Assembly (NCBI GenBank): GCA_964501135.1 | Contig: CAZCRI010000002.1 | Location: 29,644-93,643 of the forward strand | Source: an uncultured Candidatus Saccharibacteria bacterium | GTDB lineage: Bacteria > Patescibacteriota > CPR2 > UBA1875 > CAIMLA01 | Length of the DNA: 64,000 nt | Direction of reading: 5' to 3' | Part shown: positions 1 through 64,000 of the stretch, piece by piece | Position numbering within the stretch: position 1 is the first letter of the stretch | How the letters are laid out: each line of letters starts with the position of its first letter | The notes under the pieces: model-generated | Databases searched by the model: none | The model's input: the letters and a program-made list of their open reading frames with translations, nothing else | What the model was told of the DNA's origin: nothing | Made by a program: the position numbers and the translations under genes

Positions 1-753
1 AAACAGTGAGAGAGGGCGACATACTTTCGAGGAAGCGTTTGGGCCTCTAGAATTTCGTCCATATGGTAGCCCCCCATCGTAATCTCGGCAGTTCCAATGA
101 GAGATAGGTCGGTATCTTCTAGATTGTAAACTTGAGTTGAGTCTCCACGCGGATTGAAACCAAGCCCATAAAGGACCTCCTTTTTGGCTACGTCGGGGGT
201 GGTGAAGGGGGTAAAACCATGTTTTACTGCAATTTCCATCGCATAGCTAGCAAGCGCTAGTTCCATCGTTGCTAGTTCATTTTTGAGATAGTAAAATTTA
301 GCGCCCGCAACCTTGGTGGCACGGTCAAAGTCGATTAAGTCGTGTTTTTCAGCAAGCGCCAGGTGATCAAGCGGCGTAAAATTAAATTTGGTTGGCTCAC
401 CTACTATTTCAAGCACAGGATTGTCATCTTCATCTTGACTGACGTGAACTTCGGGATGAGTAAGATTTGGCACGCTAAACCAAATATCTCGATATTCGGT
501 CTCTACCTTAGCTAGTTTTTCTGCTAACTTCTCTTCCTTGGCTTTATTTTGGGCAAGAAGCTCGATCTCGGCTGCAGTTGGTTTCCCTTTAATCTTGTTT
601 CGTTCAGCACGAAATTCATCAATCTTGGCAGAGAGTTCGTTCTTCTCTTTATCGAGATCGAGAAGCTTTGGGATATCGGCTTTGGAGCCACGATTGCGGC
701 AATTTGTTGCCACTTCCTTGGCGTGTCCACGTATATATTTGATGTCTAACATG
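1..753 (-). CDS. serS: seryl-tRNA synthetase, partial (C-terminus runs off window start)
   Basis: My own minus-strand translation from ATG at 753: MLDIKYIRGH... coiled-coil N-terminus then class II core (GAKFYYLKNELA, SLIGTAEI) typical of SerS; open to position 1; not in ORF track because no stop lies in the window. Confidence 0.75.
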
Positions 754-785
754 TTATCTCCTGTCTCTATTATAGCAAGGACGTG

Positions 786-2327
786 CTATTTTGTAGCTTT
801 GGTGAGTCGATCTTCAACAAATTTAGGTTCAAGGGAGGCAAGGAGCCAGCCAGCCTGCGGTCCGGATTCTTTGCCCAGGAATGACAGGTAAATGGCCGAA
901 AAAGCTTCCTTTGGCGAGATCTCGGTTTGTTTTTTGATTTCATGAATTTCGCCGTGCAATTCTTCTCCTGTCCAACCACTCTTTGCCTTGAAGCTGAGAA
1001 GCAGCTGAGAAAGAAAGTCACGTTGAGTGGTATTCAGGGTAATCTCTGGCATAGCCTCGGCAACCTTGAAGATAAAGTCAGCTGGGGCATACTTTTCGAG
1101 CCATTTCTTGGCATAGAGAATTCTCTCCTCCAGATTTGCAAGCTCGGATTTACTGAGTGCACTTCCCTTTTCAGCGGCAGCTTCAGTGTAGATATCAACC
1201 CGTGGCATTTGTACTGCTAGTGCTACCTTCGAGAAACGCATTCGGTAACCAGCTTCGAAGCCGGCATCTTGTACGATTTCCCACGCTCTGGCAATGTCAG
1301 GGAAGTCCATTTCGCCGAGGTAGGCCTTCATGGCTCGATCATAATCATCGAAAAGATTTGGGATAGTAACGCCTGCAGGGTCAAATTCAATCACTTTCTT
1401 TGGGTTTTTGGCCATCAGGTACCTTACTAACTCAGGTGGTAATATCTCCGACATTTCCTTGGCGGAGACCCCGAGACCCTTGGAAGAGCTCATTTTCTTT
1501 CCACCGATTACAAAAAAGTCATAACGAATGTCGGCTGGACTTTGGTAAGCAAAAACTTCACGCGTTAGAACATCTGCCATTTCGCGACTTCCACCTGCTG
1601 CCCAGTGGTCTTTACCTTCACCTTCAACGGTTATTCCGAGCGCTTTCCAACGAGCTGGCCACTCTACACGCCAGTAGAGCTTACCGGTGCCATTGTAGGG
1701 CGAGACTTTACCGGTGTGACCACAACCTTTGGCCCACTCTACTTTCGCTTCTTCACAAATATAGGTTACGAGTTCACCATCCCAATCGGTAACAGTGGTG
1801 CTTCCAATCTTGCCGCACTGTTCGCAAATTGGTTGGAAGGGAAGCCACTTTTCACCCTTGTCTGCGTGGCTGACGCGTTTGTAGATCTCTTTGATCTCTG
1901 TAACGGCGGTAAGAGCCTCTTTGATTACATCATTCATTTTACCGCTCTTGTAGAGCTCTGACATGCGGAGAAACTCTGGTTTTGCTCCAACTCGGGTAGC
2001 AGTAGCGATAAATTCTTCGCTAAAATACTCCGAAAGTACCAGACCCTCAGTAGGTGAAGGAATTGTAAATAAAGGTTTTCCCATCTCGTCAGCATATTTT
2101 TTACTGTCTAGGTAGACTGGCATGCCATCCATGGGGTCAAAATCGTCTAGGATAAAGGTATAGCGCGATTTTAGGCCATCGTTAAGTAGGGCTCGGTTTG
2201 CAATATCGTGGACCACAAGTCCACGTAGACTACCGACGTGAGCAAAGCCCGAGGCGCTCCAGGCGTCATCTACGAGTTGAGGTTTCTTTTTATCCAGTTT
2301 AGCGGCGATTTCATCTGCCCAGAACAT
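786..2327 (-). CDS. lysS: class I lysyl-tRNA synthetase
   Basis: HIGH-like AHVGSLRG and KMSSSKGLG (KMSKS) motifs, ~510 aa class I architecture; start placed at MFWADEIAA (M33 of the track ORF) which is preceded by GGAAGGAAA SD; the 32-aa upstream extension is probably not coding. Confidence 0.8.
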   Translation of the reverse strand: MFWADEIAAKLDKKKPQLVDDAWSASGFAHVGSLRGLVVHDIANRALLNDGLKSRYTFILDDFDPMDGMPVYLDSKKYADEMGKPLFTIPSPTEGLVLSEYFSEEFIATATRVGAKPEFLRMSELYKSGKMNDVIKEALTAVTEIKEIYKRVSHADKGEKWLPFQPICEQCGKIGSTTVTDWDGELVTYICEEAKVEWAKGCGHTGKVSPYNGTGKLYWRVEWPARWKALGITVEGEGKDHWAAGGSREMADVLTREVFAYQSPADIRYDFFVIGGKKMSSSKGLGVSAKEMSEILPPELVRYLMAKNPKKVIEFDPAGVTIPNLFDDYDRAMKAYLGEMDFPDIARAWEIVQDAGFEAGYRMRFSKVALAVQMPRVDIYTEAAAEKGSALSKSELANLEERILYAKKWLEKYAPADFIFKVAEAMPEITLNTTQRDFLSQLLLSFKAKSGWTGEELHGEIHEIKKQTEISPKEAFSAIYLSFLGKESGPQAGWLLASLEPKFVEDRLTKATK

Positions 2328-2390
2328 GCTGTTTCCTTCCTGTCTAACGGTATAAATATGTACTAATTTTACCGCATTATAGGCTATTTG

Positions 2391-2442
2391 GCTATTAAAA
2401 AACCCCTTATGACGTTGCCGCAATGGGCTTTTGAAGGGGTTT
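2391..2442 (-). terminator. intrinsic terminator downstream of greA
   Basis: 9-bp stem AAACCCCTT/AAGGGGTTT (2400-2442) followed on minus strand by TTTAATAGC. Confidence 0.6.
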
Positions 2443-2461
2443 CATTAACAAATTGTTTTGA

Positions 2462-2929
2462 TTACTTGATCTTTTTGATCTTGTACTCAATTTTACCAGC
2501 AGGTACCTCGATCTCTACGGTCTCCCCTGCTTTCTTGCCTAGAAGTGCTTTACCAATTGGTGATTCATTTGAAATCCAACCTTTTTCTGGGTCTGCTTCG
2601 GCGCTTCCAACAATCATGAATTCCATCTCGCCCTTGTTGACTTCAACGTGTACGGAACAGCCAACATTGACTTCGGTACAGTTGTTGTGTGACTCGTCGA
2701 TGATTACTGCACCCTTGAGGATGTGTTCTAGTTCAGCGATACGACCTTCGATGAAGACCTGTTGATCCTTAGCGTCAGCGTATTCCGAGTTTTCAGAAAG
2801 GTCACCATACTCTTTGGCGGTTTTAATCATATCAGCTATTTTCTTACGGCCATCGGTAGTAAGTTCGTCGTACTCGTTTTGTAGTTTTGAAAGCCCCGCT
2901 TTTGTTAGGTAGATTTCTTTTGTATCCAT
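2462..2929 (-). CDS. greA: transcription elongation factor GreA
   Basis: 155 aa, acidic coiled-coil finger (DLSENSEYADAKD) and C-terminal FKBP-like domain typical of GreA. Confidence 0.85.
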   Translation of the reverse strand: MDTKEIYLTKAGLSKLQNEYDELTTDGRKKIADMIKTAKEYGDLSENSEYADAKDQQVFIEGRIAELEHILKGAVIIDESHNNCTEVNVGCSVHVEVNKGEMEFMIVGSAEADPEKGWISNESPIGKALLGKKAGETVEIEVPAGKIEYKIKKIK

Positions 2930-2974
2930 GACACTCCTAACTGTGTTGTTTTGGTTTATTAATCTTCATTTTGA

Positions 2975-3004
2975 GAGTAAAAAGATAGGAGTTTGGTCAC
3001 TCCT
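2975..3004 (-). terminator. intrinsic terminator downstream of glyQS
   Basis: AGGAGT/ACTCCT 6-bp stem (2987-3004) followed on minus strand by ATCTTTTTACTCTC. Confidence 0.5.
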
Positions 3005-3070
3005 AGCCCTTTTACGTCCTTTCGGAACGCCTACAAATTCTAGTTTCTAGAGGCTCTTTTGTCAACCCTT

Positions 3071-4441
3071 TTATCTCAGTCCAGAACTGTGGAAAAAGGT
3101 ACCTAGGTCGGCAATTTTTACCCGTTCCTGCTTCATGGTGTCACGGTGTCTTACGGTGACGCATTTGTCGTCTATTGATTCAAAGTCTACAGTAACACAG
3201 AATGGGGTGCCGATTTCGTCCTGGCGGCGGTAACGTTTACCGATGTTACCGTTGTCGTCGAATTCACACATATAGTCTTCGGCCAGCGTCTCATAGAGCT
3301 CTTTGGCAAGGGAAACAAGCTCCGGTTTATTTTTGAGCAGTGGGAAGACCGCTACCTTGATCGGAGCAATGCTCACCGGGAATTTAAGGACTACGCGTTC
3401 GTCGGTATCTAGTTTCTCTTCGGTGTAAGCAGAGCAGAGTGCGGCGAGAATCGAACGGTCTAGTCCGAAAGTTGGCTCTAGGACGTGAGGCAGAAATTTC
3501 TCGCTACTAGTTGGGTCGATATAGGATAGATCGACACCAGAGGCCTTTTGGTGTGATGAAAGGTCAAAATCACCTCTATGGGCAAGGCCAAAAAGCTCGG
3601 AAAAGCCAAATGGATACTGGTATTCAATATCAATCGTTTTCTTGGAGTAGTGCGAAAGCTTTTCCTTCAGGTGTTCATAGCGGCGCATCTGGGTGTCGGT
3701 AATACCAAGAGACATGGCAAAACTTTCTTGGGCAGCAAGCCAGTCGTCAAAAAGTGGTTCCCATTTTATTTTAGGGTCAATAAAATATTCAATCTCCATC
3801 TGTTCAAATTCACGGAGACGGAAAATAAAGTTGCGTGCCACAATTTCGTTACGAAAAGCTTTTCCGATTTGGGCAACACCAAATGGTACCCGGACTCTCA
3901 TGGAATCGATAATGCTCTTGTATTCCACAAAGATTGCCCCGGCAGTCTCGGGACGAAGATAAACGTCTCCCTCGTAGCTATTCATCTGAGTTTTGAACAT
4001 CATATTGAGGAATTTAGCTTCGGTCCAGTCGGTCTTACCACAATTGGGACACTTGATAGACGTTAGAGCATTGTTCAGAGCGTCTAAGTCCCCTTCTAGG
4101 TCGTTGCCGGTTGCTTCTTCGACAACATGATCGGCACGGAAGCGGTTCTGGCATTTCTTGCAGTCTACCATCGCATCGTTAAAGCCCTCTGTATGGCCGG
4201 ATGCTTTCCATACGGCTGGATTTAGGAGAATAGGACCATCAATTCCGACAATGTCGATTCTTTTTTGAACGAATGTCTTCCACCAAAGATCCTTGATATT
4301 TTTCTTAAGTAGAGCGCCATATGGTCCATATGAATATGAGTTTGCAAAACCGCCGTAGATTTCGCTTGATGGGTATACAAAGCCGCGTCTTTTACAGAGG
4401 CTGACTATTTTTTCCATTTCATTTTGTGGCTTTGTGCTCAT
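3071..4441 (-). CDS. glyQS: glycyl-tRNA synthetase, alpha2 (GlyQS) type
   Basis: 456 aa class II aaRS with GlyRS-specific insert and C-terminal anticodon-binding domain; adjacent to recO as in many bacteria. Confidence 0.85.
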   Translation of the reverse strand: MSTKPQNEMEKIVSLCKRRGFVYPSSEIYGGFANSYSYGPYGALLKKNIKDLWWKTFVQKRIDIVGIDGPILLNPAVWKASGHTEGFNDAMVDCKKCQNRFRADHVVEEATGNDLEGDLDALNNALTSIKCPNCGKTDWTEAKFLNMMFKTQMNSYEGDVYLRPETAGAIFVEYKSIIDSMRVRVPFGVAQIGKAFRNEIVARNFIFRLREFEQMEIEYFIDPKIKWEPLFDDWLAAQESFAMSLGITDTQMRRYEHLKEKLSHYSKKTIDIEYQYPFGFSELFGLAHRGDFDLSSHQKASGVDLSYIDPTSSEKFLPHVLEPTFGLDRSILAALCSAYTEEKLDTDERVVLKFPVSIAPIKVAVFPLLKNKPELVSLAKELYETLAEDYMCEFDDNGNIGKRYRRQDEIGTPFCVTVDFESIDDKCVTVRHRDTMKQERVKIADLGTFFHSSGLR

Positions 4442-4450
4442 CTCGCCTCC

Positions 4451-4765
4451 TTAAAAGGTGTATAGGTCTTTGTTTAGTAATGCGGCTGCGTCTTCTGCTG
4501 TAAGCTTACCCAATGAGACTAGGTATTGCAAATCTTCGGTAAACTCTTGGAACAAGGTGTTGAATCGGTCTTCGCTTGCCTCACGTACTATACAAAAGGT
4601 TTTGTTTGTATCGATTATCCAGGCTTCCATTTCTTCTTGGCTCATCAGTTCCCCCTCGGTGTGTAATGTATCGTGGAGAAGCTTTTCTGGAATTTCTTCG
4701 CGCTTAGCGATGTAGTCAGCTTGGTTCCAAGCAAGCGGTGAAGTGGACTTTTTGCTCTTATTCAT
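4451..4765 (-). CDS. hypothetical protein (104 aa)
   Basis: ORF tightly packed between glyQS and recO; no recognisable motif. Confidence 0.45.
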   Translation of the reverse strand: MNKSKKSTSPLAWNQADYIAKREEIPEKLLHDTLHTEGELMSQEEMEAWIIDTNKTFCIVREASEDRFNTLFQEFTEDLQYLVSLGKLTAEDAAALLNKDLYTF

Positions 4766-4782
4766 GGGTAAATCATACCAAA

Positions 4783-5526
4783 TTACTGCTTGGTGGTCAA
4801 TTTGATCCCACCGAGAGAAAGGTATTCTCGCCCAGTACTGCTAGTAAGAAAGTGTTCTACAACAGCGGCCAGGGAATCGGCCTGTTTTTCGGTGACCCTT
4901 AACCTCAGAATATCGTTAGCAGTTGCCTCTTGGATAAAGCGCCAAAGCTTAATTGTATCTCGATCGGCATGTTTTAGGCTCTCTGTTATCGGGTTACATT
5001 CAGCGCAGAATATACCGCCAGCAGTGTGGCTAAATCGGATATCGCCTTTCGGCTTCTCGTGGCAAACCAAACAGACCGAAAGTTCTGGGTAGCTACCCAA
5101 TACCTTTAAAATTTGTGAAATATAGTAAACCTTGAGTATTTGGTGATTGATCTTGCCGAGGCTCTGAAGACAAAATGCTAAGGCTTCGTAAACACTGGGC
5201 AAGGGGTGCTCCTCAACGATAGTCTTTACGGTAAGTTCAGAAAAAAAATGTGCATCTGAGATAATGCCCAGCTCATTGGTGTTAGATATATAGTGGTTAA
5301 TCGGGGCTACTTCCGTAATAATTTGAAAAGTTTTACCAGTTGAGAGTACAAATTCTGCCTCGGTAAAAAGTTCCACCGCCCCGCCATATTTACTCTTCTG
5401 CTTGCGGGAACCTTTGGCGATAGCCGATATTTTACCTAGTTCATATGAAAAAAGAGTGAGCACACGATCGGCCTCACCCTGGTTTCTTCTTTTGATTACG
5501 ATAGCTTTGGTTCTATAAACTGACAT
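4783..5526 (-). CDS. recO: DNA repair protein RecO
   Basis: 247 aa; N-terminal OB-fold region and C-terminal CxxC...CxxC zinc motif (CLVCHEKPKG...CAEC). Confidence 0.75.
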   Translation of the reverse strand: MSVYRTKAIVIKRRNQGEADRVLTLFSYELGKISAIAKGSRKQKSKYGGAVELFTEAEFVLSTGKTFQIITEVAPINHYISNTNELGIISDAHFFSELTVKTIVEEHPLPSVYEALAFCLQSLGKINHQILKVYYISQILKVLGSYPELSVCLVCHEKPKGDIRFSHTAGGIFCAECNPITESLKHADRDTIKLWRFIQEATANDILRLRVTEKQADSLAAVVEHFLTSSTGREYLSLGGIKLTTKQ

Positions 5527-5528
5527 TT

Positions 5529-5936
5529 CTAGTCTGTAAAGGCAACTCCAGCGATGTTTCCCTTGTTCTTTAGGGTTTCATTAACAATCTCTACAACGTC
5601 AGATGGGGTATGCTCTGCCTTGATTAGGTAATCGGTAGCACCGGCTGTAAACCCATTTGTCATCTGATCAATCTCTCCGAAGTTAGAAAGGATAATAACT
5701 GGGGTCTCCTTGGTATCATTGTATTTTCGGAGCTGTTTTAGTACTTCAAAACCATTCATTACGGGCATCATAACATCGAGAAGGATAATATCAGGGAGTT
5801 CTTTCTTGGCCAGGTCTAGTCCTTTACCTCCGTCCTCTGCCGAAAAAACCTCAAAACCGCTTTTCTCTAGTTTTAAGCAATACAAATCACGAATCGATTT
5901 GTCATCTTCTACTATAAGTAATTTTGTTTTAGCCAC
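5529..5936 (-). CDS. single-domain response regulator receiver (CheY-like)
   Basis: 135 aa; LIVEDD...D(LLDVMMP) phospho-acceptor layout, conserved K near the end of the domain; no output domain and no adjacent kinase. Confidence 0.7.
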   Translation of the reverse strand: MAKTKLLIVEDDKSIRDLYCLKLEKSGFEVFSAEDGGKGLDLAKKELPDIILLDVMMPVMNGFEVLKQLRKYNDTKETPVIILSNFGEIDQMTNGFTAGATDYLIKAEHTPSDVVEIVNETLKNKGNIAGVAFTD

Positions 5937-5978
5937 AGTTACCTCCGTTGAGACTATTATAAACGAGTCGTTCTAGTT

Positions 5979-8060
5979 TTAAAACTCTTTTAGGTATGAA
6001 CGATCTGGATTCGTGGTTGGCACAGTTCCGTCCTTGAAATATTCTAAGATATTTGGGCTCCCCTGCCAAGTAGCAAGTGCCCCGGTATATGGGTTAATCC
6101 AAGCTTCCTTGATTCCTGAAGGCTTCGTAAAAGCCGTGTCTGCTCTATCGGCCATGGCGGCAGTGATGATATCGTGCCAGACATAGGCAGCACCTTCAAC
6201 TCCGGAGACATTCTTCATCGGCGTATGATCATTGTTTCCCATCCAAACCCCCACTACAAAGTCTGGCGAGTAGCCCATAGTCCAAGAGTCACTGTAGTTA
6301 TCAGTAGTGCCAGTTTTAACGGCGGTGGTTTTGTCGGTTTTTAGGGGACTTACGCTCCCGAATGTTACGGAACGAGCGTTATTATCGGAAAGGATACTAC
6401 TGATAATGTAAGCGGTTTCTTCGCTAATAACTTGGTTTTTGACCCTTGTAGGCAGAGTAACGTTGTCTCCACGATTATTCTTGATAGAAAGGATTGCTGA
6501 TTGAGGAGCTCTTTTCCCACCATCGGCAAAGGTGGAATAGGCCTCTACCATATCGACTAGTTTGACTTCTCCGGAACCTAGGGAGAGCGGTAGACCATAG
6601 TTATCGGCCCCCGCATTCAAGGAAGTAATTCCTAGCTTATGTGCCGTATCAATTACTTTATCGAGACCGGCGAGCTTGCCCATCTCTACGGCAGTTGTAT
6701 TTAAAGACCTAGCCAGTGCGTTACGCAGAGTTACATATCCAGAGTAACCGCCGCTATAGTTTTTTGGCGAATAAGTCGGGTTGCTACCGAAGGACAAGTA
6801 TTTATCAACCAGAATTGACGCTGCAGAGTAACCATTTTCTAAGCCAGTCGCGTAAACGATAGGCTTGAAAGATGATCCGGGTTGGCGTTCGCTAGTGGCT
6901 ACATTTACCTTGCTTGTGTTCCAGTCTGAACCACCTACCATTGCCAGGATGGTGTTTGTCTTCGGGTCTGCAACGACCGCAGCTGCATTACTTGCTCCTT
7001 TATAGGCCAGTGTAACCAGTTTTTCCTTGATTTGTTGTTCAGTAATTGCCTGTAACTTTGGATCAAGGCTCGTGTAAACCTTGAGTCCTTTATCGGAGAT
7101 ATTATCGGCCCCAAGCTTATCGGAAAGTTCATTTTTTACATATTGAGAGAAGTATGGATATTTATCAAATGAATCAACCTTGCCAACCAGATTTAGGGGT
7201 TCGTTTGCAGCGGTTTTTGCTTCCTCTAGGGTAATCATTTTTGCTTCCAACATCTGTTGCAAGACATACTCCTGACGTTTTTTGGCCTGCAAGTAATTGA
7301 CCCCAAGGGGGTCATAATATGTTGGCGCTTGTGGTAGCCCTGCGAGCATTGAAGCTTCGGCAAGGTCTATTTGAGCTAGGTCTTTATCGAAAAAGACGTG
7401 GGCCGCATTCTTTATTCCCAGTGCCTGTTCACCATAATAAATTTCATTGAGATACATCTCGAGAATTTGGTCTTTGCTATATTTCTCCTCTAGCTTAGAT
7501 GAAAAGACAGCTTCCTTGATTTTTCTCTCGAAGCTTTTCTCGGAAGTAAGGTAGACATTTTTTACTAGCTGCTGGGTGATTGTGCTGCCACCTTGTGAAT
7601 AATTACCCTCTGAAAATAGGTTCGTAAGTTTTTCGAGTCCGCTACCCTCGCTATTCTGCCAGTTTACATATGCAGCGCGTGCAAGCCCCTTGAGATATAT
7701 TGGCCCGTGATTATAAAATTCCAAATCCTCGGCAGCTAACGTTGCTTTTTTAAGATTGTCAGGAATCTCAGTGAGTTTTACCCTACTTGGCTCTGCAGCA
7801 CCGTAGCCACGGAAAATTTCCACCCCATCCTTGTCATAAATTACGAGCTGGGTAGAGTTACTCTGTGGTTTGATACGCGCAAATTCGGTCGAATATTTAA
7901 AATATAGCCCAAGTGTGCCAAAGAAAACTGTTAGAAATATACCTGTAATTAGAAGTCCAAGACCAACCATGAGCACACGGAAAAACTTTAGCGTTACCTT
8001 CTTGGTTTTTGCTAGTGCATTTGAGTAGCTCGTTATTAGTAGTTCTTCTTGTTCTTTCAC
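5979..8060 (-). CDS. bifunctional class A penicillin-binding protein (transglycosylase/transpeptidase)
   Basis: N-terminal TM; GT51 motifs EDxxFYxHxG and GGSTITQQ; transpeptidase SSFKP and KTGTT motifs. Confidence 0.85.
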   Translation of the reverse strand: MKEQEELLITSYSNALAKTKKVTLKFFRVLMVGLGLLITGIFLTVFFGTLGLYFKYSTEFARIKPQSNSTQLVIYDKDGVEIFRGYGAAEPSRVKLTEIPDNLKKATLAAEDLEFYNHGPIYLKGLARAAYVNWQNSEGSGLEKLTNLFSEGNYSQGGSTITQQLVKNVYLTSEKSFERKIKEAVFSSKLEEKYSKDQILEMYLNEIYYGEQALGIKNAAHVFFDKDLAQIDLAEASMLAGLPQAPTYYDPLGVNYLQAKKRQEYVLQQMLEAKMITLEEAKTAANEPLNLVGKVDSFDKYPYFSQYVKNELSDKLGADNISDKGLKVYTSLDPKLQAITEQQIKEKLVTLAYKGASNAAAVVADPKTNTILAMVGGSDWNTSKVNVATSERQPGSSFKPIVYATGLENGYSAASILVDKYLSFGSNPTYSPKNYSGGYSGYVTLRNALARSLNTTAVEMGKLAGLDKVIDTAHKLGITSLNAGADNYGLPLSLGSGEVKLVDMVEAYSTFADGGKRAPQSAILSIKNNRGDNVTLPTRVKNQVISEETAYIISSILSDNNARSVTFGSVSPLKTDKTTAVKTGTTDNYSDSWTMGYSPDFVVGVWMGNNDHTPMKNVSGVEGAAYVWHDIITAAMADRADTAFTKPSGIKEAWINPYTGALATWQGSPNILEYFKDGTVPTTNPDRSYLKEF

Positions 8061-8103
8061 TTATACTATTCTAGCAAGTTATAGTGAAGTCTGGAATATA
8101 CAA

Positions 8104-8132
8104 TTGAAAACTAGATACTAAAATGCTAAAAT
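8104..8132 (+). promoter_or_regulatory. sigma70-like promoter for tRNA-Gln
   Basis: TTGAAA (8104-8109), 17 nt spacer, TAAAAT (8127-8132), ~35 nt upstream of tRNA 5' end. Confidence 0.5.
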
Positions 8133-8166
8133 ATACCCCGTACTAGGCACTATTCGTATTTACTAT

Positions 8167-8241
8167 TGGGGAGTCGCCAAGTGGTAAGGCACCGGTTTTT
8201 GGTACCGGCATTCGGGGGTTCGAGTCCCTCCTCCCCAGCCA
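8167..8241 (+). tRNA. tRNA-Gln (anticodon UUG), CCA encoded
   Basis: Manual fold: acceptor TGGGGAG/CTCCCCA, D-arm GCC..GGC, anticodon stem CCGGT/ACCGG with loop TTTTGGT (anticodon TTG), T-arm GGGGG-TTCGAGT-CCCTC, discriminator G, CCA. Confidence 0.8.
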
Positions 8242-8252
8242 TTTCTGAACTT

Positions 8253-8492
8253 TTGTGTTATACTATATATATCGAAAACAATGAGACTCAACTGAATAAA
8301 TTTATCGAGGAGTATAACTCCCTTTTTAATGTGCCAAATTATAAAGCCAACGCTGCGATTTGTTTGCAATACCGCAAAGATCACGAAAACGAGTTTCGGA
8401 CCTCTGACTGGGCTATTGAGAAGCACCGTAAGCGGTTCATGGATTGGATGTCTCGTCAAAAGGAATCCGACTTACAGACTATAGGAAAATAG
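8253..8492 (+). CDS. possible small protein (79 aa) downstream of tRNA-Gln; TTG start
   Basis: Open frame after the tRNA ending immediately before a stem-loop; no ATG and no SD, so start is speculative; the track ORF 8166..8492 has a spurious N-terminus that reads through the tRNA. Confidence 0.2.
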   Translation: MCYTIYIENNETQLNKFIEEYNSLFNVPNYKANAAICLQYRKDHENEFRTSDWAIEKHRKRFMDWMSRQKESDLQTIGK

Positions 8493-8512
8493 AGACCCAA
8501 GCTCGGGTCTCT
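8491..8512 (-). terminator. stem-loop terminator at dusB 3' end (possibly bidirectional)
   Basis: AGAGACCC/GGGTCTCT 8-bp stem overlapping dusB stop; minus strand followed by ATTTTCCTAT. Confidence 0.5.
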
Positions 8513-9497
8513 ATTTGATCTTATCGAGTATCTCTAGAACATCAGCAAGAGTTCCAACCTTCATCGCTTCTGTACGTATTGTCTTGGCGCCGGGGAAATC
8601 TTTCAAATACCACCCGAGATGTTTGCGCAACTCCCTAATAGCAACCTCTTCACCAAGAGAGCTTACAGCGAGTTTTGCTTGCCGTATGATAATTTCGTTA
8701 ATCTCTGAAGTCGAAGGTGAATATTCTTGCTTCTCCTTTATGGCTCGGAATATCCAGGGATTGCCTAGGGCTCCACGGCCAATCATAACACCAGCTAAAT
8801 GGGATTTTTCGAGCCGCATCCAGGCAGACTTCTGATTTGTGATGTCTCCGTTCCCTATCACGGGTATATTTACGGCTTCGGCGATTTCCTCTATTTTTGT
8901 CCAGTCAGCACTGCCCGAATAACCTTCTTTTGTTGTTCGGCCATGGACAGTAACCGCATCTATACCGATTCGTTCCAGCTCTTGTACGAACGGTAGGACA
9001 TCAAATTCACGCCACCCCAAACGTACCTTTACCGAAAGTGGACCTTTGTAGGCCTTACGAACCGTTTCGGCTATCTTTAGGGCTTTTTCGTAATCGCGCA
9101 GTAATCCTGACCCGCATTCGTTACCGGTAATTTTCGGCGCCGGACAGCCCATATTGATGTCTATCCCGGCGGGATGTAGTTTTGCGTCAATCATTTGTGC
9201 TGCCTGGGCGATAATGTCGCCATCGTAGCCAAATATTTGAACGATTACCGGTTGTTCTGTTTCTAGAAACTCAGCAATCTTAAAAGTTTCGTTTGGATTA
9301 TAAACTATTGCGTTCGAGGAAAGCATTGGGGTAAAAACTACATCAGCACCCATCTCGCGGCAAATGGAGCGAAAAGGCAAGGTTGTAATATTTGCCATTG
9401 GTGCAAGGGCAAATATAGGTTTTTTGATTGTAGACCAAGAGAAAGACAAACTATATTTTCCTGATTTTTTGACCGTTAGCGGTATCTTCGACCTCAT
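8511..9497 (-). CDS. dusB: tRNA-dihydrouridine synthase
   Basis: FALAPMANITTLPFR FMN-binding N-terminus, TIM-barrel Dus family; start uncertain (47-nt overlap with cysS suggests a later start). Confidence 0.75.
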   Translation of the reverse strand: MRSKIPLTVKKSGKYSLSFSWSTIKKPIFALAPMANITTLPFRSICREMGADVVFTPMLSSNAIVYNPNETFKIAEFLETEQPVIVQIFGYDGDIIAQAAQMIDAKLHPAGIDINMGCPAPKITGNECGSGLLRDYEKALKIAETVRKAYKGPLSVKVRLGWREFDVLPFVQELERIGIDAVTVHGRTTKEGYSGSADWTKIEEIAEAVNIPVIGNGDITNQKSAWMRLEKSHLAGVMIGRGALGNPWIFRAIKEKQEYSPSTSEINEIIIRQAKLAVSSLGEEVAIRELRKHLGWYLKDFPGAKTIRTEAMKVGTLADVLEILDKIK

Positions 9498-10845
9498 ATC
9501 CTAGATCTAAAATTTCGGTTCTAAGCCGATCAGAAGCTTCAAAGTCTTTATTATTCCTAGCTAGCCCTCGCTTCTCCAGTAGAACATTCACTTCGTTGGG
9601 AGTTTCGATTGTGCCACTGTCGGAAAGACCTAGGCCAAGCACACGGTCGCATTCTAGTAGTAATTTAAGGGCAGCATTGGCATCTTTTTCTGAGACACCG
9701 TGTACAAAAGCTTTATTCAATTCCTTAATAAATACAAATATTACAGCTAAGGCTTTTGGAGTATTTAGGTCATCATTTAGAGCAGCCAAAAAGTCTTCTC
9801 CGGCTTTTTTAGTGGCTTGTGCAAAGCCGTTAGATGTCATCTGTGATTCCTTGACACCACGAAGTTCGGCCACGGTCATTAATAATTTCTCGCGAGTATT
9901 TCTAGCCTGGATGATTGATTGGTCGGTAAAGTTCATCTTTTCCCGATAATGGGACATGAGACAAAGCATGCGAAAATCCAGAGGGTCTATCTGAAATTTA
10001 GTAACAATATCCCCTAGGGTGTAGAAGTTCTTTAATGATTTTGACATTTTGGCGCCATTTATCATTATATGTTCAGGATGAAACCATAGTTTTGCAAAGG
10101 GTTTGCCGGTACTAGCTTCACTTTGAGCAATTTCATTTTCATGATGTGGAAAGATTAAATCTACAGCTCCAGCATGTATGTCGATGGTGTCCCCAAGGTA
10201 GCGCATACTCATGGCCGAACATTCAATATGCCAGCCGGGGCGCCCCTCCCCAAACGGAGCTTCCCATGATGGTTCGACCGCCTTTTTTGCCTTCCAGAGG
10301 ACAAAGTCTTGAGCATTTTCCTTGTCATATTCGTCTTGATCGACTCGCGCTCCTTCTTTGAGTCCCGTAAAATCGAGATTTGCAAGCTTACCATACGCAG
10401 CGAATTTAGCGATTGAAAAATATATACTGCCATCATCTGACTTGTAGGCGAACCCCTTCTCTAAAAGATCAGAGATTAGAGTAATCATGGAGTCGATTTC
10501 CTCGGTTGCTTTGGGCATGTGCTCAGGAAGCTCGAAATTGATAGCTGCTAGATCATCAAGAAATAGTTTGGTGTATTTTTTACTAACTACGCTAATATCA
10601 GTTTGCTCATCGTTTGCCGACTTAATAATTTTGTCGTCAATATCAGTAATATTCATTACTTCGTCAATTTTGTAACCCAAAAACTCCAAGGTCCTACGAA
10701 GTAAATCCTCGTTAACGTAGGTTCTGAGATTACCAATATGCGCGTAGTTGTAGACGGTTGGTCCACAAATATACATCTTCACTGGATCGGTTTTCTCTTG
10801 TTGGAAATCCTCTTTCTGTTTGGTAAGCGTGTTGTAGAGTTTCAT
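9451..10845 (-). CDS. cysS: cysteinyl-tRNA synthetase
   Basis: HIGH (AHIGNLRTY) and KMSKS motifs, 464 aa. Confidence 0.9.
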   Translation of the reverse strand: MKLYNTLTKQKEDFQQEKTDPVKMYICGPTVYNYAHIGNLRTYVNEDLLRRTLEFLGYKIDEVMNITDIDDKIIKSANDEQTDISVVSKKYTKLFLDDLAAINFELPEHMPKATEEIDSMITLISDLLEKGFAYKSDDGSIYFSIAKFAAYGKLANLDFTGLKEGARVDQDEYDKENAQDFVLWKAKKAVEPSWEAPFGEGRPGWHIECSAMSMRYLGDTIDIHAGAVDLIFPHHENEIAQSEASTGKPFAKLWFHPEHIMINGAKMSKSLKNFYTLGDIVTKFQIDPLDFRMLCLMSHYREKMNFTDQSIIQARNTREKLLMTVAELRGVKESQMTSNGFAQATKKAGEDFLAALNDDLNTPKALAVIFVFIKELNKAFVHGVSEKDANAALKLLLECDRVLGLGLSDSGTIETPNEVNVLLEKRGLARNNKDFEASDRLRTEILDLGYEVEDTANGQKIRKI

Positions 10846-12587
10846 GTGAGATATCCTCCAGATTGAATTTCAAATAGTTTCGAATAGATCCCTTTTTGAG
10901 CTACAAGATCGCTGTGAGTCCCCATTTCCGAAATGCGTCCTTTGTCCATTACGACAATTATATCAGCTTTCATAACAGTAGATAGACGATGAGCGATGAT
11001 TATTGTGGTTTTACCATCAATTAGGCGCCACAAAGCATCTTGGATTAGCTGCTCGCTCTCTGAATCAAGACTAGAGGTGGCTTCATCCAGTACCAGAATC
11101 GGCGGATTTTTGAGGATTGCCCGCGCTATGTTAATACGTTGCTGCTCGCCTCCGGAGAGCTTAACTCCTCGCTCACCCACTACAGTCTCGTATTTATTTG
11201 GTAGCTTGGCAATAAATTGCTCTGCGTTCGCCTGTTTGGCGGCTTTTTCAATCTCGCTCCGCTTCGCATTTGGCCTGGAGTAGGCGATGTTCTCGGCTAC
11301 AGAGTTATTGAAGAGAATCGAGTCTTGTAAGACAACCCCAATGCCTTCTCTGAGCGATTTCTGGGTCACATCACAGACGTTTTGCCCGTCTATGGTAATT
11401 GTACCCTTCTGGGTGTCGTAGAAGCGAGAGAGCAGCTTTACGAGAGTCGTTTTGCCTGAACCACTTTTGCCCACAATAGCGAGAACTTTCCCAGCCGGAA
11501 CCTCCAAAGAAAGATTCTTTACTACCTTGTGGTCCTTATAGCCGAAAGTAACGTCCTTAAAGCTAATACTACCCTTTGTAACATTTAGTTTCTTTGCATT
11601 TGGAGTGTCTGTAATCTCTGACTCGGTGTCCAGAAGCTCAAAGACACGTTTGACGCTGCGCATTTTCTTTTGAACATCGTCAATAAGGCGAGTAATGTAC
11701 CATAGTGGCTGCATCGAGCGGTTTGTATATTGCCAGGCAAGGGTAAAGGCACCGAGGGTAATCTCCCCCGTAATAGTCCAATAAACGCCGAGCCCGATAA
11801 TGGCAATTTGTGTAAAGTCCATCGCAAGTAAGCGGAAGACATTCATAAATATTCTGCGCGTAACATATTTGATGTCGAGAACTATTGATTCAAGTAATTG
11901 GCTCACGAAAGCCTTGAGGTGACGATCCTCGGTAGCATAAGACTTGATGGTTTTAATGTTGATTATCGATTCGGTCATGATACCGCTAAGTTTCTCGTTT
12001 GAGTCCCTTGATTTGTCTTGAATCTGTAGTAATAGCGGTGAAAACTTTAGGCTGATTAAGATAAAGATTGGGGCACTTGCCATAAGAATCGTACCGAAAA
12101 TCCAGTTGACGGAGAAAAGGATACTGGCCGCAATCAGAATATAAATAAATTGAGGGATAATCTCAGTTAGGGTAGCTTCGATTATGTCGTTTAGCTCCCA
12201 AACACCCTTGTCGATGCGTTCTTTAATTTTACCAACGCTATTATTCTCAAAGTAATTTAGTGAAAGTGATTCAAGGTGTTCATAGACTCGACGGGATAAA
12301 ATTTCACGTGTCTTGTTGTACCACAAGACGGTATAGTAAAAGTTGATCTGGCCAAAGGCGTCGTTTGCAATCCAGAGAGTCGCGTAGAGACCAATTGCTT
12401 GCCAAAATGCCGGCGGCACTGCGTTTGATCCAGATTTTGCAGTCTCGCCAATCACGTCAAATAACATCTTGAAGGCCAGAGGAATTGCAACGTTAAAAGC
12501 GATCGAGACCGATACGGTCGCGAGCGCAATAAACATTAACTTTTTGTCGCTGGCAGCTAGTCTTAGGGCTCGCCAAAAATCACGCAT
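10842..12587 (-). CDS. ABC transporter, fused permease/ATPase (MsbA-like exporter)
   Basis: 6-TM N-terminal domain, Walker A GKSGSGKTT, signature LSGGEQQR, Walker B ILVLDEATS. Confidence 0.85.
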   Translation of the reverse strand: MRDFWRALRLAASDKKLMFIALATVSVSIAFNVAIPLAFKMLFDVIGETAKSGSNAVPPAFWQAIGLYATLWIANDAFGQINFYYTVLWYNKTREILSRRVYEHLESLSLNYFENNSVGKIKERIDKGVWELNDIIEATLTEIIPQFIYILIAASILFSVNWIFGTILMASAPIFILISLKFSPLLLQIQDKSRDSNEKLSGIMTESIINIKTIKSYATEDRHLKAFVSQLLESIVLDIKYVTRRIFMNVFRLLAMDFTQIAIIGLGVYWTITGEITLGAFTLAWQYTNRSMQPLWYITRLIDDVQKKMRSVKRVFELLDTESEITDTPNAKKLNVTKGSISFKDVTFGYKDHKVVKNLSLEVPAGKVLAIVGKSGSGKTTLVKLLSRFYDTQKGTITIDGQNVCDVTQKSLREGIGVVLQDSILFNNSVAENIAYSRPNAKRSEIEKAAKQANAEQFIAKLPNKYETVVGERGVKLSGGEQQRINIARAILKNPPILVLDEATSSLDSESEQLIQDALWRLIDGKTTIIIAHRLSTVMKADIIVVMDKGRISEMGTHSDLVAQKGIYSKLFEIQSGGYLT

Positions 12588-12640
12588 TTTTACTCCTTTG
12601 CATGGCCATTATATCTCAAAGTGGTCAGTAATTGTAGCTG

Positions 12641-13240
12641 TTAGTACTCTCGTCTACCCTCTAGGGCGCGGGAAAGAGTGACTTCATCGGCATACTCTAG
12701 GTCGCCACCTACCGGTAAACCTCGGGCTATTCTGGTAATAGAGACGCCATATGGCGAGATAATTTTCTGTAAATATAGGGCAGTGGTTTCACCTTCTAGG
12801 GTCGGGTTGGTCGCTATCACGAGCTCCTCGATGCCACCATCTTTTATTCTGGTGAGAAGCTGAGAAATAAAGAGCTCGTCCGGTCCGATGCCGTCAACTG
12901 GAGAGATTACTCCTCCCAGAACATGATACAGTCCTTTGTAGCTTCCAGATCGTTCAAGTGCAACAACGTCTAGTGGTTCTCCGACGACGCAGATCTTGCT
13001 AGAATCCCTAGATGTATCGTTGCAAATTGAACAAAGTTCTGAATCGGTAAAATTACAACAAACCTTGCAAAAGGTGATCCCCTCTTTTAGGTTGCTAGCC
13101 GCCGCTCCGAGGTCTTGCGCGCTCTTATCGGCTTTACGGAGCAGATAAAAAGTAAGCCTCTGTGCGGTCTTAGGGCCGACACCTGGAAGCTTTGCAAATT
13201 CATCAATTAGATTTTGCACGCTGGCGGGGATAATATTCAA
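12641..13240 (-). CDS. recR: recombination protein RecR
   Basis: 199 aa; HhH N-terminus (PGVGPKTAQR), C4 zinc finger, Toprim domain. Confidence 0.85.
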   Translation of the reverse strand: MNIIPASVQNLIDEFAKLPGVGPKTAQRLTFYLLRKADKSAQDLGAAASNLKEGITFCKVCCNFTDSELCSICNDTSRDSSKICVVGEPLDVVALERSGSYKGLYHVLGGVISPVDGIGPDELFISQLLTRIKDGGIEELVIATNPTLEGETTALYLQKIISPYGVSITRIARGLPVGGDLEYADEVTLSRALEGRREY

Positions 13241-13257
13241 GGCTTATCTCTCTGCGA

Positions 13258-13560
13258 TTATTGCATTCCCGGGAAACCGCCGAAATCACCAATTTCCTTC
13301 ATCAAGTTTGCGGAATATTCTTGGGATTTCTTGATTGAACTTTCTATCGCGCTCTTAATGTCCTTCTCTAAAACCTCTAGTTTCTCAATCTCAACGTCGT
13401 CTTTGTTTAGTACCACTTTTTGTACTTTTTGCTCACCATTGATAACAATCGTGACGGCGCCAGATTCGACGGTAAAGATTTCAGACTTCATTTTCTTCTG
13501 TATTTCACGAGCTTTTTTGATAAAATCAAGCTGCTCTTTTGCTTTTCCGAACATTGCCAT
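13258..13560 (-). CDS. ybaB: nucleoid-associated protein YbaB/EbfC
   Basis: 100 aa; conserved recR-ybaB-dnaX neighbourhood (dnaX is at 19.7 kb here). Confidence 0.75.
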   Translation of the reverse strand: MAMFGKAKEQLDFIKKAREIQKKMKSEIFTVESGAVTIVINGEQKVQKVVLNKDDVEIEKLEVLEKDIKSAIESSIKKSQEYSANLMKEIGDFGGFPGMQ

Positions 13561-13605
13561 AACAAAACCCCTTCTTAATAACAGAGTTTATTATACAAGA
13601 AGGGG
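13561..13605 (-). terminator. intrinsic terminator downstream of the GT-C glycosyltransferase gene
   Basis: CCCCTTCTT/AAGAAGGGG 9-bp stem followed on minus strand by TTTTGTT, immediately abutting the ybaB ATG. Confidence 0.6.
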
Positions 13606-13618
13606 TCGTGCTTGTAAA

Positions 13619-15421
13619 TTATTGCTTTTTGAGGTCGTAGATTAGGATAGAGCCACCAATATTTGTAATCGGCTTTTCAGAGTCTAGCCAAGCATAATCC
13701 ATACCGCCGTTAGCTTCCTTCTTCATCTTGGAATTTTGGTAAAAGGTAGCCGAGATAGCGAAGCAGCCGGTAGGTTTACCATTCTGGACGTGCCACTCAA
13801 TCATGCGATCACGACCAATGTAGTAAGCTGCTGGCATACTGCCTGGGAAGACATCAACATAAGTCTGGTACTGACACTTGTGTTCCTTGCTCATATCACT
13901 GGTCTTAATCCATTCGGAAAGGCGTTTAACATCCTGTCCCCAATCTAGATTCGAGTCAGTGAGATATTTGTAACCGTTCTGGTATCCGCCTACAAATTCG
14001 TTGAAATACGAAAGGTAGTGTGGGTAGGCAGAGAGCGAACCTAGGACGTACCAAACCGTTAACACTGGGATTAGTAGGGCGACGCTCAGGGCTTTCCAGT
14101 CCTTTAGGCCATTCTTAATTGCCGTGAAATCGATGAGACCAGTGAGTCTGGCTACCGCCACGAAAATGAATGGGAAAATCGGAAGCATGTAACGGATACC
14201 GAGGTTAATGCTCCCCTGCATGCCCATTACAAGTAAGACTAGCGGAAGCACCCAGAGATAGATCTCTGTGAACCAGCCATTCCATTGCAGTTTCTTACGG
14301 AAGATAAAGAGAAATGCCAAGAAGAAGAAAATCGGGATAGCTGTTTTTAGGGCGAGAACTACTGGGTAGTAATACCACCAACCCTTATTGGAGGTCATTC
14401 CAAGTAAGAAGGCGTCGTGACCACCCTCAACGTGGCCGGCAACCATTGAGAAGCCTAGTAACCACTGTGCAAGAGGCTTTGTGACTTGATTCCCTGACAT
14501 TCCGGCCAGAGTGTCTGCGACAACGGAATTACCTGGGATGGATTCATGGATAAGAGCACGTTGTACTTCTGCTGGCATATTCATTGTGTGGAAAAAGTAA
14601 AATCCCCACATCATAACAACGCCAGAGAGACAGATAATGGCAAATGAAACAAGAGCGGAAATAAAGCGCTTGGTAAGTTTCTGATCAAAAATACCTGTTA
14701 GTAGAGTAGTTTCTTTCTGGGTCCCCTTTCGAGCTAGCAGCATTAGGAAGATGATAATGTAGACTGGTCCCAGGATAGCGACAGAGAACTTGGTCACAAG
14801 GGCGATAAAGAAAGTGACCGCGGTTAGAAACATCCTCTTTTTGGTAGGTTTCTCAAGAAAATAGAAGAGTGAAAACAAATTAAGAAAAAGGGCGAATGAG
14901 ATGCCGAGATCGGTGGTGACAAATCTAGAGTGAGCGATAATGCTGGCGTCAAAAGCATAGAGAACTAACGCGAACAGCCCTGCTTTGACCCCAAATAGCT
15001 TTTTCGCCCAAATAAAGACCAAGAGGCCGAGAGTTAGGCTCAGAAGCATCATTGGAATGTGAGCAGCCTCTAGAATCTTAGAGGGGTCATTACCGGCGGT
15101 CTCGTAGATGAATTTCCAGCCCATTTGCCACTGGTTATTGATTACAGGTAAATTAGCCTTCCAGTAATCGTATGGAAACTTAAGATTCAAAAATAGCAAT
15201 GGTACCGCCGCCAAATCCTTGATCAGCGGTGGATGTTCTGGGTTCAGTCTGTAGTCACCAGTGGTGATATAGCTGTAGCCCGAAGGAATGTGCGCAATCT
15301 CATCGACAATTGCCGAGTCCCCTTTCGACGAGTAGAACATTGTAATAAACATGACCCCAAGAATCACTGGAACAAGCGCCCAGTACCAGTACTTTTTAAG
15401 TATTTCCATATTCCCCTCCAA
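13619..15421 (-). CDS. GT-C fold membrane glycosyltransferase (PMT/ArnT-like, GT39/GT83 family)
   Basis: 600 aa polytopic membrane protein; N-terminal loop DEIAHIPSGYSY...EHPPL matches the catalytic-loop layout of dolichyl/undecaprenyl-phosphate-sugar dependent transferases. Confidence 0.65.
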   Translation of the reverse strand: MEGNMEILKKYWYWALVPVILGVMFITMFYSSKGDSAIVDEIAHIPSGYSYITTGDYRLNPEHPPLIKDLAAVPLLFLNLKFPYDYWKANLPVINNQWQMGWKFIYETAGNDPSKILEAAHIPMMLLSLTLGLLVFIWAKKLFGVKAGLFALVLYAFDASIIAHSRFVTTDLGISFALFLNLFSLFYFLEKPTKKRMFLTAVTFFIALVTKFSVAILGPVYIIIFLMLLARKGTQKETTLLTGIFDQKLTKRFISALVSFAIICLSGVVMMWGFYFFHTMNMPAEVQRALIHESIPGNSVVADTLAGMSGNQVTKPLAQWLLGFSMVAGHVEGGHDAFLLGMTSNKGWWYYYPVVLALKTAIPIFFFLAFLFIFRKKLQWNGWFTEIYLWVLPLVLLVMGMQGSINLGIRYMLPIFPFIFVAVARLTGLIDFTAIKNGLKDWKALSVALLIPVLTVWYVLGSLSAYPHYLSYFNEFVGGYQNGYKYLTDSNLDWGQDVKRLSEWIKTSDMSKEHKCQYQTYVDVFPGSMPAAYYIGRDRMIEWHVQNGKPTGCFAISATFYQNSKMKKEANGGMDYAWLDSEKPITNIGGSILIYDLKKQ

Positions 15422-15433
15422 GAGTATTATTTT

Positions 15434-16333
15434 TTATTTATTGATAATATATTCGTTATATGTGTTGCCGAGTTTACGACGAGCATGCCTTCTAGAGTAC
15501 TTCCCCACCAATAGATTTCTCATAATGACTGCGATGTCAGTAAAAGAGCTCAAAATTGCCGAACTACCTACCTTTGAGCCTTCTTCATCAATCCACTGTA
15601 CCGGCACCTCGATAATTTTTAGCTTATACTTTTGGGCAATTGAAAGGTACTCCGTATCAAAGCCGAACCCGGGGATGGTCTGTAGAGATGCGAGGAGTTT
15701 TGTAACATCTTGGCGATAAAGTTTAAATCCGCAACGCTGATCGATGTAGCTTTGATTTAGAAAAACCGTGAAGAGAAAATTGCCACCGCGTGATACAAGC
15801 TGCCTAAAACGACCCTGTTTGCCGATAGCTTGATAGTCTTTGCTGTGGCCGAAAACCAAAACCTCAATGATGCTTTTAATGCCATGGAAGACCCCCTTGA
15901 ACCAGTTTGGCTTATATGGATGAGGATCTTTAATATACCTGGAACCCAAAACAATATCGTATTTGTCTACAAATTTTAGTAGTTTATCTATTTCCGTGAT
16001 TGGTGTTGAGTTGTCGGCATCCATGAACATGACGTACTTACCCTTTGCGTCTGCAAAGCCACGTTGAATACCTGCCCCCTTACCTTTTGGTTCGTTGACT
16101 CGGGGTTCTAAATATCTAAAATGTTTGATTTCTTCCGCATATTTCTTTGCAATATCGATAGACTTGTCGGTACTCTTATCGTCACTTAGAATCACTTCGC
16201 AACTAAATTTGGCGTTTCTCGTATATTCCTCGATAACCTTAAGTGTTTTCTCGATTCTCGCCTCTTCATTGAAAAATGAGATGATGATTGAGAGATAGAT
16301 TTCTTCTTCTGCCATAAGGCCTCCTTGATTCAA
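15434..16333 (-). CDS. GT2 polyprenyl-phosphate sugar synthase (GtrB/DPM1-like)
   Basis: 299 aa; GT-A fold motifs (SIIISFFNEE, DDKSTD, DADNS) and C-terminal TM helices. Confidence 0.75.
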   Translation of the reverse strand: MNQGGLMAEEEIYLSIIISFFNEEARIEKTLKVIEEYTRNAKFSCEVILSDDKSTDKSIDIAKKYAEEIKHFRYLEPRVNEPKGKGAGIQRGFADAKGKYVMFMDADNSTPITEIDKLLKFVDKYDIVLGSRYIKDPHPYKPNWFKGVFHGIKSIIEVLVFGHSKDYQAIGKQGRFRQLVSRGGNFLFTVFLNQSYIDQRCGFKLYRQDVTKLLASLQTIPGFGFDTEYLSIAQKYKLKIIEVPVQWIDEEGSKVGSSAILSSFTDIAVIMRNLLVGKYSRRHARRKLGNTYNEYIINK

Positions 16334-16343
16334 GTATAACTTG

Positions 16344-17585
16344 TTACTTTTTCAAATCTAGTGTTTTTGTATACATAGCTTGGACGGCTGGGTTCCCCTG
16401 CCAAGCGTAAAAGTATTTTTGAAAGTTGTAATAGACAGAAAGAAAGAGAAAAACTGAAAACAATAAAGTCATTACAACGCGTGCCGAGCGGTTGTAGGGG
16501 AAAGTTCGAACCCAGCTTGTTAGCAAGTAATCTAACATAATCGAGCTAAGGATAAAGATGGCCGGTAATAACAGAGCAACGTTAGCGATACTCTGTACTT
16601 TTGCAAATGAGATAATGATTACACCGAAAAGAACCCAAAGCAGGATGAATTGGTGTTTTCGCTTGCCACTATGAAAGAAGGCATAGACTATCCCGCAAAT
16701 GCTACTAACGGCCACAAAAGGATCCAGAATAGGCTCCAAGGCTACATTAATCGGTGAAATTGTCGCCGAGCCAGAAAAGAGGGTTAGTATGTTCTGACCC
16801 ACGTTAAGATAAAATGCTGCAATTGAGCCTGGTAAATAGGCTGTAATTATTGAACCGAGTGCGTTCAAGCAAAGAAAGAAATACAAGCCGATCGCAAATA
16901 GAATTGGTAGAGCAAGGATAATTAGCTCATATTTATAAAGAGTAAAAACCTTTTTGTTCTTTGCAATCATCGTAATGCTGGCGACAAAAATTAGAATTCC
17001 GGTAAGGACAAAGAGTGGGCTCAGAAATATACCCGCAGAGGCAAGTACGGCTGTGAGCAAGAACAACCATTTGTTTTTCTCCCTGAAAGCCGCTGTGGCC
17101 AAGTAAAGAATGGCCATTTGCAGTGCCAGAATAACGATTGTAATGTTTGTGACCCTCGAAAGAATCAGCATAGTGGTATTTGTGGCCATCAGAAGCGTCG
17201 CAATCAAAGCTACTTGTTTATTAAACCAGCTACGGGTAAATAGGAAGAAGAAAATAGAAGCGACGATTCCAATTAGGCTGGAAAATAATCGGAGATAGAG
17301 CGGACTATAGGCAGCTAAATGACCTAGAATGGCTACCTTATAGTAAAAAAGCGCTTCACTTACAAGCTTTGTCGGAGCAATCCAGTGGTTTGCAGCAATC
17401 TTCTGCCCGTTTGCAAGTAATGTTACCTCTTCGCTAGAAAAGCCTTTGAAGCTAGTGAGTCCCCAAAATCTCCAGAGGGCCCCCAAAAAAATCACGACCA
17501 AAGTGAGTAACAAGAATTGGTTTTCGGAAGCGAAGGTAGAGAACCTTTCGCGTAAAGAAGATAAATACTGAATTACTTTGTTCAT
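16344..17585 (-). CDS. second GT-C fold membrane glycosyltransferase (ArnT/PMT-like)
   Basis: 413 aa, >=10 predicted TM helices, position within the Gtr-like cluster. Confidence 0.5.
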   Translation of the reverse strand: MNKVIQYLSSLRERFSTFASENQFLLLTLVVIFLGALWRFWGLTSFKGFSSEEVTLLANGQKIAANHWIAPTKLVSEALFYYKVAILGHLAAYSPLYLRLFSSLIGIVASIFFFLFTRSWFNKQVALIATLLMATNTTMLILSRVTNITIVILALQMAILYLATAAFREKNKWLFLLTAVLASAGIFLSPLFVLTGILIFVASITMIAKNKKVFTLYKYELIILALPILFAIGLYFFLCLNALGSIITAYLPGSIAAFYLNVGQNILTLFSGSATISPINVALEPILDPFVAVSSICGIVYAFFHSGKRKHQFILLWVLFGVIIISFAKVQSIANVALLLPAIFILSSIMLDYLLTSWVRTFPYNRSARVVMTLLFSVFLFLSVYYNFQKYFYAWQGNPAVQAMYTKTLDLKK

Positions 17586-17636
17586 AGCTATATTGTAGCA
17601 ATGATTGCTCTTTTTGTGAATCAGAGAACTTAGACG

Positions 17637-18299
17637 TTAGGCCTTTTTGTCTGCCTTAAAAACCCAGATCTTATAGAGTACAAAGTTGAAAAGCATAGCA
17701 GAGAGAGAACCAAAGATTGTGGCGTAATTTGCCCAAACCTTATCGGCAATTCCAGAATATAGGGTTGGGCCTATCTGGGCAATCATATAGGCAAGAGCAA
17801 CATTTACTGCCATACCAAGTGCTGTGGCAATAACGAATTTGGTGATCTCCTTGTTTCCCGATTGCTTATCACTCCCCTTGAAGACCCACAGCTTATTCCA
17901 GAAATAGCTATTTGTCGCAGCAATAATAAATGAAATTCCCTTGTAAAAGGCAAAATAGATACCAGTGCTAAAACCAGTAAAAAGGATCAGTAGGTTCACA
18001 ATCCCCATGTCTACAAGCCAATTTAAGCCACCAGCCTCACCAAATTTTACAAAATTATATAGAAAGGGCACAAATTTACCCAAGAATCGGCCAACAACTA
18101 TTCCTGCCAGACAGAGAAGTGTGAAGCCCACAACGATTATTGGCCAGCTTACTGTTACTCCAAAGAAAGTTTGTCCCAAGAAACCTAGATTACCAGCAAC
18201 AATGGCTGCGAAAAATCCAGCCAAAAGACCAAGTAGTCCGGCGGCCGCAAGATCAAACGATAAAGTTGCTACAGTACTTTTTGATGACTTTGCCATCAT
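17637..18299 (-). CDS. GtrA-family flippase-like membrane protein with N-terminal TM extension
   Basis: C-terminal ~125 aa has the GtrA layout (FVKFGEAGGLNWLVDMGIVNLL ... KIWVFK); extra ~90 aa N-terminal hydrophobic region. Confidence 0.6.
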   Translation of the reverse strand: MMAKSSKSTVATLSFDLAAAGLLGLLAGFFAAIVAGNLGFLGQTFFGVTVSWPIIVVGFTLLCLAGIVVGRFLGKFVPFLYNFVKFGEAGGLNWLVDMGIVNLLILFTGFSTGIYFAFYKGISFIIAATNSYFWNKLWVFKGSDKQSGNKEITKFVIATALGMAVNVALAYMIAQIGPTLYSGIADKVWANYATIFGSLSAMLFNFVLYKIWVFKADKKA

Positions 18300-18343
18300 A
18301 CCCTCCTATTAATAACAAAATTATAGCACCCCTAGAACAAAAT

Positions 18344-19693
18344 CTATATCTTTTGTGATGTTTCGTGTTTCTTATCAAGGTTTGTAAATAGCATTTGCTC
18401 TGGTTTGAAGTAGAGCTCTACTTGTCCTACAGGTCCATTACGGTGCTTGCGGATCAGGACATCTGCTATGTTCTTACGTTCTGAGTCTTTATCATAATAG
18501 TCATCGCGGTAAATAAACATTACCACGTCGGCGTCTTGCTCGATAGAACCTGATTCACGCAAGTCTGAGAGCTGAGGTCGACGGTCTGGGCGACTTTCCA
18601 CGGCACGGGAGAGCTGAGAAAGAGCAATCACTGGTACATTAAGTTCACGTGCCAGACCCTTGAGCGAACGAGAAATCTCACTCACCTCTTCTACACGACT
18701 ATTACTGGTATTACCCTGCATCAACTGAAGGTAGTCGATGATAACTAGTCCTAGGCCATGCTCGGATTGTAAGCGTCTGGCTTTGGTGCGCATTTCGAGT
18801 ACGTTAATACCTGCAGAATCATCGAAGTACAATGGTGCTTCGGAAAGTTTGGCCATGGCCTCTCCGATTCGACCAAAGTCGGCATCGGATAGGTTAGCGT
18901 TTCGGAGTTTCCAGGAGTCCACATTGGCTTCGGAGCAGAGCAAACGGTCAACTAGCTGTTCTTTACTCATTTCGAGTGAGAATATCGCGACAGGAATACC
19001 TTCATGAATTGCTACATTTTGAGCAATATTGATCGCGAGGGATGATTTACCCATAGACGGGCGGGCGGCAAGAATTACCAAGTCAGAGTTCTGCAGTCCT
19101 GCAAGTAAGTTATCGAGATCTCTAAAGCCAGTCGGAACGCCACGAATCTGATCTTTGTTGTTGTGGAGTTCGTCAAGACGATCGAAACTATCGGTTAGAA
19201 TGTCCTTGATTGCAATAAAGCTCTCTTTGGTATGCTTCTGAGAAACCGCAAAGATTGCTTGCTCGGCACGATCCAAAATCTCCGGGATCTCTTTTTCTTC
19301 GTGGAAGGCAATATCGGAAATTTCGGTAGAGGCGTGGATAAGGCGACGCAAAATTGATTTGGAGGCTACTATTTTGGCATAATGCACTATATTTGATGCC
19401 GATGGTACCGAGCTGGCCAATGTAGCAATGTAGCTTCCGCCGCCCACAACATCAAGCTTCTTCATCGCTTCTAGCTTGTTTGTAAGTGTAACGACGTCAA
19501 TTGGTTCACGGTGCTCAAAAAGGTTGAGCATGGCCGCATAGATAATACCGTGAACGTCTTTGTAGAAGTCATCCGCAGTAATTATGTCTGCTACCTTAAT
19601 CAGGGCGTCCTTGTCGAGCAGGATCGCTCCTAGTAGGGAAATTTCTGCCTCAACGTTCTGGGGCGGAATGTTTGGATTTAGGTTTGCCATCAT
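18344..19693 (-). CDS. dnaB: replicative DNA helicase DnaB
   Basis: 449 aa; Walker A GARPSMGKSS, RecA-like C-terminal domain. Confidence 0.9.
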   Translation of the reverse strand: MMANLNPNIPPQNVEAEISLLGAILLDKDALIKVADIITADDFYKDVHGIIYAAMLNLFEHREPIDVVTLTNKLEAMKKLDVVGGGSYIATLASSVPSASNIVHYAKIVASKSILRRLIHASTEISDIAFHEEKEIPEILDRAEQAIFAVSQKHTKESFIAIKDILTDSFDRLDELHNNKDQIRGVPTGFRDLDNLLAGLQNSDLVILAARPSMGKSSLAINIAQNVAIHEGIPVAIFSLEMSKEQLVDRLLCSEANVDSWKLRNANLSDADFGRIGEAMAKLSEAPLYFDDSAGINVLEMRTKARRLQSEHGLGLVIIDYLQLMQGNTSNSRVEEVSEISRSLKGLARELNVPVIALSQLSRAVESRPDRRPQLSDLRESGSIEQDADVVMFIYRDDYYDKDSERKNIADVLIRKHRNGPVGQVELYFKPEQMLFTNLDKKHETSQKI

Positions 19694-21222
19694 TCTAGTA
19701 TTTCTCCACCAAAAATATTTATTGCGTCATCGAGAAGGTCATCTCCCCCACTTTCCGCTTTTGTAATTACTGATTTTTGACTAAGTGAATTTCGAAGGAC
19801 ACATTTGACTCGGTACTTCTTCCCGTAAACCTTAGTCAAAGTATTCTCAACAACCTGGCGATTCTTAGCGTCTTCGATTCTTTCCTTATGAAACTTATAA
19901 GGAAAGGCCAAGGTTACTGTATCGGCGGTGAATTCAGGCTCACAGACCTTTAGTACAGCATGAATCGAGTTGTTAGTGCTTTTAACTTCTAGCAAGAAGT
20001 GCTGCCATTTGCCACGATCATCCATGGTGGCTGTGTCTACCATAGGCTTGTTCTCGACCTTTTCGTTTGTTGGTTTCGCACTAGCAGCTACAGGTTTCTG
20101 ATGTATAACGCCTGCGTAACCCGTACATGCCTTGATTGTCGCTACTTCAAGTGAGAGCTGATGCAACCCGGAATACTTGTAGAGGGAGTCGTTTTTGATA
20201 TAGGTATCCATAAGAGTGATGAGGTCTGCTGTAGTCGTTGTTTTTAGAATATCAACGTATAATTTCTCCGAGGCAGGCGAAAGTCCAATCTCAGAGATAC
20301 CGGTAGCGCTTGCCAAAGACAGTCTACGAAGAACCTCTACAATATTTTTAAGAAATTGTGCCGGTTCGTAGCCGTTTTCGAGTGCTTTACCTAGGACTTC
20401 AAGGGCAGCTGCGGTCTCTTTTTTTACAACTGCAAAAACGTAATCTTCCACCAAGCTGTAGTCACTAATTCCTAGGAGGTTCTCCATATCAGAAGCGGCG
20501 ATCTCGCCCTTTTTCATATCAGCAACTTGATCAAGCATCGAGATTGCGTCACGAAATCCACCTTCACTCGCTCGAACAATGAGTTCGAGTGCCTTATCGT
20601 CAATCATAATCTTTTCCTGGTCGGCAATGAAGCGTAACCGCTCGGAAAGAGCTTTCTCGTTGATTTGATGGAAGTCAAAGCGTTGGCATCTAGATTGAAT
20701 GGTCGGAATAATCTTTTGGATCTCGGTGGTAGCTAATATAAACACTGTATGCTCTGGTGGTTCCTCGAGTGTTTTTAGGAGGGCGTTGAAAGAAGATTTA
20801 GAAAGCATATGCGCTTCATCGATTATGTAAACTTTGTACTTTAGATTTGTGGGGGCAAACTTGGCACGTTCGATAATAACTTCTCGAATATTATCTACTT
20901 GGGTATGAGAAGCAGCGTCGATTTCGATAATATCAACCGTAGAACCACTCGTAATGAGTTTACACTTTTCGCAGGTGTTGTCCGGGTTCCCCGCAACATT
21001 GTGTTCACAGTTTATCGCCTTGGCCAAAATACGAGCAGCAGATGTCTTCCCTACTCCTCTAGGTCCGTGGAATAAATAGGCATGAGCAAAACGCCCTTCA
21101 GCAACTGAATTCTTCAGGGTTTTTGTAATATGATCTTGCCCATAGAGGTCGTCAAAATCAACAGATCGGTATTTTCGATACAGGGCTACTTTGGCCAAAA
21201 TCCACCTCAAATATATAATCAA
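19690..21222 (-). CDS. dnaX: DNA polymerase III subunit gamma/tau
   Basis: AAA+ clamp-loader motifs (GPRGVGKTS, DEAHML, SRC); stop codon TGA; 4-nt overlap with dnaB. Confidence 0.9.
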   Translation of the reverse strand: MIIYLRWILAKVALYRKYRSVDFDDLYGQDHITKTLKNSVAEGRFAHAYLFHGPRGVGKTSAARILAKAINCEHNVAGNPDNTCEKCKLITSGSTVDIIEIDAASHTQVDNIREVIIERAKFAPTNLKYKVYIIDEAHMLSKSSFNALLKTLEEPPEHTVFILATTEIQKIIPTIQSRCQRFDFHQINEKALSERLRFIADQEKIMIDDKALELIVRASEGGFRDAISMLDQVADMKKGEIAASDMENLLGISDYSLVEDYVFAVVKKETAAALEVLGKALENGYEPAQFLKNIVEVLRRLSLASATGISEIGLSPASEKLYVDILKTTTTADLITLMDTYIKNDSLYKYSGLHQLSLEVATIKACTGYAGVIHQKPVAASAKPTNEKVENKPMVDTATMDDRGKWQHFLLEVKSTNNSIHAVLKVCEPEFTADTVTLAFPYKFHKERIEDAKNRQVVENTLTKVYGKKYRVKCVLRNSLSQKSVITKAESGGDDLLDDAINIFGGEILE

Positions 21223-21249
21223 TAATAGTTGGCCTATGTATTATAGGTT

Positions 21250-21282
21250 AAAACAAGAGTCTTTTCGAGCCTAAAAAGACTC
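21250..21282 (-). terminator. intrinsic terminator downstream of the 312-aa hypothetical gene
   Basis: GAGTCTTTT/AAAAGACTC 9-bp stem, minus strand followed by TTGTTTTAAC. Confidence 0.55.
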
Positions 21283-21328
21283 ATTTTAGGTTATAAACAA
21301 GCTTTCTTGGTGGAAAAGCTGGGGAAAG

Positions 21329-22267
21329 CTAGATTTCTAGCTCAGCGATTGGCTGATCTTGCTTGTTTGGCGTAGGAGTTGAATCAACCGCACTAAGATC
21401 AGAGGCCACCATACCGTCTGGTGGGAGCTGAGCTGCAGTGGGAGAGACAAATTCAGGAGTGGTTATATTCTTGAGATTATTCTTGAGATTCTCTAGAAGT
21501 TGCTCATCGCTGAGGTTTTCATCGCCTTGGGAAAATTCAATCTTTGGTGCCAAGGGATCTTCTTTGACTGGTTCAGGTGCTACGGCTGGCTCAGTCGTTA
21601 CTTCTGTCTCTGTTTCCACAGCTGGGGTAGTTTGTACTTCAGGAACTTCTATATTGGCTGCCGGCTCCATAATTGTCTCAGGCGTCGTGATTTCAGTAGG
21701 CGTAGACTTCTCTGAGGTGTCGTCAGCGGATTCAATGTTCGCACCCTTGGAAATTACATTCTCTAGGGCAGCCCAGCTTGCTTCTTGACCCGCAGGAAGG
21801 AGGACGGTTACCGAATCACCCGGCTCAGCTTTGTAGAAAGTGATGCTTGCAGTTAACACTTTGTACTTCTTGCCTTCAGCGAGAACTACGTAGCTGCTTC
21901 CGTCGAGGCTAAGTGTCCCAACCAGACTTTTTCTTTCTGCTGGGCGGATCTGTTTAAAGATAAAGCTACCATCTGCAGCTATTGTTAGTTTCAGGCCATC
22001 ACCCTCGACAAGCTTTGATTTTGAAGCATAATTGGCAGGAACTGGATAATTTTTGCCGTCACTAGCTATCATTTCTTCGCCGTTAAAAACACCCTCAATA
22101 ATGCTTTCATTTAGCATCTCAGGGGCGCCGCCAGCTTCTTCTTTAGTTGGTTCACTATTTATCGTGGCAGGCTTTCCAATATACTCTCGAAGCATATTAC
22201 GGGCTGATGCCAGGTTACCTTCAGCGGCGTCCAGTAGTTTCTGGATTTTAGCTAATTTTTCATCCAT
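21329..22267 (-). CDS. hypothetical protein with acidic Pro/Thr/Glu-rich low-complexity C-terminal half
   Basis: 312 aa; N-terminal coiled-coil-like region, central beta-rich region, C-terminal TPE-rich repeats. Confidence 0.5.
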   Translation of the reverse strand: MDEKLAKIQKLLDAAEGNLASARNMLREYIGKPATINSEPTKEEAGGAPEMLNESIIEGVFNGEEMIASDGKNYPVPANYASKSKLVEGDGLKLTIAADGSFIFKQIRPAERKSLVGTLSLDGSSYVVLAEGKKYKVLTASITFYKAEPGDSVTVLLPAGQEASWAALENVISKGANIESADDTSEKSTPTEITTPETIMEPAANIEVPEVQTTPAVETETEVTTEPAVAPEPVKEDPLAPKIEFSQGDENLSDEQLLENLKNNLKNITTPEFVSPTAAQLPPDGMVASDLSAVDSTPTPNKQDQPIAELEI

Positions 22268-22291
22268 GGGTCCTCCTTGTTTGTTTCTGTT

Positions 22292-23458
22292 TTACGATTT
22301 GATTGTATCACTTGCTAGGTAGGTTTGTAAGAATCCATCGCGAAAAACTTGAAAATCATTTTTCTCTATAGCTTCCCTTGCTTGGTCGACTAGATTTACC
22401 AAAAAGTGAAGGTTGTGAATACTCATCAGGCTGGCTCCGAGGAGTTCATTTTCACGTAATAGATGCGCTAGATATGCCCGAGAGTGATGTTTGCAGGTAT
22501 GGCAACTACACGTGTCATCAAGTGGGGTGAAGTCCGTGCGAAAAACATTGTTTTTGAGCGTTAGTTTGCCTTTTCTGGTATAGGCAACACCGTGTCTACC
22601 AAGCCTGGTTGGAGATACACAGTCAAACATATCAATTCCGGCAGCAATACCGTTCAGTAAGTCTTCCGGTTCCCCTATCCCCATCAAGTATCTTGGCTTA
22701 TCGGCCGGTAATAGTGGTAGGGTTGCATCTAGAGCTGCCTGTTGCTTGGCTTTTGACTCTCCGGCGTTTGCTACGCCTCCGATTGCAAAACCCGCTACAT
22801 CAAAGCGTGACAGCGCGAGAAACGATTTTTCGCGAAGCGATGGAACAGTACCTCCTTGCACAATTGCAAACAGGGCAGGTTTATAGCCATACAATGGTTT
22901 TTTCGTCTCGTAGTAATGATAAGCACGCTGAAACCACTCTGAGGTCATATCTACGGCCTTCTCGACTTCGGCATCGCTCGCCTCCGCCGAGGGACACCAG
23001 TCGAGAGGCATCATAATGTCTGAGCCGATTGAAAATTGGATATCAACAACTTTCTCGGGAGTGAACATGTGCTTGGAGCCATCTTTGTAGGAACTAAATT
23101 CTGCTCCAGCATCTGTAATTTTTACCAAGGATTTGCCTTCGCGTCCCTGAGATAAAGAAAAAACCTGATACCCTCCAGAGTCGGTAAGGATAGGCTTATC
23201 CCAGTTCATGAAATGATGCAAACCACTGCCAGCTTCTAGAATCTCGGTTCCTGGACGAAGGTATAAATGGTAGGTATTTCCGAGGATAATCTGAGCCCCA
23301 AGCTCTTCGAGCTCATGATTATCGACTCCTTTTACCGTTCCTGCGGTTCCAACGGGCATGAAAACTGGGGTTTTAATTGTACCGTGAGCGGTAGAGATTT
23401 CACCACTCCTTGCTAGTCCGTCAGTCACGCCGAGTTTAAAGAAAAACTTACTCTCCAT
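22292..23458 (-). CDS. tgt: queuine tRNA-ribosyltransferase
   Basis: 388 aa TIM barrel; zinc site CSCHTCKHH...H. Confidence 0.85.
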   Translation of the reverse strand: MESKFFFKLGVTDGLARSGEISTAHGTIKTPVFMPVGTAGTVKGVDNHELEELGAQIILGNTYHLYLRPGTEILEAGSGLHHFMNWDKPILTDSGGYQVFSLSQGREGKSLVKITDAGAEFSSYKDGSKHMFTPEKVVDIQFSIGSDIMMPLDWCPSAEASDAEVEKAVDMTSEWFQRAYHYYETKKPLYGYKPALFAIVQGGTVPSLREKSFLALSRFDVAGFAIGGVANAGESKAKQQAALDATLPLLPADKPRYLMGIGEPEDLLNGIAAGIDMFDCVSPTRLGRHGVAYTRKGKLTLKNNVFRTDFTPLDDTCSCHTCKHHSRAYLAHLLRENELLGASLMSIHNLHFLVNLVDQAREAIEKNDFQVFRDGFLQTYLASDTIKS

Positions 23459-23459
23459 C

Positions 23460-24635
23460 TTATGCCACCTGCTTTGCGATTCGGGACATTAGCAAGGTTA
23501 GGAGTGCGACCAACATGAACATAATTCCAAAAAATACTGTCTGCGAAAATAGTATCGAAAGAATTACAAAAAGTGATAGCCCAACGACACGGGTGAGGTT
23601 AAAAATATTTTCGCTGGCTAGAATTAGCTGCCCGCAAGGTTTTGCTTTCTTGGTGGTAATGTAGAAAATACCCGACCAACCCACTGCCATCACGGCGTAT
23701 AAGATTGATTTTATTGGGGTTGAGGTTAGGATTGTCATCTCCCCTGGTAGAAATACTCGAACTATCCATACAAGTGCAATTAATGGCACTGTATACTGGA
23801 CGATTCTCCCATATCGGTTCTGGTTAGAGAATTTGCCTGTAAGAAATGAAACTAATGCCATCAGTAATGAAATAAAGGAATAAATACCACCTACTGTTTT
23901 GGTACTACTAAAAATCAAGAATATATATAATGGCCAAAACACGCTGCCAGCTGTTGCTTCCAGTGAGTAGCCAATACTCGCTAGGACCAGGTTGCGGTAC
24001 TCTTTGGACATTACGAGTCTATATACAGAAGAATTCGTAATCGCATCAACTGCCATTGGATGTCCACTGAAAAACATCAATGGTACTAAGGCAACGGTAA
24101 CAATTCCTGTCGCAATCCAAAATGTAAGCCCATATCCACTGACTGCGATCAAAAGGCCTCCTAGTAATGGGCTCGCAAATTGCATCAGGGAAACAAACAT
24201 ATTTCTTGTGCCTACTTCATCACCAAGATCTCCGTCATCGTCAGAGGCACAGCTAAAATCTGCATGATAGCCAACATTAAAGAGTAATCGATGTAGCGCA
24301 AGTAGAGCCGGCAACAAAAAAACGAAAAGCCCAAAACCTTTCGCTAAAGGGAGTAATCCGTAATAAAGAATCAGGAAAGGCACACCGGAGATAATCATTG
24401 TCTTATCGGTAATTCTATTGAAAAAGCGTGAAAAGATACTCGAAAAAAATACAAAATAGAGGGCATCAAGTAAATAGTAGCCGATTATCCAAGGTAAGCT
24501 GAACCCGAGTGACCAAAGGAATATCGGAACGAAAATACTGATCATTCCCTCTGCAAATGAAAGCAAGCTAAGGGCGAAGTAGAGGGCATCTACCTCTTTG
24601 TTTTCAATAAACCTACGACTGTGAGTATGTAGCAT
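23460..24635 (-). CDS. polytopic membrane protein (transporter-like, MFS-like topology)
   Basis: 391 aa, ~12 hydrophobic segments. Confidence 0.5.
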   Translation of the reverse strand: MLHTHSRRFIENKEVDALYFALSLLSFAEGMISIFVPIFLWSLGFSLPWIIGYYLLDALYFVFFSSIFSRFFNRITDKTMIISGVPFLILYYGLLPLAKGFGLFVFLLPALLALHRLLFNVGYHADFSCASDDDGDLGDEVGTRNMFVSLMQFASPLLGGLLIAVSGYGLTFWIATGIVTVALVPLMFFSGHPMAVDAITNSSVYRLVMSKEYRNLVLASIGYSLEATAGSVFWPLYIFLIFSSTKTVGGIYSFISLLMALVSFLTGKFSNQNRYGRIVQYTVPLIALVWIVRVFLPGEMTILTSTPIKSILYAVMAVGWSGIFYITTKKAKPCGQLILASENIFNLTRVVGLSLFVILSILFSQTVFFGIMFMLVALLTLLMSRIAKQVA

Positions 24636-24645
24636 TGTTACATTA

Positions 24646-24680
24646 TAACAAAAAAGAGACCCACAAGGGGTCCCTTTTTA
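24646..24680 (-). terminator. intrinsic terminator downstream of rplL (flanked by A/T runs on both strands)
   Basis: GACCC/GGGTC stem with T6 on minus side and T5 on plus side. Confidence 0.45.
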
Positions 24681-24694
24681 GTAAGATAAGCGAA

Positions 24695-25102
24695 TTACTG
24701 AAGTTCTACTGTAGCGCCAGCTTCTACAAGCTTAGCCTTAGCAGCTTCTGCATCTTCCTTCTTTAGGTTCTCTTTAACAGTAGCAGGTGCACCATCTACA
24801 AGATCCTTTGCTTCCTTAAGACCTAGCTCTGGAAGTACTTCGCGTACAGCCTTGATAACTGAGATCTTGTTTGCACCAGCAGCGGTGATAACTACGTTGA
24901 ATGAAGATTTCTCTTCAACTTCAGCGGCAGCGGCGCCACCAGCGGCAGGCATAGCGCCCATCATCATTGGAGCAGCGGCAGAAACGCCGAATTTGTCCTC
25001 AAGTGCCTTTACGAGCTCAGAAAGCTCAAGAACGCTCATGGTTTCGATTTGTTTAATTAGTTCTGCGAACTTAGGATTAACTTCTTTTACTTCTTCAGAC
25101 AT
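24695..25102 (-). CDS. rplL: 50S ribosomal protein L7/L12
   Basis: 135 aa; Ala/Glu-rich hinge, conserved C-terminal domain. Confidence 0.9.
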
Positions 25103-25134
25103 AATGTCTCCTTTGTTTTTTTGTGATTAATAAA

Positions 25135-25656
25135 TTACTTTTGTTCTGCGACTGCGTTTAAAACGTTTACCAGACCGCGGATGTTGCCAGCAAGGACGTT
25201 TACCATACCAGACATTGGGGCAGCAATGGTACCAACCAGTTGGCCCAGAAGCTGTTCTCTGCTAGGAAGACTGGCGAGAGATTTGACCATGATGTCACTG
25301 ATCTCTTTTCCTTCTAGGACGCCGCCTACAATAGCAAATTTGTCATTTTTCTTGGAGTATTCGAAAGCGATTTTCGCTGGAGCAACCTCGTCTTCCATAC
25401 CAAATGCAACTGCAAATGGATGGTTGTGAGTGGCGTCCTTTGAAAGCTCGATTCCAGCTTCCTTTGAGGCAATTTGGAATAAGGTGTTCTTTACAACCTT
25501 GAGTTCCACACCCTCAGCACGAAGCTTGTTTCGAACTTCGTCTAGCTCTTCTACAGTAAGACCACGATAGTCAGTAAAAACAACCGATTTTGCTGATTTT
25601 AGCTTGTCTACCAGTGCCGATACTAGCTCTTCTTTTTTCTGTCGTGTAATTGCCAT
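25135..25656 (-). CDS. rplJ: 50S ribosomal protein L10
   Basis: L10 family; start placed at MAITRQKKEEL preceded by GGGAGAGGGAGAG SD; the 41-aa upstream extension in the track ORF is most likely 5' leader. Confidence 0.85.
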   Translation of the reverse strand: MAITRQKKEELVSALVDKLKSAKSVVFTDYRGLTVEELDEVRNKLRAEGVELKVVKNTLFQIASKEAGIELSKDATHNHPFAVAFGMEDEVAPAKIAFEYSKKNDKFAIVGGVLEGKEISDIMVKSLASLPSREQLLGQLVGTIAAPMSGMVNVLAGNIRGLVNVLNAVAEQK

Positions 25657-25855
25657 TTTCTCTCCCTCTCCCTTCTGCCATTTTGACCGAAGCGGAGAAA
25701 TCTTTTTAGTGCCTAGGCACCCTTGTCGACCCAATAAAAAATCTTCGATTTCTCGAAGACACATTGGAATAAAATTCATAAAGATTATGCGTTTTACTCC
25801 CTCGGTAGCGGATTAAGCCCTGTGGGCAGCTACTGTCTCCGGAAATTACCTACGT

Positions 25856-25884
25856 ATTTTAGCAAAATATAGCTGTAAGGTCAA
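25856..25884 (-). promoter_or_regulatory. sigma70-like promoter of rplJ-rplL with ~190-nt structured leader
   Basis: minus strand TTGACC (25884-25879), 17 nt spacer, TAAAAT (25861-25856); leader contains hairpins (TCTTCGA/TCGAAGA, GTGCCTAGGCAC palindrome), candidate L10 autoregulatory leader. Confidence 0.5.
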
Positions 25885-25903
25885 GCAAAATCTTATAAAT
25901 GGC

Positions 25904-25939
25904 GTTAGTGCCGGCTCCCTCGCGGTTGCCGGCACTAAC
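25904..25939 (-). terminator. perfect 12-bp GC-rich stem-loop, terminator of island gene 25961..26341 and left edge of GC-rich insert
   Basis: GTTAGTGCCGGC tccctcgcggtt GCCGGCACTAAC; 21 nt downstream of the gene stop; weak U-tract. Confidence 0.5.
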
Positions 25940-25960
25940 AGTACCACATGGAACTTGGGC

Positions 25961-26341
25961 CTACTGGAGGCGGAGTTGCAGCTCGTGATTGAACTTGTCC
26001 TTCTCGGACTGCGGCACAGCGTCGTACCAGGCGCTCGTCGCTTCGAAGTAGGAATCGCGCAACTCGGCCGGAATGAGGTCATTGGTACAGATAGCAAGGT
26101 AGAGCTTGCTGCCTCCTACCGTGAGGAGCTTCTCGCTGTCCGGCCGTTCCGGGTTGTCACTTGCCACTGCAAGTGCCTGCGCATCCTGCAGGGCGCTGCG
26201 GAGCTGAGAACGATAGAGCTTGCTGATCGACTCATCGCTGCTCTGCAGGACGTCCGCAGCGAACTCCTCCATAAGCGCGAGAGCACCGCGCTTCTGCGCG
26301 ATCTCAGCTTCGATCTGCTCGGGCTTTCGGCTGTCCGCCAT
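25961..26341 (-). CDS. hypothetical protein (126 aa), GC-rich island gene
   Basis: Start at MADSRKPEQ preceded by AGGAGA SD (6-nt spacer); GC-rich; antisense + ORF is Leu/Arg-rich and looks like a GC artefact. Confidence 0.5.
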   Translation of the reverse strand: MADSRKPEQIEAEIAQKRGALALMEEFAADVLQSSDESISKLYRSQLRSALQDAQALAVASDNPERPDSEKLLTVGGSKLYLAICTNDLIPAELRDSYFEATSAWYDAVPQSEKDKFNHELQLRLQ

Positions 26342-26407
26342 GACGAATCTCCTGTTCCTCAAGGTTTGGATAGGTGGTACTGTGTCTTGCGACGCCTAAA
26401 TATAACA

Positions 26408-26797
26408 TTATTGCTTTGTGTGGTCAAGAAGGGCAGATGAGTACAAAGTCCTCCCTAAGAGCCTATATTTGCCTGAGAGAGCCCTTGCAGCCGCAATTTC
26501 ACTGCGCATTTGTGCAAATTTCAAGTCATTACCCTTACAAAAGAACTCGCGGCAAACCTGGGGTCGCCTAGCATGAATGCTACATTTCTCATTTTCTAAG
26601 TAGAAACAGCTTCCATCACTATTCTGCATAATGATATTTGCACCGCATTCAGTAGCTAAATCAAAATCATCTATAATCTCGAGCTGAGAGAAAGTTGTTT
26701 TGAACTCTCCCGACCGGTATTCTTCTTCGTTCAAGTTTATAAGAAACAGCTGGCAGCAGATGCCGCAAGAATCACATTTATTTGATATTATTTCCAT
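26408..26797 (-). CDS. YkgJ/UPF0153-family putative zinc/iron-chelating protein (CxxCxxCC)
   Basis: CDSCGICCQ motif plus downstream C..C..H..C cluster typical of PF03692. Confidence 0.6.
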   Translation of the reverse strand: MEIISNKCDSCGICCQLFLINLNEEEYRSGEFKTTFSQLEIIDDFDLATECGANIIMQNSDGSCFYLENEKCSIHARRPQVCREFFCKGNDLKFAQMRSEIAAARALSGKYRLLGRTLYSSALLDHTKQ

Positions 26798-26828
26798 CAC
26801 CCCATTCTATCAGTAAACTAGCATATCC

Positions 26829-26857
26829 TTGAAACAATATGTAATAAATGCTATATT
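26829..26857 (+). promoter_or_regulatory. sigma70-like promoter for + strand island gene
   Basis: TTGAAA (26829-26834), 17 nt, TATATT (26852-26857); followed by GGAGG SD at 26892. Confidence 0.5.
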
Positions 26858-26903
26858 ACCTTGTCACTCACCGTGGCAACTTCCAGGGAATGGAGGTGAG
26901 CTT

Positions 26904-27365
26904 GTGGCTCACGAAGAACTTGTAAGGAATATCGATTCTGCAAGAGATAGTTACCTTGAGTGCAAGGCTCGAGGTGACGAACTCACGCGGCAGGCTTGCC
27001 TCGAGTATCAGCAGGCTAACGAACATCTCCGCCTCCAGGCTTACGAGGCAGCGAAGCTGTTTGTCGTCATCATGTCACCATTCATGAGCATCTCAGAGAC
27101 AGAACGAAGTCTCGCATACTTTGTTCATCTCTTCGTCGAAAAGCCACTACCATCGAAGGACGACATCGACCTTCTCTCGGCGACAATTGAGCTCGCAAAG
27201 GCAACTAAACAGGAGCTGCTTGAGGCCGATTTGGCCGCGAGAGGACACGAGTTTCCTCGCCTCAGGACGGTGTTCCACTCTCTATGGGTTGACGAGCCTG
27301 TGGCAGACGACTACGCTATGGCCGTCATGAGGCTTTATCGTAGCGTCGGTTGCCACAAACCCTAG
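26904..27365 (+). CDS. hypothetical protein (153 aa) with own promoter, SD and terminator
   Basis: GTG start 7 nt after GGAGG; the track ORF start at 26829 overlaps the promoter; ends at a strong hairpin terminator. Confidence 0.5.
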   Translation: MAHEELVRNIDSARDSYLECKARGDELTRQACLEYQQANEHLRLQAYEAAKLFVVIMSPFMSISETERSLAYFVHLFVEKPLPSKDDIDLLSATIELAKATKQELLEADLAARGHEFPRLRTVFHSLWVDEPVADDYAMAVMRLYRSVGCHKP

Positions 27366-27431
27366 CGCCCAAAGCGCACGCACTTGTACTCCCGTACGAT
27401 GGCGCTGCACTTTGGGCGCTTTTCGTTATAT
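27364..27431 (+). terminator. intrinsic terminator (11-bp stem + T-tract), possibly bidirectional
   Basis: AGCGCCCAAAG ... CTTTGGGCGCT with inner GTAC-tccc-GTAC hairpin, followed by TTTTCGTTATAT. Confidence 0.65.
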
Positions 27432-27503
27432 AAAAATGGAAGACGCCCCCGCTGCAAAGTACACAACAGGGTTGTCTTCTTTGCCGCAGGGGCGCTGGTT
27501 TGG

Positions 27504-27944
27504 CTACTCTGTAGCCGGGTAATCCAAGCGGGGTGGCGCTCCCAGGTTGCTGAACACTTCCGGTATACTGGCCCCGTGAAGCACCCAGCACGCCAAGGTG
27601 AGATGAAAGCACGGATTCAGATGGGAACAATATCCGTGGCCGTCATCAAAACGATCGAGGTCCAGGAGTCGTGAGATGAGCTCCGCTCGACGCATATGGT
27701 CAAGCGACGTTATGAGTCCCTCGACTCGCGTCATGACACCAACGACCTGGTAGATCTGCGATTCGGCCTTGGCATAGCGGTATTTCGTGGTCACAAGGCG
27801 GATGATACTCCACAGTGGGAGCGCCTCCTGCAGATCAAAGAGCTCCGTTTGTCTTACTCGAAGCTCAAGGAGAAACTGCTCCGCCTTCGCGAGGAAAATC
27901 CGAAGTTGCTCCTCGACTATGGGAAGTTCATTATCGCCTACCAT
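27504..27944 (-). CDS. hypothetical protein (~146 aa), island gene
   Basis: Start at second ATG (MVGDNELP) preceded by GAGAGGGGA SD; upstream TAGACA-17-TATAAT promoter at 28007-27979. Confidence 0.45.
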   Translation of the reverse strand: MVGDNELPIVEEQLRIFLAKAEQFLLELRVRQTELFDLQEALPLWSIIRLVTTKYRYAKAESQIYQVVGVMTRVEGLITSLDHMRRAELISRLLDLDRFDDGHGYCSHLNPCFHLTLACWVLHGASIPEVFSNLGAPPRLDYPATE

Positions 27945-28017
27945 TGCATCCCCTCTCATTGTCGCAACCTATGAGCGAGATTATACGATGAAGTACGTGC
28001 ACTGTCTAGAGAAAACC

Positions 28018-29253
28018 TTAACTATTGCGAAGGGACAAATCGAGTTCCTGTGCCTCGGCGCTAGTAAGGAGCGACATCTCGTTGTAACCGAGTAGGCTAA
28101 GCCCCTCGATATCACGAACTCGTGAAAGCGCCACGTAACCCAAACCATAAGTAAAAGAACGAGAGAGATCGATCTCGGCGTAGTCCAAGGTCATCCCCTG
28201 GCTTTTGTGTATCGTGATTGCCCAGGCTAAGCGTAGGGGAATTTGCTCTATCCAATCGTCGGAGCCAATTTCGTCACTTCCCCATCGCATCGGTGCGGCA
28301 AGGACAGTATCTCCTCTAAAAGTTTCGACAACGGGATAACCAGTATCTATATCAAAATCAGTAACCACCCCAGTGGTTCCGTTAACGTAGTTTTTTGTTG
28401 GGTTGTTAAAGACGAACATTACCACAGCCCCCTTTCTTAGCCTGAGGGTTTCTGGCGCCAAGCAGCCCTTGCGCATTTGAGTGACGATGTAGCCCTCCCC
28501 GCTATCCTTCATCTCGAATAAGTGATCAACCCCTTCTAGGGTATTTAGTCTACTTTCGTTGTAAGTATCAACGTTAGTGTTGTGGGTATACAATTTGGTC
28601 GGAATGACGGTTTCATCAAAAGAAAAGTTTAGCCTCTCACTGAGGAGCCCCACGCTTTCGTCGCTGACTCGCGATTCACGAATTTCATTTAGGATTTTAT
28701 GTAGCGAGTTGTTCTCGGTTTGGCGGTATTGTTTATCCAAATAACAAACATGGAGATTCATTTGCTGCCAAGCAGTGGAGAGATTAACGAAATTACCCCT
28801 ATTCTTTACCTTTGAGACTGGCGGCAATTGAAAGAAATCACCACACAGAACCACCTGAAGGCCGCCAAAGGGGCCCAGTTCGGTCCTTACACGCCGACAA
28901 ATCTCATCCAACAGATCCAGCTGGTAATCATGAAGCATCGAGATTTCATCAATGATAAGGACACTAGCCTCCTGAATTCTCTTTATCGCTGCCTTATTCT
29001 TGGTGAACATCTTCTTTATTTCGGCGGGGGTCATGTGGTCCTTGATTCCCATACCACTCCAAGAGTGGATTGTAGCTCCACCGAGATGGGTTGCTGCGAT
29101 TCCTGTAGAAGCGGTAATCCCAACCTTAATCTGATTCTTGTTTAAATATTGAATAAACTGGTTTAAGAGATAAGTCTTGCCTGTACCTGCTTGACCGGTA
29201 ATTAAAGCGTTTTTACCGCTAACTAGTATTTCAAAAGCTTCTTCTTGTGTCAT
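28018..29253 (-). CDS. PIF1/RecD-family SF1B DNA helicase
   Basis: Walker A GQAGTGKTY, Walker B IIDEISM, motifs ITIHKSQG and YVALSRV; 411 aa. Confidence 0.85.
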   Translation of the reverse strand: MTQEEAFEILVSGKNALITGQAGTGKTYLLNQFIQYLNKNQIKVGITASTGIAATHLGGATIHSWSGMGIKDHMTPAEIKKMFTKNKAAIKRIQEASVLIIDEISMLHDYQLDLLDEICRRVRTELGPFGGLQVVLCGDFFQLPPVSKVKNRGNFVNLSTAWQQMNLHVCYLDKQYRQTENNSLHKILNEIRESRVSDESVGLLSERLNFSFDETVIPTKLYTHNTNVDTYNESRLNTLEGVDHLFEMKDSGEGYIVTQMRKGCLAPETLRLRKGAVVMFVFNNPTKNYVNGTTGVVTDFDIDTGYPVVETFRGDTVLAAPMRWGSDEIGSDDWIEQIPLRLAWAITIHKSQGMTLDYAEIDLSRSFTYGLGYVALSRVRDIEGLSLLGYNEMSLLTSAEAQELDLSLRNS

Positions 29254-29439
29254 TCGTATATTATCCCTGTTTAGACCCCTTAAAACTAGTGGACAAGTTT
29301 CGGCTTCAATCTATAAAAATAGACTGTTCAATACTTAAATTTTCAAGTATAATGCACGTGTTTTGCAGCTTTGGTAGAAAGAACATGGCGACGGCAATTT
29401 GGCAGATAACTCTGCCAAAAGAGATGAAAGGAGTCCGCT

Positions 29440-29586
29440 ATGTGCGGAGAGCTTGCGGCAGGATTCTCGGGCGACATCAGCTGGGTTGGGAGGTGCCAAC
29501 CGGCTCCGGAACTCGACGAGGACGTCCCGAAGGAGACTACGGAGTCTGACACAGAGGATAGCGCAATCGCCACAGAGGGTACCTAG
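29440..29586 (+). CDS. candidate small acidic protein (48 aa) with strong SD
   Basis: GAAAGGAG 6 nt upstream of ATG; upstream TATAAT at 29348-29353; hairpin AGGACG/CGTCCT directly after stop; overlapping alternative frames exist in this GC-rich stretch. Confidence 0.3.
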   Translation: MCGELAAGFSGDISWVGRCQPAPELDEDVPKETTESDTEDSAIATEGT

Positions 29587-29720
29587 GACGGCGCCACGTC
29601 GTCCTAAGCCACCTCTCAGCACCGACGCCTACCCTACTACCATCTACCGTCACCTTGGTGACAATCTGCACAAACTAGGCCGGATCCCTACCATTGGGGC
29701 CCGGCCTTGTGCCTTTTTAC

Positions 29721-30314
29721 CTATTTAGCACCGTAAACCACAAAACCTTGGTGGCGGAGATCTTCTGCCAACTTCTTTTCTGCAATCTGAGCTTCTTCTT
29801 TTGTTTTGAATGCCTTGTAACCCGAATATAGATCTGGTCGCAAAATAGGATTCTCTGCCTTGCGAATCTTTACCGAAGAATTATAGCCCGCAATATGCTG
29901 TACTAGACGGACTTCCGGATCATAAATCGACTGCCCTACATAAACTTTCTTCGGGTTATTATCGAGTTCCACGACATAGATTTGCCAGAAATCTTTCTGC
30001 AGATGAGCACCAGCAATAACTTGGTAATTCTTTTCAGTGAGAACCTCAACCTGCTCTAATACCAGCGCTTTGGCTGCTTCCTCTGTTATGACTGGCATTA
30101 TCTTTGCTGATTTCTCAATCAACATTACTGGTTTCTTGCCGTGTCGGACACTGCGAATAAATTTCTCGAAGCATTTCTGGATATGTTCCTGACTATACTG
30201 AATGAACAGTTTGCGAGAACCTTTGCTTATTTCAAAAATATATACCTGATAGGGAATATTGTCTGGTTTGATTTCTGATATGTTTTTGTTTTCCATGAGG
30301 GCATTGTATCTCAT
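29721..30314 (-). CDS. protein with C-terminal GIY-YIG nuclease-like domain and unknown N-terminal domain
   Basis: QIYVVEL (GIY), 10 aa, KVYVGQS (YIG), PEVRLVQH (R..H), downstream N and E; 197 aa. Confidence 0.55.
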   Translation of the reverse strand: MRYNALMENKNISEIKPDNIPYQVYIFEISKGSRKLFIQYSQEHIQKCFEKFIRSVRHGKKPVMLIEKSAKIMPVITEEAAKALVLEQVEVLTEKNYQVIAGAHLQKDFWQIYVVELDNNPKKVYVGQSIYDPEVRLVQHIAGYNSSVKIRKAENPILRPDLYSGYKAFKTKEEAQIAEKKLAEDLRHQGFVVYGAK

Positions 30315-30352
30315 TTTTGTGCTTAATGACAGGTTTTTATACTCTTACGAAA

Positions 30353-30386
30353 GGAGTCCGCGCCGGAGGCGCTTGGCGCGGACTCC
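30353..30386 (-). terminator. perfect 12-bp GC-rich stem-loop terminator downstream of gene 30427..30744
   Basis: GGAGTCCGCGCC ggaggcgctt GGCGCGGACTCC; minus strand followed by TTTCGTAAGAGTAT. Confidence 0.55.
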
Positions 30387-30426
30387 TTCACGGACTTGTG
30401 CATCAGCTCAAGGCTGAATTCGTTGG

Positions 30427-30744
30427 CTACAGACAGAACTTCTCCGGAACATTGAAACGGAAGGGGGTGAATTCCCTCTTCGGACCAGGACGATAGTACC
30501 CAGTGCAAGGACTCTCGTCCTCCGCTTCAATGAGAACGTAGATCTCCCGCCCCCGTAGCTGCTTCTTGAGAAACTCCAGAACGGGGCCTATCCTGCCTCG
30601 TGTGCCTTTGGGTTTGTAGTAGAGGCAGAAATAGAACAAACCCTGGTAGCGCCTCAGGACGACCTCGCCATTCACCCACTGGCGAACGATTTCGGTAGCT
30701 TCCTCTGGTGTTAGAGGACGGTTCTGGGTCTTCTTTTTTGCCAT
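30427..30744 (-). CDS. hypothetical basic protein (105 aa)
   Basis: GAGGGG SD 4-5 nt upstream of ATG; dedicated terminator; no recognisable family. Confidence 0.5.
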   Translation of the reverse strand: MAKKKTQNRPLTPEEATEIVRQWVNGEVVLRRYQGLFYFCLYYKPKGTRGRIGPVLEFLKKQLRGREIYVLIEAEDESPCTGYYRPGPKREFTPFRFNVPEKFCL

Positions 30745-30964
30745 GTTTCCCCTCTCAGCGTATGGGAATACTACAACGAATATACACGGATCCCACTTCT
30801 ATGGCCCGTGAAATACACGTAAACTACTTAGGTGCACCTGGTATATTCTTTACAAACACAGGATTAGATATCTTAGTACAGAATTGTTGCAAAAACAAGT
30901 AAAAGATAAGTGCCCGCCTCCTACGGGACTCATCATTAGGGTCCGGGAAACGGGCACTGGGTCC

Positions 30965-31291
30965 CTAGGAGACCAGGGCGGCAGCGATGAAGGCGAGCAA
31001 CTCGCTCGGCTTGGACGTGTGTACGTGGACTTCCTGAAGGCCACTCGGCCGACGGTCGATAACCTTCACTCCCAGGACGGGAGCGTCCTTGCCCGGCGTG
31101 CAACCGCGAAGTTCAGTGGCCCTGCGAAATGGCCTTGCCGGACGCATCGGCTTCTCGGTAGGCTTGGCACTCTTGTGCGTAATGCGCGCGTCCGGGTCAG
31201 GGCAATCCTCGTGTGCAAGGATTGCTGTCACGTCGCCGAGAAGTGGAAAGACCTTCTCGCTGTGCTTCTCGCGCTGAGATTGTGTCGACAT
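30965..31291 (-). CDS. hypothetical protein (108 aa), GC-rich
   Basis: GGGGAG SD 5 nt upstream of ATG; TTGCAT-18-TATAAT promoter at 31416-31387 on minus strand. Confidence 0.45.
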   Translation of the reverse strand: MSTQSQREKHSEKVFPLLGDVTAILAHEDCPDPDARITHKSAKPTEKPMRPARPFRRATELRGCTPGKDAPVLGVKVIDRRPSGLQEVHVHTSKPSELLAFIAAALVS

Positions 31292-31421
31292 TCGTTCTCC
31301 CCTGTCGATGTCTACAAGATGGAAAGACTACCAATACTCCTTTCAACATGATGCAATCGCATCCTGGAATTCCGTAGAATGCTAAGATTATATTCCTAGG
31401 GTAAGGCCAAATGCAAGGCCT

Positions 31422-32426
31422 TTAGATATCCCAGGCGAAGCTATTCCCAAAGTGACCCTTGGAGGCAGTTTGTCGATAGACTGGATCTTTAAGTCCCAAG
31501 AAGTCGATAATTCCTTTTGGAGAGAGGTCATACTCTTTATTCTCTAGCAAGTTCAATTCCTGCTCACCATCGATTATTGCGATAGCCATCACGGGCTGTA
31601 TCACACCGATGCTATAGGCAAGCTTCACCAGCACTTCGTTACAGTCGAGCTTTCTAAGATAATCAACGGCAATTCGACGCGCCATGTAGGCAGCGCTACG
31701 ATCAACCTTGGTGGCATCCTTACCGCTATAGCAACCTCCACCGATCGGTATCTGCGGTCCGTAATTATCTACAGCTAGCTTACGACCAGTTAGTCCAGTG
31801 TCCGCAGTAAAACCACCTATAGAGAAATCCCCTGTTGGATTAATGTGAATGTGTTTTGGTTTTAGAGTTTCTGCCAACTCGCGAAGGGGAGCAAAATCTG
31901 CCCCCGGTTGGTGTTGTGCGCTTATAACAACCGTATCGACACTGCCATCTTCGGCCAAGGTAACTTGGCTTTTGGCGTCAGGGCCAAAACCTGCTGGCAA
32001 GGCATGAATTAGCTTTCGCGAGAGGTAAAGTTCTTGTGGTATCATCGCTTCGTTTTCGTTACAAGCATATCCAATCATAATTCCCTGGTCGCCTGCCCCA
32101 CCAACATCAACGCCTTGGGCGATTTCTGGACTTTGATGCACTACATTCGTAAACACCTGTAGAGTATCTTCATAGCCAATTTCCGTATAAACATTTTGTA
32201 CAATTAAGCTTAAATCAAAGTGCGCCTTCGAAGTCACTTCACCGGTTATATATACCTGCCCATGTCCTCCCATAACTTCAACAGCGACTCTACTAAGAGG
32301 GTCCTGCTCTAAATATCTATCCAAGATAGCGTCCGATATTTGGTCACAAACCTTATCCGGGTGCCCCATACTGACGCACTCTGCGGTTCTCATTCCTTTA
32401 CTTCTAAAGTATTCATTATTATCCAT
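31422..32426 (-). CDS. metK: S-adenosylmethionine synthetase
   Basis: GHPDKVCDQISDAILD N-terminus and MetK central/C-terminal domains; 334 aa (short form). Confidence 0.85.
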   Translation of the reverse strand: MDNNEYFRSKGMRTAECVSMGHPDKVCDQISDAILDRYLEQDPLSRVAVEVMGGHGQVYITGEVTSKAHFDLSLIVQNVYTEIGYEDTLQVFTNVVHQSPEIAQGVDVGGAGDQGIMIGYACNENEAMIPQELYLSRKLIHALPAGFGPDAKSQVTLAEDGSVDTVVISAQHQPGADFAPLRELAETLKPKHIHINPTGDFSIGGFTADTGLTGRKLAVDNYGPQIPIGGGCYSGKDATKVDRSAAYMARRIAVDYLRKLDCNEVLVKLAYSIGVIQPVMAIAIIDGEQELNLLENKEYDLSPKGIIDFLGLKDPVYRQTASKGHFGNSFAWDI

Positions 32427-32440
32427 TATGTTTCCTTTCT

Positions 32441-32597
32441 TTAATAATCAAAATATCTCTTTCCACTGAAAGAGATAAGGTCGACCTTTCCTATTAGGAC
32501 TTATCGCTCCACTCACGTGGCTAGCATTAGCACCCTACTTGTCTTGGGGTTGCCGGCAGGTCATTGGGCTAGTTCCCTATCTGCGCTCTCGATATAT
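32441..32597 (-). promoter_or_regulatory. SAM-I (S-box) riboswitch with terminator/antiterminator expression platform in the metK leader
   Basis: Minus strand reads AUAUCGAGAG-CGCAGAUAGGGAACUAGCCCAAUGACCUGCCGGCAACC-...-GGGUGCUAAUGC-UAGCCACGUGAGUGG-AGCGAUAAG, matching SAM-I core elements (UAUCGAGAG, AGGGA..GCCC.AUGA, CCGGCAACC, GGUGCUAAU, P1 GAUAAG); downstream CUUAUC antiterminator partner overlaps terminator ATCTCTTTC/GAAAGAGAT (32455-32476) + U-tract, 15 nt before the metK ATG. Confidence 0.7.
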
Positions 32598-32629
32598 TTG
32601 ATTGTACTAAAATTATATAGGCTAACCCC

Positions 32630-32667
32630 GGATAAATCAAATAATCCCCACCAAATCGGTGGGGATT
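32630..32667 (-). terminator. intrinsic terminator downstream of the DEAD-box helicase gene
   Basis: AATCCCCACC/GGTGGGGATT 10-bp stem then ATTATTTGATTTAT on minus strand. Confidence 0.6.
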
Positions 32668-32674
32668 ATAATTT

Positions 32675-33901
32675 TTACTCTACAAACGTCAGGGCTTTAC
32701 CGAGACTGTGCCCACGACCCGTACGGCCAATTCGATGAACATAGTCATCATAAGTTTTAGGGGTCGTGTAGTTGATTACATGTGAAACATCCTTGATATC
32801 AAGTCCACGAGCGGCAACATCTGTTGCAACCAGGATCTTGATTCTTTCATCCTTGAAGTCACGAAGTGCTTTCTGACGTTGTCCTTGGCGCTTATCGCCA
32901 TGAATGGATTCAGCCTTGAAACCGTTTTCGATAAGTTCAACGGCCAATCTTTCGACATCACGTTTGGTTTCTGAAAAGATGATAACCTTCTCCATTTCTG
33001 GCTGAGCCAAAAGCTCATGAAGCTTAGCTTTCTTTTCGAAACGAGTGGTCTTAATAACTTCCTGATGAACGTTTACTGCAGTTTCACCGCTACTAACCTT
33101 CACTGTGATTGGATTTTTTGCAAAACTTTCGGTAAGTCGAGCGATCTTTTCTGGCATGGTAGCTGAAAAGAATAGACTTTGGCGTTCTGTTGGTAGTTGT
33201 GACAAGAAATAGCGGATTTCATCCACAAATCCCATATCTAGCATGCGGTCCACCTCATCTAGAACAACATTATTGAAGCTTGAAAACGTGATGAACCCAC
33301 GGTTAGCAAGGTCCTTCAGACGACCGGGTGTTCCAATTACGAAATCCTGGCGCATACGCAATGAAGCTATTTGCTTGCCAATAGGTAAGCCGCCTACACA
33401 TGAGGTATAGAATATCTTCATTCCCCATGAAAATTTGCGTAATTCGTCTTCGATCTGAAGAGCAAGCTCACGAGTCGGTGCAATTACAAGTACCTTCTGA
33501 GAACGATCCTGATAAACTTTATTGATCAAAGGTAATAGAAAGGCTGCAGTTTTACCCGTGCCTGTATTTGCAAGTCCGATAAGATCACGACCGGAAATAA
33601 TTGCCTCGATAGATTGATCCTGAATCGGTGTCGGTACACTATATCCTTGTTTTACCAAATTCGCCTGTAGTGGCTCGATGAAGGCAAAATCCGTAAACTT
33701 ACTAGTTACTTCAATTACTGGTACTGGATTAGCGCTTGCCTTCTTGGCGTTACGCTCTATAAAAGCATGAATATCAATCTTGCTTTCACCTTTGTTGCGA
33801 CCGTTCTTTGAAGGTCCAAAAGTTCTGTTTGATCCGCGTGAACGGAAATTGCTAGGGCTCTTCTTGATAAAAGACCCCTTGGAGGAGTTGATTTTTTGCA
33901 T
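32675..33901 (-). CDS. DEAD-box ATP-dependent RNA helicase
   Basis: Q-motif, GTGKTAAF, DEVD, SAT, HRIGRTGRG motifs; basic N-terminal tail. Confidence 0.85.
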   Translation of the reverse strand: MQKINSSKGSFIKKSPSNFRSRGSNRTFGPSKNGRNKGESKIDIHAFIERNAKKASANPVPVIEVTSKFTDFAFIEPLQANLVKQGYSVPTPIQDQSIEAIISGRDLIGLANTGTGKTAAFLLPLINKVYQDRSQKVLVIAPTRELALQIEDELRKFSWGMKIFYTSCVGGLPIGKQIASLRMRQDFVIGTPGRLKDLANRGFITFSSFNNVVLDEVDRMLDMGFVDEIRYFLSQLPTERQSLFFSATMPEKIARLTESFAKNPITVKVSSGETAVNVHQEVIKTTRFEKKAKLHELLAQPEMEKVIIFSETKRDVERLAVELIENGFKAESIHGDKRQGQRQKALRDFKDERIKILVATDVAARGLDIKDVSHVINYTTPKTYDDYVHRIGRTGRGHSLGKALTFVE

Positions 33902-34023
33902 GGTTTCCCTTTTCCGGCATTTGCCGGTTATTACTTTTATCGATTCGATCTAGAGAACAAAAGAATCGCATAAGCAACCTGCAATCTATAGAACAAATTC
34001 GTTATGCAATAATAGCAGATAAT

Positions 34024-34611
34024 TTAGTTATTGTCAATGATTACTTTGGGCCCTAAGTGGCGTTTACGGTATTCTGCGACAATCATTTCGACCACCTCAT
34101 CTATAGAGTGTCGGGCCGTATCAATGACCAAGTCATAATGTTTTTCTTGGGTGTAGTCGAGTTCATAGAGTTTTGCGTACCTCTTTAGCTCGCTTGTTAT
34201 CCGGGTCTCAATATCAATTTTAACGTCTTGGATAGTACTAGCCGTCTGACTCATACGCCCACCAACCTGAATCTGGGTAAAAACCCTTTTGGCGGCAGTA
34301 TCAGGGTCCAGCTTAAGGTAAACCTTGAAGGAGTCTGGAATCCAATGAAAGGCAGTCCGCGAATCAATCACTACGTCTTTTTCCTGAACTCCGATATCAC
34401 GCAACCTCTGGTCGACACGGAAATCAATTTCCTTCTCGTCCTCGACTATCTTATTAAGGCTGGCGATATCCACCCCATACTCCGAGGCAATATCACGAAA
34501 AATATCACCTGAAGAAAAATGACTATACCCAAGATGGGTGGCCACTTTCTTGGCGGTAGTCGATTTTCCCGCCCCAGGTACTCCCGCAATTGTAATTATT
34601 GGCTTCTTCAT
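34024..34611 (-). CDS. cmk: cytidylate kinase-like nucleoside monophosphate kinase
   Basis: P-loop GVPGAGKST at N-terminus, 195 aa NMP-kinase fold; family assignment from architecture and context. Confidence 0.55.
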   Translation of the reverse strand: MKKPIITIAGVPGAGKSTTAKKVATHLGYSHFSSGDIFRDIASEYGVDIASLNKIVEDEKEIDFRVDQRLRDIGVQEKDVVIDSRTAFHWIPDSFKVYLKLDPDTAAKRVFTQIQVGGRMSQTASTIQDVKIDIETRITSELKRYAKLYELDYTQEKHYDLVIDTARHSIDEVVEMIVAEYRKRHLGPKVIIDNN

Positions 34612-34679
34612 ATTCCGACTATTCTACAAATATATTACCCTAGTATCAATAAAGAAAGCCCCCTGAGGGGCTTTGAAAG

Positions 34680-35900
34680 TTATTTTATTCCTGGCACCGG
34701 TTTATCAACAACCAACTTTGCCACCTCGGCTCTAACCTCTTCGTAAATCGCTTCATTTTCCACATTTCGTAGCGTCTTTACTAGTAGCTCGGCTACCTTA
34801 GTCGCATCTTCCTCTTTGAAGCCTCTGGTAGTAATTGCAGCCGTTCCAACTCGTATTCCAGAGGTAACAAAAGGACTCTCTGGATCGTTTGGAATTGCGT
34901 TTTTGTTAACGGTAATGTGAACCCTATCTAGTTCCTTCTCTGCTACCTTACCTGTAACTCCTAAGCTACGCAAATCTAGGAGCAATAGGTGGTTATCTGA
35001 ACCTCCCGAGACCATATTTACGCCCTCTGCTTCAAAAACGCGCTGCATGGCTTGTACGTTGGCCACAACCTGTTTTGTGTACTGTTTAAACTCAGGTTTT
35101 AGTGCCTCACCGAAGCAAACCGCCTTTGCTGCAATGATGTGTTCTAGAGGGCCACCTTGCATGCCAGGGAACACCGCCTTATCAACCGCTTTAGCGTATT
35201 TTTCTTTACAAAGAATGACTCCCCCACGTGGACCGCGCAAAGTCTTGTGGGTAGTTGTAGTCACAATGTCAGCATATGGGATTGGTGAAGGATGAATACC
35301 AGTAGCAACTAATCCGGCAATATGAGCCATATCCACCATCAGCATTGCTCCGACTTTGTCGGCAATCTCCCGAAAGCGTTTAAAATCAATCTCACGAGGG
35401 TAAGCGCTAGCTCCCGCTACAATCAGCCTTGGCTTATGCTCAAGAGCAAGTTTCTCAATATTGTCATAGTCAAGATAACCTTCTGGTGTGAGTCCATAAG
35501 AAACAAAGTTATAAAACTTTCCCGAAAAGTTGACCGCGCTGCCGTGCGTCAAGTGTCCACCCTGATCAAGGGATTGACCCATGACGGTATCCCCAAGCTC
35601 AATAATAGCAAAATAGGCCGCAATATTTGCGCTAGCACCACTATGAGGTTGGACATTGGCATGGTCGGCACCAAAAAGTTTTTTTACCCTTTCTCGTGCA
35701 AGGTCTTCTACCCTGTCGATGTATTCACAACCGCCGTAATAGCGATGTGAGGGTGTTCCTTCGGCGTATTTATTGGTAAGAATCGATCCCGCAGCGGCCA
35801 AAACGTCCTCCGAGACGTAATTTTCGCTTGCAATCAACTCAATCCCGTTTTTCTGTCTCCCTTTTTCTAGTTCTATGATGTCAAAAATTTCTGTATCCAT
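34680..35900 (-). CDS. glyA: serine hydroxymethyltransferase
   Basis: 406 aa; PLP-lysine motif [14 protein letters not shown]. Confidence 0.9.
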
Positions 35901-35981
35901 GTTATTTACCTCACTTTATATCAAATAATCTAAGTAACTCGAGAGAACTAGTCTAATAAAAAATATTTGTGTTTCCAATAA

Positions 35982-36806
35982 TCATAGTTCGCTCGCTTTC
36001 AGCACATTCGAGAGAAGCATTGAAACTGTCATCGGTCCTACCCCACCCGGACTTGGAGTAATAAAGGCCGCCTTCTGCGCTACATTTTTATAGTCTACAT
36101 CACCGACAATCTTACCCTGATAGAGAGAGGTGCCAATATCAATAACTACAGCGCCCTCCTTAATCATATCAGCTTTCACTAGGTTTCTCTTACCAACAGC
36201 CGAGATTACGATGTCAGACTCTACGGTAATCTCCTTGAGGTTTTTGGTAAGGCTATTTGCGCTAAGTACCGTGGCCTCCTCGTTAAGAAGCATTTGGGCC
36301 AATGGGCGCCCCACCAAGTTACTTTGTCCGATTACAGACACCCTCTTACCCGCTATATCTATCCGATAATAACGAAGAAGGTTAATTACTCCTTCTGGTG
36401 TAGCGGGGTATAACCCTGGGAGCCCCTTAATAAGTCTACCCAGGTTTATAGAAGAGAGACCATCAACATCCTTGTTTGGTGCAATCGCCTCCAGTAGCTC
36501 ATTTGGGACGTATTCGCCTGGCAGAGGTAACTGAATTAAAATGCCAGTTGTCTTTTTGTCCTTGTTCAGTTTAGAAATAAGTTTTAGGACATCTGTTTGT
36601 TTTCCGTTAGCATCAAAACGCCAGAGAGTCATAGTAATTCCGACTCGCTCACAGGCCTGCTTCTTCAATTGAACGTATTTCTCACTTGCTGGATCGTCGC
36701 CAATTAGAATTACTGCCAAAGAATACTTGCGCTTCGCTGACACAATCGCATCTTTGACGCCTTCTTCAATTGCTTTAGCTAGCTCACGGCCAGACATCTC
36801 TACCAT
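35982..36806 (-). CDS. folD: methylenetetrahydrofolate dehydrogenase/cyclohydrolase
   Basis: 274 aa; FolD catalytic and Rossmann domains. Confidence 0.85.
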   Translation of the reverse strand: MVEMSGRELAKAIEEGVKDAIVSAKRKYSLAVILIGDDPASEKYVQLKKQACERVGITMTLWRFDANGKQTDVLKLISKLNKDKKTTGILIQLPLPGEYVPNELLEAIAPNKDVDGLSSINLGRLIKGLPGLYPATPEGVINLLRYYRIDIAGKRVSVIGQSNLVGRPLAQMLLNEEATVLSANSLTKNLKEITVESDIVISAVGKRNLVKADMIKEGAVVIDIGTSLYQGKIVGDVDYKNVAQKAAFITPSPGGVGPMTVSMLLSNVLKASEL

Positions 36807-37297
36807 TAACGCTCCAAAACTACATAACTAATTTTATACCCACCAGACTCAGAAGCAACTGCTTCGATTGAATGAAATTCATTTTCATATTCTGGAAAGA
36901 AAGTATCGGCGTCAGTGACCTCGGCATCTACAACTGTAAGATATAGTCTATCGGCATCCTTGATCGCCTGCGAGTAAACATAGCCACCACCGATTACAAA
37001 TATTTCTTCCTGGTCGGACTGAGAAGCGATGTCGTATGCTTCTTCTAGGCTGTGAGCTACCGCCGCGCCCTCGATTTTGATATCATCTGGAGTAAGTATG
37101 ATATTGAGCCTACCAGGTAACAAGAAGGGTAATGACTGATAAGTCTTGTACCCCATTATCACGGGGTGACCGTGGGTAATCTTTTTAAAGTGCGCCAGAT
37201 CCTCGGGCAACTCAAAAAGCAGCTGGTTGTTCCTGCCAATCGCTCTATTACCCGCAGCTACCGCCGCAATAATGCTAATTATTGGTTTTCTCGTCAT
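36806..37297 (-). CDS. folA: dihydrofolate reductase
   Basis: ISIIAAVAAGNRAIG... DHFR core (~163 aa); start placed at MTRKP, overlapping the thyA 3' end by ~23 nt. Confidence 0.75.
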   Translation of the reverse strand: MTRKPIISIIAAVAAGNRAIGRNNQLLFELPEDLAHFKKITHGHPVIMGYKTYQSLPFLLPGRLNIILTPDDIKIEGAAVAHSLEEAYDIASQSDQEEIFVIGGGYVYSQAIKDADRLYLTVVDAEVTDADTFFPEYENEFHSIEAVASESGGYKISYVVLER

Positions 37298-38354
37298 CTT
37301 TTTCTTTCGGATCAGGGCAAACATCTGGTTTCTTCTCTTCGAAGCCCCCAATATTTGCTATTTCTGCCTTTATTGAAGGGTGTGATTCGTAACCGATTAG
37401 TTCTATATCTTCAAATTTAAAGTCGTCAATATTCTTGATTTCTGGGTTCAGTCTTACCGTAGGGAAAGCATAAGGTTCACGTGATAGTTGCTCGTGGACG
37501 GCATCAAAATGATTGCTATAGATGTGAACATCGCCAAAGGAGTGAACAAACTCCCCAGGCTCCAAGCCTGTCACCTGAGCCACCATCAATAACAGCAATG
37601 CATAACTTGCGATGTTAAAAGGTACCCCAAGAAATGAATCTGCACTTCGCTGGTATAAGCCAAGATTTAATTTGTTTCCTTCTGTGACCGCAAACTGAAA
37701 AGTAGTATGACAAAATGGTGGAACCTGACTCTTGTTCTTCTCTGAAGCCATAGCATAGATAAAATCTGGGTTCCAGGCAGAAACAACGTAGGATTTCCTA
37801 AAGGGCTTATCTTTTAGGCCCTGAATAACCCAACCAAGCTGATCTATTTCTCTACCGTCAGAGGCAGGCCATCGCCTCCACATACGACCATATATCGTAA
37901 CCAAATCGCCCCACTTTACGACAAACGGATCATCAGCTGGTAATGACTTTAGCTTAGAGATAAAATCTTTCTGTTCCATATCTGCCGATGGGTCGTTTTT
38001 TACGCAGTGCATATGGTAATGCTTCCAGGCCCACTCATCCCAAATATGGACGTCATGGTCAACTAGATATTTGATATTTGAAGAACCAGATAGGAACCAG
38101 AGTAATTCCTCAATGATTCCGCGCATGAAAACTTTTTTTGTTGTCAGGACAGGCAAGCCCTTACTTAGGTCAAAACGTATCTGACGCCCAAAAACCGAAC
38201 GAATAAAGGGTGGTTTTTCTCCTTTCGAAGCATACTGGTCACGAACTTCCTGATTAAAGAAAACTTCTTTGTCCGAACCGTTATCTAGGATGTCTTGCAA
38301 AAGATCCAGGTATTGATATTCAGGGTGTCGTTTTTCTGCCATTATTCGCTCCAA
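37275..38354 (-). CDS. thyA: thymidylate synthase (ThyA, long form with C-terminal acidic tail)
   Basis: ThyA fold with catalytic Cys region; 359 aa. Confidence 0.8.
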   Translation of the reverse strand: MERIMAEKRHPEYQYLDLLQDILDNGSDKEVFFNQEVRDQYASKGEKPPFIRSVFGRQIRFDLSKGLPVLTTKKVFMRGIIEELLWFLSGSSNIKYLVDHDVHIWDEWAWKHYHMHCVKNDPSADMEQKDFISKLKSLPADDPFVVKWGDLVTIYGRMWRRWPASDGREIDQLGWVIQGLKDKPFRKSYVVSAWNPDFIYAMASEKNKSQVPPFCHTTFQFAVTEGNKLNLGLYQRSADSFLGVPFNIASYALLLLMVAQVTGLEPGEFVHSFGDVHIYSNHFDAVHEQLSREPYAFPTVRLNPEIKNIDDFKFEDIELIGYESHPSIKAEIANIGGFEEKKPDVCPDPKEKDDEKTNN

Positions 38355-38360
38355 TCTGGA

Positions 38361-38900
38361 TTAAACTTGTACTTCTTGTCCGTCGGTAGTTACTCTGCCG
38401 CCTTGCCACTGACCGCGATAAAGGTGAGTAGCGCCGTTTACTTCATGAAAAACCACATGACAAAGGCGAGCACCCATCTCGAGCTTGACCTCACAAGGTC
38501 CAACATTTGCAAAAGCAAAAGTCAGCTCTCCGGAGTAACCGGGGCCGCCAAGGGCAGAACGGAACATCAGGCCCATGCGCTGCATAGTAGAACGTGGTTT
38601 AAACTCTGCAACAAGATTTTCGGGAATATTTACTTTCTCAATAGTTTTAAAGAGGAAGTAATCACCCGGCTTAACTACAAAGGTAGTAACTTTACCTTCA
38701 ACATATTTGGCTACCGATTCGATATCGCAGGTTTTTCGCTCAGTTTCGCCGAGGTAACCCTCGCCAGAAATTTTGAAAAGTTCTCCAACACGTAAATCAA
38801 AACCAGTACCCTCAGGGTTGGTAAGTTCACGTTCACAGAGGTTTTCGACCAAATTATCGCTCTTAACAAGCTCTAGTAGCTTATCTACTCCAAGTACCAT
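38361..38900 (-). CDS. dcd: dCTP deaminase
   Basis: 179 aa dUTPase-fold Dcd family. Confidence 0.75.
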   Translation of the reverse strand: MVLGVDKLLELVKSDNLVENLCERELTNPEGTGFDLRVGELFKISGEGYLGETERKTCDIESVAKYVEGKVTTFVVKPGDYFLFKTIEKVNIPENLVAEFKPRSTMQRMGLMFRSALGGPGYSGELTFAFANVGPCEVKLEMGARLCHVVFHEVNGATHLYRGQWQGGRVTTDGQEVQV

Positions 38901-39568
38901 TACTTCTCCTCCTTGTTCTTAGGTTTACCGTATACTAGTTCATTTCCCTTGATCTTGCCGTTTTCATCGCGCTTGATTAAATGCTCTAGAGACTTATACA
39001 GTGCCGCCGCAACACGATCCTTTGGTATCATCTCGGTTTCTACCCCGGCTTCTGCCAGAAGTTGATCGCTAAAAGCACTGTTTGGCAACTTTTCAGTGTA
39101 AACAATCTTTTTGATGCCAGCATTAATAAGGAGCCTAGTGCAATCTACACAAGGAAAGGCGATAGTATACATAATAGAATCCTTGGTAGGCGCTCCGCCA
39201 TTGAAAGCAACACTGACAATCGCATTCGCTTCAGCATGAGTGGCGAGGCAATTGTGATACATTTTATCGTTCTTGTCAGTTCTCGCCGCCTCTCGCATAC
39301 AACCAACGCCGCGTTCGATACAATCTCGTACCCCTTTTGGTGCACCGTTATAACCGATTCCAATGAGTGCCTTATCTTTCACAAGGACTGCACCGAGCTG
39401 TCTATCTAGACAGGTACTGCGAACCGAAATGTAGTAACACATTCCCATCCAGTAAATATCAAAGTCAGCACGTTCCCCAACTAGGTGAGCAAGCTCTTCA
39501 GGGATTTTTACCATATCACGGAGTTCTTTGGTAGTGATACTACCATCTGCGTTCGGAGTCATAGCCAC
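38900..39568 (-). CDS. dCMP deaminase (ComEB-like, zinc-dependent)
   Basis: HAE(ANAI) ... PCVDC zinc motifs of the cytidine/deoxycytidylate deaminase family. Confidence 0.75.
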   Translation of the reverse strand: MAMTPNADGSITTKELRDMVKIPEELAHLVGERADFDIYWMGMCYYISVRSTCLDRQLGAVLVKDKALIGIGYNGAPKGVRDCIERGVGCMREAARTDKNDKMYHNCLATHAEANAIVSVAFNGGAPTKDSIMYTIAFPCVDCTRLLINAGIKKIVYTEKLPNSAFSDQLLAEAGVETEMIPKDRVAAALYKSLEHLIKRDENGKIKGNELVYGKPKNKEEK

Positions 39569-39623
39569 CTTAAATTATCAGTACTAACTATTTTACAGGA
39601 ATAGAGGAGTGAAATAAAGGCGA

Positions 39624-41558
39624 TTAACGCGAATAATACCACTTTAATACATCGTTCGCAGCAGGTGCAGCATAGACATCACCGCCGCCTGCACCCTCGA
39701 TTAGGATTGCCATCGCAATAGGATTATTCACATCCTTAGAAAAACAGATAAACCAAGCGTGAGACTTACTGTTATTCGGCCCAAATTGAGCGGTACCCGT
39801 TTTGGCATACATCTCTACCGGAATGTCTTGCAAAACCCGCCCTGAACCGGCAGTTACAGTCTGACGCATTGCCCGCTGTACAATGTCCATAGTCTCCGCT
39901 TTGACGATATTTTTACGAATTACTTTTCCCGTTTTACTCTCGATTACTTTGCCTTCACTATCCAAAATCTGATTTACAAAAGTTGGCTCGTAGAGAGTAC
40001 CGCCGCTAGCGATGGCTGCAGTAGCATTTGCCATCTGGAGAGGAGTTACGAGCACATCACCCTGGCCAATCGCCATATGATAGGTATCACCCAAATACCA
40101 AGGTTCATTGAACAAACGTAACTTCCAATCAGGGTCGGGGATACTTCCTTTCGCTTCGCCACCAATATCGATGCCAGAGTAGGCGTCAAAGCCAAATTTA
40201 TCCAGATAACTCTTAATCTTCTCTGGTCCCAACCCCTTGATATCACCATAGCCACCACCAATGGCATAGAAAAAGGTATTAACCGATTCAGCAATTGCCT
40301 TCAACACATTAGTTACACCGTGACCCCCTGCCTTCCAGTCTGGAAAGGTGAAGTCGCCTATTTTAATCCCACCCGTAGAGTTGACTATAGTACTTTCAGT
40401 AATATTCCCCTCTTCCAGTGCCGCCGCAGCAACAAAGGGTTTAATGGTAGAACCTGAAGGATATTCACCAGCTACCGCCCTGTTTAACAGTGGGGTGTCC
40501 TCATCTTCAAGCAATTTTTTGTAGTCATCGCTACTAATACCGTTGGCAAAGAGGTTATTGTCATAGGTAGGGAGGCTGGCCATGGCGAGCACTTGTCCAT
40601 TACTTGGGTTTATTGCCACTGCCGTCGCCCGCTTAACATTCGCCTTCCCCATCTGATTCTTCAGTGAATCTACCAGGTGCTGCTGGAGTTCAAAGTCGAT
40701 GGAGAGCTTGACCCCGTTGCCCGGTACCGGATCAACCCGACCTAAGACATTTTTTACTTTACCAGTCGAATCTACTTCGTATCGATCACTGCCCATTTTC
40801 CCACGGAGCTTAGACTCATACGATTTCTCTAACCCCGATTTACCAATATAGTCAGTAAGCAGATAATCCCCGCCAACATTTTTTAGCTCCTCAGCAGAGA
40901 TTCTCCCTACATAACCAAATACGTGCGAGAGCAAACCACTGTCTAGATACTCACGGATTGGATTAACTTCGATATGGACTCCGGGGAGATTAGTAATTCT
41001 CGACTCAAAGAGAATCGATTGATCCTTAGTAAGATTCTTAGCTAGTAATACCGGCTGGGTAGAGTGATCTCCGTTTGCAGAAATCTTCTTTTTTAGTTCA
41101 TCAATCGCAGTTCCAGAAATATTTGCGATCTCGGCCAGAGCCTTCTCGCGCTCCTTCGGATCTAGAGGAAGATCACTAGGAGTTACTGACAAATCGTAAT
41201 TTGGTACATTCTTTACCAGCGGTTTCCCTTTTGTGTCAAAGATAATTCCTCGCGGTGCCCGGATTGGGACATCGTGAACATAGTTATTCTCCGCCTTGGA
41301 AAGGTTCTTCTTGCCACTAATCACTTCCATGGTAAACAAACGGCCGGCAAGAACCGTCAGAAGAAGCAAAGAAACTCCGATTATTGCAATAAATGGTTCG
41401 TGTTTGCGGTCATTTTCGATGTTTGGAGCTTCGGCATCTGCGGGCATGATATGTTGTAGCCAACGTTCTGATTCTGCAGATTTAGAGCTTGCAACTTGCC
41501 AGCGTTTACTACCGCCCTCCAAATATACCAGTTTCTTAAAAATATCTTTATTTTTCAT
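39624..41558 (-). CDS. mrdA: penicillin-binding protein 2 (class B transpeptidase)
   Basis: SxxK (SGSTIKPF), KTGTA motifs; N-terminal TM; upstream of mreBCD. Confidence 0.8.
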   Translation of the reverse strand: MKNKDIFKKLVYLEGGSKRWQVASSKSAESERWLQHIMPADAEAPNIENDRKHEPFIAIIGVSLLLLTVLAGRLFTMEVISGKKNLSKAENNYVHDVPIRAPRGIIFDTKGKPLVKNVPNYDLSVTPSDLPLDPKEREKALAEIANISGTAIDELKKKISANGDHSTQPVLLAKNLTKDQSILFESRITNLPGVHIEVNPIREYLDSGLLSHVFGYVGRISAEELKNVGGDYLLTDYIGKSGLEKSYESKLRGKMGSDRYEVDSTGKVKNVLGRVDPVPGNGVKLSIDFELQQHLVDSLKNQMGKANVKRATAVAINPSNGQVLAMASLPTYDNNLFANGISSDDYKKLLEDEDTPLLNRAVAGEYPSGSTIKPFVAAAALEEGNITESTIVNSTGGIKIGDFTFPDWKAGGHGVTNVLKAIAESVNTFFYAIGGGYGDIKGLGPEKIKSYLDKFGFDAYSGIDIGGEAKGSIPDPDWKLRLFNEPWYLGDTYHMAIGQGDVLVTPLQMANATAAIASGGTLYEPTFVNQILDSEGKVIESKTGKVIRKNIVKAETMDIVQRAMRQTVTAGSGRVLQDIPVEMYAKTGTAQFGPNNSKSHAWFICFSKDVNNPIAMAILIEGAGGGDVYAAPAANDVLKWYYSR

Positions 41559-42055
41559 TAGCGAAATCTTTCCGAGGTAGTTTTCTCGACCCAGTCAAAG
41601 TATTTCACCAAAAGACGAAATATTAGGAGCTGAAATACAAAGAGAGACACAAGATTAAGTGCCACTCCTGTATATAAGCTTATATTAGTGTAGCTAACGG
41701 CAACCCTTTCCCAACCCGAGACTAAGATGATCAAATACCCGATTAGGGTTAGTAACCAGCCCGTTCTTTCCACGCCATAACTAGTAATTTTGGAGAAGAA
41801 GTTTTTTCCAATCATCGTCATAATAAGGAATGCCACTGAAAAGAACGGAAAGCTCGCCACTGTGAGACTGTCGTAAAACAAACCCAAAACAACAGCCAAA
41901 AGGTAAGGGAAAATCGTTTTGTCTTTTAGGGAATAGATTGCCAAAAAGGGCAAAACAAAGGTTATTTGCGACGAAAATGGCCAAAAATGTGGCAACAAAC
42001 TAACGTTTAGCGCACTAATTACAAAGGTAAATAAAAATGCAGAAAGGTATAACAT
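41558..42055 (-). CDS. mreD: rod shape-determining protein MreD
   Basis: 165 aa polytopic membrane protein downstream of mreC. Confidence 0.55.
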   Translation of the reverse strand: MLYLSAFLFTFVISALNVSLLPHFWPFSSQITFVLPFLAIYSLKDKTIFPYLLAVVLGLFYDSLTVASFPFFSVAFLIMTMIGKNFFSKITSYGVERTGWLLTLIGYLIILVSGWERVAVSYTNISLYTGVALNLVSLFVFQLLIFRLLVKYFDWVEKTTSERFR

Positions 42056-42834
42056 TACTTTGCAATCATTACCCTTTCTATCTTCGAGAAATCTACCATC
42101 GGTAATAATTCTACATTTTGAAAAATAGAACCAGAGGCCTTCGAAATCTCGCCGACTTTAGCAATAATAATCCCCTTGGGCAAATCACCCCCCAAACCAG
42201 AAGTAACTACCAAGTCGTTTTCGGCGACATTCTCGCTCTGAGGAACCTGGTCCATCACAAGGCCGTTACCGATTATTCCTTTTGCGATCCCTGAAATATC
42301 CTTGCCTAAAACCACCGCTGGTATTGCGCTAGTACTATCAATAATCAGACTCACCTTTACCAAGTTTCCACTGACTTCAGAAACTCGACCAATCAGAAAA
42401 CCTTCTGCCATTACTGGACGCCCCTTTGTAATCCCTACTGTGGAATCTACCCGAATGTTGATACCGCTTCTTAGAGTTGGATCGAAAGAAACCACAGTTG
42501 CCGGCACTAGGTCTAAATTACTACTATTTTTGAAATTTAAATCCTTGCGTAAGGAGTCGTTCTCTTCTTTGGCAGTCTTGATCATTGCAATTTCCGAAAG
42601 GGCCGTGTTTAACTTGTTTTTAAGCGTAGAATTTTCTTTTTGCAGATTACCGATGTTTCCAATCCCGGAAAAAAAACCTGAGATATAATTTCCCGTATCG
42701 CTAATCACAATCCCAACTGGTGAAACAAACGACCCAAACCAACTAGCCACACCCAGATGAAAAGTCGAGTCCGCAAAAAGTAGTCCCAGCAGCAAGAAAA
42801 CCGTGAATATACTGGCATAAAGCTTATTTTGCAT
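42055..42834 (-). CDS. mreC: rod shape-determining protein MreC
   Basis: N-terminal TM + coiled coil + beta-rich C-terminal domain; position between mreB and mreD. Confidence 0.7.
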   Translation of the reverse strand: MQNKLYASIFTVFLLLGLLFADSTFHLGVASWFGSFVSPVGIVISDTGNYISGFFSGIGNIGNLQKENSTLKNKLNTALSEIAMIKTAKEENDSLRKDLNFKNSSNLDLVPATVVSFDPTLRSGINIRVDSTVGITKGRPVMAEGFLIGRVSEVSGNLVKVSLIIDSTSAIPAVVLGKDISGIAKGIIGNGLVMDQVPQSENVAENDLVVTSGLGGDLPKGIIIAKVGEISKASGSIFQNVELLPMVDFSKIERVMIAK

Positions 42835-42835
42835 A

Positions 42836-43891
42836 TTAAACCCTCGGTGATTTAGCGTACTGAGTGGTTACGAGAACGTCCTTTAAGAGATCAATGTCTT
42901 CTAACACCAGGCCTGTACCCCGAACCACTGAAGTCAATGGATCATCGGCAATATGGACCGGCATTTTTGTATTGAGTGCGAGCAAATGGTCGAGTCCGCG
43001 AAGCAGAGCTCCACCGCCAGCAAGCACAATCCCCTTTTCCATGATGTCGGCGACAAGCTCAGGCGGCGTCTCTTCTACGGTCATTTTCACTGCATCAACA
43101 ATAGACATCACCGACTTGGAAAGAGCCTGTCGTATCTGGTCGGAATCTACCGAAATTGCCTTTGGCAGTCCCGTCACCAAGTCTCTGCCGCGCATAACGG
43201 CTTCCAGGCGCTCCTCGGTAGGATATGCCGAGCCAATACTGATCTTGATATCTTCGGCTGTTCTCTCCCCTAGTAACAGATTAAACTCATCTTTTGCATA
43301 CTGGATAATATCTTCGTTTAGCTCATCACCAGCGATACGTAGAGAACGTGATGCGACGATACCGCCGAGTGAAACCACTGCCACTTCGGTCGTACCACCA
43401 CCAATATCGACAATCATAGAACCTGCTGCTTCTTGAATAGGCAATCTAGCCCCAATCGCTGCTGCCATTGGCTCCTCGATCAGAAAAGCTTGTCTGGCCC
43501 CGGCATTAATTGTAGCGTCCTCAACTGCGCGCTTCTCCACCTCCGTGACGCCAGAAGGAATACCGATAACAACGCGAGGTCTTGGGATTAAAGTAAAAGT
43601 TTCTTTATGAACTTTTTCGATAAAATATCGGAGCATCTGCTCAGTCACTTCAAAGTCGGATACCACCCCATCTACGAGAGGCCTACGCGCCACAATATTG
43701 GCTGGGGTTCTACCTACCATACGTTTGGCTTCTTCGCCAATCGCCAAAATTTGCTTTGTTTTTACGTTCAAAGCTACCACTGAAGGTTCATTGATTACGA
43801 TTCCGCGTCCCTTGACATAGACCAAAGTATTGGCCGTACCAAGGTCAATACCGATATCGTGCGAAAAATAACCAAAAAGCTTATTTAGCAT
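42836..43891 (-). CDS. mreB: rod shape-determining actin homologue MreB
   Basis: 351 aa actin-fold ATPase; DLGTANT... motifs. Confidence 0.9.
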   Translation of the reverse strand: MLNKLFGYFSHDIGIDLGTANTLVYVKGRGIVINEPSVVALNVKTKQILAIGEEAKRMVGRTPANIVARRPLVDGVVSDFEVTEQMLRYFIEKVHKETFTLIPRPRVVIGIPSGVTEVEKRAVEDATINAGARQAFLIEEPMAAAIGARLPIQEAAGSMIVDIGGGTTEVAVVSLGGIVASRSLRIAGDELNEDIIQYAKDEFNLLLGERTAEDIKISIGSAYPTEERLEAVMRGRDLVTGLPKAISVDSDQIRQALSKSVMSIVDAVKMTVEETPPELVADIMEKGIVLAGGGALLRGLDHLLALNTKMPVHIADDPLTSVVRGTGLVLEDIDLLKDVLVTTQYAKSPRV

Positions 43892-45146
43892 TTAGTTTCT
43901 CCGCCAGTACCGCCGTATACTCATCAAGCCTAACCATTTCGGCCTTGTCACTATTGCGGAGTTTAATCTCCAGGCTGTCGTTATCCAAAGTTTTCTTACT
44001 AACCACGACCCGTACTGGAATCCCGATAAGATCAGCATCTCCAAGCTTCGTCCCTGCTGATTCATCTCGATCATCGTAGATTACCTCGACACCGCGTTTC
44101 ACTAAGTCTTTGTATATTTTGTCCGCGGTTGCACGAACCTTATCATCCCCAAGAGATACTAGGACGACCGAAAAGGGAGCAATCGCCTTTGGCCAGATAA
44201 TCCCTCTCTCGTCGTGCGAAACCTCGACTACAGTGCCCATAAGGCGCCCAAGCCCAATGCCGTAACAGCCCGTAAGCACCACTTGTCGGTCACCGTTTTC
44301 ATCAGTGTAATTAACATCAAAGGCCTGAGTGTATTTATCTTTATTTTTAAAGATATTCCCTACTTCTACCGCCTTTGTCTCAGAAAGGTTACTCGAGCCA
44401 CACTCCGGACAGGTTTTTTGATCTTCAATCACCTCTTTATTGATTGCTACCCTACACTTCTTGCAGAGATAGATAATATCCTCACCAGCCTCGGTCTCGG
44501 TTTGAAATTCATGAGAAAAACGCGAAAAAGAACCGCCAGAAGCAAAGGTCAGGTAGGTCTTTTCGCCTATCCCACAACGATCAAAAATGTTGCGATATGA
44601 TTGTTTCATTACTTCATAGTAGCTATCCAAATCTGCCTGAGTAGCGTGAAACGAGTAGAGATCCTTCATCAAAAACTCACGCCCCCGAAGAATTCCCGAC
44701 TTGGCACGTTTTTCGTCACGAAATTTATTCTGAATCTGGTAAACATATTTCGGTAAGTCGCGATAAGATTCAATATACTTTTTCATCAAAGGCATCACTA
44801 CTTCTTCGTGCGTTGGCCCCAGCGCAAGCTCATTTTTGGTATAAAAACTCGTGAATTTATAAAGATTATCTTCGGTCTCCCACCTTCCAGTGCGAACCCA
44901 GTTTTCCTTTGGTTGAAGTGTCGGCATAAAGAGTTCTACACCGCCTGCCTTGTTCATCTCGTCTTTGATGATGTCAGAAATTTTGTCGATAACTCGAATT
45001 CCCAGTGGAAGGTAAGTATAAACACCGGCCATTAATTGGTCGACAAAATTACCTCGGAGTAATAAGTCAGCGTTTACGCTCTCTACCTGTTCCGAAGAAT
45101 CTTTACGGGTTTTTATTAAGAATTCACTATATTTCATTTGAACCAA
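43881..45146 (-). CDS. proS: prolyl-tRNA synthetase, bacterial-type core lacking the INS editing domain (short form with C4 zinc-ribbon-like insert)
   Basis: Class II motifs and FxxTxKE N-terminus aligned by eye with bacterial ProRS; only 421 aa; CKKC...CPEC insert where the editing domain normally sits. Confidence 0.75.
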   Translation of the reverse strand: MVQMKYSEFLIKTRKDSSEQVESVNADLLLRGNFVDQLMAGVYTYLPLGIRVIDKISDIIKDEMNKAGGVELFMPTLQPKENWVRTGRWETEDNLYKFTSFYTKNELALGPTHEEVVMPLMKKYIESYRDLPKYVYQIQNKFRDEKRAKSGILRGREFLMKDLYSFHATQADLDSYYEVMKQSYRNIFDRCGIGEKTYLTFASGGSFSRFSHEFQTETEAGEDIIYLCKKCRVAINKEVIEDQKTCPECGSSNLSETKAVEVGNIFKNKDKYTQAFDVNYTDENGDRQVVLTGCYGIGLGRLMGTVVEVSHDERGIIWPKAIAPFSVVLVSLGDDKVRATADKIYKDLVKRGVEVIYDDRDESAGTKLGDADLIGIPVRVVVSKKTLDNDSLEIKLRNSDKAEMVRLDEYTAVLAEKLNAK

Positions 45147-46288
45147 TCTATTATGTACTTAATGATACCAAAATTAAGCAAATCTTTCACGGTGATAATC
45201 AGGAAGAGGCCGATTATAAAGGCGAAACCCACGAGCTGGACAGTATTCTTGGTTCTGGCACTAAATTTACGTCTCATAACCATTTCTAGAGCGGTCACAA
45301 TGATTTGGCCACCATCTAATGCCGGAATGGGCAACACATTAAAGATTGCTAGACTGATGCTTAGAACGGCCGCAAATTGAAGCAATGGGACGAAACCAAG
45401 CTGGGCGAAGTAATTTGTCATCACAACAATCCCAACGGGCCCGGATACTTGGTTGCTAATCTGGAAGTGAAGCAACAGTTGACGGAATAAACCGATAATC
45501 CCGTCGAAAGTAAGGACGGTAACGTCCCAAACAGTCGCAAATGCAGCTCCAACTGACGAGAAGAAGTCACCATGAACGCTTCCCGTATTATCGAGCGTAA
45601 TCCCTACCCGACTAACCTCTCTCTCACTACCATTAGCTAGTTTAACCTTACTTTTATAGGCGGCTACATCCTTGGTAATTTCAGAATCACCTCTTTTGAT
45701 TACCAGTTTGGTGACGTTTGCTACTGGGTCTATCTTTGCCGATATAATCGAAACCACTTCGGTATCGGTGTGCACTACCTTACCATCAACCGATAGAATG
45801 ATATCTGAAGGCGCTAAACCTGCCTTAAACGCCGGTGAATCCTTCTCGACGGAGATAATCTTGACTCGCATGTCATTTGTAATTCCCTTGTGTCGAGACG
45901 CTCCTTCTAATATGGGTTGAAAACCGACGGTGTAGCAAATGGCAAATAACACAATCGCCAGGACAACATTCATCAGCACCCCAGCAATCATAATGATTAC
46001 AATTTGCCATGGCTCTTTCGCTGCCAAGCTGCCTGGGTCAACATTTGAAGCCTTCGGGTCACCAGTAAGCTCCTCTTCTTCGCCAAGCATACTAACGTAA
46101 CCGCCAAGTGGAATTAGATTGAGTTTATACTCAGTATCACCGACCTTCTTTTTAAATAAAGTTGGTGGAAAGCCAAAGGCAAAGGTCTTAACTGTCACTC
46201 CCATTAAGCGAGCAGCAAGAAAGTGGCCTAACTCATGGACAAAGACCAGCATTCCAAATACAAAGATAAAGGCTAGGGCTGTAATCAT
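45134..46288 (-). CDS. rseP: RIP zinc metalloprotease RseP
   Basis: HELGH, PDZ domain, LDGGQ motif. Confidence 0.85.
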   Translation of the reverse strand: MITALAFIFVFGMLVFVHELGHFLAARLMGVTVKTFAFGFPPTLFKKKVGDTEYKLNLIPLGGYVSMLGEEEELTGDPKASNVDPGSLAAKEPWQIVIIMIAGVLMNVVLAIVLFAICYTVGFQPILEGASRHKGITNDMRVKIISVEKDSPAFKAGLAPSDIILSVDGKVVHTDTEVVSIISAKIDPVANVTKLVIKRGDSEITKDVAAYKSKVKLANGSEREVSRVGITLDNTGSVHGDFFSSVGAAFATVWDVTVLTFDGIIGLFRQLLLHFQISNQVSGPVGIVVMTNYFAQLGFVPLLQFAAVLSISLAIFNVLPIPALDGGQIIVTALEMVMRRKFSARTKNTVQLVGFAFIIGLFLIITVKDLLNFGIIKYIIDWFK

Positions 46289-46995
46289 GCGCCAAATCTC
46301 CGATCACGCAGATTGTACTCTGCGATTGCTTTATCGAGCTCCCCTGTATCAAAATCAGGCCAACAAGTATCTGTAAAATAGAGCTCGGCATATGGTGACT
46401 GCCATAGTAGGAAACCAGAGAGCCGATACTCTCCTGAAGTCCTAACAATCAGGTCTGGATCTGGCTGCCCTGCCTCGAAAATTAAACTAGAAAATAGCTC
46501 TTCAGTGACAGCTTCCGGTGCGACACCTGAAGCCACAATCTGACGAGTCACGTTTAATATCTCGTCACGACCACCGTAGGAGAGGCCAATGTTAAAGGTA
46601 AGCCTTGTATTGTCCTTTGTTTTTTCCATGGCCTGCTGGGCCAGTTTCTGAACCTTCTTGGGAAAGTCGGTAAGTCTACCAATCACGTTGAGGCGAACAT
46701 CCTTTTCGTGGAGCTCGTCAATCTTATCCCGAAATATCTGTTCGATAAGACCGATAAGATAGTTGATCTCGGCCTCACTGCGATCCCAATTTTCAGTAGA
46801 AAAAGCCCAAACTGTCATATGTTTGATCCCGCGATCCGCACAGGTCTCCACCAATGGCAGTAAGGCGTCATATAATCCACGGCGATGACCTTCGAGGGTC
46901 GGTAGATTATGCGCCTTGGCCCAGCGGCGGTTTCCATCCATAATAAAAGCTACGTGCTTCGGCATGTTAGTTGTATGCTGAGCAGCTTTTGCCAT
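46285..46995 (-). CDS. uppS: undecaprenyl pyrophosphate synthase
   Basis: MDGNRRWA motif, 236 aa. Confidence 0.9.
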   Translation of the reverse strand: MAKAAQHTTNMPKHVAFIMDGNRRWAKAHNLPTLEGHRRGLYDALLPLVETCADRGIKHMTVWAFSTENWDRSEAEINYLIGLIEQIFRDKIDELHEKDVRLNVIGRLTDFPKKVQKLAQQAMEKTKDNTRLTFNIGLSYGGRDEILNVTRQIVASGVAPEAVTEELFSSLIFEAGQPDPDLIVRTSGEYRLSGFLLWQSPYAELYFTDTCWPDFDTGELDKAIAEYNLRDRRFGA

Positions 46996-47552
46996 TAGAC
47001 TTCTAAAAGTTCCTTTTCCTTCTGGACTAAGATTTCTTCTACTTTCTTGTTGTAAGAATCAACTTGTTTCTGAATTTCAGCCTCACCGCGGTACATGTCG
47101 TCTTCACTGATTTCACCGTCGGTTTTAGCCTTCTTGATTGCGTTCCAGGCTTCTGTGCGGGCGTTACGGATACCAACGCGCGCTTCCTCGGCTTTCTCTT
47201 TGGCAATCTTGACGTAATCCCGGCGACGATCTTCGGTAAGTTCAGGGATATTGATGCGGACTACATCGCCCGTGTTTACTGGGTTGAACCCCATATCACT
47301 ATCGCGAATTGCAGACTCGATCTGACCGACAATTCCTTTGTCCCATGGCTGAATCAAAATCTGCCTTGCTTCTGGAATAGTAATATTGGCAACCTGTTTC
47401 AGCTGTTGTTTTGAGCCATAGGCTGTAACCAGAAGGTCATCAACCATCGATACCGATGCTCGACCGGTGTGAATATTAGAGAGTTCTGAAACAAGAAATT
47501 CAATTGATTTATCGAGCTTAGCTGGTAATCCTTTTAGTATTGCGTCCACCAT
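46995..47552 (-). CDS. frr: ribosome recycling factor
   Basis: 185 aa RRF family. Confidence 0.9.
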   Translation of the reverse strand: MVDAILKGLPAKLDKSIEFLVSELSNIHTGRASVSMVDDLLVTAYGSKQQLKQVANITIPEARQILIQPWDKGIVGQIESAIRDSDMGFNPVNTGDVVRINIPELTEDRRRDYVKIAKEKAEEARVGIRNARTEAWNAIKKAKTDGEISEDDMYRGEAEIQKQVDSYNKKVEEILVQKEKELLEV

Positions 47553-47570
47553 TTCTTTGCTCCTAACTTG

Positions 47571-48164
47571 TTATTTACCTAGTTCGTAACGAACGAAACG
47601 ACGCACAACCAGCTTCTCACCGATTGCTGCGGTCTTTTCATTGATAATGTCCTCGATTGTAACGTCTGGGTTTTTTACAAACGCCTGTTTCATCAAACAA
47701 ACCTGTGAGTAATATTTGGCAATTTTGCCTTCTAGGATTTTCTCAATAACGTCGGCTGGTTTGCCAGCCTCTACAAGTTTGGCTCGCTCAATCTCTTTTT
47801 CCTTTTCGACGATTTCTGCAGGGACATCTTCTGGGGCAACATATTCAGGGGCTGCCGCTGCGACGTGCATTACGATGTCAGCTGCCAGTGCCTTGAAATC
47901 TTCATTACGAGCCACAAAGTCAGTCTCTGAATTGAGCTCTAAAAGGGCTCCGATACGACCATTGTGAATGTAGCTTACTACGATTCCTTCTTTAGCATCA
48001 CGATCTGATCGTTTAGCGGCAGTAGCTGCACCTTTTTTGCGTAAAATTTCGATTGCTTTGTCAAAATCACAATTTGCTTCATCTAGAGCTTTTTTGCAAT
48101 CCATCATTCCTGCGCCAGTAGTCTCGCGCAGCTTAGCGATATCTTCCATGTTTGTTGTAGCCAT
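47571..48164 (-). CDS. tsf: elongation factor Ts (short form)
   Basis: UBA-like N-terminus (TGAGMMDCKKAL), 197 aa. Confidence 0.85.
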   Translation of the reverse strand: MATTNMEDIAKLRETTGAGMMDCKKALDEANCDFDKAIEILRKKGAATAAKRSDRDAKEGIVVSYIHNGRIGALLELNSETDFVARNEDFKALAADIVMHVAAAAPEYVAPEDVPAEIVEKEKEIERAKLVEAGKPADVIEKILEGKIAKYYSQVCLMKQAFVKNPDVTIEDIINEKTAAIGEKLVVRRFVRYELGK

Positions 48165-48190
48165 ATAGTTCCTCCTGTGGATTTAGTAAA

Positions 48191-48895
48191 TTATTCGCCC
48201 GAAACGTCTGCTTCTTTTGGAGCAACAGGGCGATTCTCATTGATTACACTAGCAATTTCGTCTAGTAGCAGCTTGATTGCCTTCACTGCGTCGTCATTAC
48301 CAGGGATAACATAATCGATGATATCTGGGTTAGCGTTAGTATCAGTAATCGCGATCACTGGGATCCCTAGTTTCCTGGCTTCGGTAACCGCATTAGACTC
48401 TTTGACTGCGTCTACTACAAAGATGGCTTCTGGGACCTTCTTCATGTCCTTAATTCCACCTAGTACAATAGCTAGTTTCTCAGCTTGTTTTTTGGCAACG
48501 GTTAGCTGTTTCTTGGTAGCAAAATCATTGTTGGCAATCTTTTCCTCTAGTTTCTTGAGGTTTCGTACCTGTCCCAAGATTGTACCGAAGTTAGTAAGCA
48601 TGCCGCCCAACCATCTCTCGCAGACATAAGGCATAGAACAGCTCTCTGCAGCCTCTTTTACTAGGACCTGGGCTTGTTTCTTGGTACCAACAAAAAGTAC
48701 GCTGCCGCCATTTGAAGCAACGTTACGTACAAATTTATCAGCTTCGAGGAGCTTATCCTCGGTCTTGGCGAGATCAAAGATATGAACTCCGCCGCGTTCG
48801 GTAAAAATAAAAGGGGCCATCTTTGGATTCCAGCGTGATTTCTGGTGTCCAAAATGTACTCCTGCTTCTAGCATATCCTTCATGCTAACACTCAT
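48191..48895 (-). CDS. rpsB: 30S ribosomal protein S2
   Basis: 234 aa S2 family; AAGGAG SD. Confidence 0.9.
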   Translation of the reverse strand: MSVSMKDMLEAGVHFGHQKSRWNPKMAPFIFTERGGVHIFDLAKTEDKLLEADKFVRNVASNGGSVLFVGTKKQAQVLVKEAAESCSMPYVCERWLGGMLTNFGTILGQVRNLKKLEEKIANNDFATKKQLTVAKKQAEKLAIVLGGIKDMKKVPEAIFVVDAVKESNAVTEARKLGIPVIAITDTNANPDIIDYVIPGNDDAVKAIKLLLDEIASVINENRPVAPKEADVSGE

Positions 48896-49072
48896 GTTTT
48901 CTCCTTTTCTTCCAAGCTAGGGCCTGCCTGCTCGGACCGCCGCAACCTTCATCTGCCACTAAGCCCAACTTACGGGAGGATAGTCGCATCTGGTCGCGTG
49001 TGAATTAATATTTACAAGCCATATCTTATCAAATTTGAGCAGCATTGTCAATCAGAGACAACAGTAAAACAC

Positions 49073-49101
49073 TTGAAAGAACTCACGATATTTGATACAA
49101 T
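49073..49101 (+). promoter_or_regulatory. sigma70-like promoter for rpmE
   Basis: TTGAAA (49073-49078), 17 nt, TACAAT (49096-49101); GGAG SD before ATG 49129. Confidence 0.55.
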
Positions 49102-49128
49102 ATTAGCTGCGTTAGTTACGGAGTAAAT

Positions 49129-49461
49129 ATGAAAACAGAAATCCATCCAAAGTACGACAAAACGGTAGTTACCTGCACTTGCGGTAACACTTTTGAGACA
49201 AAATCAACAGCCGGAGACATCAATGTCGAAATCTGTTCTGCTTGTCACCCTTTTTATACTGGTAAGCAGAAACTTGTCGACACCGCTGGTCGTGTTGATC
49301 GCTTCAAGATGCGTTTAGAAGCTTCTGCCGCTAAACAAGCGGTTAAGGTTGAAAAGAAGAAAACCGTTAAAGAATCAGCTGCTCCAGTAACTCTTTCCGA
49401 GATCAAGGCTGAGCTCAAAGACGAACTCGTAGAGTCTACTCCCGAAACTACTGAAGCTTAA
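49129..49461 (+). CDS. rpmE: 50S ribosomal protein L31 (zinc-ribbon C+ form) with C-terminal extension
   Basis: CTCG...[10 protein letters not shown] zinc motif; 110 aa. Confidence 0.85.
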
Positions 49462-49525
49462 CGAATATTTATTATAGCGCTATAAGATATCTCTCTTTAG
49501 CGCTATAATTGTATCTGGAGTCCTG

Positions 49526-50593
49526 ATGCAAGAAAAACTAGAAAAACTAAAGGCACAATTTGACGAAATCGAGGCAAAACTAAGTAACCCCGAGATTATT
49601 GCTGACCAAAAACAGCTCATGACTCTCAGCCGAGAACGGGTGGCACTATTGCCGATTATTGATCTCTACGAAAAATACTCAAAAGCTGAACAGGAGCTCA
49701 GTGATTCTGAGCAAATCCTCAAAACCGAGCAAGACCCAGAGATGGCTGCGATGATCGAGGAAGAAGTAAAATCACTCCGCCTTCAGCTAGAAGCCCTGAC
49801 AAAAGAGATTGAAATCGAACTTCTGCCAAAAGACGAAAACGACGACAAGAATGTAATTGTTGAAATCCGCGCAGGAGCCGGTGGCGATGAATCTGCACTT
49901 TTTGCCGCTGAGCTCTTCAAGATGTACAGCCGCTATGCAGAAACTCATAAATTCAAGGTCGAGATTATCGATGCCCACGAAAACGAGATTGGCGGCTATA
50001 AAGAAATCATCTTCTCTTTAGCCGGACAAAATGTCTACAAACACTTGAAATTTGAAAGTGGTGTCCACCGGGTACAGCGAGTTCCAGAAACCGAATCCGG
50101 TGGCAGAATCCATACCTCTACAGTAACGGTAGCCGTTCTACCTGAAGCCGAAGAAGTCGATGTTGAAATCAATCCTGCCGAAATTAGAGTGGATGTCTTT
50201 CGTTCCTCTGGTCCTGGAGGCCAGAGTGTAAACACCACTGATTCAGCGATTCGTATTACTCACCTACCTACTGGACTTGTCGTTTCTTGTCAGGACGAAA
50301 AATCACAGATCAAAAATCGCGAAAAAGCGATGAAGGTCCTCCGTTCTAGGCTCCTTGCTCAGAAGCAAGAAGAAGAGGCAAAAAAACGCGGTGACGCTAG
50401 AAATAGTCAAATCGGCACCGGTGACCGCTCCGAAAAAATTCGCACCTATAACTTTCCTCAAGATCGAGTCACGGACCACCGAATTGGTTTTAGTGTAAAT
50501 AATCTACCAGACTTTCTTGCTGGTAACATAGATAAAATGCTCGAGCAACTAACTGAAGCCGACCGAGAAAAAGCTCTCAAGAATATCTCTTAA
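49526..50593 (+). CDS. prfA: peptide chain release factor 1
   Basis: GGQ motif (SGPGGQSVN), PxT-type tripeptide (PET), 355 aa. Confidence 0.9.
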
Positions 50594-50614
50594 CTTTCTT
50601 ACAAAGTTAAGACT

Positions 50615-51790
50615 TTACTGGCTTTCAGAGAGCTGTACAGTCGCTGATTTTGTCTTGCCGTCCCGAAGCCAGGTAATCTTCACATTCTCTGAAGGTGAGT
50701 GTTTCGAGAGCAGTGAAATGAGGCTGTTTTGTGCCGTAATCTTATCATCTCCAAGCATTGTAATAATGTCCCCAGCTTGTAGTCCAGCCTTAGCTGCTGG
50801 ACTACCAAGAACGACCGCTGGCGATGCAGCGTTATTTGAATAAATATACGCCCCCTCGGAAACAGGGAGATTGTTCTGGGTGGCGGTGTCCTTTGTTAAT
50901 GAGACGTATCGGACGCCGAGCATAGCGCGGACAATCTTCCCTTTGGCGAGGTAGGAGTCAAGGGCCGTTCGAATCAGCTCTACCGGTAGTGCAAAACCAA
51001 TTCCCTGACCCTGAGAATCAACTGCCGTATTCATCCCAATTACCTGCCCTCCAATGTTTAGGAGCGGTCCGCCTGAATTACCCGAATTAATAGCTGCGTC
51101 AGTCTGGATAACGTTGTCTAGTGACTCTGTAGATGTGCCGGAAGAGTCGCTAGCTTCTATCACTCGTCCCATACCAGAGATTACACCCACGGTGACACTA
51201 TTTTGATACTGTCCTAGGGCGTTTCCAATTGCAATTGCCGTCTGTCCTGCCTGTAGACCCTCGGTGCTTCCTAGCTCAACTGTCGGAAGATTTGTGGCCT
51301 CAATCTTTAGAATAGCAATGTCAAAAAGTGGATCCAGTGATTTGACGGTGGCGGGATAACTCCTGCCATCATTGGTAATGACACTATACTTGGTCGCAGC
51401 ATTACCAGCTACATGCTTATTAGTAACGATAATTCCGTCTTTACTCACAATGTAACCCGTACCGGCAATCTCAGAATTGCTTGCCTGACCAAAAAAATTC
51501 ACGCTCTGAGTAACACCAGTAATACTAACCACGGCCGGCATTGATTTTTCTGCGGTCGTAACAATTGTCGAACTTTCTTTGATATTTATCGTCGCAGTAG
51601 AAATCTTTGAGCTTAACGGTTTACCACTAAGAAATGTGCCGTAGAGATAGCTGCCTCCCATTCCTCCCAATACAGAAAGGGCTATGAAAGCCGGGATTAA
51701 TGACCATCGTCTAGCCCCTTGAGTCAAAACAGGTGAGCCTTTTTTGAAACCCAAGTTCGCTGTGCCTTGCGGCAAATTCTGATCACTCAT
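50615..51790 (-). CDS. HtrA/DegP-family serine protease with PDZ domain
   Basis: GNSGGPL catalytic Ser motif, C-terminal PDZ; start moved to MSDQNL (GGAGGGAAA SD), which removes the overlap with the upstream gene. Confidence 0.8.
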   Translation of the reverse strand: MSDQNLPQGTANLGFKKGSPVLTQGARRWSLIPAFIALSVLGGMGGSYLYGTFLSGKPLSSKISTATINIKESSTIVTTAEKSMPAVVSITGVTQSVNFFGQASNSEIAGTGYIVSKDGIIVTNKHVAGNAATKYSVITNDGRSYPATVKSLDPLFDIAILKIEATNLPTVELGSTEGLQAGQTAIAIGNALGQYQNSVTVGVISGMGRVIEASDSSGTSTESLDNVIQTDAAINSGNSGGPLLNIGGQVIGMNTAVDSQGQGIGFALPVELIRTALDSYLAKGKIVRAMLGVRYVSLTKDTATQNNLPVSEGAYIYSNNAASPAVVLGSPAAKAGLQAGDIITMLGDDKITAQNSLISLLSKHSPSENVKITWLRDGKTKSATVQLSESQ

Positions 51791-51806
51791 TTTCCCTCCA
51801 AAATTT

Positions 51807-52643
51807 TTAGCTAATAGGTAACCACTTTGCTGTAATAAACAAAATGACAAAAAACATTATAGTAAATAGTAAATATTCCGTCAAAACCTTGCGGGTCAAG
51901 TTATGGTCTAGCTTGTGCGAGATCATGCCCCATAAAAAGTAGTAAGTAAGAGTAATAATGATTGCAGCGATTGGTGTGCCGCCTAGGGTTGCCTTTTCTG
52001 TGGTTCCAATCACAGGGTAGTTAATCGACCAGATTGAACCAACCCAAGCCATTTGTGAACACAAGAAGGCAGAAACTACACCATAAGCACGATCCTTCTC
52101 TTCAAGGGCACCTTTTTCCCAGGTAAGAAAGTAGGTAACAAAGTAGATTAAGGCAAAAACTGCCACCACAAGTCCGGCACGAACATATCCAATATTGTTA
52201 CGTTCTGAAACCGACATTAAGAGGCGGAAAAGCATGGAAGTAGAGAGAAATACCGTAAAGAAGGTGATTACTACCAAAACGTTGCGATACAGTAGCGCCG
52301 CTCGGTCAGCTAGGTTGCGCACTTTTCGTAGTGAAATAAAGAGATAGTAGTTGGCCAGTATTGCGAGAAGAGTTAGAATCAGGCGCCCAATCCCAATGTA
52401 TACAAAAGAGATATACGAGAGTGCTGATACGTTGAAAAGTAAGGGCATGAGCAAAAACTTTAGGTTTGTGACCACAGACTCACGGTTAAACTGCATGTCA
52501 AAGACATATTTCGCACAAACAGCGACCATTACCAGTGCTGCAGCGATTGAAAACACTATAAGCTCGGGTCGCACAAAATTAAAAATGTAGACCACGGAGA
52601 TAACCGAAACGGCTATAATGCTATTTTTTGTAATCTGTTTCAT
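51807..52643 (-). CDS. hypothetical polytopic membrane protein (278 aa)
   Basis: ~8 hydrophobic segments; no motif recognised. Confidence 0.5.
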   Translation of the reverse strand: MKQITKNSIIAVSVISVVYIFNFVRPELIVFSIAAALVMVAVCAKYVFDMQFNRESVVTNLKFLLMPLLFNVSALSYISFVYIGIGRLILTLLAILANYYLFISLRKVRNLADRAALLYRNVLVVITFFTVFLSTSMLFRLLMSVSERNNIGYVRAGLVVAVFALIYFVTYFLTWEKGALEEKDRAYGVVSAFLCSQMAWVGSIWSINYPVIGTTEKATLGGTPIAAIIITLTYYFLWGMISHKLDHNLTRKVLTEYLLFTIMFFVILFITAKWLPIS

Positions 52644-52649
52644 CTTGTC

Positions 52650-54086
52650 CTACGACTTTGTGTAATTTGCGCCGATTATAACTTCGAGGTCAGCGCCACT
52701 AGTTGTCGTACCGGTACCCTTAATCGTTTTGGCTGAAAAGAGCTTCTCCAGTGCAGCAATCGTCGATTTTTTCGCCCCGCCACTATAGTCAACGATTGTC
52801 GTCTGTGAATATGTAGCGGCATCAGCAGTACTAATATCGACTACATTATACCCCGAGGCTGTCAGGCTTGTAGCTGCTTTGTTTGCCAACCCAGAAGTAG
52901 TAGTACCATTTTGCACCGAAAGTTTAGCGTTTTCTGTCTGCACGGAGTTGTCTTCAAAGATATTCTTTACGACCGCTTGCATTTTGGTGTAATTATAGAT
53001 TCCAGCCCGAGGAATTAGGATATAACCAGCAGCGCCACTGTCATCGATTAACAACCCATCTACCGAGTTATCGAAGACTTTATTCTTTATTTTTGCGGTA
53101 TCGACGCCCTTAAAAATCTCAATCCCGCGAGGTATCTCCCCTACTGAAAAATCAGTTTTTAGATGCTTACCAAGAGTGGAAGCTATGTCTGAGATCTTCT
53201 GAGGGTTCAGATAGGTATCCACCGACATCACCTTCGTCTTTATAGCTGTGAGAACTATCTGTTGTCTCCTGGCGCGATCGAAGTCACTAGTGGTTTCCCT
53301 AGAACGTGCGTAGCGCAGAGCGGTGTCACCACTCATGTGCTGCTGACCCTTTTTGATGTATAATGCATCGTTTCCCAACCCATCGTCTGACGGATACAGA
53401 GGATCGTAAAGGTCTTCAGTAACATTAACATCAATGCCACCCACGGCATTTACAATCTCTTTAAGGCCCGTAAAATCGACACGAGCAAAATAATGGATAG
53501 GAATCCCCAAGACTTCACTGATTGTCTTTTCGGCTAAAGCTGGCCCACCACCACTATATTTATAGTACTCACCATAAGCATGGGCTGCGTTAATCTTTGC
53601 ACTGCCATAACTATCGATTTTGACGTAAAGGTCGCGAGGAACGGAAATCATTGCGGCTTGCTTTGTTTTGACGTCATAACTTATAACCATAATCGTATCG
53701 GAGAGATTTTCGCCGCTATGACCCGCATCCCCAACTCCAAGTAAGAGAATGTTTATCCGACCAGAGCTCTCTCCTTTTAGTTGTTGGCCGCTAAAAAGAC
53801 TGAGTACATTTGAGCCACCACCAAACATTGAAGCCAAGCGGCTATACATATTCCAACCAAAAACCCCTAAACCGCCTAAAACCAAAACCAGTACCCCGAG
53901 TACAATATATAGCTTTAGATGCTTTATCTTCTTCTTGCCTCTTTTATTGAACCTAACCGGAGTTCGGTCTTTTGAGCCCTTCTTGAGGGACGATTCTTGG
54001 TCAGAGATGCTGTTCACACTCTTTTCAATCTCATCTATAGTAAGTTTCTTTTTCTCTGGTTTTTTCATCCATACCATTATAGACAA
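52650..54086 (-). CDS. LytR-CpsA-Psr (LCP) family cell-envelope phosphotransferase
   Basis: N-terminal TM then LCP domain (NILLLGVD...SDTIMV...SVPRD), C-terminal LytR_C-like region. Confidence 0.75.
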   Translation of the reverse strand: MSIMVWMKKPEKKKLTIDEIEKSVNSISDQESSLKKGSKDRTPVRFNKRGKKKIKHLKLYIVLGVLVLVLGGLGVFGWNMYSRLASMFGGGSNVLSLFSGQQLKGESSGRINILLLGVGDAGHSGENLSDTIMVISYDVKTKQAAMISVPRDLYVKIDSYGSAKINAAHAYGEYYKYSGGGPALAEKTISEVLGIPIHYFARVDFTGLKEIVNAVGGIDVNVTEDLYDPLYPSDDGLGNDALYIKKGQQHMSGDTALRYARSRETTSDFDRARRQQIVLTAIKTKVMSVDTYLNPQKISDIASTLGKHLKTDFSVGEIPRGIEIFKGVDTAKIKNKVFDNSVDGLLIDDSGAAGYILIPRAGIYNYTKMQAVVKNIFEDNSVQTENAKLSVQNGTTTSGLANKAATSLTASGYNVVDISTADAATYSQTTIVDYSGGAKKSTIAALEKLFSAKTIKGTGTTTSGADLEVIIGANYTKS

Positions 54087-54151
54087 TATATCCTAGACAG
54101 CCAATACTTTTTATCCGATAATTGTACAAGTAATAGAGTAAATGTGAGGGA

Positions 54152-55048
54152 GTGCCAGTGTTAGGTTTAATAATTATTGTTTATGCAATATATGTTCTCG
54201 CCGTTGGGAAGATGATTTGGTCGAAAAAAGTCCAGCTCTTTGGCTCGGAAGCAAGGGGAATGGCTATGTATTTTCTAGCGCTAGCTTTCTTTCTCATGTT
54301 AATTGCACCCCAAGCCTTTCCAAATTCATCCTCTAATCTGTTTATACAGGTACCGCTCACGCTAGGTATGGTTTTTGTCTTCCCGTATCTTTATGTAGTA
54401 ATTCGGGATATCTTCAGTAAGTCAGAGAAGAAGGCTGCGATTGAATCCGAAGCATATATGGGTTGGGAAATCTTTAAAACTATCGCGGGGGTTGCGCTCT
54501 TTGTTGTATTCTTCCGCTACTTTGTAATTCAACCATTCTATATTATCGGCAACAGTATGAATCCCGACTTTCTCCAGGGAGAATACCTTTTTATAGACGA
54601 GGCTAGCTATTATTTGCGAGCACCAGCCCGCGGTGAAGTAGTAGTCTTCAAGCACCCCGAGACCGGTTGCACTGAATTTGTTGAACAGAATAAGCTTTGG
54701 AGCCATATTGCTCAAGGTCCTTGCACTAGCTATATCAAAAGAGTAATCGGGTTACCAGGTGAAACTGTGATTCTAAAGAGCGGCAAATTCACCGTCAAAA
54801 ACACTCAAAATCCTTCAGGGATTACACTCAACGAAAATTACATTGAACCAGGAGTTACCACCCTCGGAGATCAAACTGTTACCCTGGCAAAAGATGAATA
54901 CTTTGTAGTCGGAGACAACCGCAAGCCAAATCAGAGCTACGACTCCAGGCAATGGGGACCTCTAAAGAGGGATTACATCACCGGCAAGGCATGGCTTCGT
55001 TTATTACCGGTAGATAAGCTAGGCTTTATCTCAAAGGCTAAATACTAA
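54152..55048 (+). CDS. lepB: signal peptidase I with long multi-TM N-terminal extension
   Basis: S26 boxes GNSMNP (Ser), YIKRVIGLPGE (Lys), VVGDNR; ~120 aa extra N-terminal hydrophobic region. Confidence 0.8.
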   Translation: MPVLGLIIIVYAIYVLAVGKMIWSKKVQLFGSEARGMAMYFLALAFFLMLIAPQAFPNSSSNLFIQVPLTLGMVFVFPYLYVVIRDIFSKSEKKAAIESEAYMGWEIFKTIAGVALFVVFFRYFVIQPFYIIGNSMNPDFLQGEYLFIDEASYYLRAPARGEVVVFKHPETGCTEFVEQNKLWSHIAQGPCTSYIKRVIGLPGETVILKSGKFTVKNTQNPSGITLNENYIEPGVTTLGDQTVTLAKDEYFVVGDNRKPNQSYDSRQWGPLKRDYITGKAWLRLLPVDKLGFISKAKY

Positions 55049-55091
55049 TTACATAAAAGCCGCTCATTGGAGCGGCTTTTAAAATACAAAT

Positions 55092-55952
55092 TTATTTTGA
55101 GGTAAGAGTTCGATATATTCTGTCCAAGTCTTCCGGACTATAGAATTCGATAGTGATCTTACCGCCACTACCACTGGTCTTAATCCCAACCTTGGTCCCC
55201 ATGACTTCGGAAAGGCGTTTTTCGGCCGCCCGAACATTTGGATCCTTGCGGGTCTTGGTCTCACTTTTTACCTTAACGTGATGTTCTGCCTGCCTAACAT
55301 TCAGTCCATCACTAATAATCCGGTGATAAAAAGCTATCTGGTCCTCACGATTCTCAATCGCCATAATACTTCTAGCATGGCCTTCGGTGATCTTACCATC
55401 CATTAAGCCTTGCTTGATCTCTGCTGGTAAGGTAAGCAAACGAAGTGCGTTAGCAACAGTGGATCTAGCCTTGCCAACTTTCTTCGCAGCATCGTCTTGT
55501 GTTAGGTTGAACTCCTCCATCAAGCGCTTATAAGAAAGGGCAGCCTCAATCGGACTTAGATTCTCGCGCTGAATATTCTCGATAATTGCAATTTCGAGCT
55601 TTCGTTGCTCATCAAAGGTGCGTTCAATCGCCGGTACCTTAGTAAGTCCAGCTAGCTTGGCAGCACGAAGTCTTCGCTCCCCTGCTACGAGCTGATAGCG
55701 GCCGTTATTTGCCTTTGTAACTAATAGGGGCTGTATAATGCCGTATTCACGTATCGAAGCCGCCAACTCGGCTAGAGGTGCCTCGTCAAAACTAGTTCTG
55801 GGCTGATGCGGATTTGGGTCCACAAGAGTAATATCAATCTCAATGTCACCGGCCTTTGCCTGCGAACTGTCATCGTCAACCGGGATTAAAGAATCCAAAC
55901 CACGGCCCAGGCCAAAACTACCCTTTTTCTTCTTGTCCTCTACTGGCTGCAT
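55092..55952 (-). CDS. parB: chromosome partitioning protein ParB
   Basis: GERRLRAA ParB box, HTH, 286 aa. Confidence 0.85.
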   Translation of the reverse strand: MQPVEDKKKKGSFGLGRGLDSLIPVDDDSSQAKAGDIEIDITLVDPNPHQPRTSFDEAPLAELAASIREYGIIQPLLVTKANNGRYQLVAGERRLRAAKLAGLTKVPAIERTFDEQRKLEIAIIENIQRENLSPIEAALSYKRLMEEFNLTQDDAAKKVGKARSTVANALRLLTLPAEIKQGLMDGKITEGHARSIMAIENREDQIAFYHRIISDGLNVRQAEHHVKVKSETKTRKDPNVRAAEKRLSEVMGTKVGIKTSGSGGKITIEFYSPEDLDRIYRTLTSK

Positions 55953-56707
55953 TTAATGTGTACCTCCTTGGCCAGCTGCTTATAGGCAGTTGCCCCCTTA
56001 CCAAATTTGTCATAATGCATAATCGTTTTTCCGTATGAAGGTGCCTCCGCTAGGCGAATATTTCTTGGAATTATAGTATCGAAAACTTTGTTTGGAAAAT
56101 GTTTCTTAACCTCTGACTCAACCTGCCGAGATAGTAAAGTATTCTTGTTATACATTGTCAAAAGAACTCCAAGCAACGCTAATTTTGGGTTCAGGTTCAT
56201 GCGTACCCGTTGAACCGTATGTAAAAGCTGAGAAAGCCCCTCAAGAGCATAGAACTCTGTCTGCACGGGTATTAGTATGCTGTCTGCACTTACGAGTCCA
56301 TTAACAGTCAAGATACCCAGCGACGGAGGTGAGTCTATCACAATATAATCATATTCATGTTTTATCTTCTCGATGGCTTGCTTCAAACGATGCTCACGCG
56401 CTATTTGGCTCGCAAGTTCCACTTCGGCTGCTGCAAGAACTACTGAGGCTGGGGCTACATCGAGTCCTTTAACGTTTGTCGCCACACGAATGTCGCAAAT
56501 TGGAGTCTCCCGGACTAGTACGTCATAGAGGCTACCCTTGACGGTATTTTTATCAACCCCGAGACCACTTGTCGCATTGCCCTGTGGGTCTAGGTCGATC
56601 AAAAGAACCCGGCTGCCGTTCTTCGCTAGGTATCCGGCCAGGTTTACTGTGGTGGTTGTCTTACCAACTCCACCCTTCTGATTTGTAACTACAATTACAT
56701 TTGCCAC
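55940..56707 (-). CDS. parA: chromosome partitioning ATPase ParA
   Basis: Deviant Walker A KGGVGKTTT, 255 aa. Confidence 0.9.
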   Translation of the reverse strand: MANVIVVTNQKGGVGKTTTTVNLAGYLAKNGSRVLLIDLDPQGNATSGLGVDKNTVKGSLYDVLVRETPICDIRVATNVKGLDVAPASVVLAAAEVELASQIAREHRLKQAIEKIKHEYDYIVIDSPPSLGILTVNGLVSADSILIPVQTEFYALEGLSQLLHTVQRVRMNLNPKLALLGVLLTMYNKNTLLSRQVESEVKKHFPNKVFDTIIPRNIRLAEAPSYGKTIMHYDKFGKGATAYKQLAKEVHIKCSQ

Positions 56708-56790
56708 GAAACAATCTTATCAAAAATGAGGCGGATTTGATAGTAAAAGATTAAAAAAAGAGGCTACCTAGGTAGCCTCTAGTATAGTAA

Positions 56791-57249
56791 TTATGTTGTA
56801 AACAACTGAAAGAATGCTTCGCTAGCTCCTGAAAAGTGCCATTTCAGATAAACTACGGCTGTGCAAGCAACACCTGCTGATATAATTACCATTAGGAAAA
56901 TAAGAAAAACAGTAACCGTCCACTTCATTGCCTTGTCGATATCAAAATCCTTAAGGTCAGCAAATAATTTTTTCTCGAAATCTTTGACCCGAACCGTATG
57001 TTCCTTGACATACTTTTCCCCTCGAACTCCCTCAACATAAACTTTATGCCAGGCTATACGGCCACAAATAAGACCTACAAGAATGCCAGCAAGGAGTAAG
57101 ACCAAGAAATACAGAGCCACAACCCAGTCACCCTGAATATTGTTGTAGATCATTACTAGGCTGATAAGCCCTACGAGTACGGTAGCTGTAAGTGCCCCGG
57201 TTGCTATCCACAGCATACGGTACACAAATTTCTTTGTTTTATGATTCAT
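56791..57249 (-). CDS. hypothetical membrane protein (152 aa)
   Basis: Hydrophobic N- and C-terminal segments. Confidence 0.45.
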   Translation of the reverse strand: MNHKTKKFVYRMLWIATGALTATVLVGLISLVMIYNNIQGDWVVALYFLVLLLAGILVGLICGRIAWHKVYVEGVRGEKYVKEHTVRVKDFEKKLFADLKDFDIDKAMKWTVTVFLIFLMVIISAGVACTAVVYLKWHFSGASEAFFQLFTT

Positions 57250-57316
57250 ATTCCCTCCTATTTCCTAATCATTATGAAATTATCCAAAGGATAATGCAAC
57301 AGTTTTTTGGCAGTCC

Positions 57317-57550
57317 CTACTTTAAAACATCGCAACTTTTGCTACCACATTTTCCCTTTTTGATGTAGGCCCGACAGTATAATGATCCGGCCTTTCCTTC
57401 CTGTAATGCCCTCTTGCAGACCTCTTTCTGGTCCTCTGCAATTGGTTTAGAGCTAGCATTTATAAGCAGTGATGCTATCACCTGGTACAGAGCATAAAAG
57501 AAAAGTAGCATCACCAGGACAAAACCGGCAAAAATGTAAAGTAAGTTCAT
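57317..57550 (-). CDS. small membrane protein with Cys-rich C-terminal tail (77 aa)
   Basis: N-terminal TM helix, C-terminal C..C...C...C tail. Confidence 0.4.
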   Translation of the reverse strand: MNLLYIFAGFVLVMLLFFYALYQVIASLLINASSKPIAEDQKEVCKRALQEGKAGSLYCRAYIKKGKCGSKSCDVLK

Positions 57551-57567
57551 CTCTCCTCCTTGGTTGA

Positions 57568-57732
57568 TTATTTACAAGGCTCTGTAGGAATCGGCGAAAC
57601 CGGACTACCATGTCTAGTCCATTGACCAGAATCGCAAATCCAATCGTCCTCTGGTGTTAATAAACGAATTGAAACTAGAACCACAACCGCCACGATTAGT
57701 ATCATAAGAATTGCTATCGCTAATTTCTTCAT
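57568..57732 (-). CDS. unlisted small membrane peptide (54 aa)
   Basis: My translation: MKKLAIAILMILIVAVVVLVSIRLLTPEDDWICDSGQWTRHGSPVSPIPTEPCK; TATAAT box directly upstream of ATG, right after the rplU terminator; below the track's 60-aa cutoff. Confidence 0.35.
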   Translation of the reverse strand: MKKLAIAILMILIVAVVVLVSIRLLTPEDDWICDSGQWTRHGSPVSPIPTEPCK

Positions 57733-57745
57733 AACAATATTATAC

Positions 57746-57772
57746 ACCCAAAAAAGAGCCCCTCAGGGCTCT
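57746..57772 (-). terminator. intrinsic terminator downstream of rplU
   Basis: GAGCCCC/GGGGCTC stem followed on minus strand by TTTTTTGGG. Confidence 0.65.
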
Positions 57773-57786
57773 TTCGAATAATCATA

Positions 57787-58122
57787 TTATTTGACTTCGA
57801 TCTTTTCGATCTGAATCTTTGTCAATTTTTGTCGGTGACCAGTTTTTACTCGGTAGTTTTTCTTTGCCTTGTACTTAAAGACAATTTTCTTCTCGTCCTT
57901 GGTTTGAGCAAGAACAGTGATAGTTGCCTTGGCGCCGGCCACAGTTGGCTGACCAATACTTACCTTGTCGCCATCTATAACTAGTAAAATGTCTTCGTTT
58001 ACAAACTTAGCACCCTCTTCAAGATCAAGCTTTTCTACTTCGAAGTATTCACCTTCGGAGACCAAATATTGTTTGCCCCCGATTCGAATGACTGCATATT
58101 TTTCTGATTTCTTGTCTGACAT
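57787..58122 (-). CDS. rplU: 50S ribosomal protein L21
   Basis: YAVIRIGGKQYLV N-terminus; 111 aa; no rpmA (L27) follows it. Confidence 0.85.
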   Translation of the reverse strand: MSDKKSEKYAVIRIGGKQYLVSEGEYFEVEKLDLEEGAKFVNEDILLVIDGDKVSIGQPTVAGAKATITVLAQTKDEKKIVFKYKAKKNYRVKTGHRQKLTKIQIEKIEVK

Positions 58123-58183
58123 AATTTATTCCTGTGTTTACAACTTCAATATTTTAGCACTATTTGGATATATTTTCAAGAGA

Positions 58184-59284
58184 TTAAAAATCGATTTTCT
58201 TGTATCGAATATAAATACTTTCCAAAAGCCCGACAGAAAGTAGTGTCACTACCACACTAGTACCGCCCGAAGAAAGGAGCGGTAACGGAATACCGGTTAC
58301 GGGCATAATTCCTAGATTCATTCCAATATTAATGAAAATATGAAAGAAAAGAGTGGCGAATATTCCCGTGGCTAAATACATACCAAAGTAATCTCTTGCC
58401 GTTTGGGCGATTCGAAGCGCCCTGTAGAGAATAGTCCCAAAAAGCAGAATTACCGAAAAAGCCCCCACGAATCCCATTTCCTCAGCAAGCGCAGCAAAAA
58501 CAAAGTCAGTATGCTTAAATGGAACAAAATTTAGCTGACTCTGCGGACCATGCCCTAATCCCCGGCCCCAGAATTGGCCTGAACCGATAGCAATCATAGC
58601 CTGGTTTACATTCCAGCCGCTCCCCATTGGATCTGCCGCCGGATTAAGGAAAGTAACAATACGCTGCCGCTGATAGTCGTGCAGCAAAAACTCATAAACT
58701 GGCACCATGGCGATAATACCAAGACCTGCCATCCCGGCCAGGTAGCTCTTCTTGATAGTACTAACAACCATCATTGAAACCCAGATAATGCCAAAAGTCA
58801 TAGCGGTGCCAAGGTCGGGCTGAATCGCCACTAACCCAATCGGGATCCCAATATAGACAATCGATTTAATAATGGTTTTGGGTCGGTTCATCTGTTCCAC
58901 GTGATCTGAAAAGAATTTTGCCATGACAATAATCATGAAAATTTTGGCAAGCTCCGAAGGTTGAAACTGGAAGGTACCAATACTGATCCAGCGCTGCGCC
59001 CCCAACCTTGTACTCCCCAGGAATTGCGTCGCCAACAAAAGACCAATTGTTGACAGATACAGGAACCCAGAGAAATTACGGAAGATTCGATAATCAATTC
59101 GAGCCAAAACAAAGAGACCAACCAACCCGATAATCGCAAAGAAGAGCTGCTGCAAGGCCTCTGAACCGCCGGCAATCGAAAAGGTCGTACTAAAGATGAT
59201 TGCAAAGCTGAATCCCAAAAGTAGTGTTGCTGCAGCGAGCAAAACCCAATCGAAGTTTCGAATAAAACGAGAAAATCTATACAC
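58184..59284 (-). CDS. SEDS family peptidoglycan glycosyltransferase (FtsW/RodA)
   Basis: 366 aa, 10 TM, FtsW/RodA/SpoVE conserved loops. Confidence 0.8.
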   Translation of the reverse strand: MYRFSRFIRNFDWVLLAAATLLLGFSFAIIFSTTFSIAGGSEALQQLFFAIIGLVGLFVLARIDYRIFRNFSGFLYLSTIGLLLATQFLGSTRLGAQRWISIGTFQFQPSELAKIFMIIVMAKFFSDHVEQMNRPKTIIKSIVYIGIPIGLVAIQPDLGTAMTFGIIWVSMMVVSTIKKSYLAGMAGLGIIAMVPVYEFLLHDYQRQRIVTFLNPAADPMGSGWNVNQAMIAIGSGQFWGRGLGHGPQSQLNFVPFKHTDFVFAALAEEMGFVGAFSVILLFGTILYRALRIAQTARDYFGMYLATGIFATLFFHIFINIGMNLGIMPVTGIPLPLLSSGGTSVVVTLLSVGLLESIYIRYKKIDF

Positions 59285-62200
59285 TACACTTTAGAAAGCT
59301 CAAGAGTGAGCTTATGTTCTCCAATCAATACCTCTTCATTATATCCCGAATTTGCCTGAGAGACGAACAGCAACTCCGTAGCTAATGTTTCTTTTTTCAC
59401 ATACTCTAGCCACTTGCCACTAAGTATTGACTGAAACTCTTTTGATATCACCGAAAGTAATATCCTGTCATTTACTTGAAGATTTGCTTTCTTACGTGCA
59501 TCCTGAATTTTACGGACAAGTTCGCGCACTAGGCCTTCCGTGAGAAGCTCATCTTCGATTTCAGTATTTATGAAAACCACCACCTGACCATCACCGTCCA
59601 TAACAAAGGGTTTGTCTGCACTAGCTTTATATGAAAGGGCCGTAAGATTTGACTCTAGCTCGATGTCACCTACCTGAACTTTTCCGCAGCCGTGAAGCTG
59701 ATATTTCCCAGCGGCCAATAAGTCTTTAACCTCCCTGAGACGCGAACCCAACACTGGACCGGCTTCTCTAAAGTTGAGCAAGATTGTATTCTCGTAGGCA
59801 ATACCTGCCACTGATTGTTCTGGATTCACCACTAAATTATGGACATTCAACTCCTCCGTAATGGCAGTTTTGGTCTCTATACTTAGCGCAAGAGCCTGAA
59901 CGTCATAGATATAGGCCACCGAAAGCGGCTGCCGGACATTAATCCCTACTTGTGCTCTTAGTCGTAAGCCTTTCTCGACGGCGGTACGCGCTAGATGCAT
60001 TTCTGCATTTATGGTTAAGTTCACATGTTTTTTATCGGCTTTCGGCCAATCGCAGAGATGGACCGATTCCGGAGCCTTATCTTTTGCCGCCGACATTAGG
60101 TTTCGATAGATTTCATCACTAACAAAAGGCATAAACGGTGACAAGAGTTTCACATACGTGGTAAGAACATGGTATAGGGTCTCATAGGCAGCATTCTTAT
60201 CGCTGTCGTTCTCACTTTTCCAGAAACGCCGACGACTACGGCGAATGTACCAATTCGATAGGTCGTCGACAAAATCTGAAAGTTTACGCACCACTTTCGC
60301 CAAATCATAACCATCAAAAGACTCCGTAATATCTGCGATTAGCTGGTTGAGTTCAGAAACTATCCAAAAATCCATTGGATGTTTTAAGTCCAACTTACCA
60401 GTGGGAACAAATCCGTCTATCTCAGAGTAAGTAACGTAAAAACTATAAGAATTCCACAGGGTTAGGATCACTTTCTTTACTACCTCCTCTACCCCTTTTT
60501 CGGCAAACCTAAAGTCATCGGCATGCACTGCCGGGCTACCCATAAGATAAAATCTCATCGCATCGGCACCGTACTTGTCGACTATCTCCATTGGGTCTGG
60601 ATAATTCCGGAGTTTCTTAGACATTTTCTGGCCCGATTCGGCAAGAATTGTCCCGTTTACAATCACGCTCTGGTAAGAAGATTTATCAAAGAGCGCAGTC
60701 GAAAGGACCAATAATGAGTAAAACCAACCTCTAGTCTGGTCAATTCCTTCGGCAATAAAGTCTGCTGGGAAATCGCGCTCAAATTTATCGTTATTTTCGA
60801 AAGGATAATGGATGCTAGCAAACGGCATGCTGCCCGACTCGAACCAACAATCGAAGACCTCCCCCGAGATTTCCATCTTGCCGCCACAATCGCAAGCCCA
60901 ATTTAGATAATTAATTTTGTGCAAATGTATGTCAGTAACTTCGCTTTTTGACTTATCTGCAAGCTCGGCGATACTACCCACTACTTCTATCTTTTCGCAC
61001 TTGTTACATCTCCAAATTGGCAAAGGTGTTCCCCAAAATCTATTCCTTGAAATACTCCAATCAGGAGCATTCTCAATTAGTTTCTGGAATCTTCCGTGGC
61101 CGATACTGTCTGGCAGCCAATAAATTTCCTTATTGTTTGCGAGCATTTTCTGTTTTAGCTTTTCGACGGCTACAAACCAGCTCGAAACACCCTTGTATAT
61201 AAGAGGGGTGTCACAACGCCAACAGTGAGGATACGAGTGGGTAATCCCCTCCACTCGAAACGCCTTGTCTCCAAGGTCGCGAATTATATTCTCGTTGGTC
61301 TCAAGACTAATCACGCTCTGTCCTGCATAGTCAGCAACTTCAATCGTAAAATTACCCAGGTCGTCAACCGGCATAAAGAAGTCGATTCCGTGTTCCTTGG
61401 CGACCGCATAGTCGGCCTCACCAAAAGCAGGTGCTGTATGGACAATACCTGTTCCGTCCTCTGTAGTAACATGATTTCCATCGATTATTTGAAACGCCTT
61501 GGTAACCTCGGCGTAGCAATCAAAAACCGGCCGATATTTCTTGCCCACAAGGTCATGGCCAAGGAAGGTATCACGAATAGTATATTTACCCAGCTGTTCG
61601 GCATAACTTTCGATACGCTCTGTCGCTAAGATGTAGTTGCCAGTAGGAGTTGCTACTGTCGAATACTCTATCTTTGGTCCAACCGAGAGCGCTAAGTTCC
61701 CCGGCAACGTCCAAGGAGTAGTAGTCCAAGCCAAAAAGTAGGTTCCTGGCTCATCGACAAGCTCAAATTTAACCGTCACGGCCTTGTCTCGCTTGTCTTT
61801 ATACCCTTGACCCACTTCCATATTGGAAAGAGGAGTTGCACAGCGTGGACAATACGGCATCACCTTGTGCCCTTCATAGGCAAGCCCCTTCTTGTGAAGC
61901 TCAGAGAAGGCCCACCAGACGCTTTCCATAAACTCTGGATTCATCGTAAGATAAGCACTCTCCATGTCTGCCCAACGGCCAGTACGGCCAACTATTTTCT
62001 TCCATTCTTCGGCATAGGTAAAAACCTTGGTGCGACAGAGTTCGTTGAACTTATCTATTCCCAACTCTTGGACCTGATCCTTGGTTTTGATATCAAGCTC
62101 TTGTTCTACAATGTTCTCTATTGGCAAACCATGAGTATCCCAACCCCAAATACGTTCCACCCGATAGCCCTGCATCGTTTTGTAGCGCGGAATCACGTCT

Positions 62201-62397
62201 TTTATTGTTCCTGCAAGTAAGTGGCCATAATGAGGCAAACCAGTCGCAAACGGTGGCCCATCATAGAAAGAGAATACCTTGCCAGCAGGCCTTTGCGCCA
62301 CCGATTTCTCAAAGATATTATTATCGTCCCAGAACTTGAGGATCTCCGTCTCTAATTTTGGAAAATTTTGCTTGGGATCTACTTTTTTTGCTGCCAC
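59284..62397 (-). CDS. ileS: isoleucyl-tRNA synthetase
   Basis: HYGH (GLPHYGHLL) and KMSKK motifs, CP1 editing domain, 1037 aa. Confidence 0.9.
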   Translation of the reverse strand: MAAKKVDPKQNFPKLETEILKFWDDNNIFEKSVAQRPAGKVFSFYDGPPFATGLPHYGHLLAGTIKDVIPRYKTMQGYRVERIWGWDTHGLPIENIVEQELDIKTKDQVQELGIDKFNELCRTKVFTYAEEWKKIVGRTGRWADMESAYLTMNPEFMESVWWAFSELHKKGLAYEGHKVMPYCPRCATPLSNMEVGQGYKDKRDKAVTVKFELVDEPGTYFLAWTTTPWTLPGNLALSVGPKIEYSTVATPTGNYILATERIESYAEQLGKYTIRDTFLGHDLVGKKYRPVFDCYAEVTKAFQIIDGNHVTTEDGTGIVHTAPAFGEADYAVAKEHGIDFFMPVDDLGNFTIEVADYAGQSVISLETNENIIRDLGDKAFRVEGITHSYPHCWRCDTPLIYKGVSSWFVAVEKLKQKMLANNKEIYWLPDSIGHGRFQKLIENAPDWSISRNRFWGTPLPIWRCNKCEKIEVVGSIAELADKSKSEVTDIHLHKINYLNWACDCGGKMEISGEVFDCWFESGSMPFASIHYPFENNDKFERDFPADFIAEGIDQTRGWFYSLLVLSTALFDKSSYQSVIVNGTILAESGQKMSKKLRNYPDPMEIVDKYGADAMRFYLMGSPAVHADDFRFAEKGVEEVVKKVILTLWNSYSFYVTYSEIDGFVPTGKLDLKHPMDFWIVSELNQLIADITESFDGYDLAKVVRKLSDFVDDLSNWYIRRSRRRFWKSENDSDKNAAYETLYHVLTTYVKLLSPFMPFVSDEIYRNLMSAAKDKAPESVHLCDWPKADKKHVNLTINAEMHLARTAVEKGLRLRAQVGINVRQPLSVAYIYDVQALALSIETKTAITEELNVHNLVVNPEQSVAGIAYENTILLNFREAGPVLGSRLREVKDLLAAGKYQLHGCGKVQVGDIELESNLTALSYKASADKPFVMDGDGQVVVFINTEIEDELLTEGLVRELVRKIQDARKKANLQVNDRILLSVISKEFQSILSGKWLEYVKKETLATELLFVSQANSGYNEEVLIGEHKLTLELSKV

Positions 62398-62630
62398 TTT
62401 CTACTCCTAAATAACAAAAACCACACTGCCTCAGGTGCCCTCTCGGGCGGTACCAACCTGATTCTGTGTGGATACTTACTTACTGACATTACGCTGTCAC
62501 GGCGCCGAGGTCTAATAAGCTTACGCTGTTCTTCTCGGGGCTCGCGGGTGATAACCGCTCATTCGCCTTGTAAGTATTTTAGTACAAAAAACTACAAAAT
62601 ACCACCAAATTAATGTAAAATACCCAGGCT
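62398..62630 (-). promoter_or_regulatory. candidate T-box riboswitch leader of ileS
   Basis: Minus strand GAAUCAGGUUGGUACCGCC matches T-box consensus AAUUAGGGUGGNACCGCG at 15/18 with invariant UGGNACCGC (N=U, complementary to the A73 discriminator of tRNA-Ile); nested stems (CCACAC/GTGTGG, TCAGG/CCTGA, GCCC/GGGC) followed by TTTTT, then AGGAGT SD and ATG. Confidence 0.45.
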
Positions 62631-63947
62631 ATGGAAACAAAACTCAACAAAAACGAAGTCTATACAACCGTAATCGAAAAGATAGTCCCCGAAGGAAAGT
62701 CACTTACCCACATTGAGGGTAAGGTTATCTTCGTGAACGGAGGGTTTCCTGGAGAAACGGTCAAAATTCAGATTTACAAAAACAAGAAAGATTACTCTGA
62801 AGCTAGGCTTGTCGAGGTCGTTACACCTTCAAAAATCCGAATTACTCCACGTGAAGAACATTATTTGATTTGTTCGCCTTGGCAAGCAATACCTTACGAG
62901 CAGCAAATAATCTATAAGCGCCAAATTCTCGAGGAAGCCTTTGCGGCCAATGCAGATACCAAGGTTGTTTTAGATGAATTTTACCAGTCAGATGCCCAAT
63001 ATGGTTACCGGACTAAACTTGAGTTTAGCTTTACCGAAGACCCTAACGGCAAGATTGCCCTTGCTTTTCACAAACGTGGAGTTAATAACGAATATGAAAT
63101 CATAAATGGCTGCGATCTAGGGTCCGAAAAAATGAATCTGGCGGCGCAGAAGATTACCGAGCTACTGAATACCACACCAGGTGTTGTTGCTAAAGGGCTA
63201 AAAAGTCTTGTCATACGTGAGAGCAAGACCACTGGAAAGATTATCGCTGTTCTCTACTACAAATTTAAAGAGTTCCAAATTGGAATCACCCTTGCAGACC
63301 TAGAAGGATATGTAGATGGTCTATTCATTGCCTACTCAACTATTAAGTCGCCGATGTCCGTAATAACTGAGCTAAAACATGCTGAAGGCGATGAATATCT
63401 TGAAGAAAAAGTACTCAATGCTACAATTCGATACCCCTACGACGGTTTCTTTCAAAATAACCTACCGGTATTCGATAAGGCCCTTACGGAAATCTGTGCA
63501 GCTACCTATAACTGCGATAAAATCGTCGAAATCTATAGCGGAACAGGATCAATCGGCTTCAACCTCTCAGATAAAGCAAGAATTCTCGTGGGAATCGAAA
63601 TTGTACCCTCGGCTGTCCGCTATGCAGGAATCAATAAAGAGTTAAACAATGTCACTAATTATTCTGAGATCGAGCTCCCTGACCACAAGATTCAAGCGGA
63701 ACACCTAACCGACACCGACATCTTGGTACTAGACCCACCTAGGGCTGGTGTGCATCCGAAAACAATCACCCATATCCTGAGCGCAAAACCAAAACGAATT
63801 ATCTATCTATCCTGCAACCCAGTAACTCAAGCCCGCGACTATAGGCTACTTTCAGAGAATTATAAACTAGCTCGCGTTTGTGCTTTCGACTTCTATCCAA
63901 ACACCCTACACATGGAATCTTTAGTCGTTCTAGACCTAAAGAAATAA
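62631..63947 (+). CDS. TRAM-domain class I SAM-dependent RNA (uracil-5)-methyltransferase (RlmD/TrmA family)
   Basis: N-terminal TRAM OB-fold; C-terminal MTase with LDPPRAG motif and catalytic Cys region. Confidence 0.65.
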   Translation: METKLNKNEVYTTVIEKIVPEGKSLTHIEGKVIFVNGGFPGETVKIQIYKNKKDYSEARLVEVVTPSKIRITPREEHYLICSPWQAIPYEQQIIYKRQILEEAFAANADTKVVLDEFYQSDAQYGYRTKLEFSFTEDPNGKIALAFHKRGVNNEYEIINGCDLGSEKMNLAAQKITELLNTTPGVVAKGLKSLVIRESKTTGKIIAVLYYKFKEFQIGITLADLEGYVDGLFIAYSTIKSPMSVITELKHAEGDEYLEEKVLNATIRYPYDGFFQNNLPVFDKALTEICAATYNCDKIVEIYSGTGSIGFNLSDKARILVGIEIVPSAVRYAGINKELNNVTNYSEIELPDHKIQAEHLTDTDILVLDPPRAGVHPKTITHILSAKPKRIIYLSCNPVTQARDYRLLSENYKLARVCAFDFYPNTLHMESLVVLDLKK

Positions 63948-64000
63948 GTTTGTTTGTACAAACTATTTATTCAATAATAGGATTTTTCTCTTTCCTCGAT

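Follow-up and report, generated by a model that had tools for sequence, protein, structure and literature searches.

A probable lipid-carrier-dependent glycosylation cluster in a Patescibacterium with a non-canonical GT-C-fold protein at a fixed dnaB/ybaB-recR slot

Four adjacent genes in the window, the whole 64,000-nt stretch of DNA that was analysed, probably encode a lipid-carrier-dependent surface glycosylation pathway, in which a GT2 enzyme would supply a lipid-linked sugar to a GtrA-family protein and then to a GT-C-fold protein, A, with a further GT-C-fold protein, C, as second transferase. Two features go further than the original prediction: C is without an invariant Asp in its DE pair, and its gene is fixed at the slot between dnaB and ybaB-recR in the loci examined.

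Results

Gene content and conservation of the locus

Four minus-strand neighbours had been predicted at positions 13619-18299, and the open-reading frames coincide with these coordinates exactly (Table 1). All are co-directional, with intergenic gaps of 10-51 nt within the cluster. Each gene has hundreds to thousands of homologues and the gene order is repeated in ten related loci, indicating that the four frames are genuine genes; the relatives are MAGs of Patescibacteria/Saccharibacteria, in agreement with the assigned organism. A search of all four proteins against NCBIfam returned no model at its curated cut-off, and function is therefore not transferable by orthology for any of them.

Table 1. 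Positions of the cluster genes, their flanking genes and the motif codons in the window
Feature	Position	Strand	Extent or basis
GtrA-family gene	17637..18299	minus	220 aa ORF
Protein C gene (GT-C fold)	16344..17585	minus	413 aa ORF
GT2 gene	15434..16333	minus	299 aa ORF; probably 293 aa, as in the public call, ATG at 16315
Protein A gene (GT-C fold)	13619..15421	minus	600 aa ORF; probably 596 aa, as in the public call, ATG at 15409
dnaX, upstream frame	19690-21222	minus	ORF and synteny
dnaB, upstream frame	18344-19693	minus	ORF and synteny
ybaB, downstream frame	13258-13560	minus	ORF and synteny
recR, downstream frame	12641-13240	minus	ORF and synteny
Protein C E52-E53 codons	17427..17432	minus	translation
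GT2 D105-A-D107 codons (DxD; metal and nucleotide-sugar binding motif)	16013..16021	minus	translation
Protein A D40-E41 codons (DE motif, first outward loop)	15299..15304	minus	translation
LCP ligase elsewhere in the window	52650-54086		

Synteny was followed with tblastn and Pfam-labelled neighbours across fifteen related loci, and C lies between dnaB and ybaB-recR in every one. Wherever a related locus reaches far enough upstream, the dnaX-dnaB pair adjoins the cluster, and ybaB-recR adjoins it in every related locus. The order GtrA-C-GT2-GT-C(s) was found in ten Patescibacteria loci, which encode and co-conserve a GT-A synthase, a GtrA flippase-type protein and a GT-C together; the GT2 gene directly follows C in all ten, and they include candidate division CPR2 (GT2 identity ~45%, C identity about 29-31%). 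In four other loci C sits alone in the slot from dnaB to ybaB and neither a GtrA nor a GT2 gene is nearby, and a fifth, cut upstream, shows C-ybaB-recR, indicating that C has a function that does not need the adjacent genes. The GtrA, GT2 and other GT-C gene(s) vary with the lineage, some lineages having them and others lacking them or having exchanged them, and the GtrA gene has been exchanged even between close relatives. The four-gene cluster of the original prediction stands as a set of adjacent genes whose order is kept in ten loci, but not as a single evolutionary unit, as C alone is fixed at the slot.

The four genes could be neighbours through nothing more than inherited order in a streamlined genome, and the housekeeping block dnaX-dnaB ... 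ybaB-recR around them, in which order is conserved regardless of function, would fit this explanation, as would the solitary C genes and the swapping of GtrA. We consider it highly improbable, since GtrA, a polyprenyl-phosphate-type GT2 and GT-C are the exact parts of a known pathway (PMC8035078), since around C these parts are either jointly present (ten loci) or jointly absent (four), and since an A-type GT-C is also paired with an ALG5-like GT2 in an unrelated, non-CPR locus.

The GT2 enzyme and the GtrA-family protein

The GT2 has a GT-A fold and matches Pfam PF00535 (Glycos_transf_2) at 93 bits. Among solved structures, its nearest relatives are without exception synthases of polyprenyl-phosphate sugars, the best being the P. 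furiosus Dol-P-Man synthase (5mlz, 1e-9), ArnC (3.7e-7) and GtrB sll0501 (1.2e-5), in agreement with the GtrB/DPM1-like enzyme that had been predicted. The motifs D105-x-D107, GSRY, SRGGN, DQRCGFK and FDTE are invariant, and the DxD, conserved throughout 33 family members, aligns with the DAD of the P. furiosus enzyme. Hydropathy analysis found no hydrophobic segment across the 299 aa, and thus neither a TM helix nor a C-terminal anchor, so the likeness to GtrB holds for the solved relatives but not for the membrane anchor that GtrB possesses. An anchor-less GT2 resembles human DPM1, mycobacterial Ppm1 and GacI, forms requiring a partner. All 19 NCBIfam matches fall far under their cut-offs, with no equivalog among them, the best being PgfS, at 63.5 bits where the cut-off is 500. 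The enzyme is presumably a polyprenyl-phosphate hexose synthase. Its donor sugar is possibly glucose, based on the automated JGI name of its relatives, dolichyl-phosphate beta-glucosyltransferase, and on motifs that we take to resemble those of ALG5.

The GtrA-family protein was matched by Pfam PF04138 (GtrA_DPMS_TM) at 68.3 bits (cut-off 26.1) over residues 85-214 and all 117 of 117 profile positions. Hydropathy places two hydrophobic segments, 17-35 and 54-72, ahead of this domain, so that the 220-aa protein has two TM helices preceding a 4-TM core (residues 85-214). When it was aligned with seven syntenic GtrA genes, a long subtype, comprising the window protein and two relatives (L006 and L008), separated from a short one, and the N-terminal TM extension foreseen for this GtrA protein is therefore common to relatives. 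The protein is presumed to be the polyprenyl-phosphate-sugar translocator, an activity that is largely inferred even for characterised GtrA members (PMC8035078, PMC12992685).

Protein A and the nature of its acceptor

Protein A has the GT-C membrane fold and matches Pfam PMT_2 at 31 bits against a cut-off of 26.1. It combines long outward loops with a 137-aa C-terminal outer domain, an alpha/beta unit with an invariant S-x-x-DWGQ motif. Across 62 sequences, with identities as low as 37%, D40-E41, directly after TM1, does not vary, and the same holds for D35, H44, R58, N60, P61, E62, H63 and K68, so that the first-loop motif reads as an invariant DE-x-x-H. We presume that A is the transferase to the final acceptor. 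No MIR domain was found in A with Pfam; to our knowledge, bacterial Pmt enzymes likewise lack one. Fold scores did not separate PMT, OST, ALG and ArnT types, those for STT3B, ALG12 and ArnT being nearly equal to those for PMTs. A homologue with 57% identity, on a 3.59-Mb non-CPR contig, adjoins the ALG5-like soluble GT2 gene mentioned above, at a locus that also holds a Wzm/Wzt polysaccharide exporter, GT4 enzymes and a PIG-L deacetylase.

These results bear on whether the module is chiefly one for protein O-glycosylation, like actinobacterial Ppm1/Pmt or streptococcal GtrB-PgtC2 and Pgf, in which Ser/Thr residues of pilins, adhesins, wall enzymes or other secreted or membrane-anchored proteins would receive a hexose from A and perhaps from C. 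We regard this as possible but doubtful. NCBI names relatives 'glycosyltransferase family 39 protein', the top NCBIfam match of the GT2 comes from a protein-glycosylating operon, Pgf likewise has one GT-A and two GT-C proteins (bioRxiv 10.1101/2024.05.05.592596), and pilin O-glycosylation has been predicted in Saccharibacteria (bioRxiv 10.1101/2024.11.25.624915). However, the fold scores favour PMTs hardly more than STT3B, ALG12 or ArnT, the PgfS match is far below its cut-off, A has no MIR domain by Pfam, its close non-CPR homologue lies within a polysaccharide-export locus, and a Ser/Thr-rich disordered tract was present in 0 of the 9 window proteins screened, six of which are envelope proteins.

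Protein C, a GT-C-fold protein with a divergent DE pair

Protein C is a membrane-only, ArnT-like protein with the GT-C fold and ~11 TM helices. Its Pfam PMT_2 score of 23.9 bits is slightly under the cut-off of 26.1, and its profile matches ArnT at E=2e-10. The chain ends about 17-28 residues after the last TM helix, leaving no C-terminal outer domain; the relatives of C comprise one class of 385-430 aa and another of 473-530 aa with an extra C-terminal outer domain of ~100 aa, in a family of 1656 clusters at E<=1e-10 among 1.84 billion representatives. R99 and R144 are nearly invariant and share the predicted outer face with E53. Most of the best-conserved residues (W120, W358, F362, P363, N365) map to the face predicted to be cytoplasmic, an unusual location for the active site of a GT-C enzyme.

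E53, the aligned counterpart of the Glu in the GT-C DE motif, does not vary among 66 diverse relatives, and position 52, the catalytic-Asp column, is occupied by S (14), D (13), A (11), P (5), E (4) and others (n=66), with Glu in the window; three independent alignments agree on this register. A GT-C catalytic loop had been predicted for both large membrane proteins, and A has it in full, while C has it by half, through the Glu alone. The catalytic status of C is putative because the Asp position of the pair is variable. This Asp is essential in ArnT (D55) and Streptomyces Pmt (D113), and in S. coelicolor Pmt the D113A variant is inactive and E114A active (PMC8698208). Judged by these alignments, C is a non-canonical GT-C protein and, without the Asp on which ArnT and Pmt depend, it may not be a transferase.

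If C is instead an accessory with the GT-C fold, it could recruit or activate the GT2 at the membrane, or have a part in binding, handover or recycling of the polyprenyl-phosphate carrier, and A or its substitutes would be the sole transferase. The unconserved Asp and the strong conservation on predicted cytoplasmic loops are consistent with such a role, as is a GT2 that has no membrane anchor and whose gene directly follows C in every full locus; soluble synthases with membrane partners have precedents in GacI/GacJ (PMC8035078) and Ppm1/Ppm2 (Baulard 2003, as cited in PMC6031116). We nevertheless find this rather unlikely, since E53, R99 and R144 are conserved as expected of a lipid-phosphate-sugar site, since four loci, and the fifth cut upstream, hold C without an adjacent GT2, and since the outer domain of many longer relatives is typical of acceptor-binding GT-C enzymes. 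A broader reading, which we hold to be unlikely, makes C a Patescibacteria-wide GT-C-fold family without the canonical Asp that is either a core envelope factor, for instance in polyprenyl-phosphate(-sugar) handling or scaffolding, or a transferase with a new Glu-based mechanism and a lipid-linked acceptor essential to the host-dependent cells. In either case, lineages would have assembled interchangeable GtrA, GT2 and GT-C accessories around C.

Discussion

The results lend support to the overall reading of the original prediction, in which these genes serve lipid-carrier-dependent extracytoplasmic glycosylation. In the pathway that we favour, the soluble GT2, at the inner membrane face, would load polyprenyl phosphate with one hexose from a nucleotide-sugar donor, our best guess for the hexose being glucose, and the GtrA-family protein would move the lipid-linked sugar to the outer face. 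Protein A, which has an intact DE motif together with long outward loops and an outer domain, would use this lipid-linked sugar as donor to decorate an acceptor outside the cytoplasm, with a cell-wall glycopolymer as the most likely candidate and surface proteins as the alternative; the LCP ligase and the peptidoglycan synthases encoded in the window make a wall-linked glycopolymer plausible. Protein C would act as a further transferase that draws on the same donor and modifies a lipid-linked acceptor anchored in the membrane, as the membrane-only GT-C enzymes among its structural matches (ALG3, PimE and GPI mannosyltransferase I) have acceptors that are lipid-linked. Systems of a GT-A, a GtrA flippase and a GT-C are known, including variants with a soluble GT-A (PMC8035078), and Pgf is a precedent for one GT-A serving alongside two GT-C proteins (bioRxiv 10.1101/2024.05.05.592596).

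Patescibacteria (CPR) make up a large part of bacterial diversity, most of it uncultivated, and because they live attached to host cells, the chemistry of their surface is of central importance to them. Glycosylation in the group has been called 'unexplored' in one study of Saccharibacteria (bioRxiv 10.1101/2024.11.25.624915). The locus is a candidate for envelope-decorating machinery that is compact, conserved and accessible to genetics, for which tools are now available in Saccharibacteria (PMC10633639). With its divergent catalytic motif and unusually rigid genomic position, the C family could reveal what part of the DE motif is really needed by a GT-C enzyme, or uncover a non-catalytic use of the fold.

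Comparison with known systems

The Ppm1/Pmt (GT39) systems of Actinobacteria and the eukaryotic PMTs (6p2r, 9e61; PMC8698208) also use a separate polyprenyl-phosphate sugar synthase, and the catalytic domain of mycobacterial Ppm1, soluble like the GT2, depends on a partner in the membrane. As differences, A has no MIR domain by Pfam and ends in a distinct 137-aa alpha/beta domain, the cluster includes a GtrA gene, and the sugar may be glucose instead of mannose; sequence searches against solved structures did not have a PMT among their matches. S. mutans Pgf (PgfS, PgfM1, PgfE, PgfM2) and streptococcal GtrB-PgtC2 (PMC5856776; bioRxiv 10.1101/2024.05.05.592596) share the arrangement, a single operon encoding one GT-A together with two polytopic proteins of GT-C type, but the membrane proteins of Pgf belong to the YfhO family, Pgf has an epimerase and no GtrA, and the match of the GT2 to PgfS is sub-threshold.

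The Gram-negative ArnC/ArnT system (GT83; ArnT structure 5ezm/5f15), which uses undecaprenyl-phosphate-Ara4N, follows the same logic of synthase, flip and GT-C transfer, and its ArnC is matched by the GT2. It differs in that the essential D55 of ArnT aligns with a variable position in the C family, that C of the window clade is without the ArnT periplasmic domain and the GT2 without the ArnC TM helices, and that the 64,000 nt of the window contain no lipid A biosynthesis gene that we could see. The type-III PfDPMS (5mlz), the best solved relative of the GT2, is a GT2 catalytic domain fused to a GtrA-like 4-TM domain that may flip the product (PMC5526996, PMC12992685). The same two modules are separate genes in the cluster, with C between them, and the DAD is followed by N-S-T rather than L-Q; the polar-pocket motifs of PfDPMS are, according to the same work, absent from GtrA proteins generally.

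The Gram-positive three-component systems CsbB/GtcA/YfhO, GtlA/GtcA/GtlB, L. lactis CsdAB-CflA and S. pyogenes GacI/J/K/L (PMC8035078; PMC7389260; PMC5836110) likewise combine a GT-A/GT2 polyprenyl-phosphate sugar synthase, a GtrA-family protein and a GT-C active on the outside. Several GT-C proteins can use one donor and one flippase in these systems, as in the proposed pathway, and a soluble GT-A variant exists in GacI. In contrast, the GT-C proteins of the cluster are of PMT_2/ArnT-like lineage and not YfhO, one of them without the conserved Asp; the TM-less GT2 is encoded without a small GacJ-like partner gene; the GtrA protein is longer by two TM helices; and the cluster belongs to a Patescibacterium, where it lies inside the dnaX-dnaB/ybaB-recR block.

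Gene layout and domain assignments

The four minus-strand open-reading frames lie precisely where they were originally predicted (13619-18299), are separated by gaps of 10-51 nt, and encode a GtrA-family protein presumed to be a translocator, a membrane protein (C), a GT2 enzyme resembling polyprenyl-phosphate sugar synthases, and a larger membrane protein with an outer domain (A). None of the four proteins scored above the curated cut-off of any NCBIfam model. Scans of 12500-21500 returned 18 promoters compared to 16.2 in shuffled sequence and nine terminators compared to 7.9, an excess in neither case, so transcription units cannot be drawn from these scans.

Coordinates of the cluster, its neighbors, and other features (window positions unless a locus is named)
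Feature	Coordinates	Strand	Assignment or position
GtrA-family protein, 220 aa	17637-18299	-	Pfam GtrA_DPMS_TM, 68.3 bits, residues 85-214
C, 413 aa	16344-17585	-	Pfam PMT_2, 23.9 bits, slightly under 26.1 cut-off
GT2, 299 aa	15434-16333	-	Pfam Glycos_transf_2, 93 bits
A, 600 aa	13619-15421	-	Pfam PMT_2, 31 bits, above 26.1 cut-off
dnaX	19690-21222		immediately upstream of cluster, with dnaB
dnaB	18344-19693		immediately upstream of cluster, with dnaX
ybaB	13258-13560		immediately downstream of cluster
recR	12641-13240		immediately downstream of cluster
ABC exporter	10842-12587		immediately downstream of cluster, with ybaB and recR
312-aa protein	21329-22267		between TGT and dnaX
214-aa ORF	25135-25779
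L10 leader	25727-25860		RF00557, 62.8 bits
Raised G+C	26000-32000		0.49-0.52 vs about 0.44
PIF1-like helicase	28018-29253
GIY-YIG nuclease-domain protein	29721-30314
S-adenosylmethionine synthetase, 334 aa	31422-32426
SAM riboswitch	32498-32598		Rfam RF00162, 49.7 bits
278-aa polytopic membrane protein	51807-52643		after LCP ligase gene; no Pfam match
LCP-family (LytR-CpsA-Psr) ligase	52650-54086		LytR_C domain
C, minimal locus L016	6001-7425
C, minimal locus L017	5239-6426
C, minimal locus L018	4428-5615
C, minimal locus L021	5247-6410
EamA/DMT-family transporter, L002	5074-5934		between GtrA and C
GtrA, L003	7497-7949		short subtype, 150 aa
A-homologue locus, L012	7001-8773 and 11169-11921		with ALG5-like soluble GT2

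C occupies a fixed slot

Loci taken from the genome collection and from contig look-ups of homologues fell into two states. The full state, dnaX-dnaB-GtrA-C-GT2-GT-C(s)-ybaB-recR, is found in the window, L002, L003, L004, L006, L007, L008, L020, L010/L011 of candidate division CPR2, and the partial locus L005. The minimal state, dnaX-dnaB-C-ybaB-recR, has no GtrA, GT2, or second GT-C and is found in four loci, while a further locus cut upstream (L019) reads C-ybaB-recR. C holds the dnaB/ybaB-recR slot in 15 of the 15 related loci examined, and its 29-30% full-length identity and shared motifs across loci are sequence features by which orthology of these C genes is supported. The slot 3′ of GT2 is variable. 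In L003-L005, L007, L010, and the window its occupant is A; elsewhere it holds one (L020) or two (L002, L006, L008) different GT-C proteins of about 500-570 aa, each DE-bearing.

Several other features were noted around these loci. In minimal loci L016, L017, and L021, recR is followed by a DHH phosphoesterase gene and cysS; GT4 genes lie near the minimal locus in L017 and L021; and L10/L12 genes lie directly upstream of dnaX in the minimal-locus relatives. The 312-aa protein has no Pfam match, a Thr/Pro/Glu-rich C-terminal half, and neither a TM helix nor a signal peptide; its position is kept in 6/7 tblastn-checked loci (L002-L004, L006, L007; L005 is too short), and L010/L011 carry a similar-sized gene without a Pfam match there. 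Elsewhere in the window, the 214-aa ORF begins within the L10 leader, the raised-G+C stretch holds the helicase and nuclease-domain genes and is possibly mobile or foreign DNA, and the SAM riboswitch lies directly 5′ of the S-adenosylmethionine synthetase gene, whose product appears short.

The two GT-C proteins

Single-sequence searches of A and C against solved structures gave nothing meaningful and an A-family profile gave no match, leaving fold comparison and the C-family profile as the only informative approaches. The best 21 fold matches of A are all GT-C-fold proteins; its GT-C fold is certain, and these matches do not separate its sub-type. The original prediction was to be refuted if both large proteins lacked the DE/DxD motif of the first outward loop of GT-C enzymes, and A has it: its Asp-Glu (DE) pair, D40-E41, lies directly after TM1 and does not vary among 62 relatives with identities as low as 37%, within a strongly conserved loop that also contains D35, H44, R58, N60, P61, E62, H63, and K68. 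The outward loops of A measure 86 and 83 aa, and its 137-aa C-terminal outer domain carries an invariant S-x-x-DWGQ motif.

The A family is large (>2381 matches) and not limited to CPR (Patescibacteria). A homologue with 57% identity is encoded on the 3.59-Mb non-CPR contig L012 (ERZ25039477 contig_2226). Neighboring genes there specify polysaccharide export (Wzm/Wzt), GT4 enzymes, and a PIG-L deacetylase, as well as a soluble GT2 with DTQCGFK and 30% identity to the window GT2. The A type and the ALG5-like GT2 type are thus paired independently in L012. Such a close homologue in a genome too large for CPR suggests horizontal exchange of A-type GT-C proteins between CPR and other bacteria, and the gene context in L012 favors a glycan polymer as the acceptor of A.

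C is only distantly related to A (hhalign 67% with narrow and 97% with broader profiles). When 1.84 billion cluster representatives were searched by profile, 8683 relatives emerged, 1656 of them at E<=1e-10 and 199 at E<=1e-30, in two length classes: membrane-only proteins of about 385-430 aa, and proteins of about 473-530 aa with an additional C-terminal domain. Window C falls in the former class; it has ~11 TM helices and ends in a 17-28-residue tail. Only E53 and F362 are invariant among 66 diverse members (17-33% identity). Three independent alignments, to a syntenic DE-bearing GT-C reading GLHPDE, to the A-family profile, and to C. metallidurans ArnT reading GPDE (E=2.1e-10), match E53 to the Glu in DE and variable position 52 to the Asp. 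In C, therefore, the Glu half of the motif stood and the Asp half did not: position 52 is S in 14 members, D in 13, A in 11, P in five, E in four, and other residues in the remainder, and window C reads E52-E53. In characterized relatives this Asp is critical, as D55 of ArnT is essential and the D113A variant of S. coelicolor Pmt is inactive while E114A is active (PMC8698208). C is on this count a divergent GT-C. The near-invariant R99 and R144 are on the predicted outer face and fit lipid-phosphate binding, while the majority of the other conserved residues (W120, W358, F362, P363, N365) are on predicted cytoplasmic loops.

The best 21 fold matches of C are likewise all GT-C-fold, and among them is the non-catalytic PIG-U/GAB1. 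That C is a non-catalytic partner, with a GT-C fold in an accessory role, we regard as unlikely. The matches also include the membrane-only enzymes ALG3, PimE, and GPI mannosyltransferase I. Because these use lipid-linked acceptors, we tentatively favor for C the role of a second transferase with a lipid-anchored acceptor, a reading to which we give somewhat less than even probability.

The GT2 enzyme and the GtrA slot

The nearest solved structures to GT2 are P. furiosus Dol-P-Man synthase (1e-9), ArnC (3.7e-7), and GtrB sll0501 (1.2e-5), every one a polyprenyl-phosphate sugar synthase, and the motifs D105-A-D107, GSRY, SRGGN, DQRCGFK, and FDTE are invariant in 33 relatives. Many relatives are named dolichyl-phosphate beta-glucosyltransferase in automated JGI annotation, and we take the motifs DAD-x-S-T and QCGFK to be ALG5-like, as a lead only. 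Compared to the GT2 of L012, the CPR GT2 has a ~31-aa insertion (residues about 137-175) that includes an amphipathic, hydrophobic stretch, NWFKGVFHGIKSIIEVLVFG, which could be a membrane-interface element. No TM segment was found anywhere in the protein, unlike the membrane-anchored GtrB, ArnC, CsbB, and PfDPMS. GT2 resembles instead anchor-less synthases that need a partner in the membrane, as GacI needs GacJ (PMC8035078) and Ppm1 needs Ppm2 (as cited in PMC6031116). C might then be merely the membrane anchor of GT2, which always adjoins it, but this reading is weakened by the four loci, and a fifth cut upstream, in which C stands alone, and it stays only as an alternative.

The predicted extra N-terminal TM extension of the GtrA protein was confirmed, with two TM helices preceding the Pfam domain. 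When GtrA genes from eight syntenic loci were aligned, a long subtype (213-221 aa; window, L006, and L008) separated from a short one (150-161 aa), in which the TM3-TM4 loop differs. The nearest genome, L003 (DnaB 99% and GT2 94% identical), has the short subtype, and its GtrA is only 28% identical to that of the window despite 81-99% identity in the neighboring genes; the window protein has higher identity to its counterparts in L006 (57%) and L008 (40%), two genomes that are more distant. By these identities, the GtrA slot has been exchanged between very close relatives. Small transporters of the ArnE/ArnF type are flippases of Und-P-Ara4N in the Arn pathway. In L002, the inserted EamA/DMT-family transporter could serve as an additional or substitute translocator.

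Envelope setting and proposed roles

The closest loci in species-representative genomes belong to Patescibacteria and 'Candidatus Saccharibacteria' MAGs, among them JTS-AC303, whose DnaB is 99% identical to that of the window. The window encodes a class A PBP, PBP2, RodA, MreB, and the LCP-family ligase, indicating that the cell has a peptidoglycan wall, probably with an attached polymer. The ligase implies a wall-attached glycopolymer as candidate acceptor. No lipid A genes were seen within the window, a single window of the genome, and an LPS/lipid A (ArnT-type) role was considered unlikely and set aside given the Patescibacteria affiliation. Protein O-glycosylation was the other alternative; no Ser/Thr-rich disordered tract that could serve as an acceptor emerged from a screen of nine window proteins (three of them besides PBP1a, PBP2, LCP, HtrA, signal peptidase, and RodA).

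In the proposed pathway, GT2 would load a hexose onto polyprenyl phosphate at the inner face, the GtrA protein would translocate the lipid-linked sugar to the outer side, and A would pass the sugar to an outer acceptor, for which the LCP gene and the non-CPR L012 locus lead us to prefer a wall glycopolymer over proteins.

Comparison with known systems

Full-text literature searches found no paper joining Patescibacteria with GT-C or Saccharibacteria with GtrA, the main text of a Patescibacteria Tn-seq paper does not mention the cluster genes, and a pilus study describes glycosylation in Saccharibacteria as 'unexplored' (bioRxiv 10.1101/2024.11.25.624915). The parts of the cluster, here read from genes, match multi-component transmembrane glycosylation systems (see the review PMC8035078), and the overall glycosylation pathway is unsurprising. 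Less expected are the Glu-only GT-C family, the fixation of C between dnaB and ybaB-recR, and the swappable accessory genes around it. The working logic is like that of CsbB/GtcA/YfhO, GacIJKL, ArnC/ArnT, Ppm1/Pmt, and Pgf, but the cluster is a member of none of these, since its GT-C proteins are PMT_2/ArnT-like and not YfhO, its GT2 is anchor-less, its NCBIfam scores are below cut-off, and C is without the Asp.

Follow-up and report, generated by a model that had tools for sequence, protein, structure and literature searches.

What is the 5.5 kb of DNA between the rplJ promoter and metK in this Patescibacteria chromosome, and did it arrive as one piece? An earlier note on the 64-kb stretch analysed here (the window) read it as one recent insert of eight genes from a high-GC donor. 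We consider it probable, at roughly 70%, that the interval is instead a hypervariable accessory region in which two layers are interleaved: an inherited backbone and GC-rich cassettes.

The compositional anomaly is real. GC content is 49.3% in the interval vs 44.0% in the remaining window. Outside the interval, 300-nt windows have a mean GC of 0.440 (sd 0.033, maximum 0.53); the 33 windows above 0.53 all fall within 25,851-31,350 and peak at 0.59-0.63. GC3 deviates as well. The background is 0.435±0.029 (maximum 0.527, 39 ORFs of at least 200 aa) and the GC-rich genes reach 0.76 (u133), 0.62 (u151), 0.54 (u178), 0.65 (u105) and 0.71 (u108). Their codon usage is distinct, with AAG at 0.83 vs 0.44 and ATC at 0.68 vs 0.33. 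Both sliding-window GC and GC3 thus agree with the abrupt change that had been seen by eye. The measured blocks lie at about 25.9-26.4, 26.9-27.96, 29.35-29.72, 30.35-30.75 and 30.85-31.3 kb. The limits drawn earlier were roughly right, but the second block begins about 0.45 kb further left, and the supposed fourth block (30.34-31.33 kb) is interrupted by an AT-rich gap at 30.75-30.85 kb. We counted nine genes rather than eight; the ninth is a 48-aa ORF at 29440-29586 that is conserved in the closest relative, L002 (MetK 90% identical).

Three genes of the interval are native-like in GC3, and their domains are those that the earlier note had named. They encode a YkgJ-type CxxCxxCC protein of 130 aa (26408..26800, minus strand, GC3 0.43; PF03692, E 3e-9), a PIF1-family SF1B DNA helicase of 411 aa (28018..29253, minus strand, GC3 0.49; PF05970, E 6e-40; best PDB match human PIF1, E 2e-67) and a protein of 197 aa with a GIY-YIG nuclease domain at its C-terminus (29721..30314, minus strand, GC3 0.41; PF01541, E 1e-8). 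PIF1 homologues number in the thousands in Patescibacteria. PIF1 followed by YkgJ is a conserved pair, often overlapping, in at least seven related Patescibacteria contigs (L006, L007/8, L009/10, L012/13, L017). The order is GIY-YIG…PIF1…YkgJ…rplJ-rplL-tgt in L011 and metK-DUF362-PIF1 in L014, and overall the related contigs follow metK…GIY-YIG…PIF1…YkgJ…rplJ-rplL-tgt. Identity between the window and L002 (PIF1 0.87, GIY-YIG 0.80) exceeds that between the window and L011 (0.77 and 0.74-0.78), and the latter values are comparable to those of tgt (0.80) and rplJ (0.76) for the same pair. Four-fold-site identity between the window and L002 is 0.31 for PIF1 and 0.26 for GIY-YIG, values at or slightly below the lower limit of the 0.30-0.50 that ordinary genes show. 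From these pairwise identities alone we infer that metK, GIY-YIG, PIF1, YkgJ and rplJ-rplL-tgt were vertically inherited. Within the region, this backbone amounts to a row of inherited genes for DNA maintenance.

Both boundaries are native. On the left, a promoter-like site of rplJ (TTGACC-17-TAAAAT, 25884-25856, minus strand, promoter scan) is followed directly downstream by a ribosomal protein L10 leader (25727-25860, minus strand; Rfam RF00557, 62.8 bits vs a gathering score of 44). On the right stand metK (31422-32426, minus strand) and its SAM riboswitch (32498-32598, minus strand, Rfam). The GC-rich DNA comes as close to these genes as had been described: a hairpin at 25904-25939 lies next to the rplJ -35 box, and about 130 nt separate the metK stop (31422) from the start of u108 (31291). 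Absence of rplK and rplA ahead of rplJ had been taken as a further mark of insertion. A scan with what we take to be the L11 and L1 signature motifs found neither in the 64-kb window. These genes are also missing upstream of rplJ in L002 and L011; their absence is a lineage trait and not a result of insertion.

The second layer consists of six short genes in four slots of the backbone: u108 with u105, s48, the convergent pair u151/u178, and u133. Five of the six are clearly GC-rich (GC3 0.62-0.76) and u178 is moderately so (0.54). Each comprises an ORF followed by a very stable GC-rich hairpin, and most of the ORFs are preceded by a Shine-Dalgarno sequence and a predicted promoter of sigma-70 type that is rich in AT. 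Judged by this layout, each cassette looks like an independent unit. The hairpins have stems of 12-15 bp, folding energies of -28 to -37 kcal/mol and z-scores of -3.6 to -6.8, and they lead into short, interrupted U tracts. The earlier note was right that these putative terminators are unusually rich in GC.

Nearest to rplJ, u133 encodes 126 aa (25961..26341, minus strand), with a promoter-like site at 26427-26399. Its predicted terminator H1 (25904..25939, minus strand) folds with a perfect 12-bp stem (ΔG -30.7 kcal/mol, z -6.1); L002 has the same two arm sequences at 18910-18946. The L002 orthologue of u133 is 47% identical, with pN (0.34) well below pS (0.79); a profile search among 5.8 billion proteins returned only u133 itself and this orthologue. 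The N-terminus of u133 has a weak DUF3618 match (E 0.008), under the family cut-off. In the next slot, u178 (26904..27365, plus strand) most likely encodes 153 aa from a GTG at 26904 following GGAGGTGA, in a frame that is open back to 26829; the 153-aa product is also called on a Logan contig of run ERR3839025. Its L002 orthologue is 42% identical, and no relative was found among the metagenome contigs searched. Convergent with it, u151 encodes 146 aa (27504..27944, minus strand) from an ATG at 27944 following GAGGGG, and has the conserved C-terminal motif FDDGxGxCSHLNPCFHLTLACWVLH. Its AlphaFold2 model is a helical hairpin (pLDDT 72), and the L002 orthologue was the only relative found among 1.84 billion representatives. 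The predicted terminators of the pair converge as well: H2 of u178 (27364-27420, plus strand, -37.3 kcal/mol, z -6.8) and H2b of u151 (about 27445-27496, minus strand, -35.7 kcal/mol, z -6.1). A paralogous copy of H2 stands 3' of another cassette in L002 (alignment A9).

The small gene s48 (48 aa, 29440..29586, plus strand) is supported by its sequence, by a call on the Logan contig, and by an ORF and DNA alignment in L002, where the N-terminus (MCGE.AAGF…W.G.CQP), the Shine-Dalgarno sequence and a predicted TATAAT promoter near 29349 are kept. Hairpins fold after s48 at 29574-29616, and a predicted two-way terminator at 29674-29710, in a segment about 80% conserved in L002, would serve both s48 (plus strand) and GIY-YIG (minus strand). 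The last slot holds u105 (105 aa, 30427..30744, minus strand) and u108 (108 aa, 30965..31291, minus strand). For u105 the L002 orthologue is 83% identical (dN/dS 0.14), and no family or PDB match was found. Its predicted terminator H3 (30351..30388, minus strand, perfect 14-bp stem, -31 kcal/mol, z -5.3) has two copies in L002, one downstream of u105 and the other downstream of x335, an extra gene (alignment A10). Upstream of u108 is a conserved leader of about 95 nt, with a predicted promoter that overlaps the metK terminator; downstream is the predicted terminator H6 (30909..30958, minus strand, -28.1 kcal/mol, z -3.6). The dN/dS of u108 is 0.10. Among 5.8 billion proteins it matched only itself and its L002 orthologue, and tblastn revealed uncalled homologues in L009 and L016 (GC3 0.66 and 0.72). 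Together with the conserved motifs and a pN of 0.33-0.39 vs a pS of 0.78-0.89 for u133, u151 and u178, these ratios indicate, at the level of sequence, that the cassettes are coding and under purifying selection.

L002 has the entire block at the corresponding position, with none of the GC-rich genes missing; its flanks align continuously, and the island carries three extra genes. Remoter relatives (L011, L012, L009, L016) have other GC-rich orphan genes (GC3 0.6-0.84) in the same slots. The earlier note would have read a block shared by all relatives as ancestral; it is shared in full by the closest relative, and the differing slot contents beyond it bear out the same note's view of a variable accessory region rich in orphans without a known function. 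Alignable DNA continues around u133, u151 and u178, with conserved hairpins, between the window and L002. Native synonymous sites are near-randomised between these two genomes (S/W state correlation 0.097, CI 0.04-0.15, 1,467 native four-fold sites), and the common cassettes are GC-rich in both; recent import without amelioration is therefore not a sufficient account of the cassettes. Given this correlation, u108, u105, u151 and u133 could be neutral relics only if their ancestral GC4 had exceeded 1, an estimate that uses 30-55 four-fold sites per cassette and assumes that native four-fold sites are neutral. In the u108 family, whose members from four genomes are about 50% identical in amino acids, GC3 stays at 0.66-0.73.

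These comparisons bear on the single contiguous block of eight or nine genes, recently inserted from a high-GC donor such as an actinobacterium. The anomaly is confined to the interval, and the GC-rich hairpins and the weak DUF3618 match of u133 would suit such a donor. However, PIF1, YkgJ and GIY-YIG are native in composition and lie in clade-wide conserved synteny, and the block is in L002 despite near-saturated synonymous divergence. No homologue of the GC-rich genes was found outside the clade, in Actinobacteria or any other high-GC taxon, among 5.8 billion proteins and 1.84 billion representatives, and no integrase, tRNA, flanking or direct repeat was found at the interval. We therefore regard a single insert as very unlikely. 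Public gene callers skip some GC-rich genes, such as the u108 homologues in L009 and L016; relatives are therefore under-represented among protein-database hits, and that these genes rank as orphans is in part a matter of sampling. A possible but doubtful alternative is ongoing flux, with an unsampled GC-rich pool (for instance phage, plasmid or the epibiont's host) as the repeated source of new or replacement cassettes, whose GC would be high because each copy is young. Genomic islands and horizontally transferred genes are reported to be numerous in Patescibacteria (PMC12455944). The completely different slot contents of remoter relatives and the extra cassettes of L002 would fit, as would the synonymous-site identity of u108 and u105 between the window and L002 (0.62-0.65), which makes them less diverged than ordinary genes; this could equally reflect later transfer between the two lineages. 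Against it, u133, u151 and u178 are orthologous by descent and GC-rich in both copies although their own synonymous sites are randomised, and searches of protein, viral (IMG/VR), phage, plasmid and metagenome data turned up no member of such a pool.

Could the GC-rich blocks be structured non-coding RNAs or an integron-type array? RNA genes are frequent as GC-rich islands of AT-leaning genomes, a strong hairpin ends each block, and hairpin modules recur after different L002 genes. Yet Rfam yields no match to the blocks even at E up to 5, GC3 is well above GC2, dN is well below dS, and Shine-Dalgarno sequences and protein motifs are conserved. An integron is opposed by the missing integrase gene and by cassettes in both orientations, most with their own predicted promoter; the hairpins are perfect palindromes, unlike what we take to be the attC core-site consensus. 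We find this reading scarcely credible. GC shifts as sharp as a few hundred bases might also suggest that assembly or binning joined pieces of another organism to Patescibacteria DNA. A chimera is unlikely, since a separate MAG (L002) has the same mosaic, as do other relatives. Moreover, GC switches at gene boundaries, five times, and the GC-rich genes have host-like, AT-rich Shine-Dalgarno sequences and predicted promoters. The Logan contig is 100% identical to 25789-29641 and crosses native/GC-rich junctions, although its reads are perhaps the window's own. The artefact that the earlier note wished to exclude thus has a probability that we put close to negligible.

We return to an inherited backbone with interleaved cassettes. 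Before the lineage split from its nearest sequenced relative, the cassettes may have come into their slots singly or in pairs, through recombination (illegitimate or homology-facilitated) with GC-richer foreign DNA. Gain, loss and fast divergence would have followed that split; L002 has three extra genes and remoter relatives have unrelated GC-rich orphans. As putative terminators, the hairpins would stop read-through into neighbours, and H1 would shield the rplJ promoter and leader. The high GC3 may be maintained by selection on synonymous sites or by GC-biased gene conversion in a recombination-prone region, and would then not be a decaying relic. As a kind of region, the locus is a fairly ordinary, already-known type of hypervariable accessory region.

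The window comes from a Patescibacteria (CPR) bacterium, encodes unremarkable housekeeping genes and has a GC content of about 44%. GC content rises to 49.3% in the interval 25,885-31,421, compared with 44.0% in the remaining window. When the whole 64 kb was scanned in 300-nt sliding windows, 33/33 of those exceeding 53% GC fell inside 25.85-31.35 kb (background 0.440±0.033, maximum 0.53), and a 200-nt profile resolved five GC-rich blocks (0.55-0.63) with segments between them whose GC does not exceed the genome mean. The anomaly and its mosaic texture, which the earlier note had estimated by eye, are thus borne out, and the edges lie where that note placed them. On the left, a promoter-like site found by promoter scan (TTGACC-17-TAAAAT) stands directly 5' of the L10 leader upstream of rplJ (25727-25860, minus strand); on the right are metK and its upstream SAM riboswitch (32498-32598, minus strand). 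Both RNA elements exceeded the Rfam gathering score, and both are ordinary elements that bracket the interval.

The interval holds nine genes: three with known domains (PIF1, GIY-YIG and the CxxCxxCC protein YkgJ) and six without a family match, the short orphan genes u133, u178, u151, s48, u105 and u108, here called cassettes. The high-GC blocks coincide with the six cassettes and their predicted terminators. Third-position GC (GC3) was 0.54-0.76 in five of them (u133, u178, u151, u105 and u108) vs 0.435±0.029 in 39 background ORFs, and 0.41-0.49 in YkgJ, PIF1 and GIY-YIG. The cassette excess falls mainly on third codon positions, GC2 is near normal, and the GC-rich genes differ clearly from the remaining genome in the codons they use. 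Of the nine genes, only five or six have the deviant composition expected of a genomic island.

A MetK scan of species-representative genomes yielded the nearest relative, L002, a Patescibacteria MAG whose MetK is 90% identical. It carries the same block between metK and rplJ, with all cassettes in unchanged order and orientation and the GC mosaic kept. Flanks and island align continuously between the two genomes at 69-82% DNA identity. Three extra genes, the GC-rich x335 and x156 and a native-GC zinc-ribbon/DUF4352 protein, bring the block to 8.2 kb in L002. No presence/absence polymorphism of the whole block was seen: the block is in place in L002, the order of its native genes recurs in the loci L011 and L014 of more distant relatives, and only single cassettes vary. 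The distant MetK loci L003 and L004 have no rplJ nearby, hence they give no synteny information. Beyond metK, a 195-aa P-loop kinase-like gene (window 34024-34611, L002 7779-8346) gave no blastn alignment though both of its flanks align, and may have been replaced in L002 or be very divergent there. An assembly artefact was rejected, since a Logan assembly contig from run ERR3839025, which may share reads with the window assembly, is identical to 25,789-29,641 across several composition switches, and the same mosaic composition occurs in other genomes.

Comparison with L002 identifies the cassettes as predicted protein-coding genes, given purifying selection, kept motifs and Shine-Dalgarno sequences, and the lack of Rfam matches. 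The dN/dS against the closest relative was 0.10 for u108 and 0.14 for u105. For u133, u151 and u178, pN was 0.33-0.39 vs a pS of 0.78-0.89, with motifs and Shine-Dalgarno sequences conserved, and L002 keeps the N-terminus, ribosome-binding site and promoter of s48. Rfam gave nothing inside the GC-rich blocks at gathering or permissive thresholds (E up to 5). Besides the L10 leader, its sole match across 25,700-31,600 was to an sRNA at chance level (E 4.3, 18.5 bits vs a gathering score of 66) and lies at the left edge, beyond the GC-rich blocks. The 48-aa ORF s48 (29440-29586, plus strand, in the stretch 29320-29586) was absent from the gene list of the first reading; its N-terminus (MCGE.AAGF…W.G.CQP) is conserved, its acidic tail is variable, and it has its own conserved predicted TATAAT promoter with a leader of ~85 nt. 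The leader of u108 is ~95 nt long and conserved (window 31292-31421, minus strand; L002 11006-11135), and its predicted promoter overlaps the putative terminator hairpin of metK. The AlphaFold2 model of u108 was unusable (pLDDT 47), that of u151 was a helical hairpin whose best Foldseek PDB matches (CdvB/ESCRT-III-like, E ~0.09) were not significant, and a PDB sequence search with u105 returned nothing meaningful.

Upstream of most cassettes there is an AT-rich promoter-like site of sigma-70-like type and a Shine-Dalgarno sequence, and each cassette ends in a GC stem of 12-15 bp (ΔG -28 to -37 kcal/mol, z -3.6 to -6.8). The tails behind the stems contain U but are brief or broken up, and no more than part of the sites pass a terminator consensus scan. 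H1, the hairpin after u133, lies just upstream of the rplJ promoter, and both of its arms are identical in L002 amid near-randomised neutral sites, which suggests retention as an insulator. The L002 module corresponding to H3, the hairpin after u105, stands behind both u105 and x335, and one like H2, the hairpin after u178, stands behind both the u178 orthologue u164 and x156. These paralogous copies in L002 (11940-11995 and 13092-13148; 13700-13765 and 17425-17500) are closer to each other than to the orthologous copy in the window, an indication that putative terminator modules were duplicated or underwent gene conversion.

All three genes with known domains scored above the Pfam cut-off for their domain. 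PIF1 matched PF05970 at 137.6 bits (cut-off 25.9), placing it in the PIF1 (SF1B) family, and scored 21.4 bits, just under the cut-off, against the Pif1 2B domain PF21530. Its residues 7-396 match PDB PIF1 (E 2e-67), and the match to the solved structures of human PIF1, yeast Pif1 and Bacteroides Pif1 is full-length (E 2e-67 to 2e-49). YkgJ matched PF03692 at 37.9 bits (cut-off 23), with metal binding predicted only. The GIY-YIG domain scored 35.7 bits (cut-off 22.6) over C-terminal residues 110-187, and a sequence search with this protein found no PDB match. Homologues of the window PIF1 number in the thousands in Patescibacteria, which hold the closest ones; about 25 are at 70-77% identity. 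A CxxCxxCC gene follows PIF1, directly, with a 4-8-nt overlap or with one small gene between, on at least seven contigs in housekeeping surroundings. This conserved and often overlapping arrangement suggests that the two proteins are functional partners; compared with known PIF1 helicases, the clade-wide pairing with a putative metal-binding protein would be a feature of the window's clade. The pair is kept in L006, L007, L009, L011, L012 and L017 and spans 26408-29253 in the window, where, as in L002, it is split by the convergent GC-rich u151 and u178.

The order GIY-YIG … PIF1 … YkgJ … rplJ-rplL-tgt in L011 is that of the native genes of the window, and L014 has the order metK-DUF362-PIF1. 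Identity between the window and L011 is 77% for PIF1, 74-78% for GIY-YIG, 80% for tgt and 76% for rplJ, and for each of these genes L002 is nearer to the window than L011 is. These identities fit vertical descent. Because the gene order also recurs, the backbone is, on comparative grounds, inherited rather than inserted. That one of the genomes had exchanged its PIF1, GIY-YIG or YkgJ for a foreign allele was considered and rejected, as the pairwise identities fit fast vertical evolution and four-fold-site identity is at or near the ordinary range. The rplK and rplA genes are missing upstream of rplJ in L002 and L011 as well, and no L11 or L1 signature was found in the window. The proposal in the earlier note of an insert holds, then, as regards accessory and variable content; that of one recent high-GC insertion carrying PIF1, YkgJ and GIY-YIG does not, as these belong to the inherited backbone.

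The gaps between the backbone genes (slots) are filled differently in other relatives. In L011, L012, L009 and L016 they hold other unannotated genes, many GC-rich (GC3 0.6-0.84) and one AT-rich (0.28), with no tblastn relationship to the window cassettes. The AT-rich one, a P-loop gene of L011 (4329-4835) between PIF1 and YkgJ, indicates that slots take genes that are GC-poorer than the host as well as GC-richer ones. Only u108 has wider relatives, in L009 and L016 (48-53% identity, GC3 0.66-0.72). Both homologues (L009 3703-4014, L016 8004-8300) were missed by public gene calls, an antisense ORF having been called instead in L009, so protein-database searches under-detect the GC-rich genes of these genomes. 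Another GC-rich gene lies just 3' of topA in L007 (6529-6933), L016 (7339-7722) and L006 (9487-9897), with GC3 of 0.58-0.69; the L007 and L016 copies are ~31% identical. In these comparisons the region behaves like a row of slots that are prone to insertion and whose small genes turn over.

As a rule, genes that are acquired or orphan have a higher AT content than their host. At 1,467 native four-fold sites the correlation of S/W state between the window and L002 was 0.097 (CI 0.04-0.15; GC4 0.40), and an ancestral GC-rich gene evolving under the native process would by now be almost fully ameliorated. The ancestral GC4 back-calculated for u108, u105, u151 and u133, from small numbers of cassette sites, was 1.05-1.37, which is impossible. 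By position and flanking alignment u133, u151 and u178 are orthologous to their L002 counterparts, and their four-fold-site identity, 0.26-0.31, amounts to randomisation between the two genomes; GC3 is nevertheless 0.62-0.76 for u133 and u151 in both genomes, and u178 has 0.54 in its window copy and 0.62 in its L002 copy. For u108 and u105 four-fold-site identity is higher (0.62-0.65 vs 0.30-0.50 in ordinary genes), which fits either synonymous constraint or later exchange. Synonymous changes in u108, polarised by outgroups, comprised 9 S-to-W and 1 W-to-S, a ratio to be read against the ~5:1 that saturated GC-rich outgroups give by chance.

We read the high GC3 as maintained, through biased gene conversion or selection. 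It is also possible that the cassettes are repeatedly replaced from an unsampled GC-rich pool, an account to be set beside the turnover of slot genes on one side and, on the other, the positional orthology of u133, u151 and u178. More broadly, we put at roughly one in four the chance that one class of lineage-restricted genes in this clade has its own stable GC-rich codon equilibrium (GC3 ~0.65-0.75) in genomes of 44-48% GC, held while native synonymous sites randomise. Such an equilibrium might be held by GC-biased gene conversion, where slots are prone to recombination, or by selection at the DNA or RNA level. Selection of this kind could reflect interaction with, or tuning to, a GC-rich partner, either a host or a mobile one.

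The actinobacterial donor proposed earlier is unsupported, as no homologue of the GC-rich genes from outside the clade turned up in protein, IMG/VR, phage or plasmid searches and signatures of mobility are lacking. Searches with u108 and with a profile of u133 matched only themselves and their L002 orthologues among 5.8 billion proteins, the u151 orthologue was the sole match in 1.84 billion representatives read exhaustively, and u178 had no relative in metagenome contigs. Pfam, NCBIfam, PHROGs and PADLOC gave no match for the six cassette proteins and, over the island proteins together with the GC-rich orphans of relatives, only the three known domains. IMG/VR scans with PIF1, GIY-YIG, u108, u151 and u133 found no close relative, the sole match being a 28%-identical helicase fragment, and blastn of the whole interval against phage and plasmid collections found none. 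Flanking att-like repeats were limited to short chance matches, no tRNA adjoins the interval (the single tRNA of the window is at 8167), and no integrase-like ORF was recognised when the ORF list of the 64 kb was read by eye. PIF1 has its closest homologues in Patescibacteria rather than in a foreign taxon, and the GC-rich genes were without homologues beyond the clade in the searches run; since gene callers miss some GC-rich genes, protein databases under-report relatives. A classical single genomic island shares the composition, but polymorphism of the whole block, mobility signatures and foreign-taxon homologues were all lacking.

Other known systems resemble the interval in part. As in integron arrays and integrase-less attC clusters, the interval has short orphan ORFs with a hairpin-forming repeat behind each of them, and related hairpin modules recur behind unrelated genes. 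An attC site has the core consensus GTTRRRY/RYYYAAC with extrahelical bases, and it was against this form that the hairpins were judged: they are perfect palindromes without attC features. An integron was rejected on this ground and because no IntI-like ORF was seen by eye in the 64 kb and the cassettes face both ways, mostly with their own predicted promoters. Prophage remnants and integrative elements can carry a Dda/PIF1-like helicase, the window PIF1 matches the PHROG 'Dda-like helicase' (E 3e-70), and GIY-YIG nucleases are common in phages. The only other PHROG match in the interval was a weak one to YkgJ. Unlike a prophage gene, the window PIF1 is a clade-wide chromosomal gene of native composition with conserved neighbours, and with no integrase-like ORF, att site, adjoining tRNA, structural phage gene or close similarity to phage, plasmid or IMG/VR records, a prophage or mobile element was rejected. 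So was a known anti-phage defence system: no system-specific PADLOC model matched, PIF1 drawing generic helicase-domain matches only and the other eight proteins none.

Among known kinds, the interval comes nearest to the hypervariable regions or genomic islets of streamlined bacteria. For Patescibacteria there are published records of genomic islands and horizontal transfer (PMC12455944), and like those islands, SAR11 hypervariable regions and 'metagenomic islands', the interval has a fixed position between core genes. It shares with them a gene content that varies among close relatives and is mostly of unknown function, a composition off the genome mean, and independence from mobility genes. 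The interval differs from known islets in that its foreign-looking DNA comes as one- or two-gene units among native genes rather than as one block, its orphan genes are GC-richer than the host, and its shared cassettes appear to hold their GC across near-saturated synonymous divergence.

An island called from composition, by eye or by sliding window, can thus be a fine mosaic of native and foreign-looking genes, and if horizontal transfer were assumed for all of this interval, the conserved PIF1-YkgJ-GIY-YIG backbone would be mislabelled as foreign. The interval marks a zone of plasticity adjoining core operons in Patescibacteria. It adds clade-restricted small proteins under purifying selection, for which interaction with a host is a speculative possibility, and where public gene callers mis-call such GC-rich genes, protein-database searches underestimate their spread. 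A stable GC-rich equilibrium, if true, would run opposite to the common pattern, in which orphan and accessory genes are rich in AT and their composition ameliorates to that of the host. Should the persistence of cassette GC3 hold across the genome, this clade would offer a natural test of what governs bacterial base composition, biased gene conversion or selection as against mutation bias.

Follow-up and report, generated by a model that had tools for sequence, protein, structure and literature searches.

The question raised by this locus is whether a Pif1-family helicase gene and a nearby GIY-YIG nuclease gene act together as one system or belong to separate functional units. The window analysed here is a stretch of 64,000 nucleotides. 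The segment of interest extends from the rplJ leader to metK in a Patescibacteria (CPR) chromosome; this segment is conserved at approximately the genus level but plastic. The initial annotation had grouped the helicase, the GIY-YIG protein and small neighbouring proteins into a candidate defence or mobile-element module, and its three open reading frames, at 28018-29253, 29721-30314 and 30427-30744 (all on the minus strand), were recovered with the same positions and sizes. Our analysis indicates that the segment probably comprises at least two unrelated functional units of the chromosome and not an acquired helicase-nuclease module. The features referred to throughout are listed by their position in the window, with L001 denoting a closely related, syntenic genome.

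25727-25860: L10 leader, identified with Rfam
25961-26362, minus strand: GC-rich ORF of 133 aa (GC3 0.77) between the CxxCxxCC gene and the L10 leader, 49% identical to its L001 orthologue
26408-26800, minus strand: CxxCxxCC protein of 130 aa (PF03692, YkgJ-type, putative Zn/Fe-chelating; Pfam E 3e-9)
26829-27365, plus strand: GC-rich ORF of 178 aa, convergent with the 151-aa ORF, 43% identical to its L001 orthologue
27504-27959, minus strand: GC-rich ORF of 151 aa (GC3 0.62) between the Pif1 and CxxCxxCC genes, 49% identical to its L001 orthologue
28018-29253, minus strand: Pif1-family SF1B DNA helicase of 411 aa, identified by Pfam, structure alignment and motifs
29440-29586, plus strand: conserved acidic ORF of 48 aa (MCGELAAGF...) between the GIY-YIG and Pif1 genes, with AAAGGAG 6 nt upstream
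29668-29712, no strand assigned: GC-rich hairpin immediately following the stop codon of the GIY-YIG gene; on the plus strand CCUUUUUA comes next (terminator scan)
29721-30314, minus strand: tandem GIY-YIG protein of 197 aa, or 191 aa from an alternative start at 30296
29724-29996, minus strand: C-terminal half of that protein (residues 107-197), an intact GIY-YIG catalytic domain
29997-30257, minus strand: N-terminal half (residues 20-106), a degenerate GIY-YIG copy (hhalign, BLASTP, AF2, HMM)
30351-30388, minus strand: perfect 14-bp hairpin followed by UUUCGU, predicted terminator of the 105-aa gene
30427-30744, minus strand: basic protein of 105 aa (pI 9.6, GC3 0.65) with no assigned function
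30965-31291, minus strand: conserved GC-rich ORF of 108 aa (GC3 0.71)

The regional GC content is raised (0.47-0.54 vs about 0.43-0.45), and to this extent the earlier description of a compositionally foreign island holds. However, per-gene GC3 values revealed that the anomaly is carried by the small ORFs (GC3 0.54-0.77), its source being five small ORFs without known function around the focal genes. The helicase gene (0.49), the GIY-YIG gene (0.41) and the CxxCxxCC gene (0.43) lie near the window median of 0.435; both focal genes are host-like in codon composition, and neither is compositionally foreign. Hallmarks of mobility were also missing from the region. Neither integrase nor transposase domains were detected in its ORFs (Pfam, PHROGs, NCBIfam), the sole tRNA is located at 8167, so that no tRNA boundary occurs here, and an island bounded by flanking repeats was rejected, as none were found around the region. 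In L001, every ORF of the region has an orthologue in unchanged order, and the segment is therefore not absent from sister genomes. Thus, with neither integrase nor transposase genes, no boundary formed by a tRNA or direct repeats, and a counterpart in a related genome, the segment does not have the features of an integrated mobile element or genomic island. PADLOC, PHROGs and NCBIfam searches of all nine region ORFs returned nothing specific except for the helicase. Rfam, applied to 25.8-31.45 kb at the gathering score and also at E<=1, matched the L10 leader alone, so neither the 467-bp nor the 677-bp gap contains a known RNA.

The 411-aa protein was confirmed as the PIF1-type helicase that the initial annotation had recognised. 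In Pfam it matches the PIF1 family PF05970 with an E-value of 6.3e-40, scoring 137.6 bits where the cutoff is 25.9; among the PHROGs it matches the Dda-like helicase family (2.8e-70), and the human PIF1 core (6hph) aligns end to end with residues 7-396 (E 1.8e-67). Walker A (GQAGTGKT, residues 20-27) and Walker B (DEISM) are present, and the Pif1 signature motif, DLLDEICRRVRTELGPFGGLQ at about residues 113-133, aligns to the human DKLEAVARAVRQQNKPFGGIQ. With a profile score above the curated threshold, full-length collinearity, both Walker motifs and a signature motif placed between motifs II and III, the window helicase is, as judged from its sequence, a full-length Pif1 enzyme with predicted 5'->3' SF1B unwinding. 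In comparison with the solved Pif1 cores (human 6hph, yeast 5o6b, Bacteroides 5fhd/5ftb), its whole helicase core is collinear (E 2.4e-49 for the Bacteroides protein), and it shares the Walker A and B motifs, the signature motif and a match to the 2B domain, while its size corresponds to the minimal bacterial Pif1 core. Unlike the named Pif1 enzymes, it carries no accessory N- or C-terminal domains and has a neighbouring CxxCxxCC-protein gene that is kept in the clade.

Homologues of the helicase are abundant, with at least 8000 at E<1e-50, many of them from Patescibacteria. The orthologues in L001 and L004 are 87% and 77% identical, a divergence similar to that of metK (90/76%) and rplJ (94/68%). 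In the same database, about 27 Pif1 clusters were found at >=69% identity vs 4 nuclease clusters at >=55%. The helicase is a widespread, vertically inherited, ordinary chromosomal core gene. Synonymous divergence is saturated for both focal genes, with a dN of 0.09 for the helicase and of 0.12 for the nuclease (vs L001), and each gene is under purifying selection.

A genomic partner of the helicase was identified in its downstream neighbourhood. CxxCxxCC orthologues, 55-65% identical, are located downstream of Pif1 in L001, L004, L017, L018/19 and L020/21, at spacings that range from an 8-nt overlap (L018) to about 1.2 kb. The pair occurs in six genomes; in the sister lineages rarA adjoins it and the order is dprA-topA ... 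Pif1-CxxCxxCC-rarA, a DNA-metabolism neighbourhood. The first unit of the locus would accordingly be described as a housekeeping Pif1 5'->3' helicase with a small, putatively metal-binding CxxCxxCC protein as its partner, and in the lineage of the window, GC-rich small ORFs would have come between the two genes. A literature search for the pairing of Pif1 with a CxxCxxCC protein found no paper.

Several of the small ORFs show signs of conservation. Between the convergent 178- and 151-aa ORFs, two hairpins were observed at 27366-27418 and 27444-27494 (z -5.8 and -6.5, respectively); the 151-aa ORF had no family match in Pfam, PADLOC, PHROGs or NCBIfam. The 108-aa ORF shows 90% amino acid identity in L001 vs 66% for the ORF on the opposite strand, a dN/dS of 0.10 and a 48%-identical homologue in L020. 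The plus-strand ORF 30884-31351 was rejected as coding, the opposite strand being better conserved. Another plus-strand candidate, 29399-29728, was also discarded: it is in the same frame as the 48-aa ORF (ATG at 29440) and contains it, and since it crosses the TAG stop of that ORF, it cannot be an uninterrupted frame. In the case of the 105-aa gene, the basic character, the Shine-Dalgarno sequence (GAGGGG upstream of the ATG) and the terminator described earlier were all found, but the gene does not follow the GIY-YIG gene: on the coding strand it lies upstream, with a hairpin between, as its own predicted transcription unit. A PDB sequence search with the 105-aa protein returned nothing significant, and viral contig scans with the 105-, 108- and 151-aa ORFs gave no relative.

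The second focal protein proved to have a tandem architecture. The GIY-YIG signature previously noted at the C-terminus of the 197-aa protein is supported by profile detection (PF01541, residues 110-187, 35.7 bits against a gathering score of 22.6), and its alpha/beta fold is that of the GIY-YIG family, with the catalytic domain of I-TevI as the best structural match. Across 17 sequences, the catalytic residues Y113, Y125, G127, R136, H140 and E179 of the C-terminal half are invariant or nearly so. The N-terminal half follows the same order of secondary structure elements (beta-beta-alpha-alpha-alpha-beta) but lacks the G of YIG and the conserved R/H/E, so that this copy is predicted to be inactive. 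Profile-profile comparison of the two halves with hhalign gave a probability of 98.4% (E 1e-14, 83 columns), BLASTP aligned them collinearly (E 0.045), the secondary structure from AF2 agrees with a second copy, and an HMM of the C-terminal half picks up the N-terminal half in several relatives. The two-domain structure model, built from a 4-sequence alignment, reached a pLDDT of 82, with three of the five models below 60. Profile comparison and predicted structure together identify the N-terminal half, for which the initial annotation had no assignment, as a degenerate second GIY-YIG domain, which is a new result.

The distribution of this nuclease is very patchy, with four close clusters among 5.8 billion proteins; in the top 150 representative clusters, the tandem form accounts for 25 and the single-domain form for 60. 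Profile searching of genome contigs with the nuclease alignment recovered a single relative, the already known Patescibacteria JTS-AC303, and a metagenome contig scan yielded three weak or short loci. No relative was detected in viral contigs and IMG/VR, and neither the nuclease nor P0019, used as tblastn queries against phages and plasmids, found a match. Against PDB sequences, the GIY-YIG family profile returned nothing significant and matched no solved structure, while a search of a viral structure library with the nuclease returned homing endonucleases.

In relation to the I-TevI catalytic domain, the UvrC N-domain and SLX1, the window protein adds a second, degenerate copy of the domain within the same chain and is without a recognised DNA-binding or partner domain. 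Unlike the type II enzymes R.Eco29kI (3mx4) and R.Hpy188I, it has no adjacent methyltransferase: no such domain was found in the ORFs of 25.9-31.4 kb (Pfam, NCBIfam), and the locus does not have the composition of a type II restriction-modification system. GIY-YIG restriction enzymes use homo-oligomers, whereas an internal pseudo-dimer is proposed for the window nuclease. The type IV enzyme PD-T4-3/CMoRE (9u75) is characterised by a GIYxY motif, an autoinhibitory acidic loop and, at the C-terminus, a domain that senses modification (PMC12923530). None of these is present in the window protein, whose active domain is C-terminal, whose motif is QIYVVEL without the third Tyr and which has no extra domain; the likeness is limited to the nuclease fold.

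The contexts of distant relatives, although mostly available on short contigs of 3-14 kb, provide an indication of the role of this family. R-M or defence genes were found in five of six independent contexts, and the accessory function suggested by the initial annotation is retained for the nuclease. GmrSD is present in L006 and again in L012, which in addition has a Mokosh-like helicase, type III Mod/Res and a further GIY-YIG gene; L013 includes a DpdF-like HNH helicase (2e-99), and L015 a T5orf172-ResIII protein. In L013/14 and L016, a gene of 324-326 aa lies upstream of, and overlaps, the tandem GIY-YIG gene. This partner matches PADLOC MTase_II at 4e-80 and has no Pfam, NCBIfam or PDB match; its plasmid homologues are annotated in RefSeq as restriction endonuclease and lie beside an Eco57I-type methylase. 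A homologue of the 326-aa partner was not found in the window by tblastn.

The proposed helicase-nuclease module, a lineage-specific anti-phage or mobile-element replication/homing unit that would also take in the small proteins, would leave the sensing or unwinding of foreign DNA to Pif1 and its cleavage to the nuclease. The idea draws on proximity. In the window, L001 and L003/4, Pif1 lies about 0.5-1.5 kb from the nuclease gene in the same orientation; Pif1 also gives generic matches to the helicase components of PADLOC candidate systems, and two of the nuclease's distant relatives in defence islands stand beside other helicases. These helicases are SF2 DEAD/ResIII proteins, not Pif1, which was not found around the nuclease homologues in L006, L009, L012, L013, L015 and L016. 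The 467-bp spacer of the window contains a terminator hairpin and a predicted, conserved, convergent 48-aa gene, so that the two focal genes are predicted not to be co-transcribed, with read-through possible. The strong hairpin at 29668-29712, which has fold energies of -32.6 and -36.3 kcal/mol for its two strands (z about -4.8) and 80% conservation in L001 (11318-11390), is a predicted bidirectional terminator between convergent genes, and the N-terminus of the 48-aa ORF aligns with a 57-aa gene of L001 in the same position and orientation. Gene content between nuclease and Pif1 varies: in L001 the interval contains a DUF4352 and the 57-aa gene, whereas L004 has genes for proteins of 101, 85 and 110 aa there. 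The co-occurrence suggested as a check on the module, whose lack elsewhere the initial annotation had named as grounds for refutation, is confined to these three closely related, syntenic Patescibacteria genomes: Pif1 orthologues with 71-73% identity in three genomes (L017-L021) have no GIY-YIG gene within +-10 kb, that of L022 has none within +-6 kb, and the helicase there has a different partner. PADLOC, also put forward as a check, yielded generic P-loop/RecD-like similarity for the helicase and no match for the nuclease or the small ORFs. Thus, the window genes share with Hachiman, Gabija, Nhi, Mokosh and Dpd the logic of a helicase near a nuclease, but not a specific model match of both components, an operon (as predicted) or co-occurrence across unrelated genomes. 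Together with the missing integrase, tRNA and flanking repeats and the lack of phage or plasmid relatives of the nuclease, these observations make the module very improbable. The adjacency is likely lineage-specific and not functional; since three non-independent genomes keep the proximity, a lineage-specific functional link may nevertheless exist.

Two further explanations concern the nuclease on its own. It could be a free-standing homing endonuclease or selfish gene, inserted beside a DNA-metabolism gene in the manner of T4 Seg and Mob and partly domesticated, as the patchy distribution, the stand-alone transcription unit beside a conserved helicase gene and the structural matches to I-TevI and viral homing endonucleases would suggest. 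We consider this highly unlikely: Pfam detects no NUMOD, IENR1 or HTH DNA-binding module, the domain order is reversed with the active domain at the C-terminus, phage, plasmid and IMG/VR collections hold no homologue, and relatives reside in R-M and defence loci instead of introns or phages. Moreover, the gene has not changed its locus since the divergence of the three genomes, while dS is saturated and dN low, so that its inheritance is vertical. The other explanation, somewhat less improbable but still doubtful, is that the protein has a housekeeping role as a structure-specific or repair nickase comparable to UvrC or Slx1; it would take part in the replication and repair processes that involve Pif1, and the two genes would be loosely co-located but not a system. 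Host-like codon usage, purifying selection, the lack of the adjacent methyltransferase that an unregulated restriction enzyme would require, and the location of Pif1 among dprA, topA and rarA in sister lineages are consistent with it; yet the family is far too rare for a housekeeping function, most genomes with an orthologous Pif1 are without the nuclease at the inspected loci, Pfam finds no Slx4-type or UvrB-binding partner domains, and the distant contexts are predominantly those of restriction and defence described above.

The accessory nuclease gene is predicted to be transcribed on its own, and the reading of the locus as unrelated units would make it the second unit, a single-chain tandem GIY-YIG nuclease. 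We infer that the C-terminal domain, with its Tyr/Tyr/Arg/His/Glu set, would cut DNA, whereas the degenerate N-terminal domain may be an internal, non-catalytic partner that binds or positions DNA, in place of the dimer partner on which GIY-YIG restriction enzymes otherwise depend. Since its distant relatives occur within R-M and defence loci, the most likely ancestor of the nuclease is a restriction-type or defence nuclease, and it may have kept that function; by itself, going by these sequence relationships, it may be defence-related. As there is no adjacent methyltransferase, modification-dependent or nicking activity would be the most plausible mode. Tentatively, the 197-aa protein could belong to a class of GIY-YIG nucleases not described so far, pseudo-dimers within a single chain that combine a degenerate N-terminal with a catalytic C-terminal copy and serve restriction or defence, some coupled to an R-M-associated partner gene and others alone, the latter presumably modification-dependent or nickases.

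The practical outcome for the pair is negative: the proximity does not hold up when genomes are compared, and the two genes do not merit further pursuit as a candidate defence system. For the helicase, the putatively metal-binding CxxCxxCC protein that consistently accompanies Pif1 in one Patescibacteria clade is a testable candidate for an accessory factor of a bacterial Pif1. For the nuclease, a rare tandem GIY-YIG family, whose members combine a predicted inactive with a predicted active domain, is located among restriction and defence genes. The GIY-YIG superfamily was reportedly described in a 2006 survey as poor at dimerising, and covalent duplication would, if the proposed role is true, solve this difficulty in forming stable dimers. 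If active, the tandem family would add an architectural solution, the internal pseudo-dimer, to the superfamily, and could yield a compact nicking or modification-dependent enzyme.

The protein read in the initial annotation as a GIY-YIG nuclease with an unknown N-terminal domain was found to carry two GIY-YIG domains. Its ORF is confirmed on the minus strand of the window, and its Pfam GIY-YIG match (E 1.1e-8, residues 110-187) lies above the curated cutoff, so that the nuclease belongs to the GIY-YIG superfamily; public gene calls begin it at M7, giving 191 aa. The features of the region are as follows.

25727-25860, minus strand: L10 leader, upstream of rplJ
26408-26800: CxxCxxCC (PF03692) protein, 130 aa, neighbour of Pif1
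28018-29253, minus strand: Pif1 helicase, 411 aa, matching PF05970, PHROG and solved PIF1 cores
29440-29586, plus strand: acidic 48-aa ORF between the hairpin and the Pif1 start, with AAAGGAG 6 nt upstream
29668-29712, both strands: hairpin, predicted bidirectional terminator, directly after the GIY-YIG stop codon
29721-30314, minus strand: GIY-YIG protein, 197 aa, Pfam domain at residues 110-187
30427-30744, minus strand: ORF of a basic protein, 105 aa, pI 9.6
32498-32598, minus strand: SAM riboswitch, upstream of metK

The N-terminal half was identified as a second, degenerate GIY-YIG domain. Profile-profile comparison of the N- and C-halves in a 17-member family alignment gave a probability of 98.4% (E 1e-14, 83 columns), and the two halves of the protein are collinear from one end to the other in a single BLASTP comparison (E 0.045). 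The AlphaFold2 model (pLDDT 82, from a 4-sequence alignment) displays the beta-beta-alpha-alpha-alpha-beta order twice. Across the 17 members, only the C-half keeps Y113, Y125, G127, R136, H140 and E179, all of them invariant or almost invariant there. This duplication, with catalytic columns confined to the C-half, identifies the protein, at the level of sequence, as a pseudo-dimer within a single chain, for which one active site is predicted. When 1.84 billion representatives were searched exhaustively with a profile, 539 relatives were retrieved (E<=1e-3); the best 150 comprise 25 tandem proteins, 60 single-domain proteins (~93 aa) and a remainder with other N-terminal regions. Relatives were absent from phage, plasmid and IMG/VR collections, and a viral structure library returned single-domain matches only. 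A limited full-text literature search found no description of a tandem or duplicated GIY-YIG architecture; the 2006 survey of the superfamily mentions none and calls the stable-dimer potential of the domain poor (PMC1564403).

The 411-aa ORF was likewise upheld as a Pif1 helicase on the minus strand (PF05970, E 6.3e-40). Its product matches the PHROG "Dda-like helicase" family (2.8e-70), is collinear over its full length with the human PIF1 core structure (E 1.8e-67) and aligns with Bacteroides Pif1 (E 2.4e-49). The Pif1 signature motif falls in register with the solved cores, as do Walker A (GQAGTGKT) and Walker B (DEISM), and every testable feature places the protein in the Pif1 family. At least 8000 homologues were detected at E<1e-50; for many of them Patescibacteria is the named source, and about 27 clusters reach 69% identity or more. 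Three independent genomes encoding orthologues at 71-73% identity (loci L017, L018/19 and L020/21) were inspected over +-10 kb each, and tblastn found no GIY-YIG homologue within that distance of Pif1. Instead, a PF03692 gene, 56-65% identical to the 130-aa ORF of the window, lies just downstream of Pif1 in all three. The pairs are located as follows.

Window: Pif1 at 28018-29253 and the CxxCxxCC gene at 26408-26800, with GC-rich ORFs in between, as in L001 (the closest relative) and L004
L017, 10001-11804: one small ORF between the two genes
L018, 10001-11573: the two genes overlap by 8 nt
L020, 10001-12236: CxxCxxCC gene starting about 630 nt beyond Pif1, after a 55-aa ORF

The CxxCxxCC gene thus follows Pif1 in 6/6 inspected genomes of the clade. 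The pair is succeeded by rarA/mgsA and preceded by dprA-topA in L017 and L018/19, with topA only in L020. A 54% Pif1 homologue from another lineage (L022) has neither a GIY-YIG nor a CxxCxxCC neighbour. The Pif1 gene is under strong purifying selection (dN 0.09, dS saturated) and diverges at about the rate of metK and rplJ. Taken with the widespread orthologues and the CxxCxxCC linkage, these comparisons show that the helicase gene is chromosomal and passed on vertically; judged from gene order, it has its conserved partner in the CxxCxxCC protein rather than in the nuclease. A full-text search of the two terms found no paper on Pif1 and CxxCxxCC together.

Proximity of nuclease and helicase is restricted to the window and two syntenic relatives, in which metK...rplJ synteny is kept with both genes; in the other loci inspected, the two genes did not co-occur. 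Only four nuclease clusters reach at least 55% identity in a search of 5.8 billion proteins. Identity is 78-81% in L001/L002/L008 ("Patescibacteria group bacterium JTS-AC303") and 78% in L003/L004/L005. Between nuclease and Pif1, L001 encodes a DUF4352 protein and a 57-aa gene, and L004 three small genes (101, 85 and 110 aa). Pif1 was never found near more distant relatives (L006, L009, L012, L013/L014, L015, L016). L006 (55% identity) has an acetyltransferase and GmrSD as neighbours; L012 a 1443-aa Mokosh-like helicase, type III Mod and Res, another GIY-YIG gene and GmrSD; L015 a T5orf172-ResIII protein downstream; and L009 trigger factor upstream and an uncharacterised gene downstream. In L013/L014 and L016, a gene of 324-326 aa shares 4 bases with the start of the nuclease gene (1132-1135 in L013), and a DpdF-like HNH-DEAD helicase (2e-99) comes next in L013. 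This partner matches the PADLOC MTase_II model (E 4e-80) and nothing in Pfam, NCBIfam or PDB. Its plasmid homologues (41.6% identity) are labelled "restriction endonuclease" in RefSeq and precede a 1410-aa Eco57I-type methylase, which marks the partner, by homology, as R-M-associated. The family, of 280-326 aa, is located as follows.

L013: 155-1135
L016: 1466-2440
L024: 5037-5885
L025: 5031-5870

Some of its members show translational coupling to a tandem GIY-YIG gene, and others precede the 1410-aa methylase on Enterococcus and Pediococcus plasmids; the PADLOC and RefSeq labels conflict.

Transcription also appears to separate the two genes. The strong hairpin at 29668-29712 has a fold energy of -32.6 kcal/mol for one strand and -36.3 kcal/mol for the other (z about -4.8), with a U-run after it on the plus strand. 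Given its position after the GIY-YIG stop codon and the plus-strand 48-aa ORF, these two genes are predicted to converge on a bidirectional terminator. Transcription of Pif1 would then have to begin within the AT-rich 190 bp that precede the gene, and Pif1 and GIY-YIG are predicted not to form one transcription unit. The 48-aa product begins MCGELAAGFSGDISWVGRCQP; its ORF, antisense-oriented between the two genes, has a strong SD and is followed 3' by ~80 nt of GC-rich hairpins and the bidirectional terminator. Its N-terminus is conserved with the L001 57-aa gene (11429-11602, minus strand), in the same position and orientation. On the minus strand, -10-like boxes end 6 nt before the GIY-YIG ATG at 30296 (TACAAT; 30296-30340) and 4 nt before the Pif1 ATG at 29253 (TAATAT; 29254-29275), both without SD, an arrangement compatible with leaderless mRNAs.

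The 105-aa protein is basic, as described, with its own signals: an upstream GAGGGG SD-like box and, after the gene, a hairpin of 14 perfectly paired bp that ends in a U-rich tail and is predicted to insulate it from the GIY-YIG gene. This GC-rich hairpin (30351-30388) has two copies in L001 (about 8103-8184 and 9284-9333), one after the 105-aa orthologue and the other after a 335-aa gene, which alone is bracketed. The 335-aa gene and a 156-aa gene downstream of the second copy lack a counterpart in the window. The bracketing is a hint that genes of the metK-rplJ region are gained and lost through recombination at hairpins of this kind.

The suggested compositionally foreign island stood in part. 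Against a median GC3 of 0.435 (64 non-overlapping ORFs), all window ORFs above 0.53 lie within 25955-31351 (133, 178, 151, 105 and 108 aa; 0.54-0.77), but Pif1 (0.49) and the GIY-YIG gene (0.41) are ordinary, as is the CxxCxxCC gene (0.43). No integrase, transposase, tRNA or flanking repeat was found around the 25.9-31.4 kb stretch, and the argument from a foreign island thus fails for helicase and nuclease. Each ORF of the stretch has an L001 orthologue in unchanged order, so the stretch is not a recent insertion. The high-GC3 small ORFs are interleaved with host-like genes, also in conserved order. dS is 0.57-0.65 for the 105- and 108-aa genes, lower than for the flanking metK (1.78) and rplJ (1.03) and than for Pif1 and GIY-YIG, where it is saturated. 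The SAM riboswitch and L10 leader, both ordinary cis-regulators, bound the variable stretch.

We consider it probable that the adjacency is a lineage-specific accident in a plastic region of the chromosome and that the nuclease is an accessory enzyme standing alone, with tandem GIY-YIG domains and an origin in restriction or defence. A helicase-nuclease module that is real but confined to this lineage, although both genes persist in two relatives, is very improbable: the predicted transcription units are separate, and PADLOC named no helicase-nuclease defence system fitting the pair. Known GIY-YIG systems were also rejected. In contrast to PD-T4-3/CMoRE, the nuclease lacks the GIYxY motif and a sensing domain and has the reverse domain order; unlike type II GIY-YIG R-M systems, its locus has no methyltransferase. 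The superfamily includes homing endonucleases, but a free-standing one is hardly to be expected here, since the nuclease has neither a DNA-binding module nor phage context. A repair-type nickase is somewhat less remote, though still unlikely. For the accessory tandem enzyme, the C-domain would cut DNA with the N-domain as a non-catalytic partner, and the lack of an adjacent methyltransferase suggests that it may be DNA-modification-dependent or a nickase.

The helicase-nuclease pairing as first framed is thus ordinary. The CxxCxxCC protein could serve as a metal-binding accessory to a bacterial Pif1, and the tandem GIY-YIG architecture is of modest novelty.
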